Assembly: GCA_965208675.1 (NCBI GenBank) | Contig: OZ242351.1 | Span: 3,744,001-3,808,000 of the forward strand | Length of the DNA stretch: 64,000 nt | DNA from: Candidatus Poribacteria bacterium | Lineage (GTDB): Bacteria > Poribacteria > WGA-4E > PCPOR2b | Direction of reading: 5' to 3' | In this document: positions 1 to 64,000 of the stretch, in pieces | Position numbering within the stretch: the stretch's first letter is position 1 | How the letters are laid out: the number at the start of each line of letters is the position of its first letter | The notes under the pieces: model-generated | The model's database searches: none | Seen by the model: only the letters and a program-made list of their open reading frames with translations | Told to the model about the DNA's origin: nothing | Translations under genes and position numbers: made by a program

Positions 1-323
1 TTCTAGAAGCCGGTGTGGGTTTAGTCGTCGTGACACGGGGGGAGCACGGCTGTTATTTCAACGACGGTCGGATTCAGGGATATTTGGACGGGTTTCAAGT
101 TGATGTAGCCGACCCACTTGGTGCAGGTGATGGGTTTGTCGCAGCGATGCTAGCGAAGCTGATGCAGACATTTGGCGCGGGGCGAGCGCCGGTGCAACTC
201 GCTGCGGTCCAACTCCGCGATATCATGACCTATGCGAATGCGGCTGGCGCATTGAGTACACAGCGGGTGGGCTGTATTCCGGCGCTGCCGACGGCATCGG
301 AAATTGACGCGTTTTTGAGCTAG
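1..323 (+). CDS. PfkB/ribokinase-family carbohydrate kinase, C-terminal part (5' end outside the window)
   Basis: PfkB signature DPLGAGDGF, plus VTRGEHG and ANAAGAL; the frame is open back to the window edge. Confidence 0.9.
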   Translation, partial: LEAGVGLVVVTRGEHGCYFNDGRIQGYLDGFQVDVADPLGAGDGFVAAMLAKLMQTFGAGRAPVQLAAVQLRDIMTYANAAGALSTQRVGCIPALPTASEIDAFLS

Positions 324-333
324 GTTCTTGAGC

Positions 334-852
334 TTACCTGCCGACCTCCCATGCTAGATGTTGCAGTTCTGGGCCGATGAGTTTCTCCCAAGCTAACTGC
401 ACGGCTGCGGACGAACCCGGCGTCGAGATGACCACCTTCCCGCGGTACACGCCTGCAGTAGCGCGCGAGAGCATGGCTGCGGCGCCTACCTGATCGTAGC
501 TAAACATCCGAAACAGCTCGCCAAATCCCGGCAAGGTTTTCTCGAGTTTCCGGCTCAAGACGTCAAAGGTATTATCGCGCGGGGCAATCCCGGTTCCGCC
601 GTTGAACAAAATCACGCGCGCGTCTCCGTCCGCCAACGCATCTAGCACCGCGTTTACCTGTGTTGGTTCGTCCTTAATCAGTTGATACGCTGTTACCGTG
701 TGCCCGTCTTCTGTCAACTGCTGACGGAGATATGCCGCATTTTTATCGGTTTCCGGGGTTCGTGTGTCACTAACAGTGACAATTGCCACGGGGATGGGAC
801 CGTGTTCTTCAGCTAATTTTCTGTGTTCTTCAGTGCTTGTTGAAGATGCCAT
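334..852 (-). CDS. moaB: Molybdenum cofactor biosynthesis protein B (MoaB/MogA family)
   Basis: Motifs [31 protein letters not shown] and PGS. Confidence 0.9.
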
Positions 853-862
853 TTTTTTCTCC

Positions 863-965
863 GATCAATTGAGCCAATAGCGAGGGAATCATCCGACCGA
901 ATAGGGAGGACGATATATTTTATAGCCTTCGAAGACTATCGCCCTCCCTATTCGGTCGGTTGATC
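863..965. repeat. Cluster of GATCAA...GCGATAG mini-repeats: two + copies and one inverted copy that can form a hairpin
   Basis: atccgaccgaatagggaggacgata and tatcgccctccctattcggtcggttgatc are near-perfect reverse complements; the inverted copy supplies the SPFH stop codon. Confidence 0.8.
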
Positions 966-1712
966 ACTCTGTGTTATAAACGGCGTCAATAGATCGATTG
1001 GGATTGGGAAGACGAGCGTCGAGTTTTTCTCGGCAGCCACTTCGATGAGGGCTTGTAAGAAGCGAAGTTGGATTCCGGTCGGATTCCTGCTCAATATTGT
1101 CGCCGCCTCTGTTAGCGCTGTGGACGATTCCAACTCGCCCGCGGCGTGCGTCAATTTCGCTCGGCGTTCTCTTTCCGCTTCCGCCTGTTTTGCCATTGCC
1201 CGTTGCATCTCCGCCGGGAGATCGACATGCTTGATTTCCATTGCGAGAACGTGAACCCCCCAGTCTTGGCTGTGTTTTCTGATTATAGCCTCCAAGTCTT
1301 GATTCAGTTTTTCCCGCTCAGACAGGAGTTCATCGAGTTCAGCGCGTCCGAGAACACTTCGAAGCGTTGTCTGTGCTAGTTGGCTGATGGCAAACCCGAA
1401 CTCTTCCACCTCAATGACTGCCTTATCTGCGTCAACGACCCGGAAAGACAGCACTGCATTCACGTTTACCGAGACGTTGTCTCGGGTGATTACGTCTTGA
1501 GGCGTGACATCTTGTACGATGGTACGCAGGCTGACTCGCTGCATCCGCTCAATCCAGAATGGAATCAGCAGAACGAATCCGGGGCCCCGCACGCCGCTTA
1601 AACGTCCGAGCCGAAAAACAACGGCCCGTTCGTACTCTTTGAGAATGCGAACGGAGGTTAGGATAAGCACCAATCCTACAACAATAGCAATACCTATTTC
1701 TATTTGCGGCAT
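948..1712 (-). CDS. SPFH/stomatin (slipin) family membrane protein
   Basis: N-terminal TM segment; motifs [48 protein letters not shown]. Confidence 0.93.
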
Positions 1713-1849
1713 TTACATCTCCTTGTGTTGAGTTTATGTATTGAAATACGGTGCCAGTGTCCAACGGACAGCAAATGCTAATCATTGGTTGCTTGCTACA
1801 ACTCTTAAGAAGGGGGATAGCACATAATCGTCCAACCTAACCTGTGCGG

Positions 1850-2809
1850 CTATTGTAATCCTTCTTCGGCTTTTCTTGCATATATTGCCCAAAGGACAAA
1901 GCTGGTTGTTTGAAGATTCGCCATTGAACTCTCAAGTTCGATAGGCGTAGCGCTGACAAAACTCCCATCTTCCTGCTGAACGTTCCGCAAATAACCGATA
2001 GCGACCTTGTCGGCATTTAGGGGATCCCCGCCGGCAACTAGTGCAAGGATGGCATAAGCTGTAATTTCAGGATCGCTCGGTTCATTCTTTCGCCTGCCGA
2101 ATCCGCCGTCCTTATTTTGCATCTGTTTTAACCATGCGAGTTGAGTGTCAATGTCGTAGACCAATGCTAATCCTTGCAACACCCATGACGTTACTAGAAT
2201 TTCGGATTTCGCACCTCGCGCCATCGACCAACCGCCGTCTAGATTAATTCGTTTTTCGAGCCAACCGGCGGCTTTCGGTATGGGGGAAAAGTTTTGTTTG
2301 AATTTGAGTCTTCTGAGACCCGCCAAGACGGCGCCTGTGTAGAGGGGGTTTCCGGGTTGGTGCATGCTGCGCCCCCAGCTCCCATCGTCGTTTTGAACCT
2401 CTTTTATCCAATTGAGACCCTTGTATTGAGCCTCTGCATCCGTCCCCGCTTTAGCCAGCGCCATTAGAATAAAAATGGTGTGTGCTGTGTTTCCGTTCCA
2501 ACTACCGTCTTCTTTCTGATGCTTTATCAGGTAGAGCACGCCTCTACGAATTACACTTGAACCCGTTCCCCAACCCTGAAACATCAACGCTTGCATAACA
2601 AGCGCTGTGACCTCAACGTCGCTTTCGCCGCCAGCAATGAGGGGCCAACCGCCATCGGCATTTTGCGCTTGTACCAGATATGACGCCGCAATTTCAGTGG
2701 TCTCAAAGATAGATCGTGCGGCAGCGGCCTCTGTCGCGTCGAGGTTCAGGAGTAGTAGCAACGAAAACAGCCAGAAGCTGAGGAAATGACAACAAAGATG
2801 TTTTTTCAT
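1850..2809 (-). CDS. Secreted prenyltransferase/squalene-cyclase (QW) repeat protein
   Basis: Six Q-x-x-DG[GS][WF]-type repeats (QNADGGW, QKEDGSW, QNDDGSW, INLDGGW, QNKDGGF, QQEDGSF); hydrophobic signal peptide. Confidence 0.8.
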   Translation of the reverse strand: MKKHLCCHFLSFWLFSLLLLLNLDATEAAAARSIFETTEIAASYLVQAQNADGGWPLIAGGESDVEVTALVMQALMFQGWGTGSSVIRRGVLYLIKHQKEDGSWNGNTAHTIFILMALAKAGTDAEAQYKGLNWIKEVQNDDGSWGRSMHQPGNPLYTGAVLAGLRRLKFKQNFSPIPKAAGWLEKRINLDGGWSMARGAKSEILVTSWVLQGLALVYDIDTQLAWLKQMQNKDGGFGRRKNEPSDPEITAYAILALVAGGDPLNADKVAIGYLRNVQQEDGSFVSATPIELESSMANLQTTSFVLWAIYARKAEEGLQ

Positions 2810-2888
2810 TGGTATTTTTCGAGGAACATCAAACCAAAATCGAATATCCCAGTTCTAACTCGTAATGAGTAATGCGTAATTGATACTC

Positions 2889-3506
2889 TTATCGGCAGGA
2901 TCTCGCTTCGTTTATCGCATCCAAGTAATGTTCACGGTAGTCGATGTCTCTCAACACACGATCGGTATTGACAATGACGTAATGAATGTCGCGCGCATAC
3001 TTTCGAAACAGCGATCTGACACCACCGTTCTCCGGCGGAAGCGCGAGGATGTCGGCGGCGTAACGGCGATCGAAAATTACGGGATGTCCTCGGCGATTGT
3101 TATAGCTCGGCAGCGTAATCCCGCGGTCAGTTTCTGCGTGCGCGTCAACAACCAGATCAATTAGACCGGATGTGATGAACGGTTGATCGACGAGCGTCAG
3201 AGCGAAGGCATCCGCCGATTCGGCAATAGAGCGCACGCCGCACTGCGCAGAGGTCAGCATCCCCAACCGGTAATCGGGATTGAACACAATCTTGACCGGT
3301 TTGTTTTGAATGTGCGATCTAATCCTTTCCGCTTCATGCCCTATTACGACTACGACCTCGTCGAGTTTTGATCCCAGCAGGTTATTGATTACGGTTTCGA
3401 TAATGGTACTTCCCTCGAATGGCAGAAGTTGTTTCGGTTCGCCGATGCGAGTGGATAGCCCGGCTGCGAGGATGATGCCCGAGATTTTGGGGTTCATTTT
3501 TGTCAA
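2889..3506 (-). CDS. MocA/MobA-like nucleotidyltransferase (putative Moco cytidylyltransferase)
   Basis: Motifs ILAAGLSTRIGEPKQLL, NPDYRLGM, DQP, GHPVIF and DID; true start probably the ATG at 3497. Confidence 0.85.
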   Translation of the reverse strand: MTKMNPKISGIILAAGLSTRIGEPKQLLPFEGSTIIETVINNLLGSKLDEVVVVIGHEAERIRSHIQNKPVKIVFNPDYRLGMLTSAQCGVRSIAESADAFALTLVDQPFITSGLIDLVVDAHAETDRGITLPSYNNRRGHPVIFDRRYAADILALPPENGGVRSLFRKYARDIHYVIVNTDRVLRDIDYREHYLDAINEARSCR

Positions 3507-3717
3507 ACGCGTGACGTTATGCGGATTAAAGAGGTACGCACCAACGCATCCGCTGTAGGTTTAAAAACGACTCGTCCGTTTTTCAATGATGATACAGGGT
3601 TTAGGCACATAAGTCAATCTGATTTTTTCAACGAAAATTTTCGTTAAAGTTGCTATGACGGCTACAGTTGAAAAGTTTTAAGCGCGATTCAGAGGGTATC
3701 CGCGGCTTATTCACATC

Positions 3718-4144
3718 ATGATTAAGCTGAAGGAACTAGATCTCGACGACAACGACATATCGGATATCACTCCGCTTGCGGGATAAACGAAACTCGAAGA
3801 GGTGGATCTTGATGGGAACGGCATCGTGGACGCATCGCCTTTGGTCGGCTTGACAAGTCTCACGTACGTTATGTGAACCTTGAAGAAAACCCTCTTAATC
3901 AGACGCCGATTGAAAAGCATATTCCTGCGATTGAAGCTTATGGTGCGCGTGTTGACTTTGATTTGACGGCCTTACCTGTGGATCTTAATCATGACGGTAT
4001 GATTGATGTGAAAAACCTTGTGCATGTTGCTACTCGAATCGGGCATGCCTGTCCGAACGAAGCCGATCTCGATGGAGACGCGGTGTCGACGTTCAGGACT
4101 TAGCCTTGGTAGCGCGGGCATTCGGTGCTACGAGCGAAGAGTAA
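3718..4144 (+). pseudogene. Decayed internalin-like LRR + dockerin gene fragment
   Basis: LRR translation LKELDLDDNDISDITPLAG*TKLEEVDLDGNGIVDASPL with in-frame TAA at 3784; frameshifts near 3870 and 4083; dockerin loops DLNHDGMIDVKNL and ADLDGD..VDVQDL. Confidence 0.8.
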
Positions 4145-4399
4145 ATTTCAGGAATCACGCCTGCGAATAACATCATCTACATAGAAAACTGTACCGCAAA
4201 AGCTATTGCCCCCAAAGCGTTAGCGATAATGATAACTTACCTCACCGCGCATTTCGGCAACATCGTTGCCACATACCCGTTCGATGCTAGGGCAAAGGAC
4301 GCAGTGGAAAAGCTCTCGTAGGCTGGGTTGAGCGAAAGGCGAAACGCAACGATCAATCGACGGAACGGAGAGCGCTATAGTTTTAGAGACCTACCGCTT

Positions 4400-6208
4400 T
4401 TAGGGTTTAAGATTCCACAATAGAATTGTACCGTCATCACTCCCGCTTGCGAGGGTCTGTCCATCAGGGCTAAACGCTACGCTTTCGACGCTACTTGTAT
4501 GCCCTGTGAAGTTGCGGAGTTGCCTGAACGTGCTAGCGTCCCATAGGACGATCTTATTCATATACGTACTTGCAATTCTGTTACCATCAGGACTAAAGAC
4601 GACGTTACCGAACCCCGTGGTTTCGTCTGTGAATGCGCGGACATGTCTTCCAGTGCGTGCATCCCATATACGGATAGTGTCGTACCAACTCGCGCTGGCA
4701 ATTTTTTTTCCATCAGGACTAAATGATATGTTATAGACATCGGACGTGTGCCCGGTAAGCGTACGAACGTGGCTGCCCGTGCGACCATCCGTTAGACGAA
4801 TGGTGTTATCGTGACTACCGTACGCGATAGCTTTTCCATCGGGGCTAAACACCACAGTCGTTACAATGTTCGTATGCCCTTCAAGTATTTTCAGGAGCGC
4901 CGTGGTACCGAAATCCCATAAGCGGATGGCGCCGTCGTAATCACCGCTTACGATAGTTTTCCCATCGGGGTTAAAGGCTAGGGTTCGGACATCTTCCCAA
5001 TGCTCCAATAGGGTGTGTAGGAGTTTACCTGTGCTTGCCTCAAATAAAGAAATGGCGCCGTCATAGCCCCTAAGGGGGACGCCACCACCACATGCGATAG
5101 TTTTTCCATCGGGACTGAAGGCTACGCTCTTGACAGAATTCGTATAGCCATCAAGTGTGCGAAGGTGTTTTCCGGTGTTATCATCCCATAGGCGGATGGT
5201 GTGGTCGTAACTCGCGCTTGCGATGGTCTTTCCATCGGGGCTGAACGTCACGGTTTTGACACTACCCGTATGCCCTTTGAGGGTGTGGCGTTGTCTGACC
5301 GTATTAGCATCCCATAGGATGACCTCATCCATATCGGTACTTACGATTGTGTTTCCATCAGGACTAAAGATTAGATTATCGGCGCCGACTTTATGCCCTG
5401 TAATCGTGTGAAGGTGTTTGCCTGTGTTAATATCCCATAAGCGGACGGTGTAGTCCTCATGCTCTGCTGCACTCGCGAGCGTCTGTCCATCTGGACTGAA
5501 GGCTACGCAATTCACTATACCCGTATGCCCTAAGAGAACTCGGAGCAGTCCGCCGGAGCTTGCGTCCAACAAAACGATGACGCCCTCTATGCTGTCAGTG
5601 TGTTTAGAGTAATAGTGGCCACCTTTTGCAATTGTGTTTCTATCGCGACTGAATGCTACGCTATGGATAAAAGCCGTAGACCCCGCTAGAACCGTAGATT
5701 CTGCGAGCGTGCGGAGGCGGGAGCCTGCACCAACATCCCAGTAGTGGCATGTGCCGTCCTCGCATGCGCTTGCGATGGTTTCACCGTCCGGACTAAACGC
5801 CACGTTATTGATTGTATCCGTACGCGCTACCAGCGTGCTGAAGGGTTCCTCTGTGTCAACATCCCACAAACGTATCGTTTGGTCCTCGCTACCACTTGCG
5901 ATTTTGCGGCCGTCGGGGCTAAATGCCACACTGTTGACACTATCCGAATGCCCGGTGAGGAGGGTAATTTCACGGTATGTCGCCGTGTCATAAAGCCAAA
6001 TTCCGATTGAGGTTGCAACCGCCAGACGCGTGCCGTCTGGAGAATACTGCATGGCCTCTATCTCGCCTTTGCCCAAGCGAAGTTTTGCGCCTTCGGGAAG
6101 ATTGAGACGTGTATAGTCTTCTTGGGCAAGGGTATTCGGTAAGCATAGTGTGGAAACGAAGAGTAGAGTCAATAGAGTGAATTTAATCGGCAGTAATCGG
6201 TTTTTCAA
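4400..6208 (-). CDS. Secreted WD40-repeat protein (~14 blades)
   Basis: Repeated GH..V.SVAFSPDG..IAS.S.D.TIRLWD; signal peptide and LPEGAKLRLGKG; start placed at TTG 6208 by alignment with the two paralogues. Confidence 0.9.
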   Translation of the reverse strand: MKNRLLPIKFTLLTLLFVSTLCLPNTLAQEDYTRLNLPEGAKLRLGKGEIEAMQYSPDGTRLAVATSIGIWLYDTATYREITLLTGHSDSVNSVAFSPDGRKIASGSEDQTIRLWDVDTEEPFSTLVARTDTINNVAFSPDGETIASACEDGTCHYWDVGAGSRLRTLAESTVLAGSTAFIHSVAFSRDRNTIAKGGHYYSKHTDSIEGVIVLLDASSGGLLRVLLGHTGIVNCVAFSPDGQTLASAAEHEDYTVRLWDINTGKHLHTITGHKVGADNLIFSPDGNTIVSTDMDEVILWDANTVRQRHTLKGHTGSVKTVTFSPDGKTIASASYDHTIRLWDDNTGKHLRTLDGYTNSVKSVAFSPDGKTIACGGGVPLRGYDGAISLFEASTGKLLHTLLEHWEDVRTLAFNPDGKTIVSGDYDGAIRLWDFGTTALLKILEGHTNIVTTVVFSPDGKAIAYGSHDNTIRLTDGRTGSHVRTLTGHTSDVYNISFSPDGKKIASASWYDTIRIWDARTGRHVRAFTDETTGFGNVVFSPDGNRIASTYMNKIVLWDASTFRQLRNFTGHTSSVESVAFSPDGQTLASGSDDGTILLWNLKP

Positions 6209-6462
6209 GGGAGAATTTCCCTTCAATTGTAGGATTTGTTAGGTATAGCGAAGTGCGGCAATTGGCTCCAAACCTAGTGAAGGCTTGAAAACTATCGCCT
6301 GCGTTGTCGGCTCAATTGATCATTCAACTCAATTTACAAAAACGGGAGACATTTTCATTATTGACCGTAAGTCAATTGGTAAGTCGTCTGTATTGTGTAT
6401 ATGAATTTGCTTATTATATATTAAGTTATACTTAAAAGCAAGAAATTATTTTGAACAGTTGC

Positions 6463-6496
6463 AGAAGCCGAGTTTTCAAGAAAAAACTCGGCTTCT
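6463..6496. terminator. Inverted repeat, putative terminator or REP
   Basis: agaagccgagtttt-caagaa-aaaactcggcttct, a perfect 14-bp stem downstream of the 6569 gene. Confidence 0.5.
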
Positions 6497-6568
6497 CCGG
6501 AATGCACATCATTGTACTTGAAGCACCGCAGTGTGGTTTGCGGCTGAATAGGGTGACTATTTGACGGT

Positions 6569-7459
6569 TCAATTTTGATAAAAGACGGTCCCTGAATGCT
6601 TAGCTAAATCCTCGCCGTTACCGTTTCCTGATTGTGCACCGGTTTCCTCATCGTCGGTTGGAGGTTCCTCTTCCTGAAACGCAAACCGATATTTTCTGTC
6701 CTCATCTGGATGGTCCATTAGGCAGTCAATGTAGGCGTAGGGAAGTTCGGTTTGCCGCTGAATTTCCTCGCGATTCAATCCGCTTTTTATCATACCGATT
6801 ACCTCGTCTTCAACTCGTTTACGCGCCAGGTCGTTTTTGATTTCATCTACATCCACATATTTCTGTTTTGATATTTCCTCAAAGTTTTTGCCTTCCCGCA
6901 GCATAGTTCGGGCATTTTTCGCGCTTCTTTGTTTTATAAGTATTTCTATGTCTGCTAGCATTTGCGCTTTTCTTTCTGCTTCGGCATCCTCTTCTAAGAT
7001 ATCCTGTTCGGCGTGGGAAGCGGGCGGATTGACGTTTTTGACGGCTTGACTTAGCGTTAGCTGCGCTTTCGGAACAAGCGAAACATACTCTTTTGGGCTA
7101 AGGTTTGAAATCATGGAATCTAAGTTGTCATAAGCGGCGTTTAATGCAGTCACAGACTTGGATGCGAGTTGCCGGACACTCTTTTCGCGTTCCTTTATAT
7201 AATTAGCTTGCATTAGCCCATATTGGTTAGCCCATTTTTCTGCGTTGTAACGGCTGTCGTTCGGGTTGACGGTGCAGACGGCTTCCTTCGCCCAGCGGTG
7301 GTCGGCTTTTTGATCGCCGGTTGAACGCTCCGGGTACCGAGCGACGAGCGCGTCTGCGACTTCGGCGGTGCTATAGTCCTGCGCAAACAGCACGAGCCAT
7401 TCAGCGAGTTCGGATTGGGTCTGATGGTACGGGTTTTTGAAGCTTCGCTCTATTTTCAT
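6569..7459 (-). CDS. Hypothetical helical protein with possible HTH-like segments
   Basis: Long ORF; SD-like aaagga before the ATG at 7459; acidic tail; no family recognised. Confidence 0.65.
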   Translation of the reverse strand: MKIERSFKNPYHQTQSELAEWLVLFAQDYSTAEVADALVARYPERSTGDQKADHRWAKEAVCTVNPNDSRYNAEKWANQYGLMQANYIKEREKSVRQLASKSVTALNAAYDNLDSMISNLSPKEYVSLVPKAQLTLSQAVKNVNPPASHAEQDILEEDAEAERKAQMLADIEILIKQRSAKNARTMLREGKNFEEISKQKYVDVDEIKNDLARKRVEDEVIGMIKSGLNREEIQRQTELPYAYIDCLMDHPDEDRKYRFAFQEEEPPTDDEETGAQSGNGNGEDLAKHSGTVFYQN

Positions 7460-7791
7460 TTTTTCCTTTCGATAATTTCGTTTTGCTGTATAGGCGGTTT
7501 CGCATTTCGGGAGTTTCAACAATTCACGGTTTGACGTATGTATTTTAACATATTAGGACGAAACGATGCACGGCGCATTGCACACGATGCGAAGCCGTGG
7601 GAAATGCATATTGAAATAGGTACGGCATTGGGTGTAAGGGGACGTAGGTATCGTTAAATATGCTATGCCGACAATCCACACCCTCAAGCTCGTGCTTTGC
7701 AAAGGGGCGGACTCGAGGAATTGAAACTTTACGACTATAATCCGACACTGGACAGAGCTGTTGGTGAGTTTCGTAGCGGAAAACAACGGGT

Positions 7792-8520
7792 TCATATATC
7801 CCACAGAAGTACTGTGCCGTCATGACTTCCGCTTGCGATCGTATGCCCATCCGGTCTAAAAGCGACGCTATTGACTTGTGCAGTATGCCCCGTGAGTGTG
7901 CGGAATTGTTCGCCCGTGACTGCATCCCATAAACGGATGGGGTTGTCCCCAAAACCACTACTGCTGGCGAGAATCTTTCCATCGGGGCTAAACGCTACGT
8001 TCATGACGGGGCCTTCATGTCCTGTAAGTGAGTGAAGGTGTCTCCCCGTGATTGCATCCCATAATCGGATGGTCTTGTCATCGCTACCACTAGCGATAGT
8101 GTGTCCATCTGGACTAAACGTTGCGCTTAAGACAGTCGAAGTGTGCCCCACAAGTGTGTGAATGTGCCTGCCGGTACAAACATCCCATAAACTGAGGGTG
8201 CCATCCCCACTTCCGCTGACTAGCGTGTGTCCATCTGGACTGAATGCTACGCTATTGACACCACTCGTGTGCCTTGTGAGGAGTGCGAGTTCTTGACAGG
8301 TTTCAGCATCATACAGCCAAACACCGATAGAACTTGCAACCGCTAGACGTGTGCCATCCGGAGAATACTGGACATCAACTATCTCGCCTTTGCCCAAGTG
8401 AAGTTGTGCACCTTCGGGTAAATTGAGTTGGGTATAGTCTTCTTGGGCGGAGGTATGCAGTAAGCCTAGTGCCGAAACGAAGAGTAGAGTAAAAAAAATC
8501 GAGAGTAATGGTTTTTTCAC
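7792..8520 (-). CDS. Short secreted WD40-repeat protein (probable internal-deletion derivative)
   Basis: About five WD40 units; DNA nearly identical to two separate segments of 11099-12637. Confidence 0.88.
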   Translation of the reverse strand: MKKPLLSIFFTLLFVSALGLLHTSAQEDYTQLNLPEGAQLHLGKGEIVDVQYSPDGTRLAVASSIGVWLYDAETCQELALLTRHTSGVNSVAFSPDGHTLVSGSGDGTLSLWDVCTGRHIHTLVGHTSTVLSATFSPDGHTIASGSDDKTIRLWDAITGRHLHSLTGHEGPVMNVAFSPDGKILASSSGFGDNPIRLWDAVTGEQFRTLTGHTAQVNSVAFRPDGHTIASGSHDGTVLLWDI

Positions 8521-8791
8521 GGGGGAATTTCCCTTCGATTGTAGGATTTGTTGGGTATAGCGGGTGCGTGCAGCAATTGCCCCTGAAAACTAGTGAAGGC
8601 TTGAAAACTATAGCGCAGAATTTCTATAGCTTTCGTTAATGACTCCATTGATCGCTCAACCAAACCTACAAAAACTGAGCCCCGTGAGACGATACCGCTT
8701 CAAATTCAAAATGGATGTAGCAAATCCCAACGCTTTTCAATCTATCCTTAATTCATAATCCCTGCAATACTTCAACCCAACCTGCAAGTGC

Positions 8792-9322
8792 TCAGCAGCA
8801 ATATTTCTCAAGCTCTTTCGCCTCCCGTTCTTTGCAGCAGGCATCGTCGGTTTCAACAGCTTCTATTTCTGCAATTGCTTCTATACTCTTGATATAGTCT
8901 GCGGGAAGACATGCTTCCCGTGCTCCTTCCAATACATAATTCTTGTACCAAGAATACGGTTTCAAGCATGGGTCGGTCTTCTTAGGATTAGCATAGTAAG
9001 TTACAGCACGGACGGTGGAACCACAATCTAATTCGACTGTAACGCATTTTTCAAAATATTCGCATCCCAATCCCTCGTACCAATCAAGACATTTCTTATC
9101 TTCGTAATTGAATTGATACACGCGCCCCCATACCACATCGGACGCGGATGAAAGCACAATATCGCACTTGCCGGATTTATCCTTACCCGTCTTGTGAAAT
9201 TCAAGACGGTGGCAACGGAGTATTGCCCTAGCTATCGGTTGGGCAGAATCTATTCTTTTTCGAAGTCTTTCTGAGGACATGTTTGAACCATACGCAAAAT
9301 ACTTTATAGTACCCATTGGCAT
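8792..9322 (-). CDS. Gamma-glutamylcyclotransferase family protein
   Basis: Motifs YFAYGSNM, VWGRVY, LDWYEG and GAREACLP.DY. Confidence 0.85.
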   Translation of the reverse strand: MPMGTIKYFAYGSNMSSERLRKRIDSAQPIARAILRCHRLEFHKTGKDKSGKCDIVLSSASDVVWGRVYQFNYEDKKCLDWYEGLGCEYFEKCVTVELDCGSTVRAVTYYANPKKTDPCLKPYSWYKNYVLEGAREACLPADYIKSIEAIAEIEAVETDDACCKEREAKELEKYCC

Positions 9323-9404
9323 TCCTTTCTACTTTGTTTACAATAAAACGTAGGTTTTGTCAAATAGGTTCAATCCCGTGATGAAACACGGCTTCAATCC
9401 TAAT

Positions 9405-9651
9405 AGGAGTTACGCACTTTAGTAGTGAACGACGATTATTTTTCCTTAGGAAATAGATAGATTTATGAGGTCTTTACCCTTACAATTTTTGCGCCTTTTT
9501 AAGATGAATCGTCCTCAAAGTAGTAGGCATACGCCGTATGCCGTAACTCTCGCCCCTATGCTGCTATCGGGCTTAAAAGCAATAAATGCAAATTTCCGCA
9601 CAAGGCGTATGCTTACTACTACGCCTTGAATGATCAACTTCGCAAGTCCTA
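9405..9651. mobile_element. Putative degenerate MITE with a nested REP pair
   Basis: Ends aggagttacgca...ttcgcaagtcct are imperfect inverted repeats (related aggacttacgca near 20388); internal inverted pair gtagtaggcatacgcc / ggcgtatgcttactac. Confidence 0.4.
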
Positions 9652-10046
9652 AACATATTAGGGCTATTTTTTGCAGGAATCGGATTTAACACGGGTAAAG
9701 CACCTAAACGAGAACGGAATGAGTAATTGCGGAGTCGTAAGAGCAAGAAAAAACCGAGAACAGATGGTCCCGGCTGGAGGTGTCGGAAATAGATATTTCT
9801 CAGCTTCCTCGTTGATTGTGAGAGTATGCCATACGGTGATTACGCGCCTGATTGGGAGCATTAACGTACTCAATCAAACAACTTTCATGAATCCGAACCG
9901 CTTCCGGTAAATTGAACACCTCGCGATTAACCAAAAGCGTTGGGTTACGCTACGTCATTACAGTTATGAAATAATTTAAACATTCGAATCACATACAAAA
10001 TATTGCGCGTTTTTCATAATCTTCGCTCAACCCAACCTACAAGAAA

Positions 10047-10547
10047 TTATCTTCTAAGCATTTCGGTGTGTGTTTTCCTATCTGATTCAAAGTGTCTAAC
10101 ATCAACAGTTGCTACTATATCGTTGCACAACGCATTGATATCAGGGCCTGACACTAAAAACAGATCTTTGAAGAAGCCACCAGATTCATTGTGGATATAC
10201 GTGACATATTTACTGGCACTCTCAATATCGGTTGAAACTGGTACGGTTTCCCATGACGGAGGCAAACCAAAACTTTGGGAATAGGCAACTGCTATTTCAT
10301 GGCGTCGTTCATTTCTTCGGGCGATGTGTACGATATGAATCATACGCCTTGGATTTGAATAGGCAATTTCCACATCACTCATGTTTCGTAACGTTCGATT
10401 AAGATAGCTTGTTATTTGAGTTTTGTGCGTATCCGATGCAACTTCAACCGAAACGCGAAAAGTATAATCCCTCCCCGAAGCTACCGGGTGCGCCACAGTT
10501 AATACCATAGCCAAAACGAATATCGAACCTGCAATACGTGACATCAT
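10047..10547 (-). CDS. Hypothetical secreted protein
   Basis: SD aggag before the ATG; signal-peptide-like N-terminus. Confidence 0.7.
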   Translation of the reverse strand: MMSRIAGSIFVLAMVLTVAHPVASGRDYTFRVSVEVASDTHKTQITSYLNRTLRNMSDVEIAYSNPRRMIHIVHIARRNERRHEIAVAYSQSFGLPPSWETVPVSTDIESASKYVTYIHNESGGFFKDLFLVSGPDINALCNDIVATVDVRHFESDRKTHTEMLRR

Positions 10548-11098
10548 TTTCTCCTAATTAAGTTGGTGGCGGCGAATGGCTCCTTCCCGTGTTGCTAATG
10601 GTAAGCCCTAGAAATGCTAACAACCACTAGTAAGTTATGAGTGTAACTAGGGAGAAGCGCACGCATCCGCCATAAGTTATTAATGGGCTTATTTGCGACA
10701 AAGCCCGGTTTCTATTAACAGTTGTCGCGTGTAGCGGCGTTAATAATCGTCGTTGAAAAATTTCCCCCAAGGAGGCAATAGTTTCTTCTGGAGCCATTTC
10801 GCCTGTTCTTACACGCTCGACGACCGCAAAGCACTCATAAGGAGTTTTGGACATTTAATGCAATACCTAGCTTCTTTCAACCCTTGTTGCATGTGACGCC
10901 TGAGATCAGAACTACTTGTCGCTACGGAGCATTTCGGTAAGTCCGCGAGCGCTAGCTAGAGAAGGTTAGGTATCAGTTGCTGTCTATTGAATTTCCATCG
11001 CATTCGCTATTCGCTCCATTGATCGCCGCGCCCAACCTACAACTGTAGGCATCAGCTTCATATTTCCCATATGGGATTCATCACTGTCCACGTTCTGG

Positions 11099-12637
11099 CT
11101 AAAGCTCCCACAACAGAATTGTGCCGTCCCCGCTCCCGCTTGCGAGAGTCATTCCATCGGGACTGAAAGCTACGCTATCGACATAAGATGTATGCCCGGA
11201 GAGTGTGCGGAATTGTTCGCCCGTGACTGCATCCCATAAACGGATGGGGTTGTCCCCAAAACCACTACTGCTGGCGAGAATCTTTCCATCGGGGCTAAAC
11301 GCTACGTTCATGACGGGGCCTTCATGTCCTGTAAGTGAGTGAAGGTGTCTCCCCGTGATTGCATCCCATAATCGGATGGTCTTGTCATCGCTCCCACTGG
11401 CGATAGTGTGTCCATCTGGACTAAACGTTGCGCTTAAGACAGTCGAAGTGTGCCCCACAAGTGTGTGAATGTGCCTGCCGGTACAAACATCCCATAAACG
11501 GAGGGTGCCATCCCAACTTCCGCTGACGAGCGTGTGTCCATCTGGACTAAACTTTACGCAATTGACAGTAGATGTATGCCTTGTAAGAGTGCGGAGGTGT
11601 CTACCCGTACCAACATCCAATAGGATGGTTTTCGACGAATGCCCAGTGGCGAGCGTGTGACCGTCTGGGTGAAACGCCAGATTGTCGGCACTAGTGCGCG
11701 TTTCGAGTGTGCGGAAGTTGCTGCCCGTGCTAACATCCCATAGGATGATTTCCGCCAGACTCTGGCTAGCAAGAATCTGTCCGTCGGGGCTATAAGCAAC
11801 GCTACTGGCACTATATGTATGCCCTGTGAGTATGCGGTTGATGCCGCCCGTGTTAACATCCCATAGGATGGTTTCCCCCGGACTCTGGCTGGCGAGAATC
11901 TGTCCGTCGGGGCTAAAAGCAACGCTTCGGACACCGGATGTATGCCCTGTAATTGTTTGGATGTGGTTGCCCGTGCTAACGTCTAATAGGGAGGCACTGT
12001 GCACACTTCCAATAGCGATAGTGTTTCCATCGGGACTAAATGCCACGCTATTGACATCGCGCGAATGTCCCGTGAGAGTTCGGAGATGTTTACCCGTGCG
12101 TACATCCCATAAGCGAACGGTATGGTCGTAATTACTTGCGCTTGCGATGGTCTGTCCATCTGGACTGAACGCTACGCTCTTGACACTCGACTCATGTCCT
12201 GGGAGGGTATGGTGGCGGCTGCCTGTGCTTGCGTCCCAAAGAACAACGGTGCCGTCTTGGCTTCCGCTTGCAATTATGAATCCATCTGGATTAAATGCTA
12301 CACTATAAATAATATACCGATGCCCTCTGAACGTGCGGAGATGTCTACCCGTGTTAACATTCCAAAAACAGATGGTTCCGTCCCCACTCCCGCTTACAAT
12401 GGAGTTTCCATCTGGACTGAATGCTACGCTATTGACACCACTCGTGTGCCCTGTGAGGAGTGCGAGTTCTAGACAGGTTTCAGCATCATACAGCCAAACT
12501 CCAATAGAACTTGCAACCGCTAGACGTATGCCGTCCGGAGAATACTGTATTTCATTTATTTTGCCTTTTCCCAAGCGGAGTTTAGCACCTTCGGGCAAAC
12601 TGAATTTGGTATAGTCTAGTGCAAGTGGGTTTTCCAT
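11099..12637 (-). CDS. WD40-repeat protein lacking a signal peptide
   Basis: About 12 WD40 units; MENPLALDYT leads directly into LPEGAKLRLGKG. Confidence 0.9.
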   Translation of the reverse strand: MENPLALDYTKFSLPEGAKLRLGKGKINEIQYSPDGIRLAVASSIGVWLYDAETCLELALLTGHTSGVNSVAFSPDGNSIVSGSGDGTICFWNVNTGRHLRTFRGHRYIIYSVAFNPDGFIIASGSQDGTVVLWDASTGSRHHTLPGHESSVKSVAFSPDGQTIASASNYDHTVRLWDVRTGKHLRTLTGHSRDVNSVAFSPDGNTIAIGSVHSASLLDVSTGNHIQTITGHTSGVRSVAFSPDGQILASQSPGETILWDVNTGGINRILTGHTYSASSVAYSPDGQILASQSLAEIILWDVSTGSNFRTLETRTSADNLAFHPDGHTLATGHSSKTILLDVGTGRHLRTLTRHTSTVNCVKFSPDGHTLVSGSWDGTLRLWDVCTGRHIHTLVGHTSTVLSATFSPDGHTIASGSDDKTIRLWDAITGRHLHSLTGHEGPVMNVAFSPDGKILASSSGFGDNPIRLWDAVTGEQFRTLSGHTSYVDSVAFSPDGMTLASGSGDGTILLWEL

Positions 12638-12891
12638 GGGGAGAATTCCATTGGATTGTAGGTTTAGCGTGGGTGCAATACACCCCCAATACTAGTGAAG
12701 GCTTGAAAACTTTCGCACAGGATTTTCTATCGCTTCTGTTTGGTCGGTTGATCCCTTATCAAGGGGGAGGATTTTTTGGGGCTCCTCTAGCTTCCTCCTT
12801 ATCAAGGGGGAGGACTACGCGACAATAGCAGGAAACAGGGGAAACCATCGCTTTGACGTAAAACAGGATGTGAATCAAAGTCCAATTGTTC

Positions 12892-14007
12892 CTATTGCGA
12901 CTTGCCTCTGGCGGTGATGTCCCAGATGGACTCGACGGTGTCGTTTCGGAGGGCGTAGTAGCGGTTGTGGAGGTTTACGGTGGTGCAGCAGTGTGTGGGC
13001 ACGATTTCGATTTTGTCGCCGGGTTGGAGATTGACGTCCCCTTGCGCAGTCATTTTGCCGTGTTCTTCGGAAAGCCCAATCATCTCCAAGCCTGCAATCC
13101 CTGCGGGCTGCGGGATTCCGAACTCCTTAGCCAGGACTTTCAGCCCGGCATCAACAATTATGCGCGAGGGATTCGGACGACTCACTACAGCGGTCAACAC
13201 GGTCAACGAACTATCGAAGCGGTTGCCAATCCCTTCAACCTCTCCGTAAGTCGAATCCATGAAGATGTAAGAGCCCGCTTGGATTTCCGTAATGTCTGGG
13301 TGCGCGCCGGTAATTGCATAGGTGCCCGTGCCTCCGCCGCTCATAATCTTGACCGGTACGCCGTTCCGTTCGAGCACGTCTTTGGTCTCAACCAGTAGTT
13401 CGACGGATTCGTCCGTCTGTTTTTTCCGTTCAGCGAATGACGGTATGGCGACGGTATGTCCCTCATAACCCATCAACCCTTCAAATTGAAGCCCATTGGA
13501 TTTCAAAACGAGACGCGCCAAGTCGAGCGTGGGTTTCCCGGGTTGCGTGCCGCAGCGGTTCATACCGGTATCGACTTCGATGAGTATGCGCAGCGTTACG
13601 CCTTTTGCTTCCGCGGCAGCCGAAAGTTGCGCGACGTTATGCGGGTCGTCGACAGCGACCATAATCTCCGAATGACCGGCAAGGTTGACCAGCCGAGCAA
13701 TCTTCGCCGCGCCAATAATCTGATTGGCGATGAGCACATCGCGGATACCTGCGTGGACCAAGGATTCAGCTTCACCGAGTTTGGCGCAGGTTATGCCGAT
13801 TGCGCCCGCTTCGATCTGTTTATGCGCGATGATTGGGGTCTTGTGCGTTTTTGCGTGCGGGCGAAGCTCCGCATTGACGGATTTGAAGAAGTCCGCCATT
13901 TTCCGGATATTCGCCTCCATAATGTCCAAATCAATTAGCAGCGCCGGGGTGTCAATTTCCGATTTGGGGGCGCCAATGAGTGTATCGAGATGCGGTGACG
14001 ACATCAA
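12892..14007 (-). CDS. DSD1/D-threonine-aldolase family PLP enzyme (alanine-racemase fold)
   Basis: Motifs DTPALLID, RPHAKTHK (PLP Lys), GGGTGT, EIQAGSY, SEEHG and HCCTTVNL. Confidence 0.9.
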   Translation of the reverse strand: MMSSPHLDTLIGAPKSEIDTPALLIDLDIMEANIRKMADFFKSVNAELRPHAKTHKTPIIAHKQIEAGAIGITCAKLGEAESLVHAGIRDVLIANQIIGAAKIARLVNLAGHSEIMVAVDDPHNVAQLSAAAEAKGVTLRILIEVDTGMNRCGTQPGKPTLDLARLVLKSNGLQFEGLMGYEGHTVAIPSFAERKKQTDESVELLVETKDVLERNGVPVKIMSGGGTGTYAITGAHPDITEIQAGSYIFMDSTYGEVEGIGNRFDSSLTVLTAVVSRPNPSRIIVDAGLKVLAKEFGIPQPAGIAGLEMIGLSEEHGKMTAQGDVNLQPGDKIEIVPTHCCTTVNLHNRYYALRNDTVESIWDITARGKSQ

Positions 14008-14016
14008 TTCGTCTCC

Positions 14017-15024
14017 TTAAAGCTGTTTAACGGGATTGGAGAGTACGCCGAGTTCATCGACTTCGATTTGAACGACATCGCCGGGCGCCAACGGCAACTC
14101 ATTCGGGACGATGATGCCGGTGCCGGTAGAGACTACGGTGCCGATAGGGATGGGGTTGTCTCGGCAGAGAAATTCGGTTAGTTCTTCAAATTTCCATTTA
14201 ATTTGAGACGTGTTCACGTCGCCCTCGTAGAGCAACTCGCCGCTGCGGATGATGGAGCATTTGATATTCAGATTGTAGGGGTCGTCGATTTCGGACGGTG
14301 TGACGAACATGGGACCCAACGCGCAGCAACCGTAGAATACCTTCGATGGGGGCAGGTAAAGCGGATTTTCACGTTCGATGTCCCAAGCGGAGACATCGTT
14401 ACAGATTGTATATCCGACGATTTCTCCGTCCGCGCCAAGGATATAAGCCAATTCAGGCTCAGTTGCAGTGAGTTTAGAGTCGCTCCGAATACCGATAAAG
14501 TCGTTCGGACCGGCGCATCGGGACTTTGTTCCTTTAAAGAAGATTTCCGGGCGGTTTGAGTTATAGACGCGGCTGTAAATGTCCTGTTCACTGTCATCAT
14601 CCCGCATTTCGGCGCTGCGTTTGTATGTCACACCGCAGCCCCACACCTCTGGGGGATCAATCGGCAACAAGAGGTGAGGCACGTTCAAATCCGGCGAAAC
14701 ATTGAGATCCGATAGTTTGAGCTCGTCTTTATTGCGGCTAGTTTGGTCAGGGTGAACGGATGGCGTTGAACCGCTAACGAAACGTTCTTGAATATCTGCC
14801 AGCAGAACGCCCATGCTAACTCCCTCTTGGTAAGAGAGTTTAATCAGTTCAAGGACATCCGGCGCTTCGTCGCTGGTAACATCGATAATTACTTCGTCGG
14901 GCTCCAACCGACGCGTCATCAAGCCACGGTCGCCGTCGCTGGCGATATCGGTAGCCAAGTCGCCTCGCGTTACGATGCCGACGCGTTTGCCAAGGCCAGG
15001 TTCATAGAATTGTACGAGTTTCAT
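14017..15024 (-). CDS. Fumarylacetoacetate-hydrolase family protein, 2-keto-3-deoxypentonate dehydratase-like
   Basis: Motifs EVWGCGVTYKRS, RPEIFFK, EPELA, NDVSAWDIERENPLYLP and STGTG. Confidence 0.85.
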   Translation of the reverse strand: MKLVQFYEPGLGKRVGIVTRGDLATDIASDGDRGLMTRRLEPDEVIIDVTSDEAPDVLELIKLSYQEGVSMGVLLADIQERFVSGSTPSVHPDQTSRNKDELKLSDLNVSPDLNVPHLLLPIDPPEVWGCGVTYKRSAEMRDDDSEQDIYSRVYNSNRPEIFFKGTKSRCAGPNDFIGIRSDSKLTATEPELAYILGADGEIVGYTICNDVSAWDIERENPLYLPPSKVFYGCCALGPMFVTPSEIDDPYNLNIKCSIIRSGELLYEGDVNTSQIKWKFEELTEFLCRDNPIPIGTVVSTGTGIIVPNELPLAPGDVVQIEVDELGVLSNPVKQL

Positions 15025-15164
15025 TTTTTCCCTTAGTTTAAATCCAATCAGCGACTGTAAGATTTCGCTTTGAAGTCGATGAATTGTAACATAATCCGGC
15101 GAATTATATCAACAACAAAAGCGGCGTGGGTTCTCGCCTGCGTATACTTTCTTTGTTGTCATTG

Positions 15165-15368
15165 AGGAATCGACTGACCGACAATCGAGGGTGGGAAGCC
15201 TCTCCCACAAATCCGATGGTGCAGTCGAGGCTAGGAAGTCTCGCGTACGTGCCGATGAGACAATCGAGGCTGAGCAGTCTCTCCTGCTAACCGATGAAGT
15301 AATCGAGGTTGTGAAGCCTCTTCCACCAATCCGATGATGCAATCGAGGCTAGGGAGCCTCTCCTACAG
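15165..15368. repeat. Tandem array of five degenerate 39-40 bp REP-like units
   Basis: caatcgaggctaggaagcctctcc.ac-type units start at 15182, 15222, 15261, 15300 and 15340; single reverse copies at ~52410, ~55595 and ~58511. Confidence 0.8.
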
Positions 15369-15426
15369 AACAAATGAGAGACGATTAGGTCGGTGCGGTA
15401 GCCGGGCGGGAGTGTGCAAAAAACGC

Positions 15427-15455
15427 TTGCTTCTTTTTTTTATCTGTTATATACT
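15427..15455 (+). promoter_or_regulatory. Putative sigma-70 promoter of the nuo operon
   Basis: TTGCTT-17 nt-TATACT. Confidence 0.55.
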
Positions 15456-15516
15456 ATCCACTTGACTTTGTGAAAAAAAGCTACAAGCTAGGGGCGAAAG
15501 TTGGTTGAACGAAAGA

Positions 15517-15542
15517 GTCGCGATTCGGAGATCGCTCCTACA
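15517..15542. repeat. GTAG-type REP; reverse-complement copy at ~58142-58167
   Basis: agtcgcgattcggagatcgctcctac versus gtaggagcgatctccgaatcgcgact. Confidence 0.75.
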
Positions 15543-15590
15543 GTGAAGCACCAAGCAAGGTGACATAACAACTGGAGTGAGGGATAAAAG

Positions 15591-16001
15591 GTGAACACCC
15601 TCTGGCCGCTGGCGGTATATTTTGCAGGTGTCATTTTCTTGGTGGGACTTGGCATGGTCGGCTTGTCCTTCCTTTTGGGGCAGCGTCACAAGGATAGAGC
15701 GACCGGTGAACCCTACGAATCGGGCATCGTGTCGCAAGGGTCGGCTCGAATCCGCCTTTCCGCCAAGTTTTACCATGTTGCAATGTTCTTCGTAGTATTC
15801 GATTTGGAAGCCGTTTTCATCTTCGCCTGGGCGGTTGCCATTCGCGATTTGGGATGGCCGGGTTATATAGAAGTCATAATTTTCATCGGTGTTCTGTTTG
15901 CGGGTCTTGTATATCTGTGGCGAATGGGTGCGCTCGACTGGGGCAGCAGACCGCGGATACAAATCCCTACCGAGATGAAAAGCGGTCTGAAAGAGAATTA
16001 A
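15591..16001 (+). CDS. nuoA: NADH-quinone oxidoreductase subunit A
   Basis: Motifs EPYESG and [17 protein letters not shown]; first gene of the operon. Confidence 0.95.
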
Positions 16002-16005
16002 GCTT

Positions 16006-16650
16006 ATGCGATGGTGGTTTAGCAAATCGACTGATTTACGTCAATCCCCTGAAATTCAAAGCGGGTCCCTCGAAGAGGCTGTCCACCGCAATGTGCTTTT
16101 GGCGCGTTTACAGGATTTGCTGGCTTGGGGGCGCAAGAACTCCATGTGGCCCTTTAACTTCGGTCTTTCGTGCTGTTTTGTAGAAATGGCAACTAGCATT
16201 ACGAGCAAATACGACATTGCACGGTTCGGCGCCGAAGTGATTCGCGGTACGCCGCGCGAAGCCGATGTCATGGTTATTGCCGGCACCCCGTTTATCAAAA
16301 TGGCGCCGATAATAAAGCGGCTTTACGAACAGATGATGGAACCGCGCTGGGTTATATCCATGGGTTCATGCGCCAATTCCGGCGGAATGTACGATATCTA
16401 CAGCGTGGTTCAGGGCGTTGACAAGATTTTGCCGGTTGATGTGTATGTACCGGGCTGCCCACCAAGGCCTGACGCCTTCATGGAAGGGATAGTCGAGTTG
16501 CGGGGTGCAGTTGGGTCGGAACAGCGGCCGTTGAGTTGGTTTGTTGGTCCGCAGGGTGTAGTAAAGCCGGACATGCCCGCTCGACGCGACTTGAAACGCG
16601 ATGAGCGGCGGCAAGTTGATACGCTGCGTTCCCCTAATGAAGTGCGGTAA
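16006..16650 (+). CDS. nuoB: NADH-quinone oxidoreductase subunit B
   Basis: Motifs [20 protein letters not shown] and VPGCPPRP. Confidence 0.97.
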
Positions 16651-16783
16651 CTACATACGGCGCGGAATCCCGACTATAGAATTTATAGTAAAACCAAAAA
16701 TTATTTATGCGGTCGGTAGGCGCGGTTGGAATCCGCAACTGCCGTGACGTGTGTAAATATGAATGGAATAGACTATAACTGCG

Positions 16784-18526
16784 ATGAGCGATTCACCCCT
16801 CCTTATTGAAGAACTTCAAGGCAAATTCGGAACTGTTTCAGCACAAGCAACGGCTGACGGCGTGCCGCTCCTTTGGACGTCGAAAGATACAATTTGCGAT
16901 GTTCTGCGCTATCTCAAAACAGAGTTGGATAAGCCGTACCGCACGCTGTACGATCTCACGGCTATTGACGAGCGCGTCCGAACCAACCGCCAAGATCAGC
17001 CGGATAGCGACTTCACGATTGTATATCACCTCCTTTCCTATGAACGCAACGAAGACATTCGTCTCAAGGTTGCACTTCAAGATGAATACCCCTCCATCCC
17101 GACGGTGACCGATATTTGGCCCTCTGCAAATTGGTACGAACGCGAAGTTTGGGATATGTTTGGCGTCACATTTGAAGGGCATCCCCACTTGAGGCGCATT
17201 CTAATGCCTCCAACTTGGGAGGGTCATCCACTCCGCAAGGAACACCCTGCGCGCGCTACCGAGATGGGCGAGTTTGAGTTGCCGGATGAAAAACAGGACT
17301 TAGAACAAGAGGCGCTCCAATTCCGACCCGAGGATTGGGGAATGGAGCCGCAAGGGGAAAACGGGGATTTTATGTTCCTTAACCTCGGTCCCCAGCATCC
17401 GGGTACGCATGGCGTGCTCCGCTTTGCGCTTCAACTCGACGGGGAGGAGATTCTTGATGTGGTTCCTGACATCGGTTACCACCATCGAGGGGCGGAGAAG
17501 ATGGGGGAACGCCAATCTTGGCACACGTTCATCCCGTACACGGATCGGATTGACTACCTCGGCGGCGTCATGAATAACCTCGCCTATGTGTTGGCTGTGG
17601 AAAAATTGGCGGGCATTGAAGTGCCGGAAAGAGTCAAAGTTGTGCGCATAATGATGTCCGAAATATTCCGCATAGCGAGCCATCTGGTTTGGTACGGCAC
17701 GTTCGCTCAAGATATAGGTGCACTGTCACCGGTGTTCTATATGTTTAACGACCGCGAACGCATTTTTGAAATTGTTGAAGCGATTTGCGGCGGGCGGATG
17801 CATCCGAGTTGGTTTCGCATTGGAGGTGTGGCGCAAGATTTACCCAATGGTTGGGACAACCTGATTCGAGAATATTTGGACTATTTACCGCGCCGACTCG
17901 ATGAATACGACAAGATGGTGATGCGGAACCGTATCTTCAAGAAACGCACACAAGGAGTTGGCGCATATACCGTGGATGAAGCGATTGAATGGGGCGTGAC
18001 AGGGCCGGGGCTGCGAGCGTGCGGCTTTGAGTGGGATTTCCGAAAGAAGCGCCCGTATTCCGGTTACGACCAGTTCGAATTCGATATACCGACCGCCCAA
18101 GCCGGGGATTGCTATGATAGAGCTGTTGTCCGAATTGAAGAGATTCGCCAGAGTTTACGGATTATCGAACAATGTATGAACAATATGCCTTCGGGGCCGT
18201 ACAAGTCTGACCATCCACTGACAACGCCCCCGCTCAAAGAGCACACAATGGAAGATATTGAGACGCTGATTAACCATTTTCTGAATGTGAGTTGGGGTCC
18301 GGTTATCCCGGCGGGCGAAGCTTTTATCGGTATTGAGGCGACGAAAGGGAACAACGGCTACTATCTGATTAGCGATGGCAGCACTATCCCTTATCGCGTA
18401 CGGATACGCGCGCCGTCGTTTCCTCACATGCAGATGCTGCCGCTAATTAGCCGGCGTGCGATGGTTCCGGATTTATTAGCGATATTGGGTGCTATGGATT
18501 TTGTGTTAGCGGACATTGACCGTTGA
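16784..18526 (+). CDS. nuoCD: NADH-quinone oxidoreductase fused subunit C/D
   Basis: NuoC motif [16 protein letters not shown] followed by NuoD motifs [23 protein letters not shown] and terminal DIDR. Confidence 0.97.
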
Positions 18527-18583
18527 CGATAGAAAATTTAGAGGGCAAGATACTAACTTGCCATTCCGTATTGAGATAACGCA

Positions 18584-19051
18584 ATGCTGACAGAAGAAGA
18601 ACGGCGAGAAATCGAGGAAGAGTTTGCGCATTTTGATTATAAGCAGGCGGTAAGTGTTGATGCATTGAAGATTGTCCAAAAACATCGGGGCTGGGTGTCG
18701 GATGAAAGCATCAAGGACATCGCTGAACTTTTGGAGATGTCCCCGGCAGAGTTGGACGGCGTTGCTACATTCTACAATTTGATTTACCGCAAGCCGGTCG
18801 GAAAGCATGTGATTCTGCTCTGCGATAGCGTGAGTTGTTGGGTCATGGGGTGCGATCGGATGCGTGCGCATTTCACAAAACGCCTCGGCATTGATTTCGG
18901 AGAGACGAGTGAGGACAATGAGTTTACGCTGTTGCCGATGCAGTGCCTCGGCACCTGCGATCATGCGCCCGCGATGATGATTGATGAAACGCTTCATAGA
19001 GATTTGGATGAAGACAAGATTGACGGAATCATTGAGCGATACAAGGGATAG
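18584..19051 (+). CDS. nuoE: NADH-quinone oxidoreductase subunit E
   Basis: Motifs VATFY, CDSVSC and CLGTCDHAP. Confidence 0.96.
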   Translation: MLTEEERREIEEEFAHFDYKQAVSVDALKIVQKHRGWVSDESIKDIAELLEMSPAELDGVATFYNLIYRKPVGKHVILLCDSVSCWVMGCDRMRAHFTKRLGIDFGETSEDNEFTLLPMQCLGTCDHAPAMMIDETLHRDLDEDKIDGIIERYKG

Positions 19052-19056
19052 TCGGC

Positions 19057-20355
19057 ATGAGCGAACCTATCAGGGAAAAACCGCTTACGAAAAACATTTC
19101 ACCCGGCGAGGCGCCGTTAGATTTAAAGCAATATGAGAGCGGCGGCGGCTATCAGGCTGTCCGCAAAGCAATGACGGAGATGGCTCCAGAGGACGTTACC
19201 GGCGTTGTCAAAGAGGCGAATTTAAGGGGCCGCGGCGGCGCGGGATTCCCGACGGGCATGAAATGGAGTTTTGTTCCTATGGGGGATAGGGCGCCTAAGC
19301 GCAAGTATCTCGTTGCCAACGCCGATGAAATGGAGCCGGGAACGTTTAAAGATAGACTTCTTTTAGAAGGCGATCCGCATCAGTTCATTGAGGGGATGAT
19401 TCTCGCGGCATATGCAATCCAAGCGGACGTTGCTTACATTTTTCTACGGTGGGCTTACAAAAAGGCGGAAGCGTTATTGGGAAAAGCAATCGCTGAAGCG
19501 TACGATGCCGGATTCCTCGGTAAAAACATCCTGGGATCGGGGTACAATCTAGAGCTTTACCTACACACAAGCGCTGGCCGCTATATCTGCGGCGAGGAGA
19601 CTGCGCTCATGAATGCATTGGAGGGCAAGCGGCCGATTCCCCGTACCAAACCGCCCTTTCCACAGACCAGCGGATTGTGGGGCAAGCCGACGATTGTACA
19701 AAATGTAGAGACACTCTGCAACGTACCGCATATTGTTGCCAATGGTGCTGATTGGTATAAGGGTTTGAGTTTTAGCGGCAACGGCGGAACAAAACTCTTT
19801 GGTGCAAGCGGCAAAATTAAGCGGCCGGCGATTTGGGAACTTCCCCTTGGAACGCCGATGCGAGAGCTACTGGAGGAACATGCGGGTGGAATGCAGGATG
19901 GATTGAAGTTCCGCGGCGTGCTGCCCGGCGGCGCATCCACAGATTTCTTGGTCGAGGAGCACTTGGATTTGCCGATGGACTACGAACCCGTGATGGAAGC
20001 GGGAAGCCGTTTAGGGACGGGTACCATGGTTATTCTGGACGATAAGACGTGCCCAGTGGGTATGATTCGCAACCTTGAACTCTTCTTCACGCGTGAATCT
20101 TGCGGTTTTTGCACGCCGTGCCGCGACGGCATTCCTTGGACGCATCGTCTATTGGATGCCATCGAATCAGGGGACGGTAAGCCTGAAGATATTGATAACC
20201 TCGAGTTCATAATTAATACAATTACTCGAATGCTTGGGCGCACGTTTTGCGCTTTTGCGCCGGGCGCCGTGGAGCCTTTACAGAGCGGGTTGAAGTATTT
20301 CCGGGATGATTTTGAGCAGCATATCAGGGAGAAACGATGCCCGTATGCGTCGTAG
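19057..20355 (+). CDS. nuoF: NADH-quinone oxidoreductase subunit F
   Basis: Motifs LRGRGGAGFPTG, NADEMEPG, YICGEETAL and SCGFCTPCR. Confidence 0.97.
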   Translation: MSEPIREKPLTKNISPGEAPLDLKQYESGGGYQAVRKAMTEMAPEDVTGVVKEANLRGRGGAGFPTGMKWSFVPMGDRAPKRKYLVANADEMEPGTFKDRLLLEGDPHQFIEGMILAAYAIQADVAYIFLRWAYKKAEALLGKAIAEAYDAGFLGKNILGSGYNLELYLHTSAGRYICGEETALMNALEGKRPIPRTKPPFPQTSGLWGKPTIVQNVETLCNVPHIVANGADWYKGLSFSGNGGTKLFGASGKIKRPAIWELPLGTPMRELLEEHAGGMQDGLKFRGVLPGGASTDFLVEEHLDLPMDYEPVMEAGSRLGTGTMVILDDKTCPVGMIRNLELFFTRESCGFCTPCRDGIPWTHRLLDAIESGDGKPEDIDNLEFIINTITRMLGRTFCAFAPGAVEPLQSGLKYFRDDFEQHIREKRCPYAS

Positions 20356-20547
20356 TGACTAACACGTGATTCGCATAAAATTTTAACAGGACTTACGCAA
20401 ATTGAGCAGGAAAAGGAAATATTGGACTTAAATTGTGGTTATTTCAGTGTTTTAAACTCCCTAAGACTATCGCACTCACTATTCGTTCGCTTGATCCCTT
20501 ATCAGGGGGGCTTTTGAACTAATTTAACAAAGATTGAAGAATCGATA

Positions 20548-23277
20548 ATGGCGACGATTTATATTGACAATAAACCTTATGATGTTGCCGATGACCAGAA
20601 CTTGCTGCAGGCGGTGCTTTCATTAGGGTTGAATCTTCCTTATTTTTGCTGGCATCCTGCATTGGGTTCGGTTGGCGCGTGCCGCCAGTGCGCCATAAAG
20701 CAGTTTCGTGATGAAGAGGATTCGCGCGGCAAGATAGTCATGGCTTGTATGACGCCGGTGAATTCCAAAAGCCTCATTCCTCCGCTCAATGAGACACGTA
20801 TTTCCGTTGATGATGAAGAGGCGGAACATTTTCGAGAGAGCGTCATCGAATGGCTGATGGTCAATCACCCGCACGATTGTCCGGTGTGCGATGAGGGCGG
20901 AAGTTGCCATCTTCAGGATATGACGGTGATGACGGGACATAATTATCGGCGTTACCGCTTCAACAAGCGTACTCACCGGAATCAATACCTCGGCCCCTTT
21001 ATCAACCATGAGATGAATCGCTGTATCGCCTGCTACCGGTGTGTCCGTTTCTATCGGGATTACGGCGGCGGGGATGACTTGTCAGTGATGGCGTCGCGCG
21101 GAGAGGTTTATTTTGGCCGCTTCGAGGACGGTGTTTTGGAAAGTGAGTTTAGCGGCAACTTGGTTGAGGTGTGCCCCACCGGCGTATTTACCGACAAAAC
21201 GTACAAGGAACACTATACGCGGAAATGGGACCTTCAGACTGCACCATCTATCTGTGTACATTGCAGCCTTGGCTGCAACACCATACCCGGCGAGCGTTAC
21301 GGCGAAATCCGGACGATTCTTAGCCGATACAACGGGGATGTCAACGGTTATTTTTTGTGTGACCGCGGGCGTTTCGGTTACGGTTTTGTGAATAGCGGCC
21401 AGCGCATCCGCCAACCCCTGATTCGCAACGATGCAGGCGGCTTGGAATCGAGCACACCGGAGGCTGTAGGCGATAAGCTCGCGAGCTTTCTGTCGAATGG
21501 AGCGAAGATGATTGGGATTGGATCGCCGCGTGCATCGCTGGAAGCTAATTTTGCATTGCGAACGCTGGTGGGCGCGGATCGATTCTACAACGGCATGTCC
21601 GCGGACGATTCCCGGCTGGTGGCAAGGGCAATCCGAATTCTTCAAGAGGGACCTGCGCGTACACCCACGCTTCGGGAAGTAGAATCTGCGGATGCCGTGT
21701 TTGTGCTCGGTGAAGATTTGACGAACACAGCACCACGGCTGGATTTGGCGGTTAAACAATCGGTGCGCCGGAAACCTATTGAGCGTGCGGCTATGCTTAG
21801 AATTCCAGAGTGGGACGATGCATCGGTGCGCGAACTTGTTCAAGATGAAAAAGGTCCGTTTTTCATTGCTACGCCAAACCCGACAAAACTAGACAATATT
21901 GCCACCCAGACTTACCGTGCAACTCCCGACGATTTGGCGCGTTTGGGGTTTGCGGTCGCTCATGCACTTGACCCTGCTGCACCGTCCGTTACGGACTTAC
22001 CTGACGAAGTCGCTCAACTCGCCGATAGCATCGCACAAGCGCTCAAGGAATCAACACGCCCACTGGTTATCTCGGGCACCAGCTGTGCAAGCGAAGCGGT
22101 CATGCAAGCCGCAGCGAATGTAGCGTGGGCGTTGTGCCAAGACGAGTGTGCCGGAGAGGTCTATTTTGTTGTACCCGAATGTAATAGTGCCGGTGTAAGA
22201 CTCATGGCGGAGCGCGGTGTCGATGCCGCAATTGAGGCTGTGCAGGCGAACCAGGCAGATACTGTCATTGTCTTGGAAAACGACCTCTACCGACGAGCGG
22301 CAGGTACATCAGTTGATACACTCCTTGATACCGCCGAGCATGTCATCGCGATCGACCATCAAACGCACCGAACGACTGAAAAGGCCGAAGCGGTGCTTCC
22401 CGCGGGGACTTTCGCGGAGTCGGATGGGACGTTCGTAAGCAGCGAGGGACGCGCACAGCGTTTTTATCAAGTGTTTGTTTCTAACGGAGACGAAAAGGAG
22501 AGTTGGCGGTGGCTGCAGGAATTGATGGGAGCCGCCGGTCAACTTGAAGCGCCAGCGTGGGAAAATCTGGATGACATCACCGCCGGGCTGGCACAAGCCT
22601 ACCCGATTTTTGAAGCCATTCCAGAAATTGCCCCGCCTGCAGGATTTCGGGTTGTAGGCCAGAAGATACCGCGCCAGTCCCCCCGGCACAGTGGGCGGAC
22701 ATCCGTACTGGCAGACGTGAATGTCAGCGAACCCAAACCGCCGGCGGATTCGGATTCACCGTTTTCCTTCTCAATGGAAGGTTACACGGGTGCACCGCCT
22801 TCTGCGCTAATCTCACGCTTCTGGTCGCCGGGCTGGAATTCGCCTCAAGCGATAAACAAATTCCAGATTGAGGTGGGCGGCCACTTGCATGGCGGCGACC
22901 CCGGGCGGCGTCTCATCGAACCTTCGAATGATGCGAAGCCCGATTACTTCAAAGATGTTCCTGCCTCGTTTAAACCGCGCGGCGGGGAATTGTTAATTAT
23001 GCCGCTTTACCACATTTTCGGATCCGATGAGTTGAGCATCCTCTCCCCCGCCGTCGCCGAGCGGTCACCGCAACCTTATCTGGCGCTTAACCCAAATGCT
23101 GCTGCTAGCCTTCAGGTACGTGATGGGGAAGTTGTTGAAATCACCTTGGGCGGCGTTGTCCAACGTTTACCTGCCAAGATATCACCGGAGTTGCCCGAAG
23201 GCACTGCCGGGTTGCCTGTCGGTTTATATGGGCTATGCGGGGTTACCCTGCCAGCGTGGAGCCGCGTTAAGAAATAA
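20548..23277 (+). CDS. nuoG: NADH-quinone oxidoreductase subunit G
   Basis: Motifs FCWHP..GACRQC, HPHDCPVCDEGG, CIACYRC and CVHCSLGC; long E. coli-type form. Confidence 0.97.
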   Translation: MATIYIDNKPYDVADDQNLLQAVLSLGLNLPYFCWHPALGSVGACRQCAIKQFRDEEDSRGKIVMACMTPVNSKSLIPPLNETRISVDDEEAEHFRESVIEWLMVNHPHDCPVCDEGGSCHLQDMTVMTGHNYRRYRFNKRTHRNQYLGPFINHEMNRCIACYRCVRFYRDYGGGDDLSVMASRGEVYFGRFEDGVLESEFSGNLVEVCPTGVFTDKTYKEHYTRKWDLQTAPSICVHCSLGCNTIPGERYGEIRTILSRYNGDVNGYFLCDRGRFGYGFVNSGQRIRQPLIRNDAGGLESSTPEAVGDKLASFLSNGAKMIGIGSPRASLEANFALRTLVGADRFYNGMSADDSRLVARAIRILQEGPARTPTLREVESADAVFVLGEDLTNTAPRLDLAVKQSVRRKPIERAAMLRIPEWDDASVRELVQDEKGPFFIATPNPTKLDNIATQTYRATPDDLARLGFAVAHALDPAAPSVTDLPDEVAQLADSIAQALKESTRPLVISGTSCASEAVMQAAANVAWALCQDECAGEVYFVVPECNSAGVRLMAERGVDAAIEAVQANQADTVIVLENDLYRRAAGTSVDTLLDTAEHVIAIDHQTHRTTEKAEAVLPAGTFAESDGTFVSSEGRAQRFYQVFVSNGDEKESWRWLQELMGAAGQLEAPAWENLDDITAGLAQAYPIFEAIPEIAPPAGFRVVGQKIPRQSPRHSGRTSVLADVNVSEPKPPADSDSPFSFSMEGYTGAPPSALISRFWSPGWNSPQAINKFQIEVGGHLHGGDPGRRLIEPSNDAKPDYFKDVPASFKPRGGELLIMPLYHIFGSDELSILSPAVAERSPQPYLALNPNAAASLQVRDGEVVEITLGGVVQRLPAKISPELPEGTAGLPVGLYGLCGVTLPAWSRVKK

Positions 23278-23372
23278 AATTCACGATTTGAGCATCTTCA
23301 GAGGACGATAAGCGTTCATCATTTTTCAAAAACTTCCACAATCTCTTGTAGTTCTATTCTTCTATAGATGAA

Positions 23373-24338
23373 GTGCACGATATGATGCAAAGTGTTCATC
23401 CGCTCATTATCACACTTGGTGTTCTATTTGTTGTGGTGAACACTGCTGCGCTGCTTATCTGGTTAGAGCGGCGGCTGCTGGCGCTTTGGCAGGATCGGTA
23501 CGGGCCCAACCGCGTCGGACCATTCGGGCTTTTACAGGTTCTTGCGGATATGATTAAGATTTTCACGAAAGAAGATTGGGTGCCGCCGTTTGCCGATAAA
23601 CCGGTGTTTATCTTGGCGCCGGCAGTGATTGTTATAGCAGTCCTGATGTCCTTCGCTGTAATCCCATTTTCACCCGGTATCTGGGTTGTGGATCTCAATA
23701 TCGGTCTGCTGTTTTTCTTAGCGATGTCGTCAATGGGCGTTTACAGCGTGGTGTTGGCTGGTTGGGCTTCGAATAACAAATACTCCCTCCTCGGAGGTAT
23801 GCGGGCAGCGGCGCAGATGTTGAGTTACGAAGTCTTTATGGGTCTGTCGCTCATGGGCGTGGTGATGATGGCGGGTTCGTTTAATCTGCGCGAGATTGTA
23901 GAAGCGCAAAAGGGAATGTGGTTTTTCATTCCGCAGATTTTTGGACTTGTGGCCTTCATGGTTGCCGGCATTGCCGAGACGCACCGATTGCCGTTCGACT
24001 TGCCGGAGGCAGAGAGCGAATTAGTCGCGGGGTATCACTCCGAATATTCCGGGATGAAGTTTGGCATGTTTTTCGTCGGAGAGTACCTTGGCGTCACGCT
24101 CATTTCAGCGTTTATAACCACGCTATTCTTCGGGGGGTGGCTGGGGCCTAGCTTCCTCCCTCCGATTGTCTGGTTCATTCTTAAAACATTCGTCTTCATC
24201 TGTTTTTTCATATTGCTCCGCGCCTCTCTTCCACGTCCGCGCTACGATCAACTTATGGCGTACGGGTGGAAAGTGATGCTGCCACTGGCATTGGCGAATC
24301 TGATAGTCACCGGCGGGATTATTCTTGCAATTGGCTAG
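23373..24338 (+). CDS. nuoH: NADH-quinone oxidoreductase subunit H
   Basis: Motifs [16 protein letters not shown] and [13 protein letters not shown]. Confidence 0.97.
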
Positions 24339-24473
24339 AATATTTGGGCGGCAAGGATTTCAAGTTCTCAACTTGGGGTCGACTTGACAAATTTTACGGG
24401 AACGAACCGAGAATTAGGTGTAACAATTGAGGTTACACATCATGTTTAAGGTGATGTGTAGTGGGGAATTATC

Positions 24474-24989
24474 ATGATTAGCTTGCTTAGGAGTATTTGG
24501 CTTGTCTTCTTACACATGTTTCGGAAACGGGTAACAATTCAGTACCCTGATGAAAAACCGAATTTGCCGCCTCGGTGGAGAGGCCGTATTGTCCTTACGC
24601 AAGACCCTGACGGCGAGGAACGTTGTGTTGCCTGCTATCTCTGCGCAGTGGCGTGTCCTGTTGACTGCATTGCTCTTCAAGCGACGGAGGATGATAATGG
24701 CAGGCGTTATCCCGATTTTTTTCGTATTAACTTCTCGCGTTGTATTTTCTGTGGCTTCTGCGAAGATGCATGTCCTACCTATGCTATACAACTCACTCCT
24801 GATTTTGAGATGGCTGAATACAATCGGCAGAGCTTGGTTTACGAGAAGGAAGATTTGTTAATCAATGGTCCCGGCAAGTATCCCGATTACAACTTCTATC
24901 GGTTCGCCGGTATGTCGATTGGCGGGAAAGATAAGGGTGAAGCGGAGAACGAAGACCCGCCCGTGGATGTGCATAGTCTCATGCCATAG
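24474..24989 (+). CDS. nuoI: NADH-quinone oxidoreductase subunit I
   Basis: Two CxxCxxCxxxCP motifs. Confidence 0.97.
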
Positions 24990-25050
24990 TGCGCGATAAC
25001 GTGACAATTTTGGTCGTTGCGTAAAGCGCGAATTAGAGAATGGAAAACAT

Positions 25051-25563
25051 ATGACCGTTGTATTCTGGATATCCGCTGCGGTTACTGTCATCTCGACTGT
25101 TATGGTCATTACGCGGCGCAATGTGGTACATGCGCTGCTTTATTTAATCGTGTCGCTGTTGGCGATGGCAGTGATTTTTTTCTCGCTGGGGGCTCCTTTT
25201 GTTGCGGCGTTGGAAGTAATCGTTTATGCCGGCGCTATAATGGTGCTCTTTATCTTCGTGGTCATGATGTTAAACTTAGGCGCACGGGCGTCCCAGCAGG
25301 AGCGTCAATGGTTAAAACCGCGGATGATGATAGGGCCTGCAATTTTGGCAGCCATCCTAATGATTGAGTTAGGGTATGCGATTTTCGCCGGCGGTGGTAC
25401 CGAACTCATATCGGGCGGACCTGTAGGTGCGAAACAGGTGGGTATGTCCCTCTTCGAAACCTATCTGTTGGGCGTTGAACTGGCGTCTATTCTGCTGCTT
25501 GCCGGACTGGTCGGCGCATATCATCTCGGTCGGCGCGATAAAAGCGAGGAGGGAGAGTCGTAA
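25051..25563 (+). CDS. nuoJ: NADH-quinone oxidoreductase subunit J
   Basis: Motifs VHALLYL and [17 protein letters not shown]. Confidence 0.96.
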
Positions 25564-25871
25564 TGGCGGCGGTTTCTATGGAACATGGATTAATCTTGGC
25601 GGGCGTTCTCTTTTCGTTAGGGCTGATTGGTGTCCTTGTGCGCCGAAATATTATTTTCATGCTAATGTCGATTGAGGTCATGTTAAACGCATCGGGTTTA
25701 GCGTTTGTCGTTGCTGGTTCAAGATGGGAAACGGCGGATGGGCAGGTGATGTTTATATTCATCTTGACAATGGCAGCAGCAGAAGTTGCTGTCGGTTTGG
25801 CGTTGGTTCTTCAACTGTACCGCCGATTCAAGACGCTGGATGTTGACGCAGCAAGCAAAATGCGGGGGTGA
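25563..25871 (+). CDS. nuoK: NADH-quinone oxidoreductase subunit K
   Basis: Motifs [17 protein letters not shown] and [10 protein letters not shown]. Confidence 0.96.
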
Positions 25872-25872
25872 T

Positions 25873-27780
25873 ATGCTGGAATTATTGTGGTTGATTCCTA
25901 TTTTGCCATTCATCGGTTTTCTGGTGTTGGTGTTAATCGGCGCTCGACTTTCCCGCGTCGGCGCAGCAGCTATCGGCGTGGGCTCGATAGGGATATCGGC
26001 GGTAGTATCTCTGCTGGTTGGGTTTAGCTTTATGAATTCACCGCCGCCGGGCGATGCTTTTTCACAAACGCTCTGGACCTGGATGGAGGTCGGCAGTTTT
26101 GCACCGGGGATAACCTTTCATCTGGATGCGCTCTCTCTGCTTATGACCCTCGTTGTAACGGTTGTTGGTTTCCTTATTCACCTATATTCGACCGAGTATA
26201 TGAACGGCGAGGATGGATACAGCCGGTTCTTCGCTTACATGAATCTGTTCGTCGGCTCGATGTTGACCTTGATACTCGCCGATAATCTGATACTGCTTTA
26301 TCTCGGTTGGGAGGGAGTCGGCCTTTGTAGTTACCTGCTGATTGGTTTCTGGTATAAAGACCCCGCCAATGGGCTTGCGGCTCGGAAAGCCTTCACGGTT
26401 ACCCGGGTAGGCGATACGGCGATGGCGCTCGGTCTATTTCTTCTTTTTGCCCACTTTGGAACGCTAAACTTCCACGGCGACGGTGGCATTTTGGCGATGG
26501 CAAAGTCGCAGTGGATGGAAGGTTCCGGTTTAGCTATTGCGGCGGCGGCACTGCTACTCGGCGGGGCGCTGGGCAAGTCTGGCCAACTTCCATTACAGAC
26601 GTGGCTGCCTGATGCGATGGCAGGTCCTACACCTGTGAGTGCGCTTATCCACGCAGCGACCATGGTAACCGCAGGTGTCTACCTTATCGCCCGTACGTAT
26701 GTATTATTTGAACTTGCACCACCAGTACAATTCGCCGTGGCGTTGATTGGAACGATAACGCTGTTTGTTGCAGGATGCAGCGCGCTGACGCAGCGGGATA
26801 TGAAGCGGATTTTGGCGTATTCCACCATCAGTCAAATCGGCTACATGTTCCTCGCGCTCGGGGTGGGTGCTTGGTCTGCCGCTATGTTCCACTTTATGAC
26901 ACACGCCTTTTTCAAAGCGCTCCTCTTCCTTGGCGCTGGCGTGGTGATATTGGCGCTTCATCATGAACAGGACATATTTAATATGGGGGGCTTGCGGCGT
27001 GCGCTGCCTTTAACGTCCAAGACGTTTATTGTCGGCGCCGCGGCGTTAGCCGGTTTTCCATTCATTACCGCCGGTTTCTACAGTAAGGATTTGATTCTCT
27101 GGAAGGTGTGGTCAGCGCATCAACCGTGGCTTTATATAGTGGGGCTGGGAGGGGCGCTGCTCACCGCTCTTTACTCATTCCGATTGGTATTTATCGCCTT
27201 CTTTGGCGAGGCGAAAGGCCATGTGGACAAAAAGCCGGGCGCGTGCATGAAGATTCCATTGACGATTTTGGCTGCGTTAGCAATTATCGGAGGTTTAATC
27301 GAACTACCTCATGCGTGGGGAAATTGGCAGCCGTTCTCGAAGTTCATGGAATCCGCGTTCCCATTGACTGCCTCAGTTGAGCATGGTGGACACGGCAAAG
27401 CGGCGGCGGAATTGATTCTACAGGGCATCGCTGTTGTTGTTTCAGTCGTGGGCATATCCTTGGCGTACCTGTTCTTCCTGCGCAAACGAACCTTCGTTGA
27501 GGGTGTTGCAGGCTCGTCCGTCGGCGTTGCCGTGCACCGTTTTTGGTTTGCGGGATGGGGCTTTGACTGGTTATATGACAAGGTATTCGTCCAGCCCGTG
27601 GTCTGGGCAGCGCGCATCAACAAGAATGACATCATTGATTTTATCTATCGTTTATTCGCGGGAATTATACAGATTTTCCACTTTATTTTTTGCCTCACGC
27701 AAACCGGGCGTGTACGATGGTATGCGGTTGGAATCGCGTTTGGCGCCGTCGTCATTGTGGCAATGGTTGTGTTGTCTTAA
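25873..27780 (+). CDS. nuoL: NADH-quinone oxidoreductase subunit L
   Basis: Motifs GWEGVGLCSYLLIGF and WLPDAMAGPTPVSALIHAATMV; start placed at the ATG immediately after nuoK. Confidence 0.96.
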   Translation: MLELLWLIPILPFIGFLVLVLIGARLSRVGAAAIGVGSIGISAVVSLLVGFSFMNSPPPGDAFSQTLWTWMEVGSFAPGITFHLDALSLLMTLVVTVVGFLIHLYSTEYMNGEDGYSRFFAYMNLFVGSMLTLILADNLILLYLGWEGVGLCSYLLIGFWYKDPANGLAARKAFTVTRVGDTAMALGLFLLFAHFGTLNFHGDGGILAMAKSQWMEGSGLAIAAAALLLGGALGKSGQLPLQTWLPDAMAGPTPVSALIHAATMVTAGVYLIARTYVLFELAPPVQFAVALIGTITLFVAGCSALTQRDMKRILAYSTISQIGYMFLALGVGAWSAAMFHFMTHAFFKALLFLGAGVVILALHHEQDIFNMGGLRRALPLTSKTFIVGAAALAGFPFITAGFYSKDLILWKVWSAHQPWLYIVGLGGALLTALYSFRLVFIAFFGEAKGHVDKKPGACMKIPLTILAALAIIGGLIELPHAWGNWQPFSKFMESAFPLTASVEHGGHGKAAAELILQGIAVVVSVVGISLAYLFFLRKRTFVEGVAGSSVGVAVHRFWFAGWGFDWLYDKVFVQPVVWAARINKNDIIDFIYRLFAGIIQIFHFIFCLTQTGRVRWYAVGIAFGAVVIVAMVVLS

Positions 27781-27915
27781 ATGCGCGTGGATGGTATGCG
27801 GATGAGGTAACGTAGGTTACGTTGATAGATTTGATCAGCCAACTACCTAGCATGTCTTTTATTCGGTGTTTCCCCTATTGAACCAATCTGTTGGATTCGT
27901 AATTAGCGATTACTT

Positions 27916-29514
27916 ATGATATTAACGTGGCTCATTGTCATTCCACTTATCGGCGGCGTTCTGGCGTGGATTTTGGCTCGCCAAAATTCTTCATTGCCAC
28001 GCTGGATTTGCCTGCTTGCTCTAGCAATAGACCTGGTGTTAGTTTTGGGTCTTTGGGTGCAGCATTCTGACCATGTTGCGTTATCAGGCGGTTCGGAGTG
28101 GTTGGTTGAATTAGATGTGCCGTGGATTCCCATTCACAATGGCACAATCCACTTCCATCTCGGTATGGACGGTCTGAGCCTTGTGATGATTGCGCTCACC
28201 GTTTTCTTGGGTATTGTGAGTGTGGGCGCCTCGTGGACCGAGATTAAGGAGCGCGTTGGCTTTTTCCACTTTAACCTGATGTGGATAGTGTCGGGGATTA
28301 TGGGCGTGTTCCTCGCGCTGGATCTCGTGCTCTTCTATTTCTTCTGGGAAATGATGTTGATACCGATGTATTTCTTGATTGGTATCTGGGGACACGAGAA
28401 CCGCATCTACGCAGCAGTCAAATTCTTCATTTTTACGCAGGCGAGCGGCTTATTTATGCTGTTGGCGATTGTGGGATTGTATTTCATTCACGGGAGCGCC
28501 AGCGGCACCTATACGTTTGATTATACAAAGTTGCTTGACAACTCGATATCAGCGTCTACAGCGAAGTGGTTGATGCTGGGTTTCCTCATCGCTTTCGTTG
28601 TGAAATTACCCGCCTTTCCGGTACATAGTTGGCTGCCTGATGCGCATACCGAAGCACCCACTGCCGGCAGCGTTGTACTCGCGGGGCTTCTGTTAAAGAC
28701 CGGCGCCTATGGACTGCTGCGCTTTGTGGTGCCGTTGTTTCCTGAAGCTGCCCGTGACTTTGCTCCTATAGCGATGCTGTTGGGTGTGATTGGCATTTTG
28801 TACGGCGCTATCCTCGCTTTTGCACAAACTGACCTGAAGCGGCTTGTGGCGTACACGAGCGTGAGCCATATGGGATTTGTACTTTTGGGTGTCTTCGCCT
28901 GGAATGAATTGGCGCTACAAGGTGTCGTAATACAGATGATTTGCCACGGCATCAGTACCGGCGCACTCTTTATTCTCGTTGGGGCGTTATACGAGCGGAT
29001 TCATACTCGCGACTTGAATCGTATGGGCGGGCTTTGGGCAGCAGTCCCGCGTATGAGTGCGGTGGGGATGGTCTTCGCCATGGCGTCGCTTGGGTTACCC
29101 GGATTAGGCAATTTTGTCGGTGAGTTCTTGGTGTTGATGGGAGCTTTCCAAGTCAACATTGCGATGACCGCGCTGGCAGCGGTCGGCCTTGTCTTTGCTA
29201 CGGTATATTCGCTGTGGATAATGCAGCGTGCTTTCCACGGCCCCATTCAGGAAGATTTGAAACTGCCGGATCTTTCTGCCCGCGATATGGCGATGATGTT
29301 GGCTTTAATCGTTGCAATCGTTTGGTTGGGGCTTTATCCCCAGCCGGTACTCAACACAACTAAACCTGCACTTGAAGACCTTCAGGAAAGAACATCTCAA
29401 AGCAGCACATTACTGCCAAACCGTGAGATGCATGGTATGAGGTTGGAAAAATCACTTCAGGAATCAATCCGTTTATCGAAATTCAGTGCAAGTTCTACGA
29501 TCATCACCACCTGA
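27916..29514 (+). CDS. nuoM: NADH-quinone oxidoreductase subunit M
   Basis: Motifs FWEMMLIPMYFLI, HSWLPDAHTEAPTAGS and LVAYTSVSHMG. Confidence 0.96.
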   Translation: MILTWLIVIPLIGGVLAWILARQNSSLPRWICLLALAIDLVLVLGLWVQHSDHVALSGGSEWLVELDVPWIPIHNGTIHFHLGMDGLSLVMIALTVFLGIVSVGASWTEIKERVGFFHFNLMWIVSGIMGVFLALDLVLFYFFWEMMLIPMYFLIGIWGHENRIYAAVKFFIFTQASGLFMLLAIVGLYFIHGSASGTYTFDYTKLLDNSISASTAKWLMLGFLIAFVVKLPAFPVHSWLPDAHTEAPTAGSVVLAGLLLKTGAYGLLRFVVPLFPEAARDFAPIAMLLGVIGILYGAILAFAQTDLKRLVAYTSVSHMGFVLLGVFAWNELALQGVVIQMICHGISTGALFILVGALYERIHTRDLNRMGGLWAAVPRMSAVGMVFAMASLGLPGLGNFVGEFLVLMGAFQVNIAMTALAAVGLVFATVYSLWIMQRAFHGPIQEDLKLPDLSARDMAMMLALIVAIVWLGLYPQPVLNTTKPALEDLQERTSQSSTLLPNREMHGMRLEKSLQESIRLSKFSASSTIITT

Positions 29515-29561
29515 ATCCCGTACCCTGTGAATTCACCTTATTTGGCTGAAAAAGGTAATTC

Positions 29562-31046
29562 GTGACGACCAAAGATCTCATTGCGATAAGTCCTCTCATT
29601 GTTTTATCGGCTGCGTCAGTCGTGGTACTGTTAGTGACTGCATTCTACCGGAATCACAAGGTAATTGCCGTATTGGCACTGATAGGGATTGCCCTAGCTT
29701 TTGCGGCACTTCCGATGGTTTCCTCCGGGGTGTCGCTGCCAATTACGGTAACACAACTTATCATCCTCGACGGTTACGCCCTGTTCTTCATGGGGCTTCT
29801 CTTTGCGGTGAGTTTTGTTGTGATTCTGATTGCCCATGGCTACCTTGAGAAACGCCAAGGCAATCACGAAGAGTTTTACATTCTTGTGCTCCTGGCGACG
29901 TTGGGTTGTGCAGTATTAGTTGCGAGCAGCCACTTTGCATCTCTCTTCTTGGGATTGGAAATCCTCAGCGTATCCCTTTATGTTTTGATTGCTTATTTGT
30001 ATACCGATGAGCGGAGTATTGAGGCGGGACTAAAATACCTGGTGCTGGCTGCAGTTTCTTCGGCGTTTCTCCTCTTTGGAATGGCGCTGGTTTATGCTGA
30101 ACTTGGGACTATGGACTTCACTCAAATGGGGTCCCGTGCTGATGCCGGCAATCATAGCATGTTGTTGCTTGCCGGTATGGGGCTGATGGTCGTCGGCATA
30201 GGGTTTAAGCTCGCAGTAGTGCCATTTCACCTATGGACACCGGATGTGTACGAGGGTGCGCCGGCGCCGGTAACGGCTTTCGTTGCCACGGCTTCCAAAG
30301 GCGCCGTGGTCGCGCTGCTCATGCGATACTTCGCTTCAGCGGACAGCTACGCCTACGGTTCATTATTCCAAGTATTTACCGTCATCGCTATCGCTTCAAT
30401 GTTTGCTGGAAACTTGATGGCGTTACTGCAGAATAATGTCAAGCGTATCTTGGCTTACTCGTCGATCGCACATTTGGGTTATGTGTTGGTAGCCTTTATT
30501 GCTTTCCGGGGAGACGAAATGATGGCGGTAACGGCGGTAACATTCTATCTGGTAGCTTACTCTGTGACTACCTTAGGCGCCTTTGGTATTATCACAGTGT
30601 TATCCCCGGGTGACAGGGAGGCAGATGCCATTGATGATTATCGAGGACTCGCTTGGCATCGGCCGTGGCTCGCCGGTATATTTACAGCGGTGCTGTTGTC
30701 TCTGGCTGGTATCCCGCTCACGGCGGGCTTTGTTGGAAAATTCTACGTTGTGGCTGCGGGTGTTGGATCCGCGTTATGGTTGTTGTTGGTGCTGCTCGTT
30801 GTGAATAGTACCATTGGACTTTACTATTACCTGCGGGTTGTTGTTGCGATGTACCGAACTCCAGAAGAAAAATCGGGTGAGGCAGCGACCGGCCTAACGG
30901 CTGCGGAATCACCTACTGCGCCTGCCTCTTTGCCGTTGATTGGCGGCGTTGTATTGGCGGGTCTCACGCTACTTATAGTCTGGCTGGGGGTGTATCCGGC
31001 GACGTTGATGCGCGTGATAAAGGCGGCGGTGGATACGCTTGTTTAA
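29562..31046 (+). CDS. nuoN: NADH-quinone oxidoreductase subunit N
   Basis: Motifs EAGLKY, FKLAVVPFHLWTPDVYEGAP and LAYSSIAH. Confidence 0.96.
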   Translation: MTTKDLIAISPLIVLSAASVVVLLVTAFYRNHKVIAVLALIGIALAFAALPMVSSGVSLPITVTQLIILDGYALFFMGLLFAVSFVVILIAHGYLEKRQGNHEEFYILVLLATLGCAVLVASSHFASLFLGLEILSVSLYVLIAYLYTDERSIEAGLKYLVLAAVSSAFLLFGMALVYAELGTMDFTQMGSRADAGNHSMLLLAGMGLMVVGIGFKLAVVPFHLWTPDVYEGAPAPVTAFVATASKGAVVALLMRYFASADSYAYGSLFQVFTVIAIASMFAGNLMALLQNNVKRILAYSSIAHLGYVLVAFIAFRGDEMMAVTAVTFYLVAYSVTTLGAFGIITVLSPGDREADAIDDYRGLAWHRPWLAGIFTAVLLSLAGIPLTAGFVGKFYVVAAGVGSALWLLLVLLVVNSTIGLYYYLRVVVAMYRTPEEKSGEAATGLTAAESPTAPASLPLIGGVVLAGLTLLIVWLGVYPATLMRVIKAAVDTLV

Positions 31047-31086
31047 GCGGATACGGGTTTGTACTTTATAACTTGTACGGCAGAGA

Positions 31087-31698
31087 GTGAGCGGTGTGGC
31101 AGACAATTGTGAAATAGACGAGTTAATTGAACAACTGGGTGAAGCAGATACAGAAACTCAATCTACCGCGATTTCAGGACTGGTTGAAATTGGTGAGCCG
31201 GCTATCCCTGCATTGATAGAGGCATTAGCCAATGTTCTCTGGGATGTATGCGATTGCGCTGCTGATGCATTGGCTCAAATCGGTGTCCCGGCCATCCCCG
31301 CACTAATAGAGGCACTTGCGGATGAACAAAAGAATGTGAGGCTCAATTCTGCGGATGCACTCAGCCGAATCGGTGCACCGGCGGTAAAGGCGTTAATCGA
31401 AGCGCTCAGCGATACGTACCAGCCAGTGCGAGAAAATGCGGTTCGCGCCTTGAGTTTAATTGGTAAACCTGCGAATGAAGCGGTGCCGGCATTGATTCAC
31501 GCATTGCGCGATGATGATACGGAAGTTCGCGTTTATGCAGCGGTCGCACTCGCAAATATCGGTGAGTTTGCGAAAGATGCTGTCCCCGCGTTGATTGGCG
31601 CATTACGCGATGAGTCCGAACGCGTCTGCCAGCACGCGGCTTTTGCACTGCAAAAGACCAGAAGCCCGGAAGCAGAAAAAGCGTTGAGTCAGTTGTGA
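31087..31698 (+). CDS. HEAT/PBS-lyase repeat protein
   Basis: Repeated IG.PA(I/V)PALI.AL.D....VR..AA.AL. Confidence 0.88.
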   Translation: MSGVADNCEIDELIEQLGEADTETQSTAISGLVEIGEPAIPALIEALANVLWDVCDCAADALAQIGVPAIPALIEALADEQKNVRLNSADALSRIGAPAVKALIEALSDTYQPVRENAVRALSLIGKPANEAVPALIHALRDDDTEVRVYAAVALANIGEFAKDAVPALIGALRDESERVCQHAAFALQKTRSPEAEKALSQL

Positions 31699-31733
31699 AA
31701 GTTGGAGGGTTTTACGTGTAAAATAGAATTCAT

Positions 31734-31781
31734 TTGAAAAAAAAGGCTTTTTGTGGTATCCTTTTGTGAATGTATTCCAAA
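31734..31781 (+). promoter_or_regulatory. Putative sigma-70 promoter followed by a Rex-like operator
   Basis: TTGAAA-17 nt-TATCCT with extended TG, then TTGTGAATGTATTCCAAA. Confidence 0.45.
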
Positions 31782-32059
31782 ATGTCCTACCTATTGTTTT
31801 TACCCAGACCTGAAAATATAGACGCGACGCAGCAATTGGCGAATACCGGGAATTTTAAAATGTCAGCGGTACTGACGAATTCCGAGATTTGATTGGATAA
31901 AAAGTTAGTGGTTTGCTGAACTATTTTTCATATTATATCCTGAAATTTCGCGGCTTTTCGAGGGCCGCACAAGATTGAGAAGTTCAGATAAAAACAGAAC
32001 ACAAAAATGAAACGCCTCATATTTTCAGATAATTGAAGTCTGCAATAAAGAGGAATAAA

Positions 32060-33841
32060 ATGTCAAAATTTGATTTTGTAATTGCTATGGGCGGCGCGCC
32101 GGGTCAGGGACTTGAAAGTGCAGGTCCCGTATTGATAAGAATTTGCGCTCGCCGCGGGCTTTCTGCATTCGCCTACAGCGCGTATCAGTCGCTGATCCGC
32201 GGCGGTCATACCTTTTTGACCATACGCATCTGTTCGGAACCGGTCGCTAACCATGGTGATAGGATTAATATGGTCATTGCATTGAATCAGGATGCGATGG
32301 ATAAACACCTTCAGAATATTGCTCCGGGCGGGGTGATTCTTTATAACAGCGATAATACGTCCCCGCCAGATAATACTCCCGAAGATGTCCAGCTATGCGC
32401 ACTCTCCTTTAAGGAACTGAGCAATAACAGCCGAAATAGAGTTATGCTAAATACGCTAATGCTTGGCGCTACGCTCTACATAACAGGCGCCGGCTTGGAA
32501 GAACTTGAAGACATCTTGACAATTCAGTTCAAGCGAAAGGGCCAGGAAGTTGTTGATGAGAACATAGGTATTGCCCGCGCCGGTTATAATCATGCTGCCG
32601 AACATTTTACCCCGTTTTCAACGCCGTTCCCATATCAGGATAAGCCGCTCGCCGTGACGACTGGCAACGAGGCGATGGCGATGGGCGGTGCGGCAGCGGG
32701 CGTCAAATTTTACTGCGCTTATCCGATGAGCCCATCGACGGGCGTTCTGCACTGGATGGCTGCGAACGCGAGAGATTTGGGCATTATGGTTCGTCAGGTT
32801 GAGGATGAAATCGGGGTTGCTAATATGGCGATTGGTGCCGCCCATGCGGGCTGCCGCGCTATGTGCGCAACTTCGGGCGGCGGATTTGCTTTGATGAGTG
32901 AAGCCATCGGGAGTGCTGGGATGATGGAGATACCAACTGTTTTTATAAATGTGCAGCGCGGCGGGCCTTCAACCGGGCTACCGACCAAGACGGAGCAGGG
33001 CGATTTATGGCAAATGCTCGGCGCCAGTCAGGGAGATTTTCCAAAGATTATTGTCGCGCCGACCAGTATTGCCGATGGTTTCCACACAATTCCCGAGCTA
33101 TTTAATTTAGTGGATAAATTTCAGTGCCCGGGTATGGTCATCTCCGATCTCACCCTGTCTATGGGATACACGACCATCGATCCCGAAGAAATCAATTGGA
33201 ATCCTGAGATAGATCGGGGCGAACTCATCGCCGAAGACAACGTCAGCGGGGATAAATACCTGCGTTTCAAGGTTACTGAGAGCGGTATCTCTCCACGCGC
33301 ATTACCGGGGACGGCTGGACACGTACACGTCGTAGCAACTGACGAACACGATGAAGATGGCGGCTTGATTACTGATGAATTTACAAACCCGCACATTCGC
33401 CGAGAGATTATGGAAAAACGGCAGCGTAAAATGGAAGGTATTAGTGCGTTAATGCCGCCGCCGGATCTCAAAGGCGCTGAAGACGCCGATATCACCCTAA
33501 TTGGCTGGGGTTCTACAGAAGACGTCATTGGGGAAGCCGCCAGCCTGTTGAGAACGGAAGGATTCAGCGTCAATCATGTACATTTCAAATGGCTTTACCC
33601 GATAAATGAAGATAGAACTAACCAGGTACTCTCCAAATGTAAACGAGCAATTATTGTGGAATGTAACTACACAGGCCAATTTGCGCGCTTCTTGCGTGGG
33701 GAAACCGGCTTCAAAGCTGATGGGCATATACGCAAGTATGACGGGGAGCCGTTTATGCCGCACCATATAGTGGATGGTGCCAAAGAGATAGATGCTGGTA
33801 AAACAGATTTGTATGTGCCGTATCAAGAAATTGTGGTATAA
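32060..33841 (+). CDS. 2-oxoacid:ferredoxin oxidoreductase alpha subunit (gamma-alpha fusion)
   Basis: Motifs GGAPGQG, YPMSPST, QVEDEI, ATSGGGF and QRGGPSTGLPT; SD gagga before the ATG at 32060. Confidence 0.93.
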   Translation: MSKFDFVIAMGGAPGQGLESAGPVLIRICARRGLSAFAYSAYQSLIRGGHTFLTIRICSEPVANHGDRINMVIALNQDAMDKHLQNIAPGGVILYNSDNTSPPDNTPEDVQLCALSFKELSNNSRNRVMLNTLMLGATLYITGAGLEELEDILTIQFKRKGQEVVDENIGIARAGYNHAAEHFTPFSTPFPYQDKPLAVTTGNEAMAMGGAAAGVKFYCAYPMSPSTGVLHWMAANARDLGIMVRQVEDEIGVANMAIGAAHAGCRAMCATSGGGFALMSEAIGSAGMMEIPTVFINVQRGGPSTGLPTKTEQGDLWQMLGASQGDFPKIIVAPTSIADGFHTIPELFNLVDKFQCPGMVISDLTLSMGYTTIDPEEINWNPEIDRGELIAEDNVSGDKYLRFKVTESGISPRALPGTAGHVHVVATDEHDEDGGLITDEFTNPHIRREIMEKRQRKMEGISALMPPPDLKGAEDADITLIGWGSTEDVIGEAASLLRTEGFSVNHVHFKWLYPINEDRTNQVLSKCKRAIIVECNYTGQFARFLRGETGFKADGHIRKYDGEPFMPHHIVDGAKEIDAGKTDLYVPYQEIVV

Positions 33842-33852
33842 GGAGGAATCAC

Positions 33853-34752
33853 ATGGCAAAGGATGATAAACCCATCAAAGCCGCACCAACAGCGAAGGAT
33901 TTTAAGGGAAGTGTAGCCCCAGATTGGTGTCCAGGCTGCGGTGATTTTGGGGTATTGAGGGCGCTTGAGATGGCGTGCGCGAAGACCGGACGCGAACCGC
34001 ACGAGTTTGTAACGATTAGCGGCATCGGATGTTCTTCCAATCTGCCCGGCTTTTTTAATACTTATGGAATGCATACGCTTCACGGCCGGTCGCTTGCTGT
34101 GGCTACCGGCGTCAAACTCGCCAATCACAATCTCAAAGTAATCGTGACCGGCGGGGATGGCGATGGTTTTGGTATCGGCGGCAACCATTTCATGCATACC
34201 ATGCGCCGCAATATCGATCTCCTATACATTGTGATGGATAACCAGATTTACGGATTGACAATTGGTCAGGCATCACCCACGAGCCGAATGGGAATGAAGA
34301 CAAAGAGTACCCCCTTTGGCACCGTCGAACAACCCATCAATCCGCTTGCCTTGGCGATTGTTTCCGGTGCAACCTACGTTGCAAGAGGATTTAGCGGTGA
34401 CACGAAGCATCTCACCGAACTGATGTACAGAGGCATGGAACACGAAGGATTCGCTTTTGTAGATGTTTTCAGCCCTTGTATTACTTTCAACAGAGACAAC
34501 ACATTTGCATATTTCAAACAACGTGTGAGGAAACTCGAAGAAACGGACCATGATCCCAATGATATGCAAGCAGCGATTACGCACGCCATGACATGGGACG
34601 AGGAAATCCCCATCGGGCTGTTTTATCACGACACGAGTCGTTCTTCTCTTGAAGAACTGGAGCCAGTCCTTCATGAAGGTGTTCCGCTTGCACATCAGCA
34701 GCTCGGCATTACAAAGGAGCAGGGAGATGCCATCATCAGAAAGATGATGTAA
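33853..34752 (+). CDS. 2-oxoacid:ferredoxin oxidoreductase beta subunit
   Basis: Motifs WCPGCGD, SGIGCS, LHGR, TPP motif GGDGD...N and SPC. Confidence 0.94.
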   Translation: MAKDDKPIKAAPTAKDFKGSVAPDWCPGCGDFGVLRALEMACAKTGREPHEFVTISGIGCSSNLPGFFNTYGMHTLHGRSLAVATGVKLANHNLKVIVTGGDGDGFGIGGNHFMHTMRRNIDLLYIVMDNQIYGLTIGQASPTSRMGMKTKSTPFGTVEQPINPLALAIVSGATYVARGFSGDTKHLTELMYRGMEHEGFAFVDVFSPCITFNRDNTFAYFKQRVRKLEETDHDPNDMQAAITHAMTWDEEIPIGLFYHDTSRSSLEELEPVLHEGVPLAHQQLGITKEQGDAIIRKMM

Positions 34753-34813
34753 TCTGAGTGCGCTAGCTAGTCAGGTTTTTGAGCAAGTGCGAGAATTTGT
34801 CTTGTTTTCTCCG

Positions 34814-34846
34814 AAACAGCCCCGATTGCTGATTGGGGCTGTTTTT
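34814..34846 (+). terminator. Rho-independent terminator
   Basis: aaacagccccgat-tgctg-attggggctgttttt hairpin with a T-rich tail. Confidence 0.7.
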
Positions 34847-34961
34847 GTTTGTGGGAAAAGCCTAAAGACAGCGCCAGTGGCTTGTGTCCTGTTGCCAGCA
34901 AGAGCGTCTTTACCGACCACTAGCTGCTAGTCAATATTTCTAAGAGCGCGGGTATTTTCGT

Positions 34962-37658
34962 ATGAATTGTGAAGCTACAGACAATAAAACATCGCAAATG
35001 GAAGCTGCTGAACTTCACGAATGGTTCGATTCCTTGGATTATGTTTTGCAGCGTCATGGACCGGCGAGTGTTCAGCGTCTATTGCGCACATTAAACATCC
35101 ATGCATTTGAGCAGGGCGTTCGATTTCCTTTCACGGCGAATACACCCTACATCAACACCATTCCAGCAGAGCAGGAAGTTCAATTTCCGGGGAATAGAGA
35201 AATTGAGCGGCGTATCAAGAACATCATCCGTTGGAATGCAATGGCGATGGTGGTGCGCGCCAACCGCGATGACAGCTCCGTCGGAGGACATATTTCAAGC
35301 TATGCTTCCGCGGCTACATTATATGAGGTTGGTTTTAACCACTTTTTCCGCGCTAAGAGTGAAGACCATGAAGGCGATTTGGTCTATTTTCAAGGACATG
35401 CCTCACCCGGGATTTATGCCAGGGCATTTTTGGAAGGGCGTATTTCCAAACAGGATTTGGAGAACTTCCGTAAAGAACTACAACCCGGGGGCGGCCTCTC
35501 ATCATATCCTCATCCATGGTTGATGCCAAACTTCTGGCAATTTCCCACAGTTTCCATGGGACTTACGCCGATTATGGCGATTTATCAAGCTCGGTTTGTA
35601 CGCTATCTTGAGGATAGGGGCTTAAAAGCACCGAGCGATGCAAAAGTGTGGGCTTTCCTTGGCGACGGCGAAATGGACGAACCGGAATCCCTCGGGTCAA
35701 TCTCTCTGGCTTCCCGAGAAAGACTAGACAACCTAATCTTTGTGATTAACTGCAACCTACAGCGGCTTGATGGCCCTGTGCGGGGAAACGGCAAAATTAT
35801 CCAAGAACTAGAAACTGTCTTACGGGGCGCTGGCTGGAATGTCATCAAAGTCATTTGGGGGGACGACTGGGACCCGCTGCTCGCTGAAGACCGCGAAGGA
35901 CATTTGTTGAAGCGGATGGAAGAGGTTGTTGACGGGCAGTATCAAAAGTACAAGACGGGTTCCGGGGCGGAATCCGGACGGTATATCCGCCAACACTTTT
36001 TTGGTGAGGCGCCTCGCTTACTGGAACTCGTTAAGCACCTTTCCGATGAACAGCTCTACAAGTTGAGGCGGGGCGGGCACGATCCCAAAAAGGTGTATAA
36101 TGCATATAAAGCCGCCTTCGATCACAAAGGCGCCCCTTCTGTCATTTTGGCGAAAACAATAAAAGGATACGGCCTCGGTGAAACCGGTGAAGGCAAGAAC
36201 ATCACTCATCAACAGAAGAAGTTGAACGAGGAGGAGCTTCGTGAATTTCGAAGCCGTTTTAATATCCCGATTTCAGATGATGAAGTTGCCGAAGCGCCGT
36301 TTTACAGGCCGCCTGACAATAGTCCGGAAATACAATACCTGCACGAACGCCGGCGGAAACTCGGCGGCTATGTACCTAAACGTACGGTAATGGCACCACC
36401 CCTTAAACGACCGCCGGAATCTCTGTTTGCAGAGTTTTACAAAGGCTCGGACGGCAGGGAGGTTTCCACGACAATGGCGTTTGTGCGGATGCTAACGAAA
36501 ATGCTGCGGGATAAGGAGATTGGCGAGTTAATTGTGCCAATCGTGCCTGATGAGGCTCGTACTTTCGGAATGGAAGCCTTATTCCGACAGGTTGGCATTT
36601 ACTCGTCTGTCGGGCAGCTTTACGAACCTGTTGACGCCGACACGCTGCTCTACTATAAAGAAAGCAGAGATGGACAAATTCTAGAAGAAGGGCTTACCGA
36701 AGCGGGTTCAATGTCTTCGTTTATGGCTGCAGGCACCGCATATGCGACTTTCGGCATCAACACTATCCCCTTCTTCATCTTCTATTCCATGTTTGGGCTT
36801 CAGCGGATTGGCGATTTCATATGGGCGGCTGGCGACATGCGTTGCCGGGGTTTCCTTATCGGTGCAACTTCAGGCCGCACCACGCTCGCCGGCGAGGGGC
36901 TCCAGCATCAGGACGGACATAGCCATCTGCTGGCATATTCCGTTCCAAACCTCCTCACATATGACCCCGCGTTCGCTTATGAACTGGCTATCATCCTTCA
37001 AGACGGTATCCGCCGGATGTATGAAGACCAGGAAAGTATCTACTACTATCTGACCGTGGGAAATGAACCGTACGTTATGCCGCCAATGCCCAACGAGGAT
37101 GTTAAGGATGGCATCCTCAAGGGGATGTACAAGTACAAAGGGACGGACTTAAAAGAGACGAACCTGCATGCTCAACTTTTGGGGAGCGGTTCTATCTTGA
37201 ATGAAGTTCTAAAGGCGGGGCAGATACTTGAAGATCGGTACAACGTTGCTGCCGATGTGTGGAGTGTTACGAGCTATAAACAGTTGTACCGCGATGGAGA
37301 TTCTGTCGAACGTTGGAATATGTTGCATCCGTCCGAGCAGGCTAGAGTTCCGTATGTAACCGCATGTTTCGAAGATGCGCCCGGTGTTTTTGTGGCGGCT
37401 TCGGATTATGTCAAAGCGCTTCCGGACTCGATTTCTCAATGGATACCTAGACCGCTTGTTACCTTGGGTACGGACGGCTTCGGCAGAAGTGATGACCGAG
37501 CCGCACTGCGTGATTATTTTGAAGTGGATGCCAGATTCATTACGCTGGCGACGCTTAATGCGCTTGCCTGCGAAGGCAAGATTTCATTTGACGTTGTACA
37601 GGCTGCGATGCAAGAATTGGAGATAGACTCGAAAAAACCCAATCCTTTGGATGTTTAG
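34962..37658 (+). CDS. aceE: Pyruvate dehydrogenase E1, homodimeric type
   Basis: Motifs FQGHASPGIYA, GDGEMDEPES, NCNLQRLDGPV and GEGLQHQD. Confidence 0.96.
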   Translation: MNCEATDNKTSQMEAAELHEWFDSLDYVLQRHGPASVQRLLRTLNIHAFEQGVRFPFTANTPYINTIPAEQEVQFPGNREIERRIKNIIRWNAMAMVVRANRDDSSVGGHISSYASAATLYEVGFNHFFRAKSEDHEGDLVYFQGHASPGIYARAFLEGRISKQDLENFRKELQPGGGLSSYPHPWLMPNFWQFPTVSMGLTPIMAIYQARFVRYLEDRGLKAPSDAKVWAFLGDGEMDEPESLGSISLASRERLDNLIFVINCNLQRLDGPVRGNGKIIQELETVLRGAGWNVIKVIWGDDWDPLLAEDREGHLLKRMEEVVDGQYQKYKTGSGAESGRYIRQHFFGEAPRLLELVKHLSDEQLYKLRRGGHDPKKVYNAYKAAFDHKGAPSVILAKTIKGYGLGETGEGKNITHQQKKLNEEELREFRSRFNIPISDDEVAEAPFYRPPDNSPEIQYLHERRRKLGGYVPKRTVMAPPLKRPPESLFAEFYKGSDGREVSTTMAFVRMLTKMLRDKEIGELIVPIVPDEARTFGMEALFRQVGIYSSVGQLYEPVDADTLLYYKESRDGQILEEGLTEAGSMSSFMAAGTAYATFGINTIPFFIFYSMFGLQRIGDFIWAAGDMRCRGFLIGATSGRTTLAGEGLQHQDGHSHLLAYSVPNLLTYDPAFAYELAIILQDGIRRMYEDQESIYYYLTVGNEPYVMPPMPNEDVKDGILKGMYKYKGTDLKETNLHAQLLGSGSILNEVLKAGQILEDRYNVAADVWSVTSYKQLYRDGDSVERWNMLHPSEQARVPYVTACFEDAPGVFVAASDYVKALPDSISQWIPRPLVTLGTDGFGRSDDRAALRDYFEVDARFITLATLNALACEGKISFDVVQAAMQELEIDSKKPNPLDV

Positions 37659-37761
37659 TAGTGATTAGTGACGGGTGTAAAGGCAGCGATTCGTGGATGG
37701 TGATGAGCAAAAGCCTTAACTAACCACTGAACAAAAACCTGTAACAACTTGGTGAAGAGAG

Positions 37762-39087
37762 ATGGAACAACAATTTGTGCTTCCCGAACTTGGTGAAAAT
37801 ATAGAAGATGGCGATGTTTTAAGCATCTTGGTATCAGTGGGGGATACCATCGAAGAAGAGCAGCCCGTACTGGAAATCGAAACGGACAAGGCAGCCATTG
37901 AGGTGCCGTGCTCGGTTAGCGGTGTTGTCAAAGCGATTCATGTAGAAGAAGGCGGTAAGGCTAAAGTTGGACACCCCATCCTGACTGTGGAGACGATGGG
38001 TGAGGGTAAAGCCGTTGAGGTCGAAGCGCCTACTGCGACAAGCGTAGCTGATGATGAGGATACAATTACGCCTGAAGATTCGCCTCAGGACGCGGCGCCG
38101 GTAGTCGAATTCGAACCCGCACACCGCATCCCCGATACGCCGCCGACAGAGGTAATTCCTCGTGACATTGCGCCGGCATCGCCATCCGTTCGCCGATTTG
38201 CGCGCGAGATTGGAATTGATATAAATCAAGTCACTGGTTCAGGTCCTGGTGGACGAATTTCTGTTGACGACATCAAGAATCATGCATATCAAATTAATGC
38301 TGAGCCAATAGCACAAGGGGCAGCTTCCCCGGGTGCTGCGAGCCAAATTCCCGCGCCGCCGCTTCCGGATTTCTCGAAATGGGGCGAAGTGGAACGTGAG
38401 CCGATGAGCAGTGTGCGCCGTGCGACCGCGGCGCACATGGCGACTGCCTGGTCGGCAATCCCCCATGTGACTCAATCCGATAAGGCTGATATTACCGAAT
38501 TAGAAAAACTTCGCAAGCAATTCCAGGCGAGAGCAGAAACGTCGGGAGGAAAACTGACGATTACCGCTATTGTGCTAAAAGTCGCCGCTTTTGCGTTGAA
38601 ACGGTTCCCGCAATTTAACGCAAGCGTCGATATGGCGAAGCGCGAAATCATCTATAAGAAATATTACGATGTCGGCGTAGCGGTTGATACGGATCGTGGA
38701 CTTTTGGTGCCGGTCATTCGGGATGTAGATCGGAAGAGCATCATTGAGCTATCTGCCGAATTAAGCCAGATTGCCGAAATGGCGCGCAGCAAGAAACTGA
38801 CGCCTGAAGATATGCAGGGCGGAACGTTCACGGTAACGAATCTAGGGGGTATTGGCGGCACTCACTTTTCTCCAATTGTGAATCATCCCGAGGTTGCGAT
38901 TCTCGGTATTGCCCGCGGCCGTATTGAACCTGTCCTGATTAACGACGCGTTTCAACCCCGCACGCTGTTGCCGCTCATACTTTCGTACGATCACCGCTTA
39001 ATTGACGGAGCGGATGCGGCTCGATTTTTGCGCTCGATTGCGGAAATGCTTGAGGAACCTTTCTTGATTGCACTGGATTTGAAATGA
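37762..39087 (+). CDS. aceF: Dihydrolipoamide acyltransferase E2 with a single lipoyl domain
   Basis: Lipoyl ETDKA, subunit-binding ASPSVRRFARE..GSGPGGRI, catalytic DHRLIDG. Confidence 0.92.
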   Translation: MEQQFVLPELGENIEDGDVLSILVSVGDTIEEEQPVLEIETDKAAIEVPCSVSGVVKAIHVEEGGKAKVGHPILTVETMGEGKAVEVEAPTATSVADDEDTITPEDSPQDAAPVVEFEPAHRIPDTPPTEVIPRDIAPASPSVRRFAREIGIDINQVTGSGPGGRISVDDIKNHAYQINAEPIAQGAASPGAASQIPAPPLPDFSKWGEVEREPMSSVRRATAAHMATAWSAIPHVTQSDKADITELEKLRKQFQARAETSGGKLTITAIVLKVAAFALKRFPQFNASVDMAKREIIYKKYYDVGVAVDTDRGLLVPVIRDVDRKSIIELSAELSQIAEMARSKKLTPEDMQGGTFTVTNLGGIGGTHFSPIVNHPEVAILGIARGRIEPVLINDAFQPRTLLPLILSYDHRLIDGADAARFLRSIAEMLEEPFLIALDLK

Positions 39088-39167
39088 TCGCCTGAACGAG
39101 TAGCGATGGATCAACTGAGCGAATAGCGAGGGATCAACCGAGTGAACAGCGAGGGCGAAAGTCTTCA
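39086..39167 (+). repeat. Triple tandem of the 23-bp GATC mini-repeat
   Basis: GATC at 39086, 39109 and 39132 (period 23), ending gcgaaagtcttc. Confidence 0.75.
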
Positions 39168-39213
39168 TTCTCCACTCAACACTGCTCTTTTTCACCGTCC
39201 TTGAGGATGCAAA

Positions 39214-40632
39214 TTGGGAATCGATAATTCAACGCAAGTTGCTGTAATTGGCGCAGGTCCTGGTGGATATGCCGCCGCATTTAGAGCTGCGGATTTGGGG
39301 ATGCAAGTTACCCTGATTGATTTGGAGCCCAATCCTGGCGGCGTCTGTCTTTACCGAGGTTGTATTCCGTCCAAAGCCCTATTACATATCGCAAGGGTGC
39401 TTACAGACGCACGCGAAGCGGTCGATTTGGGAATTGAATTTACTAAGCCGGCAATTGACCTCCATCGGGTGCGCACCTGGAAAGCGGGTTTGGTACAGAA
39501 AATGACGGCGGGGCTTGCGGAACTTTGTCAGCATCGAAATGTCAACTATATCCAAGGTAGAGCCATTTTCTTGGACGCTAAGAATCTTAGAATTCAGACC
39601 GATCTGGGTGAAGAAAACACACTGTTGTTCGACCATGCAATTTTGGCAACCGGCTCCCGACCCGCCACCGTACCTAACCTGTCCGTAAAAGGGCCTCGCA
39701 TTCTCGACTCAACGATCGCATTGGAACTAGATGAAGTTCCAAGAAACATGCTAGTGGTGGGCGGCGGCTACATCGGACTTGAGCTGGGGAGTGTTTACGC
39801 GGCACTCGGAACAGATGTCTCTGTCGTGGAGATGTTACCCGGTTTGCTAACGGGCGTTGACCGTGATCTCGTCAATGTCATCTCCAAGCGGCTGGAAAGG
39901 TTGTTCAAATCCATCGTTACCAATACCAAGGTTGCGCACATGGAAGAAACCCCAGAAGGTATCCGGGTACGACTTGAAGGTGCGGACATCGAAGCAACGG
40001 AACAGGTATTCGGGAAGATTCTCATCGCCATCGGGCGGAAGCCGAACACGATTGGTTTGGGTTTGGAAAATACAAGCGTCGAAATTGGCGGTGCGGGATT
40101 TGTTGTCGTGGATGCGCAAAGGCGGACGAAGGAGCCTACCATCTACGCCATCGGAGATGCGGCTGGAGAACCGATGCTTGCCCACAAGGCGTCTCATGAG
40201 GGTTTAATTGCGGCGGAAGCGATTGCCGGCCGCAAGGTTGCCTTTGAGCCGCGGGCGGTACCCGCGGTTGTCTTTACGGATCCGGAGATTGCATGGTGCG
40301 GCTTGACCGAGACGCAGGCGAAAAGCCAGAACCGACCCGTAGAGGTCGTCCGATTCCCGTGGGGTGCTTCCGGACGGGCGACGACGTTGGGGCGCAATGA
40401 CGGCCTCACCAAACTGCTCATCGATCCGGAGACAGAGCGGATATTGGGCGTGGGGATTGTTGGTGCCGGCGCCGGCGAGTTAATTGCAGAAGGCGTACTC
40501 GCCATCGAAATGGCGGCGACGGCATCCGACCTCCAATGGACTATCCATCCGCACCCAACCCTATCGGAAACAGTCATGGAATCCGCCGAAGTCTTTTTTG
40601 GCCACAGCACGCATATGTATCGGCCTAGGTAA
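39214..40632 (+). CDS. lpdA: Dihydrolipoamide dehydrogenase E3
   Basis: Motifs GAGPGGY, GGVCLYRGCIPSK, GGGYIGLE and HPHPTLSE. Confidence 0.96.
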   Translation: MGIDNSTQVAVIGAGPGGYAAAFRAADLGMQVTLIDLEPNPGGVCLYRGCIPSKALLHIARVLTDAREAVDLGIEFTKPAIDLHRVRTWKAGLVQKMTAGLAELCQHRNVNYIQGRAIFLDAKNLRIQTDLGEENTLLFDHAILATGSRPATVPNLSVKGPRILDSTIALELDEVPRNMLVVGGGYIGLELGSVYAALGTDVSVVEMLPGLLTGVDRDLVNVISKRLERLFKSIVTNTKVAHMEETPEGIRVRLEGADIEATEQVFGKILIAIGRKPNTIGLGLENTSVEIGGAGFVVVDAQRRTKEPTIYAIGDAAGEPMLAHKASHEGLIAAEAIAGRKVAFEPRAVPAVVFTDPEIAWCGLTETQAKSQNRPVEVVRFPWGASGRATTLGRNDGLTKLLIDPETERILGVGIVGAGAGELIAEGVLAIEMAATASDLQWTIHPHPTLSETVMESAEVFFGHSTHMYRPR

Positions 40633-40932
40633 GATTGGCCTTACCCTGAAGGGCGTTCTGCTTAGGCTTCCCACCTACTTGCCTTCCCGGGCGTATTGAT
40701 TTCCACTCTCTTTATATCCTATATAGACAATAGTGCTAGTTAAGTGTGAGCGAAATTCAACGATCGAAACCGAAGTCTTGACATTGCCCCGCTCCGACGG
40801 CATAATCGCAAGCGCCACGTAGTGCGCTAATAATGTCTACCTACCTGACACCAAAACACGCAGCTTACGGAGATTCCATTGTGGAGGCCGAATCCACAGC
40901 ATAGTAGATATAGATTGTCTAAGGCAACCAGT

Positions 40933-41145
40933 TTAAGAATTCTTAAATGTTTCCCAATCTATGCCTAACTGCCTAATTACAGTACGAAGCGTGCCAATTT
41001 TCAAATCCTTATTGCCCCAGTCAGGGATGACCGCTTCGTCTCCAGTTTTGGTATTAACCCAGGTGCGGTGAGATCCTGACTTGCGCTTAGGTTTTTCTTT
41101 ACAACCAAGCCGCTTTAATTTTTTGGTTGTGTTTCGATACTTCAT
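40933..41145 (-). CDS. hicA: HicA-family toxin
   Basis: Basic 70-aa protein with GSH catalytic motif and DLKIGTLRTVIRQLG. Confidence 0.88.
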   Translation of the reverse strand: MKYRNTTKKLKRLGCKEKPKRKSGSHRTWVNTKTGDEAVIPDWGNKDLKIGTLRTVIRQLGIDWETFKNS

Positions 41146-41398
41146 TGAATGCGACTACCGTTTCAAATGAGGGCATAGAATCTTCAGTGAATTCATCACC
41201 TGAATATTTGATTGCATTAGGGAGCGGACGATTATTGTGTTCATAAAGCTCGACAACGGCAGCAAAAGCATCAATTACGTTGGCTTCCATTTCATCTAAT
41301 GAATCACATTCGGTTATCAATTCGGGTATTTCTTTACATGTTATGGTAAATCCACCTTCCGGCTGTGATTCAAGGCGGAGGGTCAAAACACATTCCAT
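41099..41398 (-). CDS. hicB: HicB-family antitoxin
   Basis: EGGFTITCKEIPELITECDSLDEMEANVIDA; adjacent to hicA. Confidence 0.85.
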   Translation of the reverse strand: MECVLTLRLESQPEGGFTITCKEIPELITECDSLDEMEANVIDAFAAVVELYEHNNRPLPNAIKYSGDEFTEDSMPSFETVVAFNEVSKHNQKIKAAWL

Positions 41399-41627
41399 AT
41401 TTTTAGCTATCCTTTCGTTTGCGAGTGATTAGGTGTCTGCAATAAAATCATATTCAATTATTAGTGGTATAAATAGTAGGTACACACACCATTCCCACGA
41501 AGCGAAGACACGCCACGAGCAATTACAATATAAATCACGTAACGATGGTTTGGAAGCAAATTATAGCATATGACCTCATAACCCATGTCAAGCAAAAAAC
41601 GCTGAAAAATGCGCTACCGAAGTATCA

Positions 41628-41733
41628 GTCAGCAATCAAAAACCATGATCGAATCGCTCACAGGACGCATCACCATCCGCACCTTACCCAAATCTTACCC
41701 GTTTACCCGTTACGCTTTACTCATTACTCTTTT
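41628..41733 (+). repeat. ~105-bp direct repeat with 7-bp TTAC tandem units; second copy at ~44010-44112
   Basis: aaaaccatga...accttac.caaatctta.ccgtttac...ttacgctttactc.tta.tcttt is present at both sites. Confidence 0.8.
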
Positions 41734-41736
41734 CCA

Positions 41737-41766
41737 TTGACAAATTCGGTGATTTGATACTATTAT
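41737..41766 (+). promoter_or_regulatory. Putative sigma-70 promoter of the histidine kinase
   Basis: TTGACA-18 nt-TATTAT. Confidence 0.45.
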
Positions 41767-41853
41767 CCCGTAACAATCCCCGACAAATCCGAGTTGCACA
41801 AGCGAACCCATCAACTTAATCGTTTTTTGAACATGCGCTCCTAGGGAGAAAAC

Positions 41854-43947
41854 ATGGCGGACACAAAGATTCTAATGCTTGCCAATAGAGACGCTCTTGA
41901 CCTCGAAATTGAGAATCGATTAAAAAATCTTGGATACACCGTTTGCACGTCGGCTTCATCTGGAACACAAACCATTGAAGAGATATCGAAAATGCAGCCC
42001 GATTTAGTCATGGTCAAACTTGGACTCGAAGGTGCTATGGCTGCCGTCGAAGATGCCGAGCAAATGTACTACCAGTTCAATATCCCGGTAATATTTCTGA
42101 TTGACTCAATAGCCGAAAATGCATTGGAAAAAATAAAGCGGACAGGTGTATTTGGTCATGTCTTCCATCCGTTCGACGGTAATCAATTATACTTGAGCGT
42201 AGAACAGCAACTCCGCTGGCATCGCGATACCACCAAATATAAAATGAACGAGGCGCAATCAAATAAAACTATTGGTGAGTTGCGCCATCAAACCCAACTG
42301 ATGGAAACCGTTTTTGATAGTATGTATGACGGTATCGTCGTTCTCAGTTTAACAGGTGAAATATTGTTCATTAATCCAAGTATACGACAACTGTTCGGTA
42401 CGGTGCCCTTGGGCGAATTACGCAGCGAATGGTCTGAAAGGCACGGTGTGTTTTACCCCGATAAAGAAACCCGCCTTCCAATCGATCAGATTCTTTCCAC
42501 ACATCTCGCCCGAGGTGTAGCAATTAGAGATGAAGAGCTTTTCATACGCAACGAGCAACGGACGGAGGGAGTCCACATCAAGGCGAGTGCCAGCCCCTTA
42601 TTTGATGAGAATCACAATGTTGTCGCCTGTGTGTGCGTTATTCGCGACATCACTAAGGACAAATTAGCAACCATACAGTTGGAACAAACGATGCAGGAAC
42701 TGGAAAATCAGGTTCAACTGACGAATACCATTTTTAATAGTATGGGGGATGGCGTAATCGCTGCCGATACAAGCGGCGCATTCACAATTTTTAATCCCAG
42801 TGCAAAAAAGATTCTCGGCATCGGATTAATAGATACAACCCCTGATAAATGGAGCGAGAGCTACGGTTTCTTTTTCCCTGATAGAGTTACACCCTTCCCG
42901 GCAGACGAACTGCCGCTTGCGTGTGCCCTTAAGGGAAGAGCCTCAGACGAGGTAGAGATGTTTGTGCGCAATCCGGAAGTGCCGGACGGTGTTTTTATCA
43001 GCGTCAGTGGAAGGCCGCTGCAGGACGAAGACAGTACAAAAAAGGGAGGGGTTATAGTTTTCCGCGATGTAACGCACCGGGTGATTGCCGAAGAAGCGTT
43101 GACACAAGCATTCGCACAAGGGCGGTTGGAAATTGTCGAGACCATCCTCCACAATATCGGTAACGCAATCAATAGCGTAACCGTAGGAGTTAACGTCCTC
43201 CAAGAGAATTTGGTGGGAAATCAACTCGTACGCCGCTTCTCGTCACTTGCCGATATGGTTAAAGCGCATCAAGAGGATTGGGTTAATTATATTAAAGATG
43301 ACCCGAAAGGACAGCAGGTGCTCCCATTTATAATTGCACTGGCTGCAGATATCGCCGACCAGAACAATAAAGTGGTCGAGACACTTGAGCGCGTCAGTGA
43401 AAGAGTGACGCATATCGTTGATATCATCCGAACGCAAAGAGCGTCCAATCAGACAAGTATGACCTGGAAAAATATCGACTTGCGGCAAACAATCTTGAGT
43501 ACGGTAAAATTACATCAAGAAGCGATCGACAAAAGGGGCATACATATAGATGTCAACTGCGAAAGCGCGCCCCAAGAGATTCGAGTTCAGGAGAGTCAAT
43601 TTCATCAGATGTTAGTGAATCTAGTCAAAAATTCAATTGAAGCTATTGATGAACGTATTCAATCTGGCGGACTCAAGCAACCCCTGCGTATCGCGTTAAA
43701 GGCTTATATCAGCGACGATTTTCTCTGCCTGGATGTTACCGATAACGGCATCGGTATTACACAAAAGAACTTGAAGTTGATTTTCACCGCTGGCTACACA
43801 ACCAAGCAATCCGGCACCGGGCTAGGCCTCTTTTCGAGCGCAAATTTTGTGATTGGATCCGGCGGGCAAATTTACGCCTTGAGCGAGGGTATCGGCACGG
43901 GCACAACCATGCGAATCAAGCTCCGCTGCTCCTCCGTTATTCCGTAA
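41854..43947 (+). CDS. Cytoplasmic sensor histidine kinase (degenerate REC-PAS-PAS-kinase)
   Basis: H box ILHNIGNAINS, N box NLVKNSIEA, DNGIGI, YTTK and GTGLGL; two PAS domains ending in RDIT/RDVT. Confidence 0.9.
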   Translation: MADTKILMLANRDALDLEIENRLKNLGYTVCTSASSGTQTIEEISKMQPDLVMVKLGLEGAMAAVEDAEQMYYQFNIPVIFLIDSIAENALEKIKRTGVFGHVFHPFDGNQLYLSVEQQLRWHRDTTKYKMNEAQSNKTIGELRHQTQLMETVFDSMYDGIVVLSLTGEILFINPSIRQLFGTVPLGELRSEWSERHGVFYPDKETRLPIDQILSTHLARGVAIRDEELFIRNEQRTEGVHIKASASPLFDENHNVVACVCVIRDITKDKLATIQLEQTMQELENQVQLTNTIFNSMGDGVIAADTSGAFTIFNPSAKKILGIGLIDTTPDKWSESYGFFFPDRVTPFPADELPLACALKGRASDEVEMFVRNPEVPDGVFISVSGRPLQDEDSTKKGGVIVFRDVTHRVIAEEALTQAFAQGRLEIVETILHNIGNAINSVTVGVNVLQENLVGNQLVRRFSSLADMVKAHQEDWVNYIKDDPKGQQVLPFIIALAADIADQNNKVVETLERVSERVTHIVDIIRTQRASNQTSMTWKNIDLRQTILSTVKLHQEAIDKRGIHIDVNCESAPQEIRVQESQFHQMLVNLVKNSIEAIDERIQSGGLKQPLRIALKAYISDDFLCLDVTDNGIGITQKNLKLIFTAGYTTKQSGTGLGLFSSANFVIGSGGQIYALSEGIGTGTTMRIKLRCSSVIP

Positions 43948-44236
43948 TGAAACATCTCCCCCATTCGATAGGCGCGGTTTCCACTCGCACCGAATGCAAC
44001 CAATTATTTTCAGCAGTCAAAACCATGAAAGAATGGCTCACAGCAGGCCTCACCGACCGTACCTTACACAAATCTTAACCGTTTACGCATTACGCTTTAC
44101 TCGTTATTCTTTACCGTAGTTGCGATCAAGCGAGTGGATAGCGAGCGCGATAGAGATCCTCTTTCCTAACCTCGCCGATTCGAAGAATAAACGCAATTTT
44201 AAAATCAACCATAAATTAAACTACTAGGAAATATAA

Positions 44237-46126
44237 ATGGAATCAAAAGAGCATCGTAATTATCGTGTCTTAATCGTTGATGACGAAACCGCAATCCACA
44301 GAGACTTTAAAGATATGTTGACCCCAACCCGCACACAGACGTTAACAGATGAGTTGGTAGAAACCCTCCTAGACGAGGAGCCTGAGAATAATACCTCCTT
44401 TCTGCCCAACTTTGAACTTTTGCATGCGACAAGTGGAGAGGAGGGGTACGATATTATTCGCGCGGGAAAGGAATCAAACTGTCCGATTGCGGTCGCATAC
44501 ATTGATGTCAGAATGCCCCCGGGCATTGACGGGGTTGAAGCAATCCGCCGCATCAGGGAGATTGAAAAGGACATCGAACTGGTCATAATGACTGCTTACA
44601 CGGATAAACCGCTGCCTGAAATTGTCCGCGATATGGAGTTTCTTCACAAACTACTCTATATCCGAAAACCATTCGCACCGGAGGAGGTGCAGCAAATTAC
44701 GCTTGCCCTCGTCGAAAAGTGGAACATCGAACGTGAGTTAGCCAAAAAACAACAGCAAATCATAAGGAATCATCAGAGGCTTGAAACCATACTTGATTCT
44801 GCGGCTGATGCGATTGGAATGTTCGATGGCGACGGAAACCTGTTGTTCGCAAATCAACTCTATCAGCAACTGCTTGGATTTACAGGGGAACAGCTGAGAC
44901 AAATGCCCCCGGACGAGCTCAATACAGTTATTGAAGCGCGATTCCAAACGCCCGAACTATCGCAACTAGGACAGGCGCCGCCCGCTGAAAACCTTGAAAA
45001 CGTATTCGAAGAGATTGGAGAAGCCAGCCAGTCTGGGCAGAGGTTATTTTATCGCTCGATTACACCGGTACGGAACGATCAAGGCGATTCTGCTGGAGAC
45101 GTTGTCAGTTACCGCGATATGTCCAAAGACGTTGAGATTCAACAGATGAAATCTGAGGTGCTCCGTTTACGTGCTGAACTTGAAACCATTCTCTCCTTTG
45201 ATGAAATCATAGGCAAAAGCCGAAACATGCAGCAGATGTTCGAGTTGATGCAACGTGCAACTGAAAGTGATATTAGCGTGCTTATTTCAGGCGAAAGTGG
45301 AACTGGCAAAGAGTTGGCGGCGCGTGCAATCCACTTCAATAGCCCGCGAAAAGCGGGCCCATTTGTTTCAGTCAATTGCGCCGCCATTCCTGAATTGCTA
45401 ACTGAAAGCGAGCTATTTGGTCATGAACAAGGGGCTTTCACCGGTGCTACAACAAGGCGTATCGGCAAATTTGAACATGCAAATAGTGGTACAATCTTTT
45501 TTGATGAAATTGGAGATATGCATCTGGAGCTGCAAGCGAAATTGTTGCGTGTCCTCCAAGAACGGAAGATACAGCGTGTCGGCGGTGCAACCAATATCCC
45601 GGTTGATATCCGTGTGCTAACAGCCACAAACAAGAATCTAGAAGCTGCGATAAAATCGGGCGCTTTTCGGAAGGACCTGTTTTATCGGATCGCCGCTTTC
45701 CCCATTGTAATTCCCCCGCTTAGAGACCGGCGCGAAGATATTCCACTCTTGGCGAACCATTTTCTTAAAACATTCGCCGAAAAAATGGCAAAATCCGTAA
45801 AAGCGATTTCCGCCGATGCCTTGGGATTATTGATGCAATATGATTTTCCCGGCAACGTACGCGAGTTGCAAAACATCATTGAACGCGCTGTTCTGCTTGA
45901 GACCACTGAACTGCTGCAACCGAGCAACCTATCCCCACAGATTTCTGCTCCGGCTATCTTGTCATTCCTTAGCTCAACAGAAATCCTGCCGTTCGAGTTG
46001 ATTGAACGTCAGATTCTATCCCACGCACTCAAGATGAGTGACAATGATGTTAGGAGGGCTGCCGGAGCCTTGAATATCGGCAAATCAACACTGTATCGAA
46101 AATTAAAGTTCTATCAACTCAAATGA
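44237..46126 (+). CDS. Sigma-54-dependent response regulator (REC-PAS-AAA+-Fis HTH)
   Basis: IVDDE and IDVRMP receiver motifs; GESGTGKE, GAFTGA, FDEIG, PGNVREL; HTH ALNIGKSTLYRKL. Confidence 0.95.
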   Translation: MESKEHRNYRVLIVDDETAIHRDFKDMLTPTRTQTLTDELVETLLDEEPENNTSFLPNFELLHATSGEEGYDIIRAGKESNCPIAVAYIDVRMPPGIDGVEAIRRIREIEKDIELVIMTAYTDKPLPEIVRDMEFLHKLLYIRKPFAPEEVQQITLALVEKWNIERELAKKQQQIIRNHQRLETILDSAADAIGMFDGDGNLLFANQLYQQLLGFTGEQLRQMPPDELNTVIEARFQTPELSQLGQAPPAENLENVFEEIGEASQSGQRLFYRSITPVRNDQGDSAGDVVSYRDMSKDVEIQQMKSEVLRLRAELETILSFDEIIGKSRNMQQMFELMQRATESDISVLISGESGTGKELAARAIHFNSPRKAGPFVSVNCAAIPELLTESELFGHEQGAFTGATTRRIGKFEHANSGTIFFDEIGDMHLELQAKLLRVLQERKIQRVGGATNIPVDIRVLTATNKNLEAAIKSGAFRKDLFYRIAAFPIVIPPLRDRREDIPLLANHFLKTFAEKMAKSVKAISADALGLLMQYDFPGNVRELQNIIERAVLLETTELLQPSNLSPQISAPAILSFLSSTEILPFELIERQILSHALKMSDNDVRRAAGALNIGKSTLYRKLKFYQLK

Positions 46127-46339
46127 TAAGCGCTGTTTTCAACAACGCGCATTCCCAACCACCGGTAAGTGCGATTAAGCGATTGGATAGCGAGCGCGAT
46201 AAAGAGCCCCTTCCCAACCGCACCCGACACCATACGGTAATTTCCGGCAAAAATTTACATTTTTTTATCTTGAAAACGTTTTTCCTGCAAAAAAGTTATC
46301 CATTTACTGACCTAATCCTCCCCTAAAGCCTCCTCCTCC

Positions 46340-46453
46340 GTCCCAATATGGGACACAGTCCCATATTGAGAAAACGCCCGAATCCCGCGTCATTACAGGA
46401 TTTTCCGCCGATTTCCTCTGTTTCTGTCAATCCTATCTGTCCCATTATGGGAC
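46340..46453. promoter_or_regulatory. Palindromic enhancer-like (UAS) sites GTCCCA-N3-TGGGAC
   Basis: gtcccaatatgggac (46340), degenerate gtcccatattgagaa (46358) and gtcccattatgggac (46439), ~120-235 bp upstream of a sigma-54 promoter. Confidence 0.7.
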
Positions 46454-46574
46454 TTTTTCAACCTGCACCCTGTTACGCTACCGTCCGTCTGACTCCTTCC
46501 CATACCCATCAAAGCCAAGCTACCACTGGATTTCTATGCTTCTACAGAGTTGAATCCTTCCTTAGACCGACCGT

Positions 46575-46589
46575 TGGCACGGTTTTTGC
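46575..46589 (+). promoter_or_regulatory. Sigma-54 (-24/-12) promoter
   Basis: TGGCAC-GGTTT-TTGC matches TGGCAC-N5-TTGC, directly downstream of a bEBP gene. Confidence 0.85.
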
Positions 46590-47018
46590 CGTAGTAAAGC
46601 GGAGGCAAATCGTCTTTCTCTGATCCGGTTGGTTCAACGGAATGACGAATCCAAACATTTTTCGGTTGGCGCGATCATGCGCGTGGATAACGAGTGCGAT
46701 AGAGATCCCATTCCAACCCCACCCGCGACCGGAAAAATAACGGTGCGGTTAGGAAACCGAACCTACCGCGGTGTTTAAATGATCGTTTGGTTTGCTATAG
46801 AACGAAACATGGGATAGCAGCGGCTTTGACAGTCCTGCTGCCTTGTATTTGCGGTGCCAGTTGTAATGAAAGCGTGCTCCCAAGTTGTAACCCATACACA
46901 TGATGATGGATTAGGCAATAGTGCAAATTCAAACTAATATCACGGCCGGGTGGGTATAACAGATAATAACTATCAAAACATAATCACTTAGATTAACTCG
47001 ATATGAGAAGGATTTGAA

Positions 47019-47129
47019 ATGAGTCCTTTAGCAATCGTAATCCTCGCCATGATTGTATTGCCCTTAGTAGCAATTTGCTTCATCGTGAAAAAGGCTTATA
47101 AATCGGATTCAAAGGGAAAAACCAGATGA
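47019..47129 (+). CDS. 36-aa single-TM microprotein
   Basis: SD gaagga; MSPLAIVILAMIVLPLVAICFIVKKAYKSDSKGKTR. Confidence 0.55.
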   Translation: MSPLAIVILAMIVLPLVAICFIVKKAYKSDSKGKTR

Positions 47130-47302
47130 ACATCAAGGCAGACATTGAGAACATTAAGAAAATCATCGTTGGATTAATCATCAGCAATACACATAACTTC
47201 GGCACAGCGGAAGAAGATTTAGACGACCTTCAAACAGCGGCTGCTGAATTAATAGATGACCACAATACCTGTATGGTGACAGACAGTTTTTGGGTCGCTT
47301 AG
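47126..47302 (+). CDS. 58-aa hypothetical protein, ATGA-coupled to the previous ORF
   Basis: MNIKADIENIKKIIVG...; its stop codon lies inside the first hairpin. Confidence 0.5.
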   Translation: MNIKADIENIKKIIVGLIISNTHNFGTAEEDLDDLQTAAAELIDDHNTCMVTDSFWVA

Positions 47303-47424
47303 AGTTTATCCGATTCGCTGAGCAACACAGCAGCCCTTACTGTTTGTCACCGCCAAATTGAATATGACGGGGCGCGGGGAAACTCCTATGGGACACCGAC
47401 CACCCCCGCTCTAGCCCCGTCAAC
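47273..47424 (+). ncRNA. Putative structured RNA: double-hairpin unit 1
   Basis: TGGTGACAGACAG/CTGTTTGTCACCG stem, then TGACGGGGC-GCGGGG/CCCCGC-tcta-GCCCCGTCA stem. Confidence 0.55.
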
Positions 47425-47450
47425 TCTTTTCGGCAAATGGAGGTGAAACA

Positions 47451-47540
47451 ATGTTCAATATTGGTTTTCTACTCCTTTATTTTTTCATTATCGGGTTACT
47501 TACTGGCGTTGTTACTTTCATGCTAGAGCATCTCCTCTAG
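47451..47540 (+). CDS. 29-aa hydrophobic microprotein
   Basis: Strong SD GGAGGTG; MFNIGFLLLYFFIIGLLTGVVTFMLEHLL. Confidence 0.6.
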   Translation: MFNIGFLLLYFFIIGLLTGVVTFMLEHLL

Positions 47541-47808
47541 ATTGATTTTAACGAACATCTAAACCAATACGCTCTTATGTCTGGCGCGAAAGGCGTTTTG
47601 TTACGAATATAGACCCAAAAAAAACTAAAAAATACCCAGTCTGAAAAAAGTCCCAACATATTGCCCGCAGTTCGGCATGAATACGCTTGAATTATTGAGT
47701 GGCGCACGCGGCGGGCGAAGGGGGACGTTGCACGTTTTGCGGACACGGACGCAATCATCGGGCGTGCCGCGGACGGTGAATCACAAACTGAAAGCAAGGC
47801 AAATCCTT

Positions 47809-47873
47809 ATGGCGGGAGTGGGGGGATCTAGCCAACTTGTTCCACAACTAACACTGTTCCTGCTCCCGTCGCC
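47809..47873 (+). ncRNA. Putative structured RNA hairpin of the ATG...CRCC family
   Basis: TGGCGGGAGTGGGGG pairs with TTCCTGCTCCCGTCG using several G.U pairs. Confidence 0.5.
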
Positions 47874-47898
47874 TTATTACGAACGAAGGAATTTGCCC

Positions 47899-48186
47899 AT
47901 GAGATGGATTTACATTGTCCCTTGTAACACCAACGATGACAAAATATGGTTTATCAATGCGGACAATATCAAATCGATTCGGTTAATTAAATTAGATTTA
48001 TACCTTGGAACTAGTCAAATACGATTACCTCTTGGAACGAAACCCGATGATGCCAGACACTTTTTATACACGCTCGTAAATTGCCTTTCTCATTGGCAGG
48101 ACGGGCATGTGCTTACGCTGGTTATGGAAAGCCTTAGTTGCGCGTTTGAACGAGCGGACAAAGCAATAGCCGGCGGCAAAGCTTGA
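47899..48186 (+). CDS. 95-aa hypothetical protein
   Basis: SD gaagga before the ATG at 47899 (MRWIYIVPC...). Confidence 0.6.
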   Translation: MRWIYIVPCNTNDDKIWFINADNIKSIRLIKLDLYLGTSQIRLPLGTKPDDARHFLYTLVNCLSHWQDGHVLTLVMESLSCAFERADKAIAGGKA

Positions 48187-48233
48187 TTCGGTGCTTAGAA
48201 AATTGTGAATGGCTAAGTAAGCTGAAAACCCTT

Positions 48234-48437
48234 ATGACGGGCGGCTGCGATGGTCTTAATTGGGGCTGACATACCCTTCCTTTCCCATCGCAGTAATTGC
48301 CCGTCACCTTATGGCGAGAGCCGGGCTAACCCCGGTAGTCGTCGAGTAACTGAATAGGCGTAAAGGACGCCTATTTGGGCAAGAAAAATCCTGAGTTTAG
48401 TGGTGAGTTGGGCGTCGCCGGGCGGCGTAGCTCGGGT
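48234..48437 (+). ncRNA. Putative structured RNA: family hairpin (48234-48308) plus three further stem-loops
   Basis: TGACGGGCGG/TTGCCCGTCA with CTGCGATGG/CCATCGCAG; TGGCGA-GA-GCCGGG/CCCGGT-AG-TCGTCG; AATAGGCGT/ACGCCTATT; CCTGAGTT/AGCTCGGG. Confidence 0.5.
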
Positions 48438-48480
48438 ACGTTTTCAATCATTTGATGGAGTAAAACGAAAGGAGCTAACG

Positions 48481-49066
48481 ATGAAAAAAAGGGGTTAAAG
48501 TGTTTGGAAGATAAATCTTAATGCTGTCACTAGTGATTGCCGTTTCGCTTGCTTTTCTGAGTTGCGATGCGGTTTAGGACTTGGCGGACTTGTTGTCATC
48601 GCCGCCGTCAGAACAGGCGCACGCAGCGATCGGTTCGACGAGCGTAAGCGACGTAACAGGTACGGCGGTTTTCGAACAAATCGGAGATACAATCGCGCTA
48701 ACCATTGAGATTCAGAACGCGGAACCACGGCTCCGTGCCGTTCATTTCCACGAATACGGTGATTGCAGCGCACCCGACGGGACATCGGCAGGCGGGCATT
48801 GGAATCCGACCAACACCGCGCACGGCAAATGGGGTGAGGGTGAATTCCATCTCGGAGACATTGGCAATATAATGGTCGGCGAGGACGGCACCGGCAAAAT
48901 CGAACTGGCGACAGACCTTTGGGAAATCGGAACCGGTTCCATCCGCGACGTTGTCGGAAAAGGCATAATCGTTCATGCCGGCGCGGACGACTTTACGTCC
49001 CAGCCCTCAGGGGCTGCCGGCGCGCGAATCGGCTGCGGGTCGATTGTGTTGGCTGAATCGCAGTAA
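48481..49066 (+). pseudogene. sodC: Cu/Zn superoxide dismutase lipoprotein with a disrupted N-terminus
   Basis: Metal ligands intact (HFH, GGHWNP, HG, HLGD, VH, ARIGC); the SD and ATG at 48481 are out of frame across an A-run; in-frame TAA at 48512 and TAG at 48575 flank the lipoprotein signal SLAFLSC. Confidence 0.8.
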
Positions 49067-49074
49067 TCCCTCGT

Positions 49075-49234
49075 ATGGTGACAAACAGTTTTTTTTTGCT
49101 CGTAGTGTGTACGATTTGATGAGCAATACAATCTCCTTGGTTCTGTTTGTCACCGCCTAAACTTAATATGACGGGGCGCGGGTAAATTGTCCCATGGAAA
49201 CGAAACTCCTAAGTCAATTCGTGTCCCGTCTGCC
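49075..49234 (+). ncRNA. Putative structured RNA: double-hairpin unit 2
   Basis: TGGTGACAAACAG/CTGTTTGTCACCG, then GACGGGGCGCGGGT/ATTCGTGTCCCGTC; the ~40-bp junction is nearly identical to unit 1. Confidence 0.55.
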
Positions 49235-49267
49235 CAAATTTTTAATTTCAAAACAAGGGATCTCAAA

Positions 49268-50470
49268 ATGAATATCGGAAGAATCATATTATTTTCGTTT
49301 GTATTGGCAATTGTCCTCTTAATAATGGGGCTATCTGCTTGTGACCAGATTGGGCAACTACTCCTCCCCGCGCCGCCTGATAAGGAAGATGTAAGTGTAG
49401 AGATTCCCATCGGCGTTGTGCTACCAATTACGGGACGGCTCACCTCTACATTTGGGGAACCCACGGTCAACGGCTATGAACTCGCTCTCGAAGAGATTAA
49501 CAACTCAAAACTCGGAGGGAAAAGCATCAAGTTTATCCTTGAGGATGACCGAAGCAACATTGAGGGCGCGGTTGAAGCATTCAATAAACTGATTCAACAG
49601 GAAGGCGTATCTGTTATCCTCGGCCCCGCCACCTCAGGTCAGGCAGAGGTCGTGTTCCCGATAGCGCAAGAAAATCAGGTCGTCGCGTTTAGCCCTACAT
49701 CCGCCGGACGCGGTCTCAGCGCCATTAGCGATTTTGCCTTTCGTGTCTCTCTCACCACGGATGTGCTGATTCCAAGCGGTATTGAGGCGACTTACGCTAA
49801 ACTCGGCTATAAGAAAGCCGCTACGATGTACGATGAAAGCGATGTCTTCTCCACGGATAGCGATGAAGCAGTGAGGGAATCGCTTGCCGCGAAGGGCGTC
49901 GAGGTATTGGTAACAGAGACGTTTCAAGGCGGCGACACCGATTTTAGCGAACAATTATCTCGGATAAGGGAGGCACACCCCGATATTATCTTTGTCTCCT
50001 CTTTATCGCCGGAAAAACCGGGAATTCTGATGCAAAGCCGCCAACTCGGTATACCCGACTCGGTGCCGTTTGTTATGCGCACCTTGACCATAGCTGACGT
50101 ACGTGCGGCGGGTGAGGCTGCCGAGGGGGCGATTACTTTCGTCGGGTGGGTAAGCACTGCCGACACACCGGCAAATGGCGCCTTCGTCCAGAACTATCGC
50201 GCCAAATACGGGGTGGATCCGAGTAATTCCGCAGCGCGGTCATATACCACGCTCCATGTTCTGGCGGAAGCCATTGCCAACGCCAAATCCACGGACTCAA
50301 TCTCGATTCGAAACGCATTGGCAAATATCGCGGACTTCGACACGGTCTTCGGTAAGTTCTCTTTTGACGCCGTCGGGGATGCCGTTTACGACCCAAAGAT
50401 ATTGATTGTCATTGACGGTCAATTGGAATTCTTTGAACAACCGTTTTTAGCAGCTCGGCAAAAGAGGTAG
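49268..50470 (+). CDS. LivJ-type ABC substrate-binding lipoprotein
   Basis: Lipobox LSAC; motifs IGVVLPITG, LALEEIN, ILGPATS and DTDFSEQL; SD before the ATG at 49268. Confidence 0.9.
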   Translation: MNIGRIILFSFVLAIVLLIMGLSACDQIGQLLLPAPPDKEDVSVEIPIGVVLPITGRLTSTFGEPTVNGYELALEEINNSKLGGKSIKFILEDDRSNIEGAVEAFNKLIQQEGVSVILGPATSGQAEVVFPIAQENQVVAFSPTSAGRGLSAISDFAFRVSLTTDVLIPSGIEATYAKLGYKKAATMYDESDVFSTDSDEAVRESLAAKGVEVLVTETFQGGDTDFSEQLSRIREAHPDIIFVSSLSPEKPGILMQSRQLGIPDSVPFVMRTLTIADVRAAGEAAEGAITFVGWVSTADTPANGAFVQNYRAKYGVDPSNSAARSYTTLHVLAEAIANAKSTDSISIRNALANIADFDTVFGKFSFDAVGDAVYDPKILIVIDGQLEFFEQPFLAARQKR

Positions 50471-50530
50471 TGCGTCTATCGAACCCGGTCAGCGTGTTCC
50501 GGGTGTGGTTTTTCTATCAACCAATAACTC

Positions 50531-50598
50531 ATGACAGGGCGCGGGTAAAGCACTTTACATTGCCCCAACTCTCTTGTGTCAATCCGTTCCCTGTCGCT
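50531..50598 (+). ncRNA. Putative structured RNA hairpin of the ATG...CRCC family
   Basis: TGACAGGG/CCCTGTCG (compensatory A-T replacing G-C) and GCGGGT/ATCCGT. Confidence 0.5.
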
Positions 50599-50627
50599 CA
50601 TTGTTTAAAGGAAGGAGGCATTAAAAG

Positions 50628-50819
50628 GTGTCCATGAACGGAGAAAAGGATATCACACAGTCCACCGTGATGATACGGCTGACAGAACGGCAGGAAATAA
50701 TCTTGAAAGAAGCCAAGAACGCGACCGGAGTTTCGTTTGGCTCGCTTATCCGAAAGTGTATAGACATGAATATCGAATACCTTCACCGTTTGACTATTGG
50801 GGCGAAGCAGAAGGATTGA
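50628..50819 (+). CDS. Small putative ribbon-helix-helix (CopG-like) DNA-binding protein
   Basis: Strong SD aggaaggagg; TVMIRLT strand followed by LKEAKNATGVSFGSLIRKCI. Confidence 0.6.
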   Translation: MSMNGEKDITQSTVMIRLTERQEIILKEAKNATGVSFGSLIRKCIDMNIEYLHRLTIGAKQKD

Positions 50820-50844
50820 AGCTTGCACATAGCCTGATTTTCTT

Positions 50845-50916
50845 ATGACAGGGCACGGAAAAAAGATCCAATCCTGCGGATTTGCGCCCTATCCGAGCGC
50901 TCCCGCCCCTGTCGCC
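50845..50916 (+). ncRNA. Putative structured RNA hairpin of the ATG...CRCC family
   Basis: cttATGACAGGG...CCCTGTCGCC. Confidence 0.5.
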
Positions 50917-50977
50917 TTAATTGCGCGGTGCAATTACACCGACTGACGCCGTTGCAAGCGTGATGAAAGGAGGAACA

Positions 50978-51181
50978 ATGTGCGATTCTCCTGTAAATTT
51001 CGACGACCAGACGCAAAGATTGATCGAAGAAGATAAGTTGCTAGATACTATCGCGGACGCAGCCAAACGTCTCTGCGGACGCCGTCCAACCCACCAAGAG
51101 GTTGAGGATTTCCTAAAACTTATTGAAGGCGTAAAGCCCATAAACACAAAACAAAACAAAGGAGAGTTATCAAATGATTAG
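50978..51181 (+). CDS. 67-aa hypothetical protein
   Basis: SD aaggagg before the ATG at 50978; overlaps the start of the next gene. Confidence 0.55.
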   Translation: MCDSPVNFDDQTQRLIEEDKLLDTIADAAKRLCGRRPTHQEVEDFLKLIEGVKPINTKQNKGELSND

Positions 51182-52388
51182 AACATGCATCACCCAATTC
51201 GTTTTTGCAACTGCGGTTATCGGCCTCGTTGCCGGGCTTTGCGGTTGCGATATAGTAGCTGAACTATTGACCCAAACCGACGACGGTTCTGATATTGAAG
51301 CCCCTGCTCGTATTGACATCGGCTTGATTGCGCCGCTCACGGGCGAGTACGCCGCGCCGTATGGTCTATCGATGGAGCGCGGTTTTAATCTTGCGCGCGA
51401 CGAAATCAATGGGCTGCCGAATAACCTACTTACGATTAATATCCTACCAGAGGATGATATGAGCACCCGAGACGGTATGGTATCCGCGTTTGAACGACTG
51501 ATTCAGGCGGGCGTTCCCGCTATTGTCGGAATCGCCATCTCGGAGCACGCGCAGCACGCTTTCCCGATAGCGCAAGAGAATCGGGTTGTGGTTTTCAGCT
51601 CCGTGTCAGCCGCCGCCGGTCTGAGCAGCATCGGGGATTACATCTTTCGCGCTGCCCTAGCTGTAGATAAGATGAATCCGGCGGGTGTCAACATCACACA
51701 TGAGGCGATTGGTTATGAAAACGCGGCAATGATATTTGACGACGCCGATCTCTACTCCACGAGCAGCTACGAACACTTGGCGGCGGCGCTTTTGAACCGC
51801 GGCGTGGATGTGTTGTTGACCGAGACGTACCAGTCCGGCGACACCGACTTCACAGCGCAATTGACCGCGATAATGGAAGCTAACCCGGACGCGCTCTTTG
51901 TTTCAGGTCTGGCTCCGGAAATCGTGAGCGTGGTGGTACAGGCACGGGAGATTGGCATTGAGGCGGATTATATCGTTCCGGAATTAGGCATAAACGATAT
52001 TCAACAAGCGGGCGCCGCGGCGGACGGCGTTATCACTTTCACCGGTTGGGATAGCTCAGTGGACAATCCGATAAATCATGCGTTTGTTGCCAGCTATCAA
52101 GCGGCATACGGCATCGCGCCCGACCCGTGGGCGGCTCAGTCATACGCAGCGCTTTACATCCTTTACAGCGCAATTTTAGAGGGGTCAATTTCAACGGAAT
52201 CTACAACGATTGCGGTTCCTGATTCTGCCGCGATTCGCGACGCTTTGGCTGCAGTGCAAGACTTCGGCACCAACCTAGGGCTCTTCTCATTTGACGCCGA
52301 GGGCGAGGCGCTTTACGAGCCGGTTGTGCTGACAATCAAGGACGGCAGTCTAATACCGTTCCGCGGCCCAGGAATCGCGTCGCCGTAA
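51174..52388 (+). CDS. LivJ-type ABC substrate-binding lipoprotein (paralogue of 49268)
   Basis: Lipobox LCGC; motifs IGLIAPLTG, FPIAQEN and GDTDFTAQL. Confidence 0.9.
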   Translation: MIRTCITQFVFATAVIGLVAGLCGCDIVAELLTQTDDGSDIEAPARIDIGLIAPLTGEYAAPYGLSMERGFNLARDEINGLPNNLLTINILPEDDMSTRDGMVSAFERLIQAGVPAIVGIAISEHAQHAFPIAQENRVVVFSSVSAAAGLSSIGDYIFRAALAVDKMNPAGVNITHEAIGYENAAMIFDDADLYSTSSYEHLAAALLNRGVDVLLTETYQSGDTDFTAQLTAIMEANPDALFVSGLAPEIVSVVVQAREIGIEADYIVPELGINDIQQAGAAADGVITFTGWDSSVDNPINHAFVASYQAAYGIAPDPWAAQSYAALYILYSAILEGSISTESTTIAVPDSAAIRDALAAVQDFGTNLGLFSFDAEGEALYEPVVLTIKDGSLIPFRGPGIASP

Positions 52389-52409
52389 TACGCCTTTTGG
52401 CAGTTTTTG

Positions 52410-52587
52410 GTGGGAGAGGCTTCCTAGCCTCGATTATCAATCAGTCGATTTCTCCTTGTAAAAAATGAACCAAAATGACCATAACAAAGTGCTTTGGCTT
52501 ACGCTCCATCGTTCATATTTTCTAACGCAGTCAAACCATGTAACCCACACGGCGCATTGTCTATACCGCTCAACCGAACCTACAAAT
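52410..52587. repeat. Composite REP/MITE-like element; related copies at ~55518-55660, ~58436-58692, ~59212-59332 and ~9930-10043
   Basis: Shared gtgggagaggcttcctagcctcgattatcaatcagtcgat and/or gttacgctccatc...cgctcaacc.aacctacaaa blocks. Confidence 0.75.
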
Positions 52588-52706
52588 ACTCATTACGATT
52601 TACGTTTTACTCACTTTGTGCGCACCGCAAAAACCATATCAAAAATCTGCCTGCCGAATCTGAACGAATTTAAGGCATATATTAAAGGAGTAATTAAGTA
52701 GACCAA

Positions 52707-53678
52707 ATGACCCGAGACGAAGCATTTCGCATTTTGGGGCTGGAATACAATGCGACACTAGACGATGCCAAGAAAGCCTATCGTGACCGCGTGAAAGTCA
52801 TGCACCCGGACAAGGATCCGTCGTCCGGTGCAAAACTACGCTTTATACTTGTCCAAAACGCATACGAAGTGATTACGAACCAACTTGTGAAAGACAAGCC
52901 TGCAAAGCAGGTTAGTACACGACCGGAAAGAGAACATCCGGCAAAGACACGAACGCACCACACGGATAGAGAAACCCATGCTGTTCGCTACTTTGAGCAC
53001 GGTGTACAAATGTATGAACTCGAGCAATATGCCGATGCAATTGCGGAGTTCGACGCTGCGATTCTATTTAATCCAAACTTTGCGGACGCCTGCTACGCCT
53101 GCGGCATCGCGAAATATGCTTCTAGACAATACGCCGCATCAATTCCAGACTTTGACGTCGCAATACGGCTTTATCCTAATTTTTTGGACGACTGCCATTA
53201 TTGGCGCGGTAGGGCAAAGTATAAGCTAAAACAATATTCCGCATCGCTGGCGGACTTCGACGCTGCAATAGGGCTTGAAGTTAACGTTTGTGCATACTAT
53301 TACTGGCGAAGTACGGCGAAGTTTAAGTTAGGACAATATGCCGCTAGTGTTCACGACTACGACGAGGTGATTCGCTTGGAACCGGATTATGTTGACGCCT
53401 ACTACTGGCGTGGTAGGGCGAAGTATGAGATAGGACATTATGCGGCTAGCGTTCACGACTACAACAAAGCGATACGAATGAAACCGGATTATGCCGACGC
53501 GTATTGTCATCGAGGTAGGGCGAAGTACGAGTTGGAACAATACGCCGAAGCTGTTCAGGACTTTGATGAGGCAATACGTCTGAGACCGGGTCTTAAGTAC
53601 GCTAGATACGGACGATTCAGAGCGAGGAATGAGTTGAAAAATGGGAACACCTCCTACACTGAGCCAGTTGATTGGTAG
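52707..53678 (+). CDS. J-domain + TPR repeat protein
   Basis: AFRILGL...KKAYR...HPDK, followed by about six TPR units (YYWRGRAKY..QYA.SV.DFD.AIRL.P). Confidence 0.9.
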   Translation: MTRDEAFRILGLEYNATLDDAKKAYRDRVKVMHPDKDPSSGAKLRFILVQNAYEVITNQLVKDKPAKQVSTRPEREHPAKTRTHHTDRETHAVRYFEHGVQMYELEQYADAIAEFDAAILFNPNFADACYACGIAKYASRQYAASIPDFDVAIRLYPNFLDDCHYWRGRAKYKLKQYSASLADFDAAIGLEVNVCAYYYWRSTAKFKLGQYAASVHDYDEVIRLEPDYVDAYYWRGRAKYEIGHYAASVHDYNKAIRMKPDYADAYCHRGRAKYELEQYAEAVQDFDEAIRLRPGLKYARYGRFRARNELKNGNTSYTEPVDW

Positions 53679-53776
53679 AATCTCAGCGCACGCGCCAACG
53701 TGCCGCCGCTGTCCGCGTTGCGCTAGCAGAACTTTTGAAAATGACATAGCCTAACCAAGAACACAGGGAGAGAGTA

Positions 53777-54052
53777 ATGTCAAAATCAGATGGCGTTCCG
53801 ATTGGACAAACGCAGGAAGTTTTTCGCGCAATTGAATCGGGCAAAATACTAGAGAACGAGGAACTGTTCGGTCGTTTGGTGTGCTGGTGTTTCTATTGAT
53901 ATCAAGGCGTGCCGTTCGGCGTTCAAGAGGCGTGTCAGGAGGTCAAAAAGTGGACACGTGAAATAACTGAAAGCGTACAAAGTTATCCACAATTCTTCCA
54001 CAATGCGACTATTGCACTCCCCGACGCGCTTAAAAACAATCCTAAGGTCTAA
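53777..54052 (+). pseudogene. Small gene interrupted by one in-frame TGA (53897)
   Basis: SD gggag; 40 codons, TGA, then 50 more open codons to TAA at 54050-54052, which abuts a family hairpin. Confidence 0.45.
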
Positions 54053-54121
54053 ATGACGGGCAGCTGGCGTTTTTTGGGGTATACAGCACCCCATCCTTTC
54101 CGCCAGCAAATGCCCGTCACC
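54053..54121 (+). ncRNA. Putative structured RNA hairpin of the ATG...CRCC family
   Basis: TGACGGGCA/TGCCCGTCA, GCTGGCG/CGCCAGC and inner GGGGT/ACCCC; same architecture as 48234. Confidence 0.55.
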
Positions 54122-54448
54122 ATATTGCAGTTGTATTGAATTGTATTGGTTAAGGCGGTGAAATAAATGCCGATGTTGAAGCTATATCGAATAAGGAGGA
54201 TATAAGATGAAAGTTTAGGACATGAAAGTTGACGAGTTTGATTATCGCATTAAGAAGATTGTTAAAGACGAGTCTAGGCTGTCTATTGATTCAGCGTTAG
54301 AGAGTAAACTGCTGAATGGGGTACCTTGATAAATTTCGTCGAAAGCGCTGTGGATTTATCAATTCAAAAGCATGTTTCTGGTGATTAACAATCTATTCGC
54401 TTAATTTAATCGGTATGTAATCCTGAAAACAAAAAAAAAGGAGAAAAA

Positions 54449-55015
54449 ATGTTTCAACAAGTAATCGCCCGTTCTTTTTTGTGGTTAATCCCCCTTTTCG
54501 CGGTTCTCATTGTCGGAATCATCGCTTGTGGCGGTGACGAAGATGATGATACTGATGGACATGGTCATGAAAATGGTCATGAAAACGGTGATGTTAATGC
54601 TAATGATTGGGTTGGCACGTGGAAAATCGAAACCGTTGATGGTGAGGACTACGAGCAAGTCTTTGTAGAAAACTTAGAAGAAGAATTTGGAGAGGGCGTA
54701 AAAGTTTCCATTGTCGCCAACAGATACACGTTTAATAACGATGGCACACTAGAATCGGAATTTAAATTCAAGACGACAGGGAAAATAGGAGATGAAGACG
54801 TTTCTGGGACGCTTTCCCTTAAAGGAACGGGCACTTACGCCCTATCTGGCTCCAACTATACAATCACAGCCACACAGCGGGAAGAAGGAACTGGTTGGTT
54901 TGAAGGAGAGCAAGAAACCTGGACAGAGGATGAGTCCGGCACATGGTCAAGAGAGGGAAATTCCCTCACAATGAACAGCGATCAAGATGCTGTAGTTGTC
55001 TTGAAAAAGCAATAA
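54449..55015 (+). CDS. Lipoprotein, lipocalin-like beta-barrel
   Basis: Lipobox IIAC, acidic/His linker, WVGTWK, GTY, GTWS. Confidence 0.75.
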   Translation: MFQQVIARSFLWLIPLFAVLIVGIIACGGDEDDDTDGHGHENGHENGDVNANDWVGTWKIETVDGEDYEQVFVENLEEEFGEGVKVSIVANRYTFNNDGTLESEFKFKTTGKIGDEDVSGTLSLKGTGTYALSGSNYTITATQREEGTGWFEGEQETWTEDESGTWSREGNSLTMNSDQDAVVVLKKQ

Positions 55016-55191
55016 GTAGGATCGGATGACATTAGACATCTTTCCAAAATCATTCCGCCGCCCGATAGCCCCAGCGGGGCGGCAGGTGTAAAACGACTAC
55101 CCTCACATTGGGCTAATACGCTGTAGGGGCAACCCTTGTGGTTGCCCTTAACGCTTCGGTTTTGTCAACCACATTGAGTTAAATAGGAAAG

Positions 55192-55535
55192 ATGTCTATT
55201 GTAACTGCGCCGCCAGTAGACCCCGAATCCCCGTACTCGTTGCGGCGGATATTGGCATGGTAGATTCATTAACACGCGAGCGTTTTGGTCCGTATGGAGC
55301 GCCGATGCGGCGTGGATTTAATCTAGCGCGTGATGAGCCTAATCTTCCGATGGCGATAAACCTGATTCCGGCGGATGATATGCGCACGGCGCAAGAAATG
55401 ACAGAAGCATTTGAAAATCAGATTGAGATGGGTGTTCCCGCGATTCTAGGTATGGCGATATCGTCTTTTGTTCGGCAGGCTCTTCCGATAGCTCAACTTT
55501 TGTCGTTTGGGTTAAACGATCAACTGAGCGAATAG
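55192..55535 (+). pseudogene. Truncated fragment of a LivJ-type binding-protein paralogue
   Basis: PYGAPMRRGFNLARDE..MAINLIPADDM..GVPAILGMAIS resembles the 51174 gene; truncated at a GATCAA mini-repeat. Confidence 0.75.
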
Positions 55536-55745
55536 CGAAGGCGATAGTCTTACAGTCCTTACACCTAAATATCATCCATTTTCTATTAGTTTATGGGAGA
55601 GGCTTCCTAGCCTCGATTATCAATCAGTCGATCCATTCTTGTGTAGAATTGAACCGAAATGACTATATTTATTCAATCTGAGGCAATGCAGTTTGTCAAT
55701 TCGCCGCCGGCAGCAATTGGCTCAAGTTAATTCGGAGACTCTCAA

Positions 55746-58016
55746 ATGTCAAGCACACCTATCAAAAAGCAACCAATTGGTTTCATCTTTCTACTGTTAA
55801 TCTGTTTCTCAATGCCGTTAGATGCAAGCACCGTGCGTGTTCCTAGCGGCTGGCCGGGAGTCACTGTCACTGCCCCAGTATACCCCTTCCGCGAAAACAG
55901 ATCAGTGACGTGTAGCGTCAGTCCAAACAACGGGACTGCGACGGTATCTTGCCCAGACGTAACTAATCGCTGGGGCAACGCAAAGTTTACCTTGCTCTTT
56001 CATGAGAATGCCTGCGGCACATACAAAGTCAGATTGTGGACCGATACCCACCCCGAGACTTTTACTGAAATTACAGTAGTACATTATGAATCGTGCCCGA
56101 CTCCGCCAGCTCCGACACTGGAAAAAATCTCTGACGACAATCAGGTCACTGCACCCGGTGACAGCGTGATTTTCACCGTCGAATTTCAGAATTCGGACGG
56201 AAACCCCATACCGGACGTAGATTTGACCTTTTCTATTCAATCCGGAGACGAATCCAGCGCATCGTTGAATCCTGTGACGGCAACGACGGATGAAAATGGA
56301 CGCGCCGTGACGACGCTCACCCTCGGAACCGACGCAGCGGGCCAATACACCGTCAAAGCCTATCCAAGCGATATGCCCGACATCTATACAGAATTTACCT
56401 TAACCGTTGACCCCTCACTCCGGCGGGCGGCGCGATTGGAGAAATTATCCGGAGATAACCAGACGGGGCTCATCGGCAGCGTGTTGGCAAATCCATTTGT
56501 GGTCGAAGTCCGCGATCAAAATGGCGCCCCATTGGAAGGGGTACCGGTCACGTTTGCCGTCATCGCCGGGGTTGGCGCATTGAGCCGCCCAACTTCAACC
56601 ACAGACGCCGCTGGACAAGCCTCTGCCACGCTCACGTTTGGTGATAGCCCCGGCGAGGTTGCCGTGGAAGCGTCCGTCGCAGGAGTAGATGAGACGGTTG
56701 TGTTTACTGCTACAGCGACACCGTTGTTTCCCGAACCCGCATACATTGACACAATTGAAGCTGCAGCGAATCCGGGCGATACCGGGACACAGCGGGTATA
56801 CGGCGTCGCGTTCAGTCCGAACGGTGAAATGCTTGCCAGCGCGCACAAAGATAACATTGTCCGGTTGTGGGAGGTTGAAACGCGGGAACTCATACAGACG
56901 CTTGAGGGTCATCGGTTTTCGGTGCGCTCGGTCGCCTTCAGTCCGGACGGCAACATATTGGCGAGCGGCGGCATGGATGCCAGAGTGTTGTTATGGGACC
57001 TTGATACGGGGCGACTCAAACGAATTATCAGACCGGGCGGCACCGTCTGGGGCATAGCCTTCAGTCCTGACGGGAACACCCTGGCAACTGGGACAGAGTA
57101 TGGGCATGTATCCATTTGGGACATTTCCAATTTGAGAAGAGTTGTGCGTAAGCATCGCATACGCGCCCACTCGGTTCGCGCGTGGAGCGTTTCCTTCAAT
57201 CCGAACGGGGACATGCTTGCCAGTGCCGGCGGCGATGCGGTTGTCCGGCTGTGGAATCCTGAAACCGGTGAAATCACAAAGGAGCTCTCCGGACACGAGC
57301 AACACGTATTGAGCGTTGCGTTCGGAGGTGCCAACACGCTTGCCAGTGCCGGCGCGGATGGCAGCGTCCGGTTATGGAATCTCGAAACAGAATCAAGCCG
57401 TGTTCTTGATGGGCATACCGGCTGGGTGTTCAGCACGGCATTCCACCCGAATGGTGAATTACTTGCTAGTACGGGTAAGGATAATAGCGTCAGGGTTTGG
57501 GACGCGGCAGCGGGTACGCCGCTCCAAGTGTTGGAACGCCATTCAAACTGGGGCAGGAGTGTTGCAATTAGCCGGGGCGGGATACTTGCGAGCGGCGGTT
57601 ACGACAATATGATTCACTTGTGGGATTTGGGTGTAAAGTTGGACGATATGGAAGATACAGAAGACATAGAAGAAACGGAAGAAAACGCCGGAGGTGAAGA
57701 TACGGAAGATACGGCGCCGCAGCAGTCGGCTGAGCTACTGCCGAATTTCCCGAATCCGTTTAATCCTGAGACGTGGATACCGTACCATCTATCGAACAAT
57801 GCCGATGTGGGTATCTCGATATACGATTCCAAAGGTGAGTTAGTGCGCTGGTTGGATTTAGGGCATCAGGCAGCGGGATATTATACGGATCGGACGAAAG
57901 CCGCGTATTGGGACGGACGTAACAACATGGGTGAGCAGGTTGCAAGCGGCACCTATTTTTACCAGTTGACAACGCCGTCGTTCAATCAAACACGGCGGCT
58001 CGTCATTGTAAAATAG
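55746..58016 (+). CDS. Secreted Big_1 (invasin-like Ig) x2 + WD40 propeller + C-terminal sorting/FlgD-Ig domain protein
   Basis: LEKISDDNQ/LEKLSGDNQ..TTD..G.A Ig units; seven WD40 units; LLPNFPNPFNPETWIPY...WDGRN..GE.VASG.YFY. Confidence 0.88.
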   Translation: MSSTPIKKQPIGFIFLLLICFSMPLDASTVRVPSGWPGVTVTAPVYPFRENRSVTCSVSPNNGTATVSCPDVTNRWGNAKFTLLFHENACGTYKVRLWTDTHPETFTEITVVHYESCPTPPAPTLEKISDDNQVTAPGDSVIFTVEFQNSDGNPIPDVDLTFSIQSGDESSASLNPVTATTDENGRAVTTLTLGTDAAGQYTVKAYPSDMPDIYTEFTLTVDPSLRRAARLEKLSGDNQTGLIGSVLANPFVVEVRDQNGAPLEGVPVTFAVIAGVGALSRPTSTTDAAGQASATLTFGDSPGEVAVEASVAGVDETVVFTATATPLFPEPAYIDTIEAAANPGDTGTQRVYGVAFSPNGEMLASAHKDNIVRLWEVETRELIQTLEGHRFSVRSVAFSPDGNILASGGMDARVLLWDLDTGRLKRIIRPGGTVWGIAFSPDGNTLATGTEYGHVSIWDISNLRRVVRKHRIRAHSVRAWSVSFNPNGDMLASAGGDAVVRLWNPETGEITKELSGHEQHVLSVAFGGANTLASAGADGSVRLWNLETESSRVLDGHTGWVFSTAFHPNGELLASTGKDNSVRVWDAAAGTPLQVLERHSNWGRSVAISRGGILASGGYDNMIHLWDLGVKLDDMEDTEDIEETEENAGGEDTEDTAPQQSAELLPNFPNPFNPETWIPYHLSNNADVGISIYDSKGELVRWLDLGHQAAGYYTDRTKAAYWDGRNNMGEQVASGTYFYQLTTPSFNQTRRLVIVK

Positions 58017-58728
58017 CGGGATTTGCAGAGGATAGCGTAGTCAGACCAATCATTTTAACACAAGTTGCTAGACGATAAACCAAGCACCAGAGACTGGCAC
58101 ATTTGTCGGGAATTGGAATTCCCTCCTACAATAAGCGGGCGGTAGGAGCGATCTCCGAATCGCGACTGGCTGGACTACAGCCGTCTAGGTATTGAAGGTT
58201 GGAATCAACTGAGCGGATAGCGAAGGATCAACCGACCGAATAGGGAGGGCGATAGTCTTCAAGTCTTCGAGTCTTCACCTCCAGAACCGCTGAACCGACA
58301 AGAGGCAAAAAATTCTCCCCCTTTACAAGGGGGAGCTAGAGGGGGTACAAAGATCGCCGGTAATCCAACTGAAGTTCCTCTAAGGGAATGCAGGCTATTT
58401 CTTCAGAGAATCAGTTTTTGTAGGTTGAGTTAAGCGATCAACTGAGCGGATAGCGAAGGCGATAGTCTTATAGTCCTTACACCTAATTATCATTCATTTA
58501 CCAATTGATCTGTGGGAGAGGTTTCCCAGCCTCAATAATCAATCAGTCGATTTCTCCTAATGCAAAAATGAAACGATATGAATATAACAAAAAGGTGTTG
58601 GGTTACGATCCATCAATCACATTTTCTTTCGCAATCAAACCGTGTAATGCACGCGGCACATTGTCTACACCGCTTAACCCAACCTACAAAAACTGATAAC
58701 CTTACGCGAAGAAAGAAAAGGCGGAATC

Positions 58729-58992
58729 ATGAAATACCTAAGATTGGTAACCCTACTTCTCGTTGTGTTTGTATTCTCAGGCTGTTTCCCCGGTGACGCT
58801 GCTCCTTACGAACGCGCCGGCTTTTTCAGCGGAGTTTGGCACGGCTTGATTTGCGTCTTCACCTTAATCGCCAGCTTCTTCACAGACGTGGGCATCTACG
58901 AAGTAAACAACAACGGGCGGTGGTACGAATTCGGATACATCGTCGGAGTTTTTCTTGTTTTTGTATTGGTTGGCTTTGGAAGTTCAACCTAG
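58729..58992 (+). CDS. Small membrane lipoprotein
   Basis: Lipobox FSGC; AGFFSGVWHG..IYEVNNNG.WYEFG and two hydrophobic segments. Confidence 0.75.
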   Translation: MKYLRLVTLLLVVFVFSGCFPGDAAPYERAGFFSGVWHGLICVFTLIASFFTDVGIYEVNNNGRWYEFGYIVGVFLVFVLVGFGSST

Positions 58993-59377
58993 CAATTTCG
59001 ACTATTACGACCAACTCCTGCCGGCGAACAGTATTTGTAGGTTGGGTTGAACGGATAAACCCAAATCCGTAACGATGGCATATTGCCGGTCGGAACATTC
59101 AAACAACACCCTTGGCAGAATAGGTGTAGCGTAACCCAACGATCAACCGAGTGAATAACGATTGCGAGGACATTCTCCGAAACCGCCACCGTTCAACGAC
59201 ACGATTCAAATTAAACAAAAAGTGTTCGGTTACGCTCCATCAATCATTTTGTCCAACCCAATCTAATCACTTAAAGCAAGCGGCATATTTAAAATTTTGT
59301 TGCCTACATCGCTTAACGCAACCTACAAAACTATTCCCCAATCAACCGTGGGACCATGAATACATTAATCAGATTGC

Positions 59378-62185
59378 ATGCCCAATCGGAAACCAATGAA
59401 TAAGGAGTCTCTTTTGAAAACACTACCTGTGAATCGAATGTGTCTCATGTTCGTCTTTGTTGCAATCCTGATAATTTACACACAAGACAGTCACGGGCAA
59501 TCGATAACCGCATCAATCACAGAACCGTTGACGGAAGCATCCCTACATGAAAGTGTTGTCACACTTACGCTTAGCGGCGGTCGGTTCGTTGATAGCCGAT
59601 GGCGCATTAAAGATGCGTTGTCCATCTCCGGCATTGAGGGTGTTGATTTTGAATCGTGGAATGTGGAACGGGTGAGCGACACGGTGGCAACCGTTGGACT
59701 TGAGTTTGCTGGCAACATTGACATTAATGCAGTCCTAACCTTCACTGTGGAAGCAGGCGCAATCGCGGAATATAATGGAAACGCGCTTGTAGCGACATTA
59801 CCTGTCACTGCGATACAGGAATCGCTGAAGGCATCGACAGAGATCCCCTTGACAGAAGCGATGCTGAACCAAGGCATTATTACACTCACGCTCACCGGCC
59901 GACAGTTTGTTCATCGGCGATGGAATATCAGAGATGCGTTGTCCGTCTCCGGCATTGAAGGGGTTTCTCTTGCCGATTTCCTAATACGTGTAAGCGACAC
60001 CGAAGTGACAATTAAACTTGAGTTTGCTGGCAACATTGACGAGGATGCCACGCTCACCCTCGCGGTTGGTCCCGATGCCATTGCAGGATACGATAAACCT
60101 TTTACTGTTCAAATCCCCGTCACCGCCGTGGAGGAATCATTGCATGCATCTACAGAGGCACCCTTGACGGAAGCAACACTGCACGGAAGTATTATCACCT
60201 TAACACTTAGTGGCCGGCAATTCAATGATGCTCGATGGGTGATTGGAGACGCATTGTCCGTCTCCGGCATTGATGGAGTTACTACGGGAGAATGGTCGTC
60301 GGGTGTGAGACGTCGGAGTGACACGGAAGTAACAATTGAACTTGAGTTTGCTGGAAACATTGACGAGGATGCCACGCTCACCCTCACCGTTGGTCCCGAT
60401 GCCTTAGTAGGATACGATAAACCCTTTACCTTTGAATTCCCTGTCACAGCCGTTGAGGAATCGCTGACCGCATCAACGGGGTTCCCCTTAACGGAGGCGA
60501 CGCTGGACGGCAGCATTATCAGCCTCTCGCTCAGCGGACGTTCCTTTGTCGAAGACTTTTCTCCCGATTGGGGTAGAGAAGCCCCAGAGTCAGTCTCCGG
60601 CATTGAAGGTGTTACTGTTCAATACTCTGGTGTGAGACGTGTAAGTGATACGGAGGTGACAATTATATTGGCATTCTCCGGCAATATAGACGCCGATGCT
60701 ACACTCACTCTCACCGTAGGTACGGATGCTATAGTAGGATACAATGAAGAGTTCTTAATCCAATTGCCTGTTATAGCTGTTGAGGAATCATTGGTCGCAG
60801 CAACCGCCGCACCCTTGACAGAGGCTACGCTGGACGGCAGCATCATCTCACTCTCACTAAACGGACGGCAGTTTGCCGACTGGTGGACTGCCGAAGACTG
60901 GTCAGTTTCCGGCATTGACGGTGTTACATTTGGTTATGGGGAACGTGTGAGCGACACAGAGATAGTAGTGCCGCTTGAATTTGATGGCACTGACTTTGAT
61001 ACCGACGCAACACTTGGCTTTACTGTCGAGGCAAATATGGCAAATTACAATCAGGCGTTAACAGCACAGATTCCTGTTACCGCGATACAACAATCGAACG
61101 CCACCGTGAGCATTGCGCCCTCGCCGGTCGAATCTCCTGATTTGGGAGAACGGCTCATATTCAACCTCAATATCGCAGGCGGAGAAAACATTGCGGGCTA
61201 TCAGGCAATCGTGTTGTTTGATGACACCGCGCTAAGCCTCGTTGATGCTGCCAATGGCGACTACCTGCCAGCAGAGGCCTTCTTCATAGCGGACGGGCCC
61301 ATTGGAGAGTCTTCGCAAATCATATACAGCCTCTCCGATGTCAGCAACGGCAACAGTATTGAGGACTATCGTAAGGTGACGCTCACCGCCAACACACTTG
61401 GTGGTGCAGGAAACGGCGATGGCACACTCGCCTCCCTCACGTTTGAGGTCGTCGACTTTAAACCATCCAAAGTGATTCCATCCCAAGTCTACCTTGTGGA
61501 TGTAGATGGCAAGCGATGGGAGGCGACTACGGAAAGTGCAGAGGTGGCTATGCCGCCCGAACCGGAAGAACTAATGTTCGGGGATATCAACCGCGATGAC
61601 GTGGTAAACATCGAAGATTTGGCAATCGTCGGTGCCCGGCTCGGTCAGAGGGGAAAAAACAGCGCGGATGTTAACGAAGATGGTCTTGTCGATATTGTTG
61701 ACATCGTCCTTGTAGCCAGTGCGTTCGATGCCGCCGCCGCCGCACCTGCCTTATATCCGCAAGCATTGGATCTGTTCACAACTGTAGAGGTAAGCCAGTG
61801 GCTCACCCAAGCCCAGGGGCTATACCTTACGGATGCAACCTTTCAACGAGGAATCCGCTTCTTAGAACAACTCCTCACAATGTTGACACCGAAAGACACA
61901 TTACTGCTTCCAAACTACCCGAATCCATTCAACCCTGAGACTTGGATTCCGTATCGGTTGGCGGAGGATGCTTTCGTAACATTAGCCATTTATTGTGGAG
62001 ACGGGCAAGTCGTCCGTACCTTTAATGTTGGGTACCAGCGTGCGGCGTTCTACGAAAGTCAGTCGAAAGCAATCCACTGGGACGGTAAAAACGAATTCGG
62101 TGAGCAGGTGGCGAGCGGTGTGTATTTTTATCGTCTGTCTGCAGGGGACTTTTCCGCAATACGCAAGATGCTTATCTTGAAGTAA
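59378..62185 (+). CDS. Secreted protein: five ~105-aa Ig-like repeats + cohesin-like + dockerin + C-terminal sorting domain
   Basis: PLTEA.L.GS.ITLTL.GR.F repeats; ENIAGYQ..GDGTLA cohesin; GDINRDDVVNIEDL/ADVNEDGLVDIVDI dockerin; LLPNYPNPFNPETWIPY; start may be the ATG at 59396. Confidence 0.88.
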   Translation: MPNRKPMNKESLLKTLPVNRMCLMFVFVAILIIYTQDSHGQSITASITEPLTEASLHESVVTLTLSGGRFVDSRWRIKDALSISGIEGVDFESWNVERVSDTVATVGLEFAGNIDINAVLTFTVEAGAIAEYNGNALVATLPVTAIQESLKASTEIPLTEAMLNQGIITLTLTGRQFVHRRWNIRDALSVSGIEGVSLADFLIRVSDTEVTIKLEFAGNIDEDATLTLAVGPDAIAGYDKPFTVQIPVTAVEESLHASTEAPLTEATLHGSIITLTLSGRQFNDARWVIGDALSVSGIDGVTTGEWSSGVRRRSDTEVTIELEFAGNIDEDATLTLTVGPDALVGYDKPFTFEFPVTAVEESLTASTGFPLTEATLDGSIISLSLSGRSFVEDFSPDWGREAPESVSGIEGVTVQYSGVRRVSDTEVTIILAFSGNIDADATLTLTVGTDAIVGYNEEFLIQLPVIAVEESLVAATAAPLTEATLDGSIISLSLNGRQFADWWTAEDWSVSGIDGVTFGYGERVSDTEIVVPLEFDGTDFDTDATLGFTVEANMANYNQALTAQIPVTAIQQSNATVSIAPSPVESPDLGERLIFNLNIAGGENIAGYQAIVLFDDTALSLVDAANGDYLPAEAFFIADGPIGESSQIIYSLSDVSNGNSIEDYRKVTLTANTLGGAGNGDGTLASLTFEVVDFKPSKVIPSQVYLVDVDGKRWEATTESAEVAMPPEPEELMFGDINRDDVVNIEDLAIVGARLGQRGKNSADVNEDGLVDIVDIVLVASAFDAAAAAPALYPQALDLFTTVEVSQWLTQAQGLYLTDATFQRGIRFLEQLLTMLTPKDTLLLPNYPNPFNPETWIPYRLAEDAFVTLAIYCGDGQVVRTFNVGYQRAAFYESQSKAIHWDGKNEFGEQVASGVYFYRLSAGDFSAIRKMLILK

Positions 62186-62221
62186 TATGTTTGTACCCTC
62201 GCAATATATAAGGAGTATTTT

Positions 62222-64000
62222 ATGAACGCACGAGATTCTAAAACAAAAGGTGTTGTATTTATTCTCGTTACCATTTTGATGGCTATCTGTGGAACGCAAA
62301 GCATCGGTTACGCGCAGGAAGGCACCCCAACAATCACAGCATCTGTTGAAGAACCGTTGACAGAAGCAATCCTACATGAGAGCTTCGTCACACTCACCCT
62401 TACCGGGTGGCAGTTTGTTGATGGCACAAGGGCTATCGGAAACGCGGTGTCAGTCTCCGGCATTGATGGTGTCACTGTTTATAGATATAACGTATACCGT
62501 GTGAGCGATACGACAGGGGAGGGCATAAGTGACACGGAGGTTGAGGTTAGACTAACATTCTCCGGTAACATGGACACTGATGCCATACTTACCTTCACCG
62601 TTGGCGCGAGCGCGATAGTAGGATATGATGGGCAAGCACTCACTGCGCAAGTCTCTGTCACTGCGATGGAGGAATCCTTGGAGGCTTCAACAGAAGCACC
62701 TTTGACCGAGGCAAACCTGCACGGAAATATCATTACCCTCATGCTCACCGGGCGCCGGTTTGTGGATAGCAACTGGGCTATTGCAGATGCAGTTGCAATC
62801 TCCGGCGTTGATGGTATTACTTTTGAACCGTGGGACGTAGACAAAATAAGCGACACGGAGGTGACCGTTGAACTGACATTTTCTGGTAACATTGACGAAG
62901 ATGCGACCCTCTCGCTCACCCTCGGTTCCGATGCCATAGTGGGCGGCGGATACGCATTTACCATTGAATTCCCTGTCCCGGCAGTGGAGGAATCCCTAGA
63001 CATTTCTACAGAGTTTCACTTGACAGAGGCTACGTTGGATGGAAGCGTCATCGCGCTCACGCTCGCAGGGCGGCAGTTTGTTGACGGCAACTGGGCTATC
63101 GCCGACGCCCTGTCCGTTTCAGGCATTGACGGCGTTACTGTAGAACCGTGGTATGTAAACAACATAAGCGGCACGGAGGTGAGGGTTAGACTAACATTCT
63201 CCGGGAACATGGACGCCGATGCAACACTTACCTTTGCCGTCGGAGCGGACGCAATAGCTGGTTATAATCAAGAGTTTACTGCACAATTTTCTGTCACCGC
63301 GATACAAAAATCAAATGCCGTGGTGAGCATTTCGCCCGCATCGGTCCAATCCCCTGCTGTCGGAGAGCAATTTACACTCAACCTCAATATCGCGGGCGGC
63401 GAAAACGTCGCAGGTTATCAAGTTACCGTGTTGTATGATGACAGCGCACTCAACCTCGTGGACGCTGCCAACGGCGGCTATCTACCAGCAAACCCATTCT
63501 TTTTGGCGGATAGGTATTACGGGTACGTAAGGCTCAATGCAAGCACACTCGCTCTGGCAGCTAACGGGGACGGCACACTCGCCGCCCTCACGTTTCAGAC
63601 CGTAGACTTTAAGGCATCCACGGTGGCCCTATCCGATGTCTACCTTGTGGATGCCGATGGAATACGGTGGGAGGCGACGACCATAGATGCGGAGGTAACG
63701 ATACCCCCAGAACCGCCAGAACCAATCTTTGGGGATGTTAACCGCGATGGCGTCGTGGACATCCAAGATTTGAAAATCGTCAACGCCCGCTTCGGCCAGA
63801 CCGGGCAAAACAGTGCCGACCTCAACGAGGATGGTTTGGTCGATATCATCGACCTCGTCCTCGTTGCCGGCGCCGTTGGCGACGAGGCAGCCGCACCTAA
63901 ATTATTTCCACAGGCATTAGAATTGATTACAACTACCGATATCCAAGATTGGCTCACCGAGGCACGACAATTAACATTGACCGACCCCGTATACCTCCGC
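62222..64000 (+). CDS. Paralogue with three Ig-like repeats + cohesin + dockerin (3' end outside the window)
   Basis: SD aaggag and ATG at 62222 (MNARDSKTKGVVFILV..); the same frame reads ARQLTLTDPVYLR at the window end; absent from the ORF track because it has no stop in the window. Confidence 0.88.
   Translation, partial: MNARDSKTKGVVFILVTILMAICGTQSIGYAQEGTPTITASVEEPLTEAILHESFVTLTLTGWQFVDGTRAIGNAVSVSGIDGVTVYRYNVYRVSDTTGEGISDTEVEVRLTFSGNMDTDAILTFTVGASAIVGYDGQALTAQVSVTAMEESLEASTEAPLTEANLHGNIITLMLTGRRFVDSNWAIADAVAISGVDGITFEPWDVDKISDTEVTVELTFSGNIDEDATLSLTLGSDAIVGGGYAFTIEFPVPAVEESLDISTEFHLTEATLDGSVIALTLAGRQFVDGNWAIADALSVSGIDGVTVEPWYVNNISGTEVRVRLTFSGNMDADATLTFAVGADAIAGYNQEFTAQFSVTAIQKSNAVVSISPASVQSPAVGEQFTLNLNIAGGENVAGYQVTVLYDDSALNLVDAANGGYLPANPFFLADRYYGYVRLNASTLALAANGDGTLAALTFQTVDFKASTVALSDVYLVDADGIRWEATTIDAEVTIPPEPPEPIFGDVNRDGVVDIQDLKIVNARFGQTGQNSADLNEDGLVDIIDLVLVAGAVGDEAAAPKLFPQALELITTTDIQDWLTEARQLTLTDPVYLR

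Follow-up and report, generated by a model that had tools for sequence, protein, structure and literature searches.

Apparently undescribed long hairpin repeats between the small genes of sigma-54-controlled arrays in Poribacteria

Introduction

Integron attC sites, or 59-base elements, are imperfect palindromes 57-141 nt long in which the ends are conserved and the centre varies. One lies behind each promoterless gene of a co-oriented array that is read from a single promoter. One strand folds, the core sites have the consensus RYYYAAC / GTTRRRY, and array content varies among close relatives. The poribacterial hairpins described here share with attC sites the palindrome with conserved ends and a variable centre, the co-oriented single-promoter array, the folded strand, and the variable content. 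However, their feet are not RYYYAAC / GTTRRRY, and integrase, attI, and Pc are absent. Their promoter is sigma-54-dependent and has its own two-component regulator, and units without a gene are also found, in tandem and in leaders.

REP and BIME elements are clustered, often between the genes of one operon, and carry a short conserved tag at the hairpin foot. REPINs are hairpins of about 100 nt in which a variable spacer separates two inverted, conserved ends, and REPs have been proposed to stabilise upstream mRNA. REP/BIME elements and RAYT-associated REPINs are extragenic palindromic repeats (PMC3733652, PMC3116915). The poribacterial units are likewise clustered extragenic palindromes between genes, with a conserved tag at the hairpin foot. 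Across the family they measure 58-110 nt, compared with 20-40 nt for REPs, and their tag is neither GTAG nor CGTC. They form many stem subfamilies instead of copies of one master sequence, and their orientation is strictly genic, whereas that of REPs alternates. In the DNA seen they are confined to sigma-54 arrays, and no RAYT was seen.

ERIC and Correia (NEMIS)-type MITEs are imperfect palindromes of about 100-150 nt in transcribed spacers, with short target duplications. They fold in mRNA and are reportedly cut by RNase III or RNase E, altering the stability of flanking cistrons. The poribacterial units are also imperfect palindromes in presumably transcribed spacers. However, ERIC and Correia elements have a full-length consensus that is well conserved and occur in both orientations genome-wide, whereas only the feet of the poribacterial units are conserved and they have one orientation. 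RNase III sites in the early region of phage T7 are stem-loops between cistrons, and cleavage leaves a protective hairpin on the upstream message. The poribacterial units would similarly be stem-loops between cistrons of one long transcript, and some have an asymmetric internal loop on the 3' side. Unlike the T7 sites, they are cellular, they form a repeat family with gain and loss of units, and their cleavage is putative. Without interruption their basal stems run for 8-26 bp, in many cases less than two turns of the helix.

Results

The window (the whole 64,000-nucleotide stretch of poribacterial DNA that was analysed) contains a regulatory gene pair followed by a gene array with hairpins (Table 1). 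The hybrid histidine kinase has 82% identity to its counterpart in the syntenic ortholog L002, and the activator has 29 relatives in Poribacteria with 53-80% identity. The inverted repeat behind the activator gene is kept in L002 and multiplied in L022, and its arms are found again in the second palindrome; both are likely to be activator binding sites. The initial annotation associated the array with sigma-54, which is borne out by the location of the window's sole perfect promoter match downstream of the sigma-54 activator gene. A near-identical promoter is present 300-450 nt 3' of the activator gene in almost all 29 Poribacteria loci. Hairpins are absent from L002, the closest ortholog, which has the same promoter and leader as the window, and in all 18 of the 29 loci lack them. 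The sigma-54 module can therefore do without the hairpins, which counts against the RNA-level reading discussed below.

Table 1. Features of the window. R1 and R2 are covariance models of the hairpins.
Feature	Coordinates	Strand	Evidence	Placement and remarks
Tenth hairpin copy, outside array	10568..10674	-	R2 35.7 bits, E 5e-7 (in R2 training set)	22 nt 5' of start of minus-strand ORF 10547..10047
Hybrid histidine kinase (receiver, PAS, HATPase)	41854..43947	+	Pfam	
Sigma-54-dependent activator (receiver, PAS, AAA+ sigma-54 interaction domain, Fis-type HTH)	44237..46126	+	Pfam Sigma54_activat E 2.4e-70	
Perfect 10-bp inverted repeat, 3-nt spacer	46345..46367	none		Candidate activator binding site
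Second palindrome	46439..46453	none	Half-site identical to 46345..46367	Candidate activator binding site
Sigma-54 promoter (-24/-12)	46575..46589	+	TGGCAC-N5-TTGC, perfect match, unique in 64 kb	
Array of unrelated, mostly small genes	47019..55535	+		
Hairpin, type A (with 49074-49157)	47272..47354	+	-33.1 kcal/mol, z -4.5; R1, R2	
Hairpin, type B	47363..47424	+	-31.0 kcal/mol, z -4.0; R1	28 nt 5' of start codon of 29-aa ORF
Hairpin	47808..47873	+	-24.4 vs -16.6 kcal/mol on opposite strand; R1, R2	21-27 nt 5' of 95-aa ORF
Hairpin, type C (with 54052-54121)	48233..48308	+	-38.5 kcal/mol, z -6.8; R1 62.4 bits, R2 42.9 bits	3-nt bulge in 3' arm
Short hairpin, 5' foot only	48311..48345	+	-19.4 kcal/mol, z -3.4; unmatched by R1, R2	Probably a truncated unit
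Hairpin, type A	49074..49157	+	Folding; R1, R2	Begins 9 nt past SOD stop codon
Hairpin, type B	49167..49233	+	Folding; R1	36 nt 5' of start of binding-protein gene 49268-50470
Hairpin, type B	50530..50598	+	Folding; R1, R2	31 nt 5' of start of RHH-like gene 50628-50819
Hairpin, type B	50844..50916	+	Folding; R1, R2	63 nt 5' of 67-aa ORF 50978-51181
Hairpin, type C	54052..54121	+	-38.8 kcal/mol, z -6.8; R1, R2	Begins 1 nt past a stop codon

All nine core hairpins of the array fold on the plus strand as initially described (-24.4 to -38.8 kcal/mol, z -1.9 to -6.8). For six of them 0 of 200 shuffles fold as well, and for those at 47809, 49168, and 50845 the numbers are 8, 3, and 5. Their shared ends were also recovered, with a TATG(A/G) start and a C(A/G)CC-type end. 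Model R1 was built from the nine core hairpins and run unfiltered on both strands of the 64 kb. It scores the nine, which are its training set, at 38.7-62.4 bits; the next best match has 9.4 bits (E 1.3). The start word ATGRCRGG occurs 14 times (8.7 expected), seven of them in the array, and the end word CCYGTCRCC six times (1.8 expected), four of them in the array. Folding had been thought to favour the plus strand; by energy this holds for six of the nine and not for the other three, and it is clear only in the wider family. Three weaker candidates (46809, 47699, and 53685) fell away, as they are equalled by 70, 103, and 58 of 200 shuffles and matched by neither R1 nor R2. A fourth, at 48311, is a short hairpin and has the 5' foot only. 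Placement shortly before a strong Shine-Dalgarno sequence was found for five of the ten window copies (start codon 21-36 nt away) and not for the other five. Contrary to the claim that the rest of the window has no such hairpins, one lies at 10570-10672 on the minus strand.

The hairpins apparently form a real, undescribed family of long repeats between small genes of sigma-54-controlled Poribacteria arrays. They had been called unrecognised, and Rfam returned zero matches, whether judged by gathering score or by E<=1. Comparison with plasmids and phages was likewise negative, and a literature search found no relevant paper on them. A wider model and motif scans identified 28 further copies in 11 of the 29 related Poribacteria loci, making 38 with the ten window copies. 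The family spans Poribacteria, and the array at 46575..54121 is one instance. Each of the 28 further copies has the sense of the genes and lies 3' of a nearly identical sigma-54 promoter, which comes after each activator paralog. Model R2 detected no copies in the 724 kb of 51 loci from other phyla, and its 29 matches at E<1 (23 training sequences and 6 new) are all in the window or Poribacteria loci. In 660 kb from Poribacteria, words of the 5' foot number 35 on the plus strand and one on the minus strand; 724 kb from other phyla contain four. Within the loci, 32 of 32 foot-word matches are downstream of the activator gene and 0 upstream; space outside long open frames is comparable on the two sides (45.7 kb downstream vs 31.5 kb upstream). 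A unit consists of a long basal stem whose sequence varies, an interior that is also variable and often branches, and short single-stranded feet that are conserved (5' ..CTTA|TGR.., 3' ..YCR|CC, often with AAYTTA next). Poribacteria DNA also contains other repeat families, including GTAG-tagged palindromes.

Covariation of the stems was upheld. In the six basal pairs, cells with a change on both sides number 23, compared with 7.1 +/- 1.8 in shuffles, and 0 of 500 shuffles reach 23; pairing was a criterion for choosing the sequences of this test, which makes the accompanying figure of 98.2% paired circular. Ten subfamilies, with alifold structures fitted to the alignments, have 216 consensus pairs, of which 147 are invariant, 24 have a change on one side with pairing kept, 19 have changes on both sides, and 26 are broken in at least one copy. 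Variable columns make up 101 of 432 paired and 170 of 337 unpaired columns. Family counts are not independent events because the copies are related. Decaying copies also exist (for example, L003 12472-12543, -13.9 kcal/mol).

The view that one strand is the folded one is supported by wobble mismatches, which strongly favour the sense strand (G.T 52 vs A.C 6); outside the eight stem positions that served for detection, the numbers are 25 vs 4 (p 1e-4). Folding is better on the sense strand in 24 of 34 copies (p 5e-4). This wobble bias is also expected if single-stranded DNA of that strand folds. Bulges of 3-4 nt are present on the 3' arm in three of nine copies. CTCC/TCCT words occur 41 times in 23 of 34 interiors and their complement four times in three of 34, with C and G content balanced. 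This anti-Shine-Dalgarno-like CUCCU loop motif is sense-specific, and predictions leave it unpaired more often than other parts of the interior (0.62 vs 0.43; 24 hairpins, p 0.008).

Genes flanking the hairpins belong to unrelated families, in agreement with the initial annotation. The array encodes small ORFs of 36, 58, 29, 95 (47899-48186; six homologs), and 67 aa, a Cu/Zn SOD with an in-frame TAG, an ORF with an in-frame TGA, two Peripla_BP_6 lipoproteins and one fragment, and RHH-like, DnaJ-TPR, and lipocalin-like genes. All 38 hairpin copies follow the direction of the neighbouring gene, including the single minus-strand copy. GC skew keeps the same sign from that copy to the array, which suggests that both are on the same replichore. 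Eight of 34 copies end 21-36 nt 5' of a Shine-Dalgarno sequence and start codon. Several begin 1-15 nt past the stop codon of a real gene (SOD, L020 lipocalin, and ORFs of 193 codons in L010 and 129 codons in L013). The array has no excess of sigma-70-like promoters (17 sites vs 12.6 +/- 4.2 in shuffles) or of terminators, and the terminator scan picks up no hairpin; it is therefore plausible that the array is read as one long transcript.

Hairpin units are gained and lost in register between relatives. Segments 47222-50611 and approximately 50830-51194 are missing from L002, where hairpins are absent together with the intervening genes. Compared with L001, L014, and L017, L003 has one whole extra unit with a different stem sequence exactly at the linker. 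Truncated half-units in L006 adjoin the end of a TPR gene and a SOD fragment. Tandem copies have the same 8-nt linker between them, and an A+B module is present twice, behind two genes that are unrelated, and the homology begins at the hairpin foot; block 49065-49186 has 77% identity to 47264-47382. Subfamilies are common to arrays with different genes, and CTTA is found on both flanks of three of the ten window copies and of many copies in the loci. Tandem arrangement, truncation of copies, and gain or loss of one unit at a time give the family the dynamics of REP/MITE-like repeats. In-register insertion of units, half-units, a word on both flanks, and shared subfamilies are features of mobile or recombining DNA, and they are points against a reading at the RNA level. 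No recombinase was found in the window or the 11 hairpin-bearing loci (tyrosine recombinase in 0 of 54 window proteins and 0 of 122 proteins of hairpin-bearing loci). Near the hairpins of the window, and of 10 of the 11 loci, neither a transposase nor a recombinase was found. L017 has a TnpB-type gene.

Discussion

The hairpin family most likely acts in RNA. On the best reading, which is tentative and has somewhat less than an even chance, the units are REP/MITE-like stem-loops that are transcribed; as punctuation of the sigma-54 transcript they would serve processing, stability, or the insulation of translation. The initial annotation had offered three proposals, and punctuation or processing of a long inducible transcript fits best because of the strict co-orientation, the sense-strand wobble bias, and the tight placement between stop codons and ribosome-binding sites. 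For an array of small RNAs or guides, the loop motif is the one feature that would speak in favour. The third proposal, single-stranded DNA recombination sites of a cassette array, is weighed below.

The units could instead be DNA repeats that are selfish or recombine passively, in the manner of REPINs, MITEs, or IS200/IS605-derived elements; they would spread as DNA hairpins and have no RNA function. Spread would be by a transposase encoded elsewhere or by slippage or unequal exchange at the repeated feet, and the orientation and wobble bias would reflect strand folding during mobilisation. The common linker of tandem copies, the extra unit in L003, the half-units in L006, the doubled A+B module, and the flanking CTTA words are all consistent with this, as are the pseudogenes and fragments in arrays, the other repeat families with their GTAG-tagged palindromes, and the TnpB-type gene. 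However, apart from one of the 11 hairpin-bearing loci, no transposase or recombinase was found near the hairpins, and stem diversity is far above that of single-master copying, yet changes on both sides keep pairing. Every copy follows gene direction, even the minus-strand copy, which, judging by GC skew, probably shares the replichore of the array; the loop motif is sense-specific, and copies are limited to regions downstream of sigma-54 promoters instead of being scattered. We consider such repeats unlikely, although they deserve serious weight. Recombination sites like attC, by which a gene and its hairpin would form a promoterless cassette shuffled behind the sigma-54 promoter, are improbable. 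A recombinase encoded elsewhere would have to act on the folded sense strand. The layout is integron-like, with one promoter and then co-oriented, small, unrelated genes, often of unknown function (one antitoxin-like, several pseudogenes), and the imperfect palindromes with conserved ends and variable centres extend from just past stop codons to just before the next ribosome-binding site. Gene content is unlike that of L002, families of binding proteins, TPR, STAS, lipocalin, and SOD return in other arrays in changed order, and the 3' arm bulges also fit. Against this, inverse core sites of the canonical RYYYAAC / GTTRRRY consensus are at the feet of 0 of 10 window copies, tyrosine recombinases were not found among the proteins searched, and several hairpins are in tandem or in a leader with no intervening gene. 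The L002 breakpoints are at non-equivalent points of hairpins, one of them 51 nt upstream of a hairpin and inside an ORF, and exchange between 14-nt conserved junctions can explain in-register indels without a dedicated enzyme.

Translational riboregulators or processed small RNAs, whose pyrimidine-rich, anti-Shine-Dalgarno-like loop would pair with ribosome-binding sites downstream or of other genes and thereby control translation, are quite unlikely. The abundance and predicted exposure of the loop motif and the hairpins that end close to Shine-Dalgarno sequences suggest such pairing, but about a third of subfamilies lack the motif, and many units have no gene after them. Complementarity to the neighbouring ribosome-binding site appears, by eye, to be only 4-6 nt, and any untranslated spacer should be depleted of GGAG-like words. 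Transcription terminators or attenuators between independently transcribed genes would account for stable, GC-rich hairpins after stop codons, but no hairpin is followed by a T run, the terminator scan matches none, and promoter-like sites are not in excess. The 21-36 nt between several hairpins and the start codon that follows leave no room for a promoter, and terminators are very improbable.

If the units punctuate RNA, they would be in transcribed non-coding spacers of arrays run by a sigma-54 promoter behind a histidine kinase/activator pair. Each unit would fold on the sigma-54 transcript into a stable stem-loop between cistrons. An endonuclease may cut in or beside the conserved A/U-rich linker, or RNase III may cut in the stem, and the hairpin would then cap the upstream message at its 3' end and the downstream message at its 5' end. 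This would give each cistron separate stability and insulate its ribosome-binding site, which follows at 21-36 nt. As DNA, arrays with such recurring feet would readily gain and lose whole units along with the intervening genes. The family looks like a variant of known intergenic repeat elements rather than a new kind of system.

Results

A two-component gene pair and a sigma-54 promoter precede an array of unrelated genes in the window (Table). Besides tiny membrane ORFs and ORFs of 95 and 67 aa, the array encodes a Cu/Zn superoxide dismutase (SOD), two Peripla_BP_6 lipoproteins with a fragment of a third, and RHH-like, DnaJ-TPR, and lipocalin-like proteins; two reading frames have in-frame stops. 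On the strength of its six homologs (95-97 aa, 58-89% identity), the 95-aa ORF is counted as a real gene. None of the 54 window proteins scanned belongs to an integrase, transposase, or nuclease family. There are no tRNA or tmRNA genes in the window.

The array also holds gene remnants. The SOD gene (48521-49066) has an in-frame TAG at 48575-48577, which separates its lipoprotein signal peptide (ATG at 48521) from the enzyme body, and start candidates farther upstream are also interrupted by stops. Its homolog in Poribacteria locus L001 is intact, and the window gene is probably a pseudogene or reflects a sequencing error. ORFs 53777-53899 and 53909-54052 are in one frame with a single TGA between them; reading through it (53777-54052) gives a protein of ~91 aa with no Pfam match. 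The third Peripla_BP_6 gene is a 92-aa fragment (55257-55535), paralogous to the N-terminal part of 51174-52388.

Features of the regulatory module, repeats, and motifs (window positions unless a locus is named)
Feature	Position	Strand	Remarks
Hybrid histidine kinase	41854-43947	+	Pfam
Sigma-54-dependent activator	44237-46126	+	Pfam Sigma54_activat, E 2.4e-70
Two palindromes	46345-46367 and 46439-46453		3' of activator gene; one common half-site
Sigma-54 promoter	46575-46589	+	Sole perfect match in 64 kb; downstream of both palindromes
Array of unrelated genes	47019 to ~55535	+	Downstream of two-component pair and promoter
Repeat of ~95 nt	46145-46240 and 46660-46745		77% column identity; first copy directly 3' of activator stop codon, second in sigma-54 leader
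GTAG-tagged palindromes	about 9939-10036, 58597-58683, 59041-59140; L020 about 6200-6440		Second repeat family
Inverted repeat	893-959		Perfect, 17 bp, 33-nt loop; spacer between genes 334-852 and 948-1712
Loop motif examples	47383-47390, 49206-49212; L017 12517-12523	sense	
Leader motif	L001, L002, L003, L006, L007, L010, L013, L014, L016, L017, L020, L029		First ~100 nt after promoter

The nine core hairpins of the array fold as the initial annotation had claimed, with energies of -24.4 to -38.8 kcal/mol and z scores of -1.9 to -6.8. For six of them none of 200 shuffled sequences folded as well, and for the other three 3, 5, and 8 of 200 did. Their conserved ends were borne out by alignment (ATG invariant at the start, GTC invariant at the end), which also gave seven consensus pairs, two of them changed on both sides. 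The weaker candidates at 46809, 47699, and 53685 could not be distinguished from shuffles, and the one at 48311 is a short hairpin that keeps the 5' foot only. The proposed + strand folding preference is seen by energy alone in six of the nine core hairpins and is not seen in the other three. Arms have 3' bulges of 3-4 nt in three of the nine array copies (47364, 48234, and 54053) and are continuous or have symmetric mismatches in the others. Contrary to the statement that the window has no such hairpin elsewhere, a tenth copy with identical feet lies at 10570-10672 on the minus strand, where it stops 22 nt short of a minus-strand gene's start codon. It came from a broader scan than R1, the covariance model built from the nine hairpins; run unfiltered on both strands of the window, R1 gave nothing above 9.4 bits beyond its nine. 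No Rfam match was obtained at gathering score in the window or in six related loci, or at E<=1 in 46000-55500.

The activator protein was used as query to retrieve 80 loci, the best 29 of which are from Candidatus Poribacteria (L001-L029, 53-80% identity); the other 51, from non-Poribacteria phyla (724 kb), served as controls. Copy counts cover the 64 kb window and 29 stretches of about 20 kb. A near-identical sigma-54 promoter, TGGCACAGTTTATGC or one base off, is found 300-450 nt after the activator gene in almost all 29 Poribacteria loci, and a matching promoter was not found at that distance in L015 and L021. Up to three promoter copies occur per locus (three each in L022 and L024), and each Poribacteria genome has several paralogous kinase/activator modules.

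As a family detector, the window-only model R1 did not generalise, with a single marginal match (E 0.047) in 1.3 Mb of loci. The wider family surfaced only through foot-and-stem scans and through R2, a model built from 28 sequences. Its general form is 5' ..(A)NCTTA, then TGR-stem...stem-YCR, then CC, often with AAYTTA next. In this search of related genomes, 11 of the 29 loci proved to carry the family (L001, L003, L006, L010, L011, L013, L014, L017, L020, L021, and L023), with 28 copies in all. At E<1, R2 gave 29 matches, every one in the window or in Poribacteria (23 training sequences and 6 new), and none in the 724 kb of other phyla; these counts are lower bounds, since default filters recover only 23 of the 28 training sequences. 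In Poribacteria DNA, the + strand has 35 occurrences of two 5' foot words and the minus strand has one; the other phyla have four. All 32 foot-word matches in the loci are downstream of the activator gene and none upstream, where the space outside long open frames is similar (45.7 kb downstream vs. 31.5 kb upstream). These distributions indicate that the family is lineage-specific and, within the DNA covered, tied downstream of sigma-54 promoters, with the tenth window copy the sole exception. Plasmid and phage collections gave no match, and the portions of the literature consulted contain no link of Poribacteria to integrons, sigma-54 arrays, or palindromic repeats. The family is real and is new to Rfam and to these collections.

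All 38 copies (10 in the window and 28 in the loci) are co-oriented with neighbouring genes. GC skew does not change sign between the minus-strand tenth copy and the array, so the orientation of this one copy follows transcription, not replication. Several copies follow a real gene's stop codon by 1-15 nt and thus fill the whole intercistronic spacer. In eight of 34 copies, the hairpin end is followed 21-36 nt later by a Shine-Dalgarno sequence and start codon. The window has five of these eight, so the earlier placement of the hairpins shortly before a strong Shine-Dalgarno holds for half of the ten window copies and not for the other five. Some copies are tandem, joined by an identical 8-nt linker, and some lie 45-340 nt past the promoter, within the untranslated leader.

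Intrinsic terminators consist of a GC-rich stem followed by a T run. No hairpin has a T run on its 3' side, and the 3' flanks are CC plus an A/T-mixed stretch. A terminator scan of 46000-56000 identified 10 terminator-like sites, with no family member among them, and neither promoter-like nor terminator-like sites are in excess in the array. Readings of the hairpins based on terminators or promoters were rejected.

Pairing is conserved across the copies. At six basal pairs, 23 alignment cells are changed on both sides, compared to 7.1 +/- 1.8 in column shuffles, and none of 500 shuffles reached 23. Eighteen of 28 sequences have U.G as the outermost basal pair, and the other 10 have U-A. Basal pairs are 98.2% paired, a circular figure because the sequences were chosen by pairing. 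Uninterrupted basal stems are 8-26 bp. Ten subfamilies (29 sequences), with structures fitted to their own alignments, have 216 consensus pairs: 147 are invariant, 24 have a one-side change with pairing kept, 19 are changed on both sides, and 26 are broken in at least one copy. Columns in these subfamilies vary half as often when paired (101/432) as when unpaired (170/337).

Strand asymmetry was measured by aligning arm against arm under a strand-symmetric score. There are 52 mismatches that can form a wobble pair in the sense strand but not in its complement vs. 6 of the opposite kind (25 vs. 4 outside the eight detection positions, p 1e-4), and for 24 of 34 copies folding is better on the sense strand (p 5e-4), counts that come from related copies and so are not independent events. 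An anti-Shine-Dalgarno-like pyrimidine word (CUCCU type) is present in 23 of 34 interiors, compared to 3 of 34 for its complement. In structure predictions, this loop motif is preferentially unpaired (0.62 vs. 0.43 for the remaining interior). By eye, its match to the neighbouring ribosome-binding site, with which it might form a pseudoknot, is 4-6 nt.

Units and genes turn over between loci. Compared to the window, L002 (the closest, syntenic ortholog) has 92-96% identity in the pyruvate dehydrogenase genes, 82% in the kinase, and 80% in the activator, and it retains the promoter, both palindromes, and parts of the leader. Three genes make up its array (the 36-aa ORF, the RHH-like gene, and a binding-protein gene in decay), and R2 found no copy in L002. 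Window segments 47222-50611 and about 50830-51194, which carry eight of the nine hairpins between them, are missing from L002. One breakpoint is directly after a hairpin 3' foot, and the other is within an ORF, 51 nt before a hairpin; gene-plus-hairpin blocks are missing, with breakpoints at non-equivalent hairpin positions. Locus L003 has one additional unit, with a different stem, exactly at the linker between units common to L001, L014, and L017. In L006, a half-unit adjoins the end of a TPR gene, and another unit adjoins a 30-codon SOD fragment. A pair of hairpin types (A+B) is duplicated in the window behind two unrelated genes (47272-47424 and 49074-49233), with homology beginning at the first foot. 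Gene content and order differ between arrays, and TPR, STAS, lipocalin, binding-protein, SOD, and LRR/dockerin families recur in different orders. Among the 122 proteins of the 11 hairpin-bearing loci, mobile-element genes are found in L017 only. They encode an rve integrase and TnpB (OrfB_IS605/Cas12f-like) at 18729-20930, 6-8 kb downstream of a hairpin; the TnpB-type gene indicates that IS605-family elements exist in Poribacteria genomes.

Other repeats and motifs were also observed. The leader copy of the ~95-nt repeat folds well on the + strand (z -3.0) and stands in place of a structured-looking leader motif that is conserved in most other Poribacteria loci. Farther downstream, some loci have a conserved motif, a GC stem, and a T run directly before a hairpin unit; this composite of motif and terminator-like stem was sought in the window and was not above chance. 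Neither the leader motif nor the composite matches Rfam, and both may be cis-regulatory RNAs. The GTAG-tagged palindromes have the form GTAGGTTGGGTT...AACCCAACCTAC, and GTAG is the typical tag of classical REP elements.

Discussion

Integron attC sites have inverse core sites at their two ends (R'' RYYYAAC and R' GTTRRRY) and extrahelical bases on the recombined strand, and gene and site are mobile as one cassette. Integrons have an adjacent tyrosine-recombinase integrase, with attI and Pc. The Poribacteria arrays are close to integrons in layout, but the analogy fails two defining tests, core sites and integrase. AAC...GTT feet are present in none of the 10 window copies, which have ..TTATGR.. 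and ..YCRCC.. instead, and no Phage_integrase is encoded among the 54 window or 122 hairpin-locus proteins.

The units were also compared to transcribed intergenic palindromic repeats. REP and REPIN elements are palindromes of 20-40 nt, or pairs of them, tagged GTAG or CGTC (PMC3733652). The Poribacteria units differ in size (58-110 nt) and have other feet. REP/REPIN elements are also associated with a RAYT (Y1 HUH transposase) gene and have a high genome-wide copy number. No RAYT gene was found in the window or the hairpin-bearing loci, and copies cluster downstream of sigma-54 promoters within the 64 kb and the 29 stretches of about 20 kb. We would place the family among these repeats (REP/REPIN, ERIC, Correia) as a further variant, one that is unusual in conserving only its feet, in its many co-varying stem types, in its single orientation, and in its restriction to sigma-54-switched accessory-gene arrays.

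The reading we favour is that the hairpins are stem-loops between cistrons that would determine RNA ends, stability, and translational insulation. In favour of action at the transcript level are strict co-orientation with genes, a wobble bias and a loop motif that are both specific to the sense strand, pairing kept across very different stems, confinement downstream of sigma-54 promoters, and how tightly units fit between a stop codon and the next ribosome-binding site. RNase III sites of the T7 type, which have about two turns of dsRNA and are cut by RNase III, are likewise intercistronic. In the Poribacteria units, the putative cut would fall either within the stem or within the single-stranded linker, which is conserved and A/U-rich.

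Other observations speak for behaviour at the DNA level: units are gained and lost in register, truncated copies exist, flank words are repeated, and units are missing from the ortholog L002. The simplest cause of this turnover is exchange or slippage between the ~14-nt conserved junctions, which needs no enzyme of its own; a transposase or recombinase encoded elsewhere is conceivable. MITEs have terminal inverted repeats and a target-site duplication. Hairpin arms are inverted repeats by construction, and CTTA, found on both flanks in three of 10 window copies and many locus copies, may just as well belong to the unit or be a signal in the RNA. Another reading, which we consider improbable, is that sigma-54-switched "cassette arrays" are numerous in Poribacteria and depend on the hairpin units as functional elements of a new system for shuffling or punctuating genes. 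The units may then be structure-recognised single-strand recombination sites for a recombinase unrelated to integron integrases, or they may be signals at which the induced transcript is cleaved to give separate mRNAs and small hairpin RNAs displaying anti-Shine-Dalgarno loops. The initial annotation was largely right in its observation of the hairpins, although its proposal of a new kind of system is so far unsupported.

Poribacteria are uncultured sponge symbionts, and to our knowledge nothing is known of their RNA biology or mobile DNA. Their genomes are rich in paralogous modules, in each of which a kinase, a sigma-54 activator, and a promoter precede an array of small genes, secreted or unknown, that changes fast. 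A structured-repeat family is dedicated and confined to these arrays and is under sense-strand constraint. If the hairpins are processing or stability signals, they would be a natural operon punctuation that is directly readable in metatranscriptomes. If they are recombination sites, the arrays would amount to a device for gene capture that resembles an integron but differs from it in promoter logic and enzyme. Under either reading, the covariance model provides an annotation handle for these loci.
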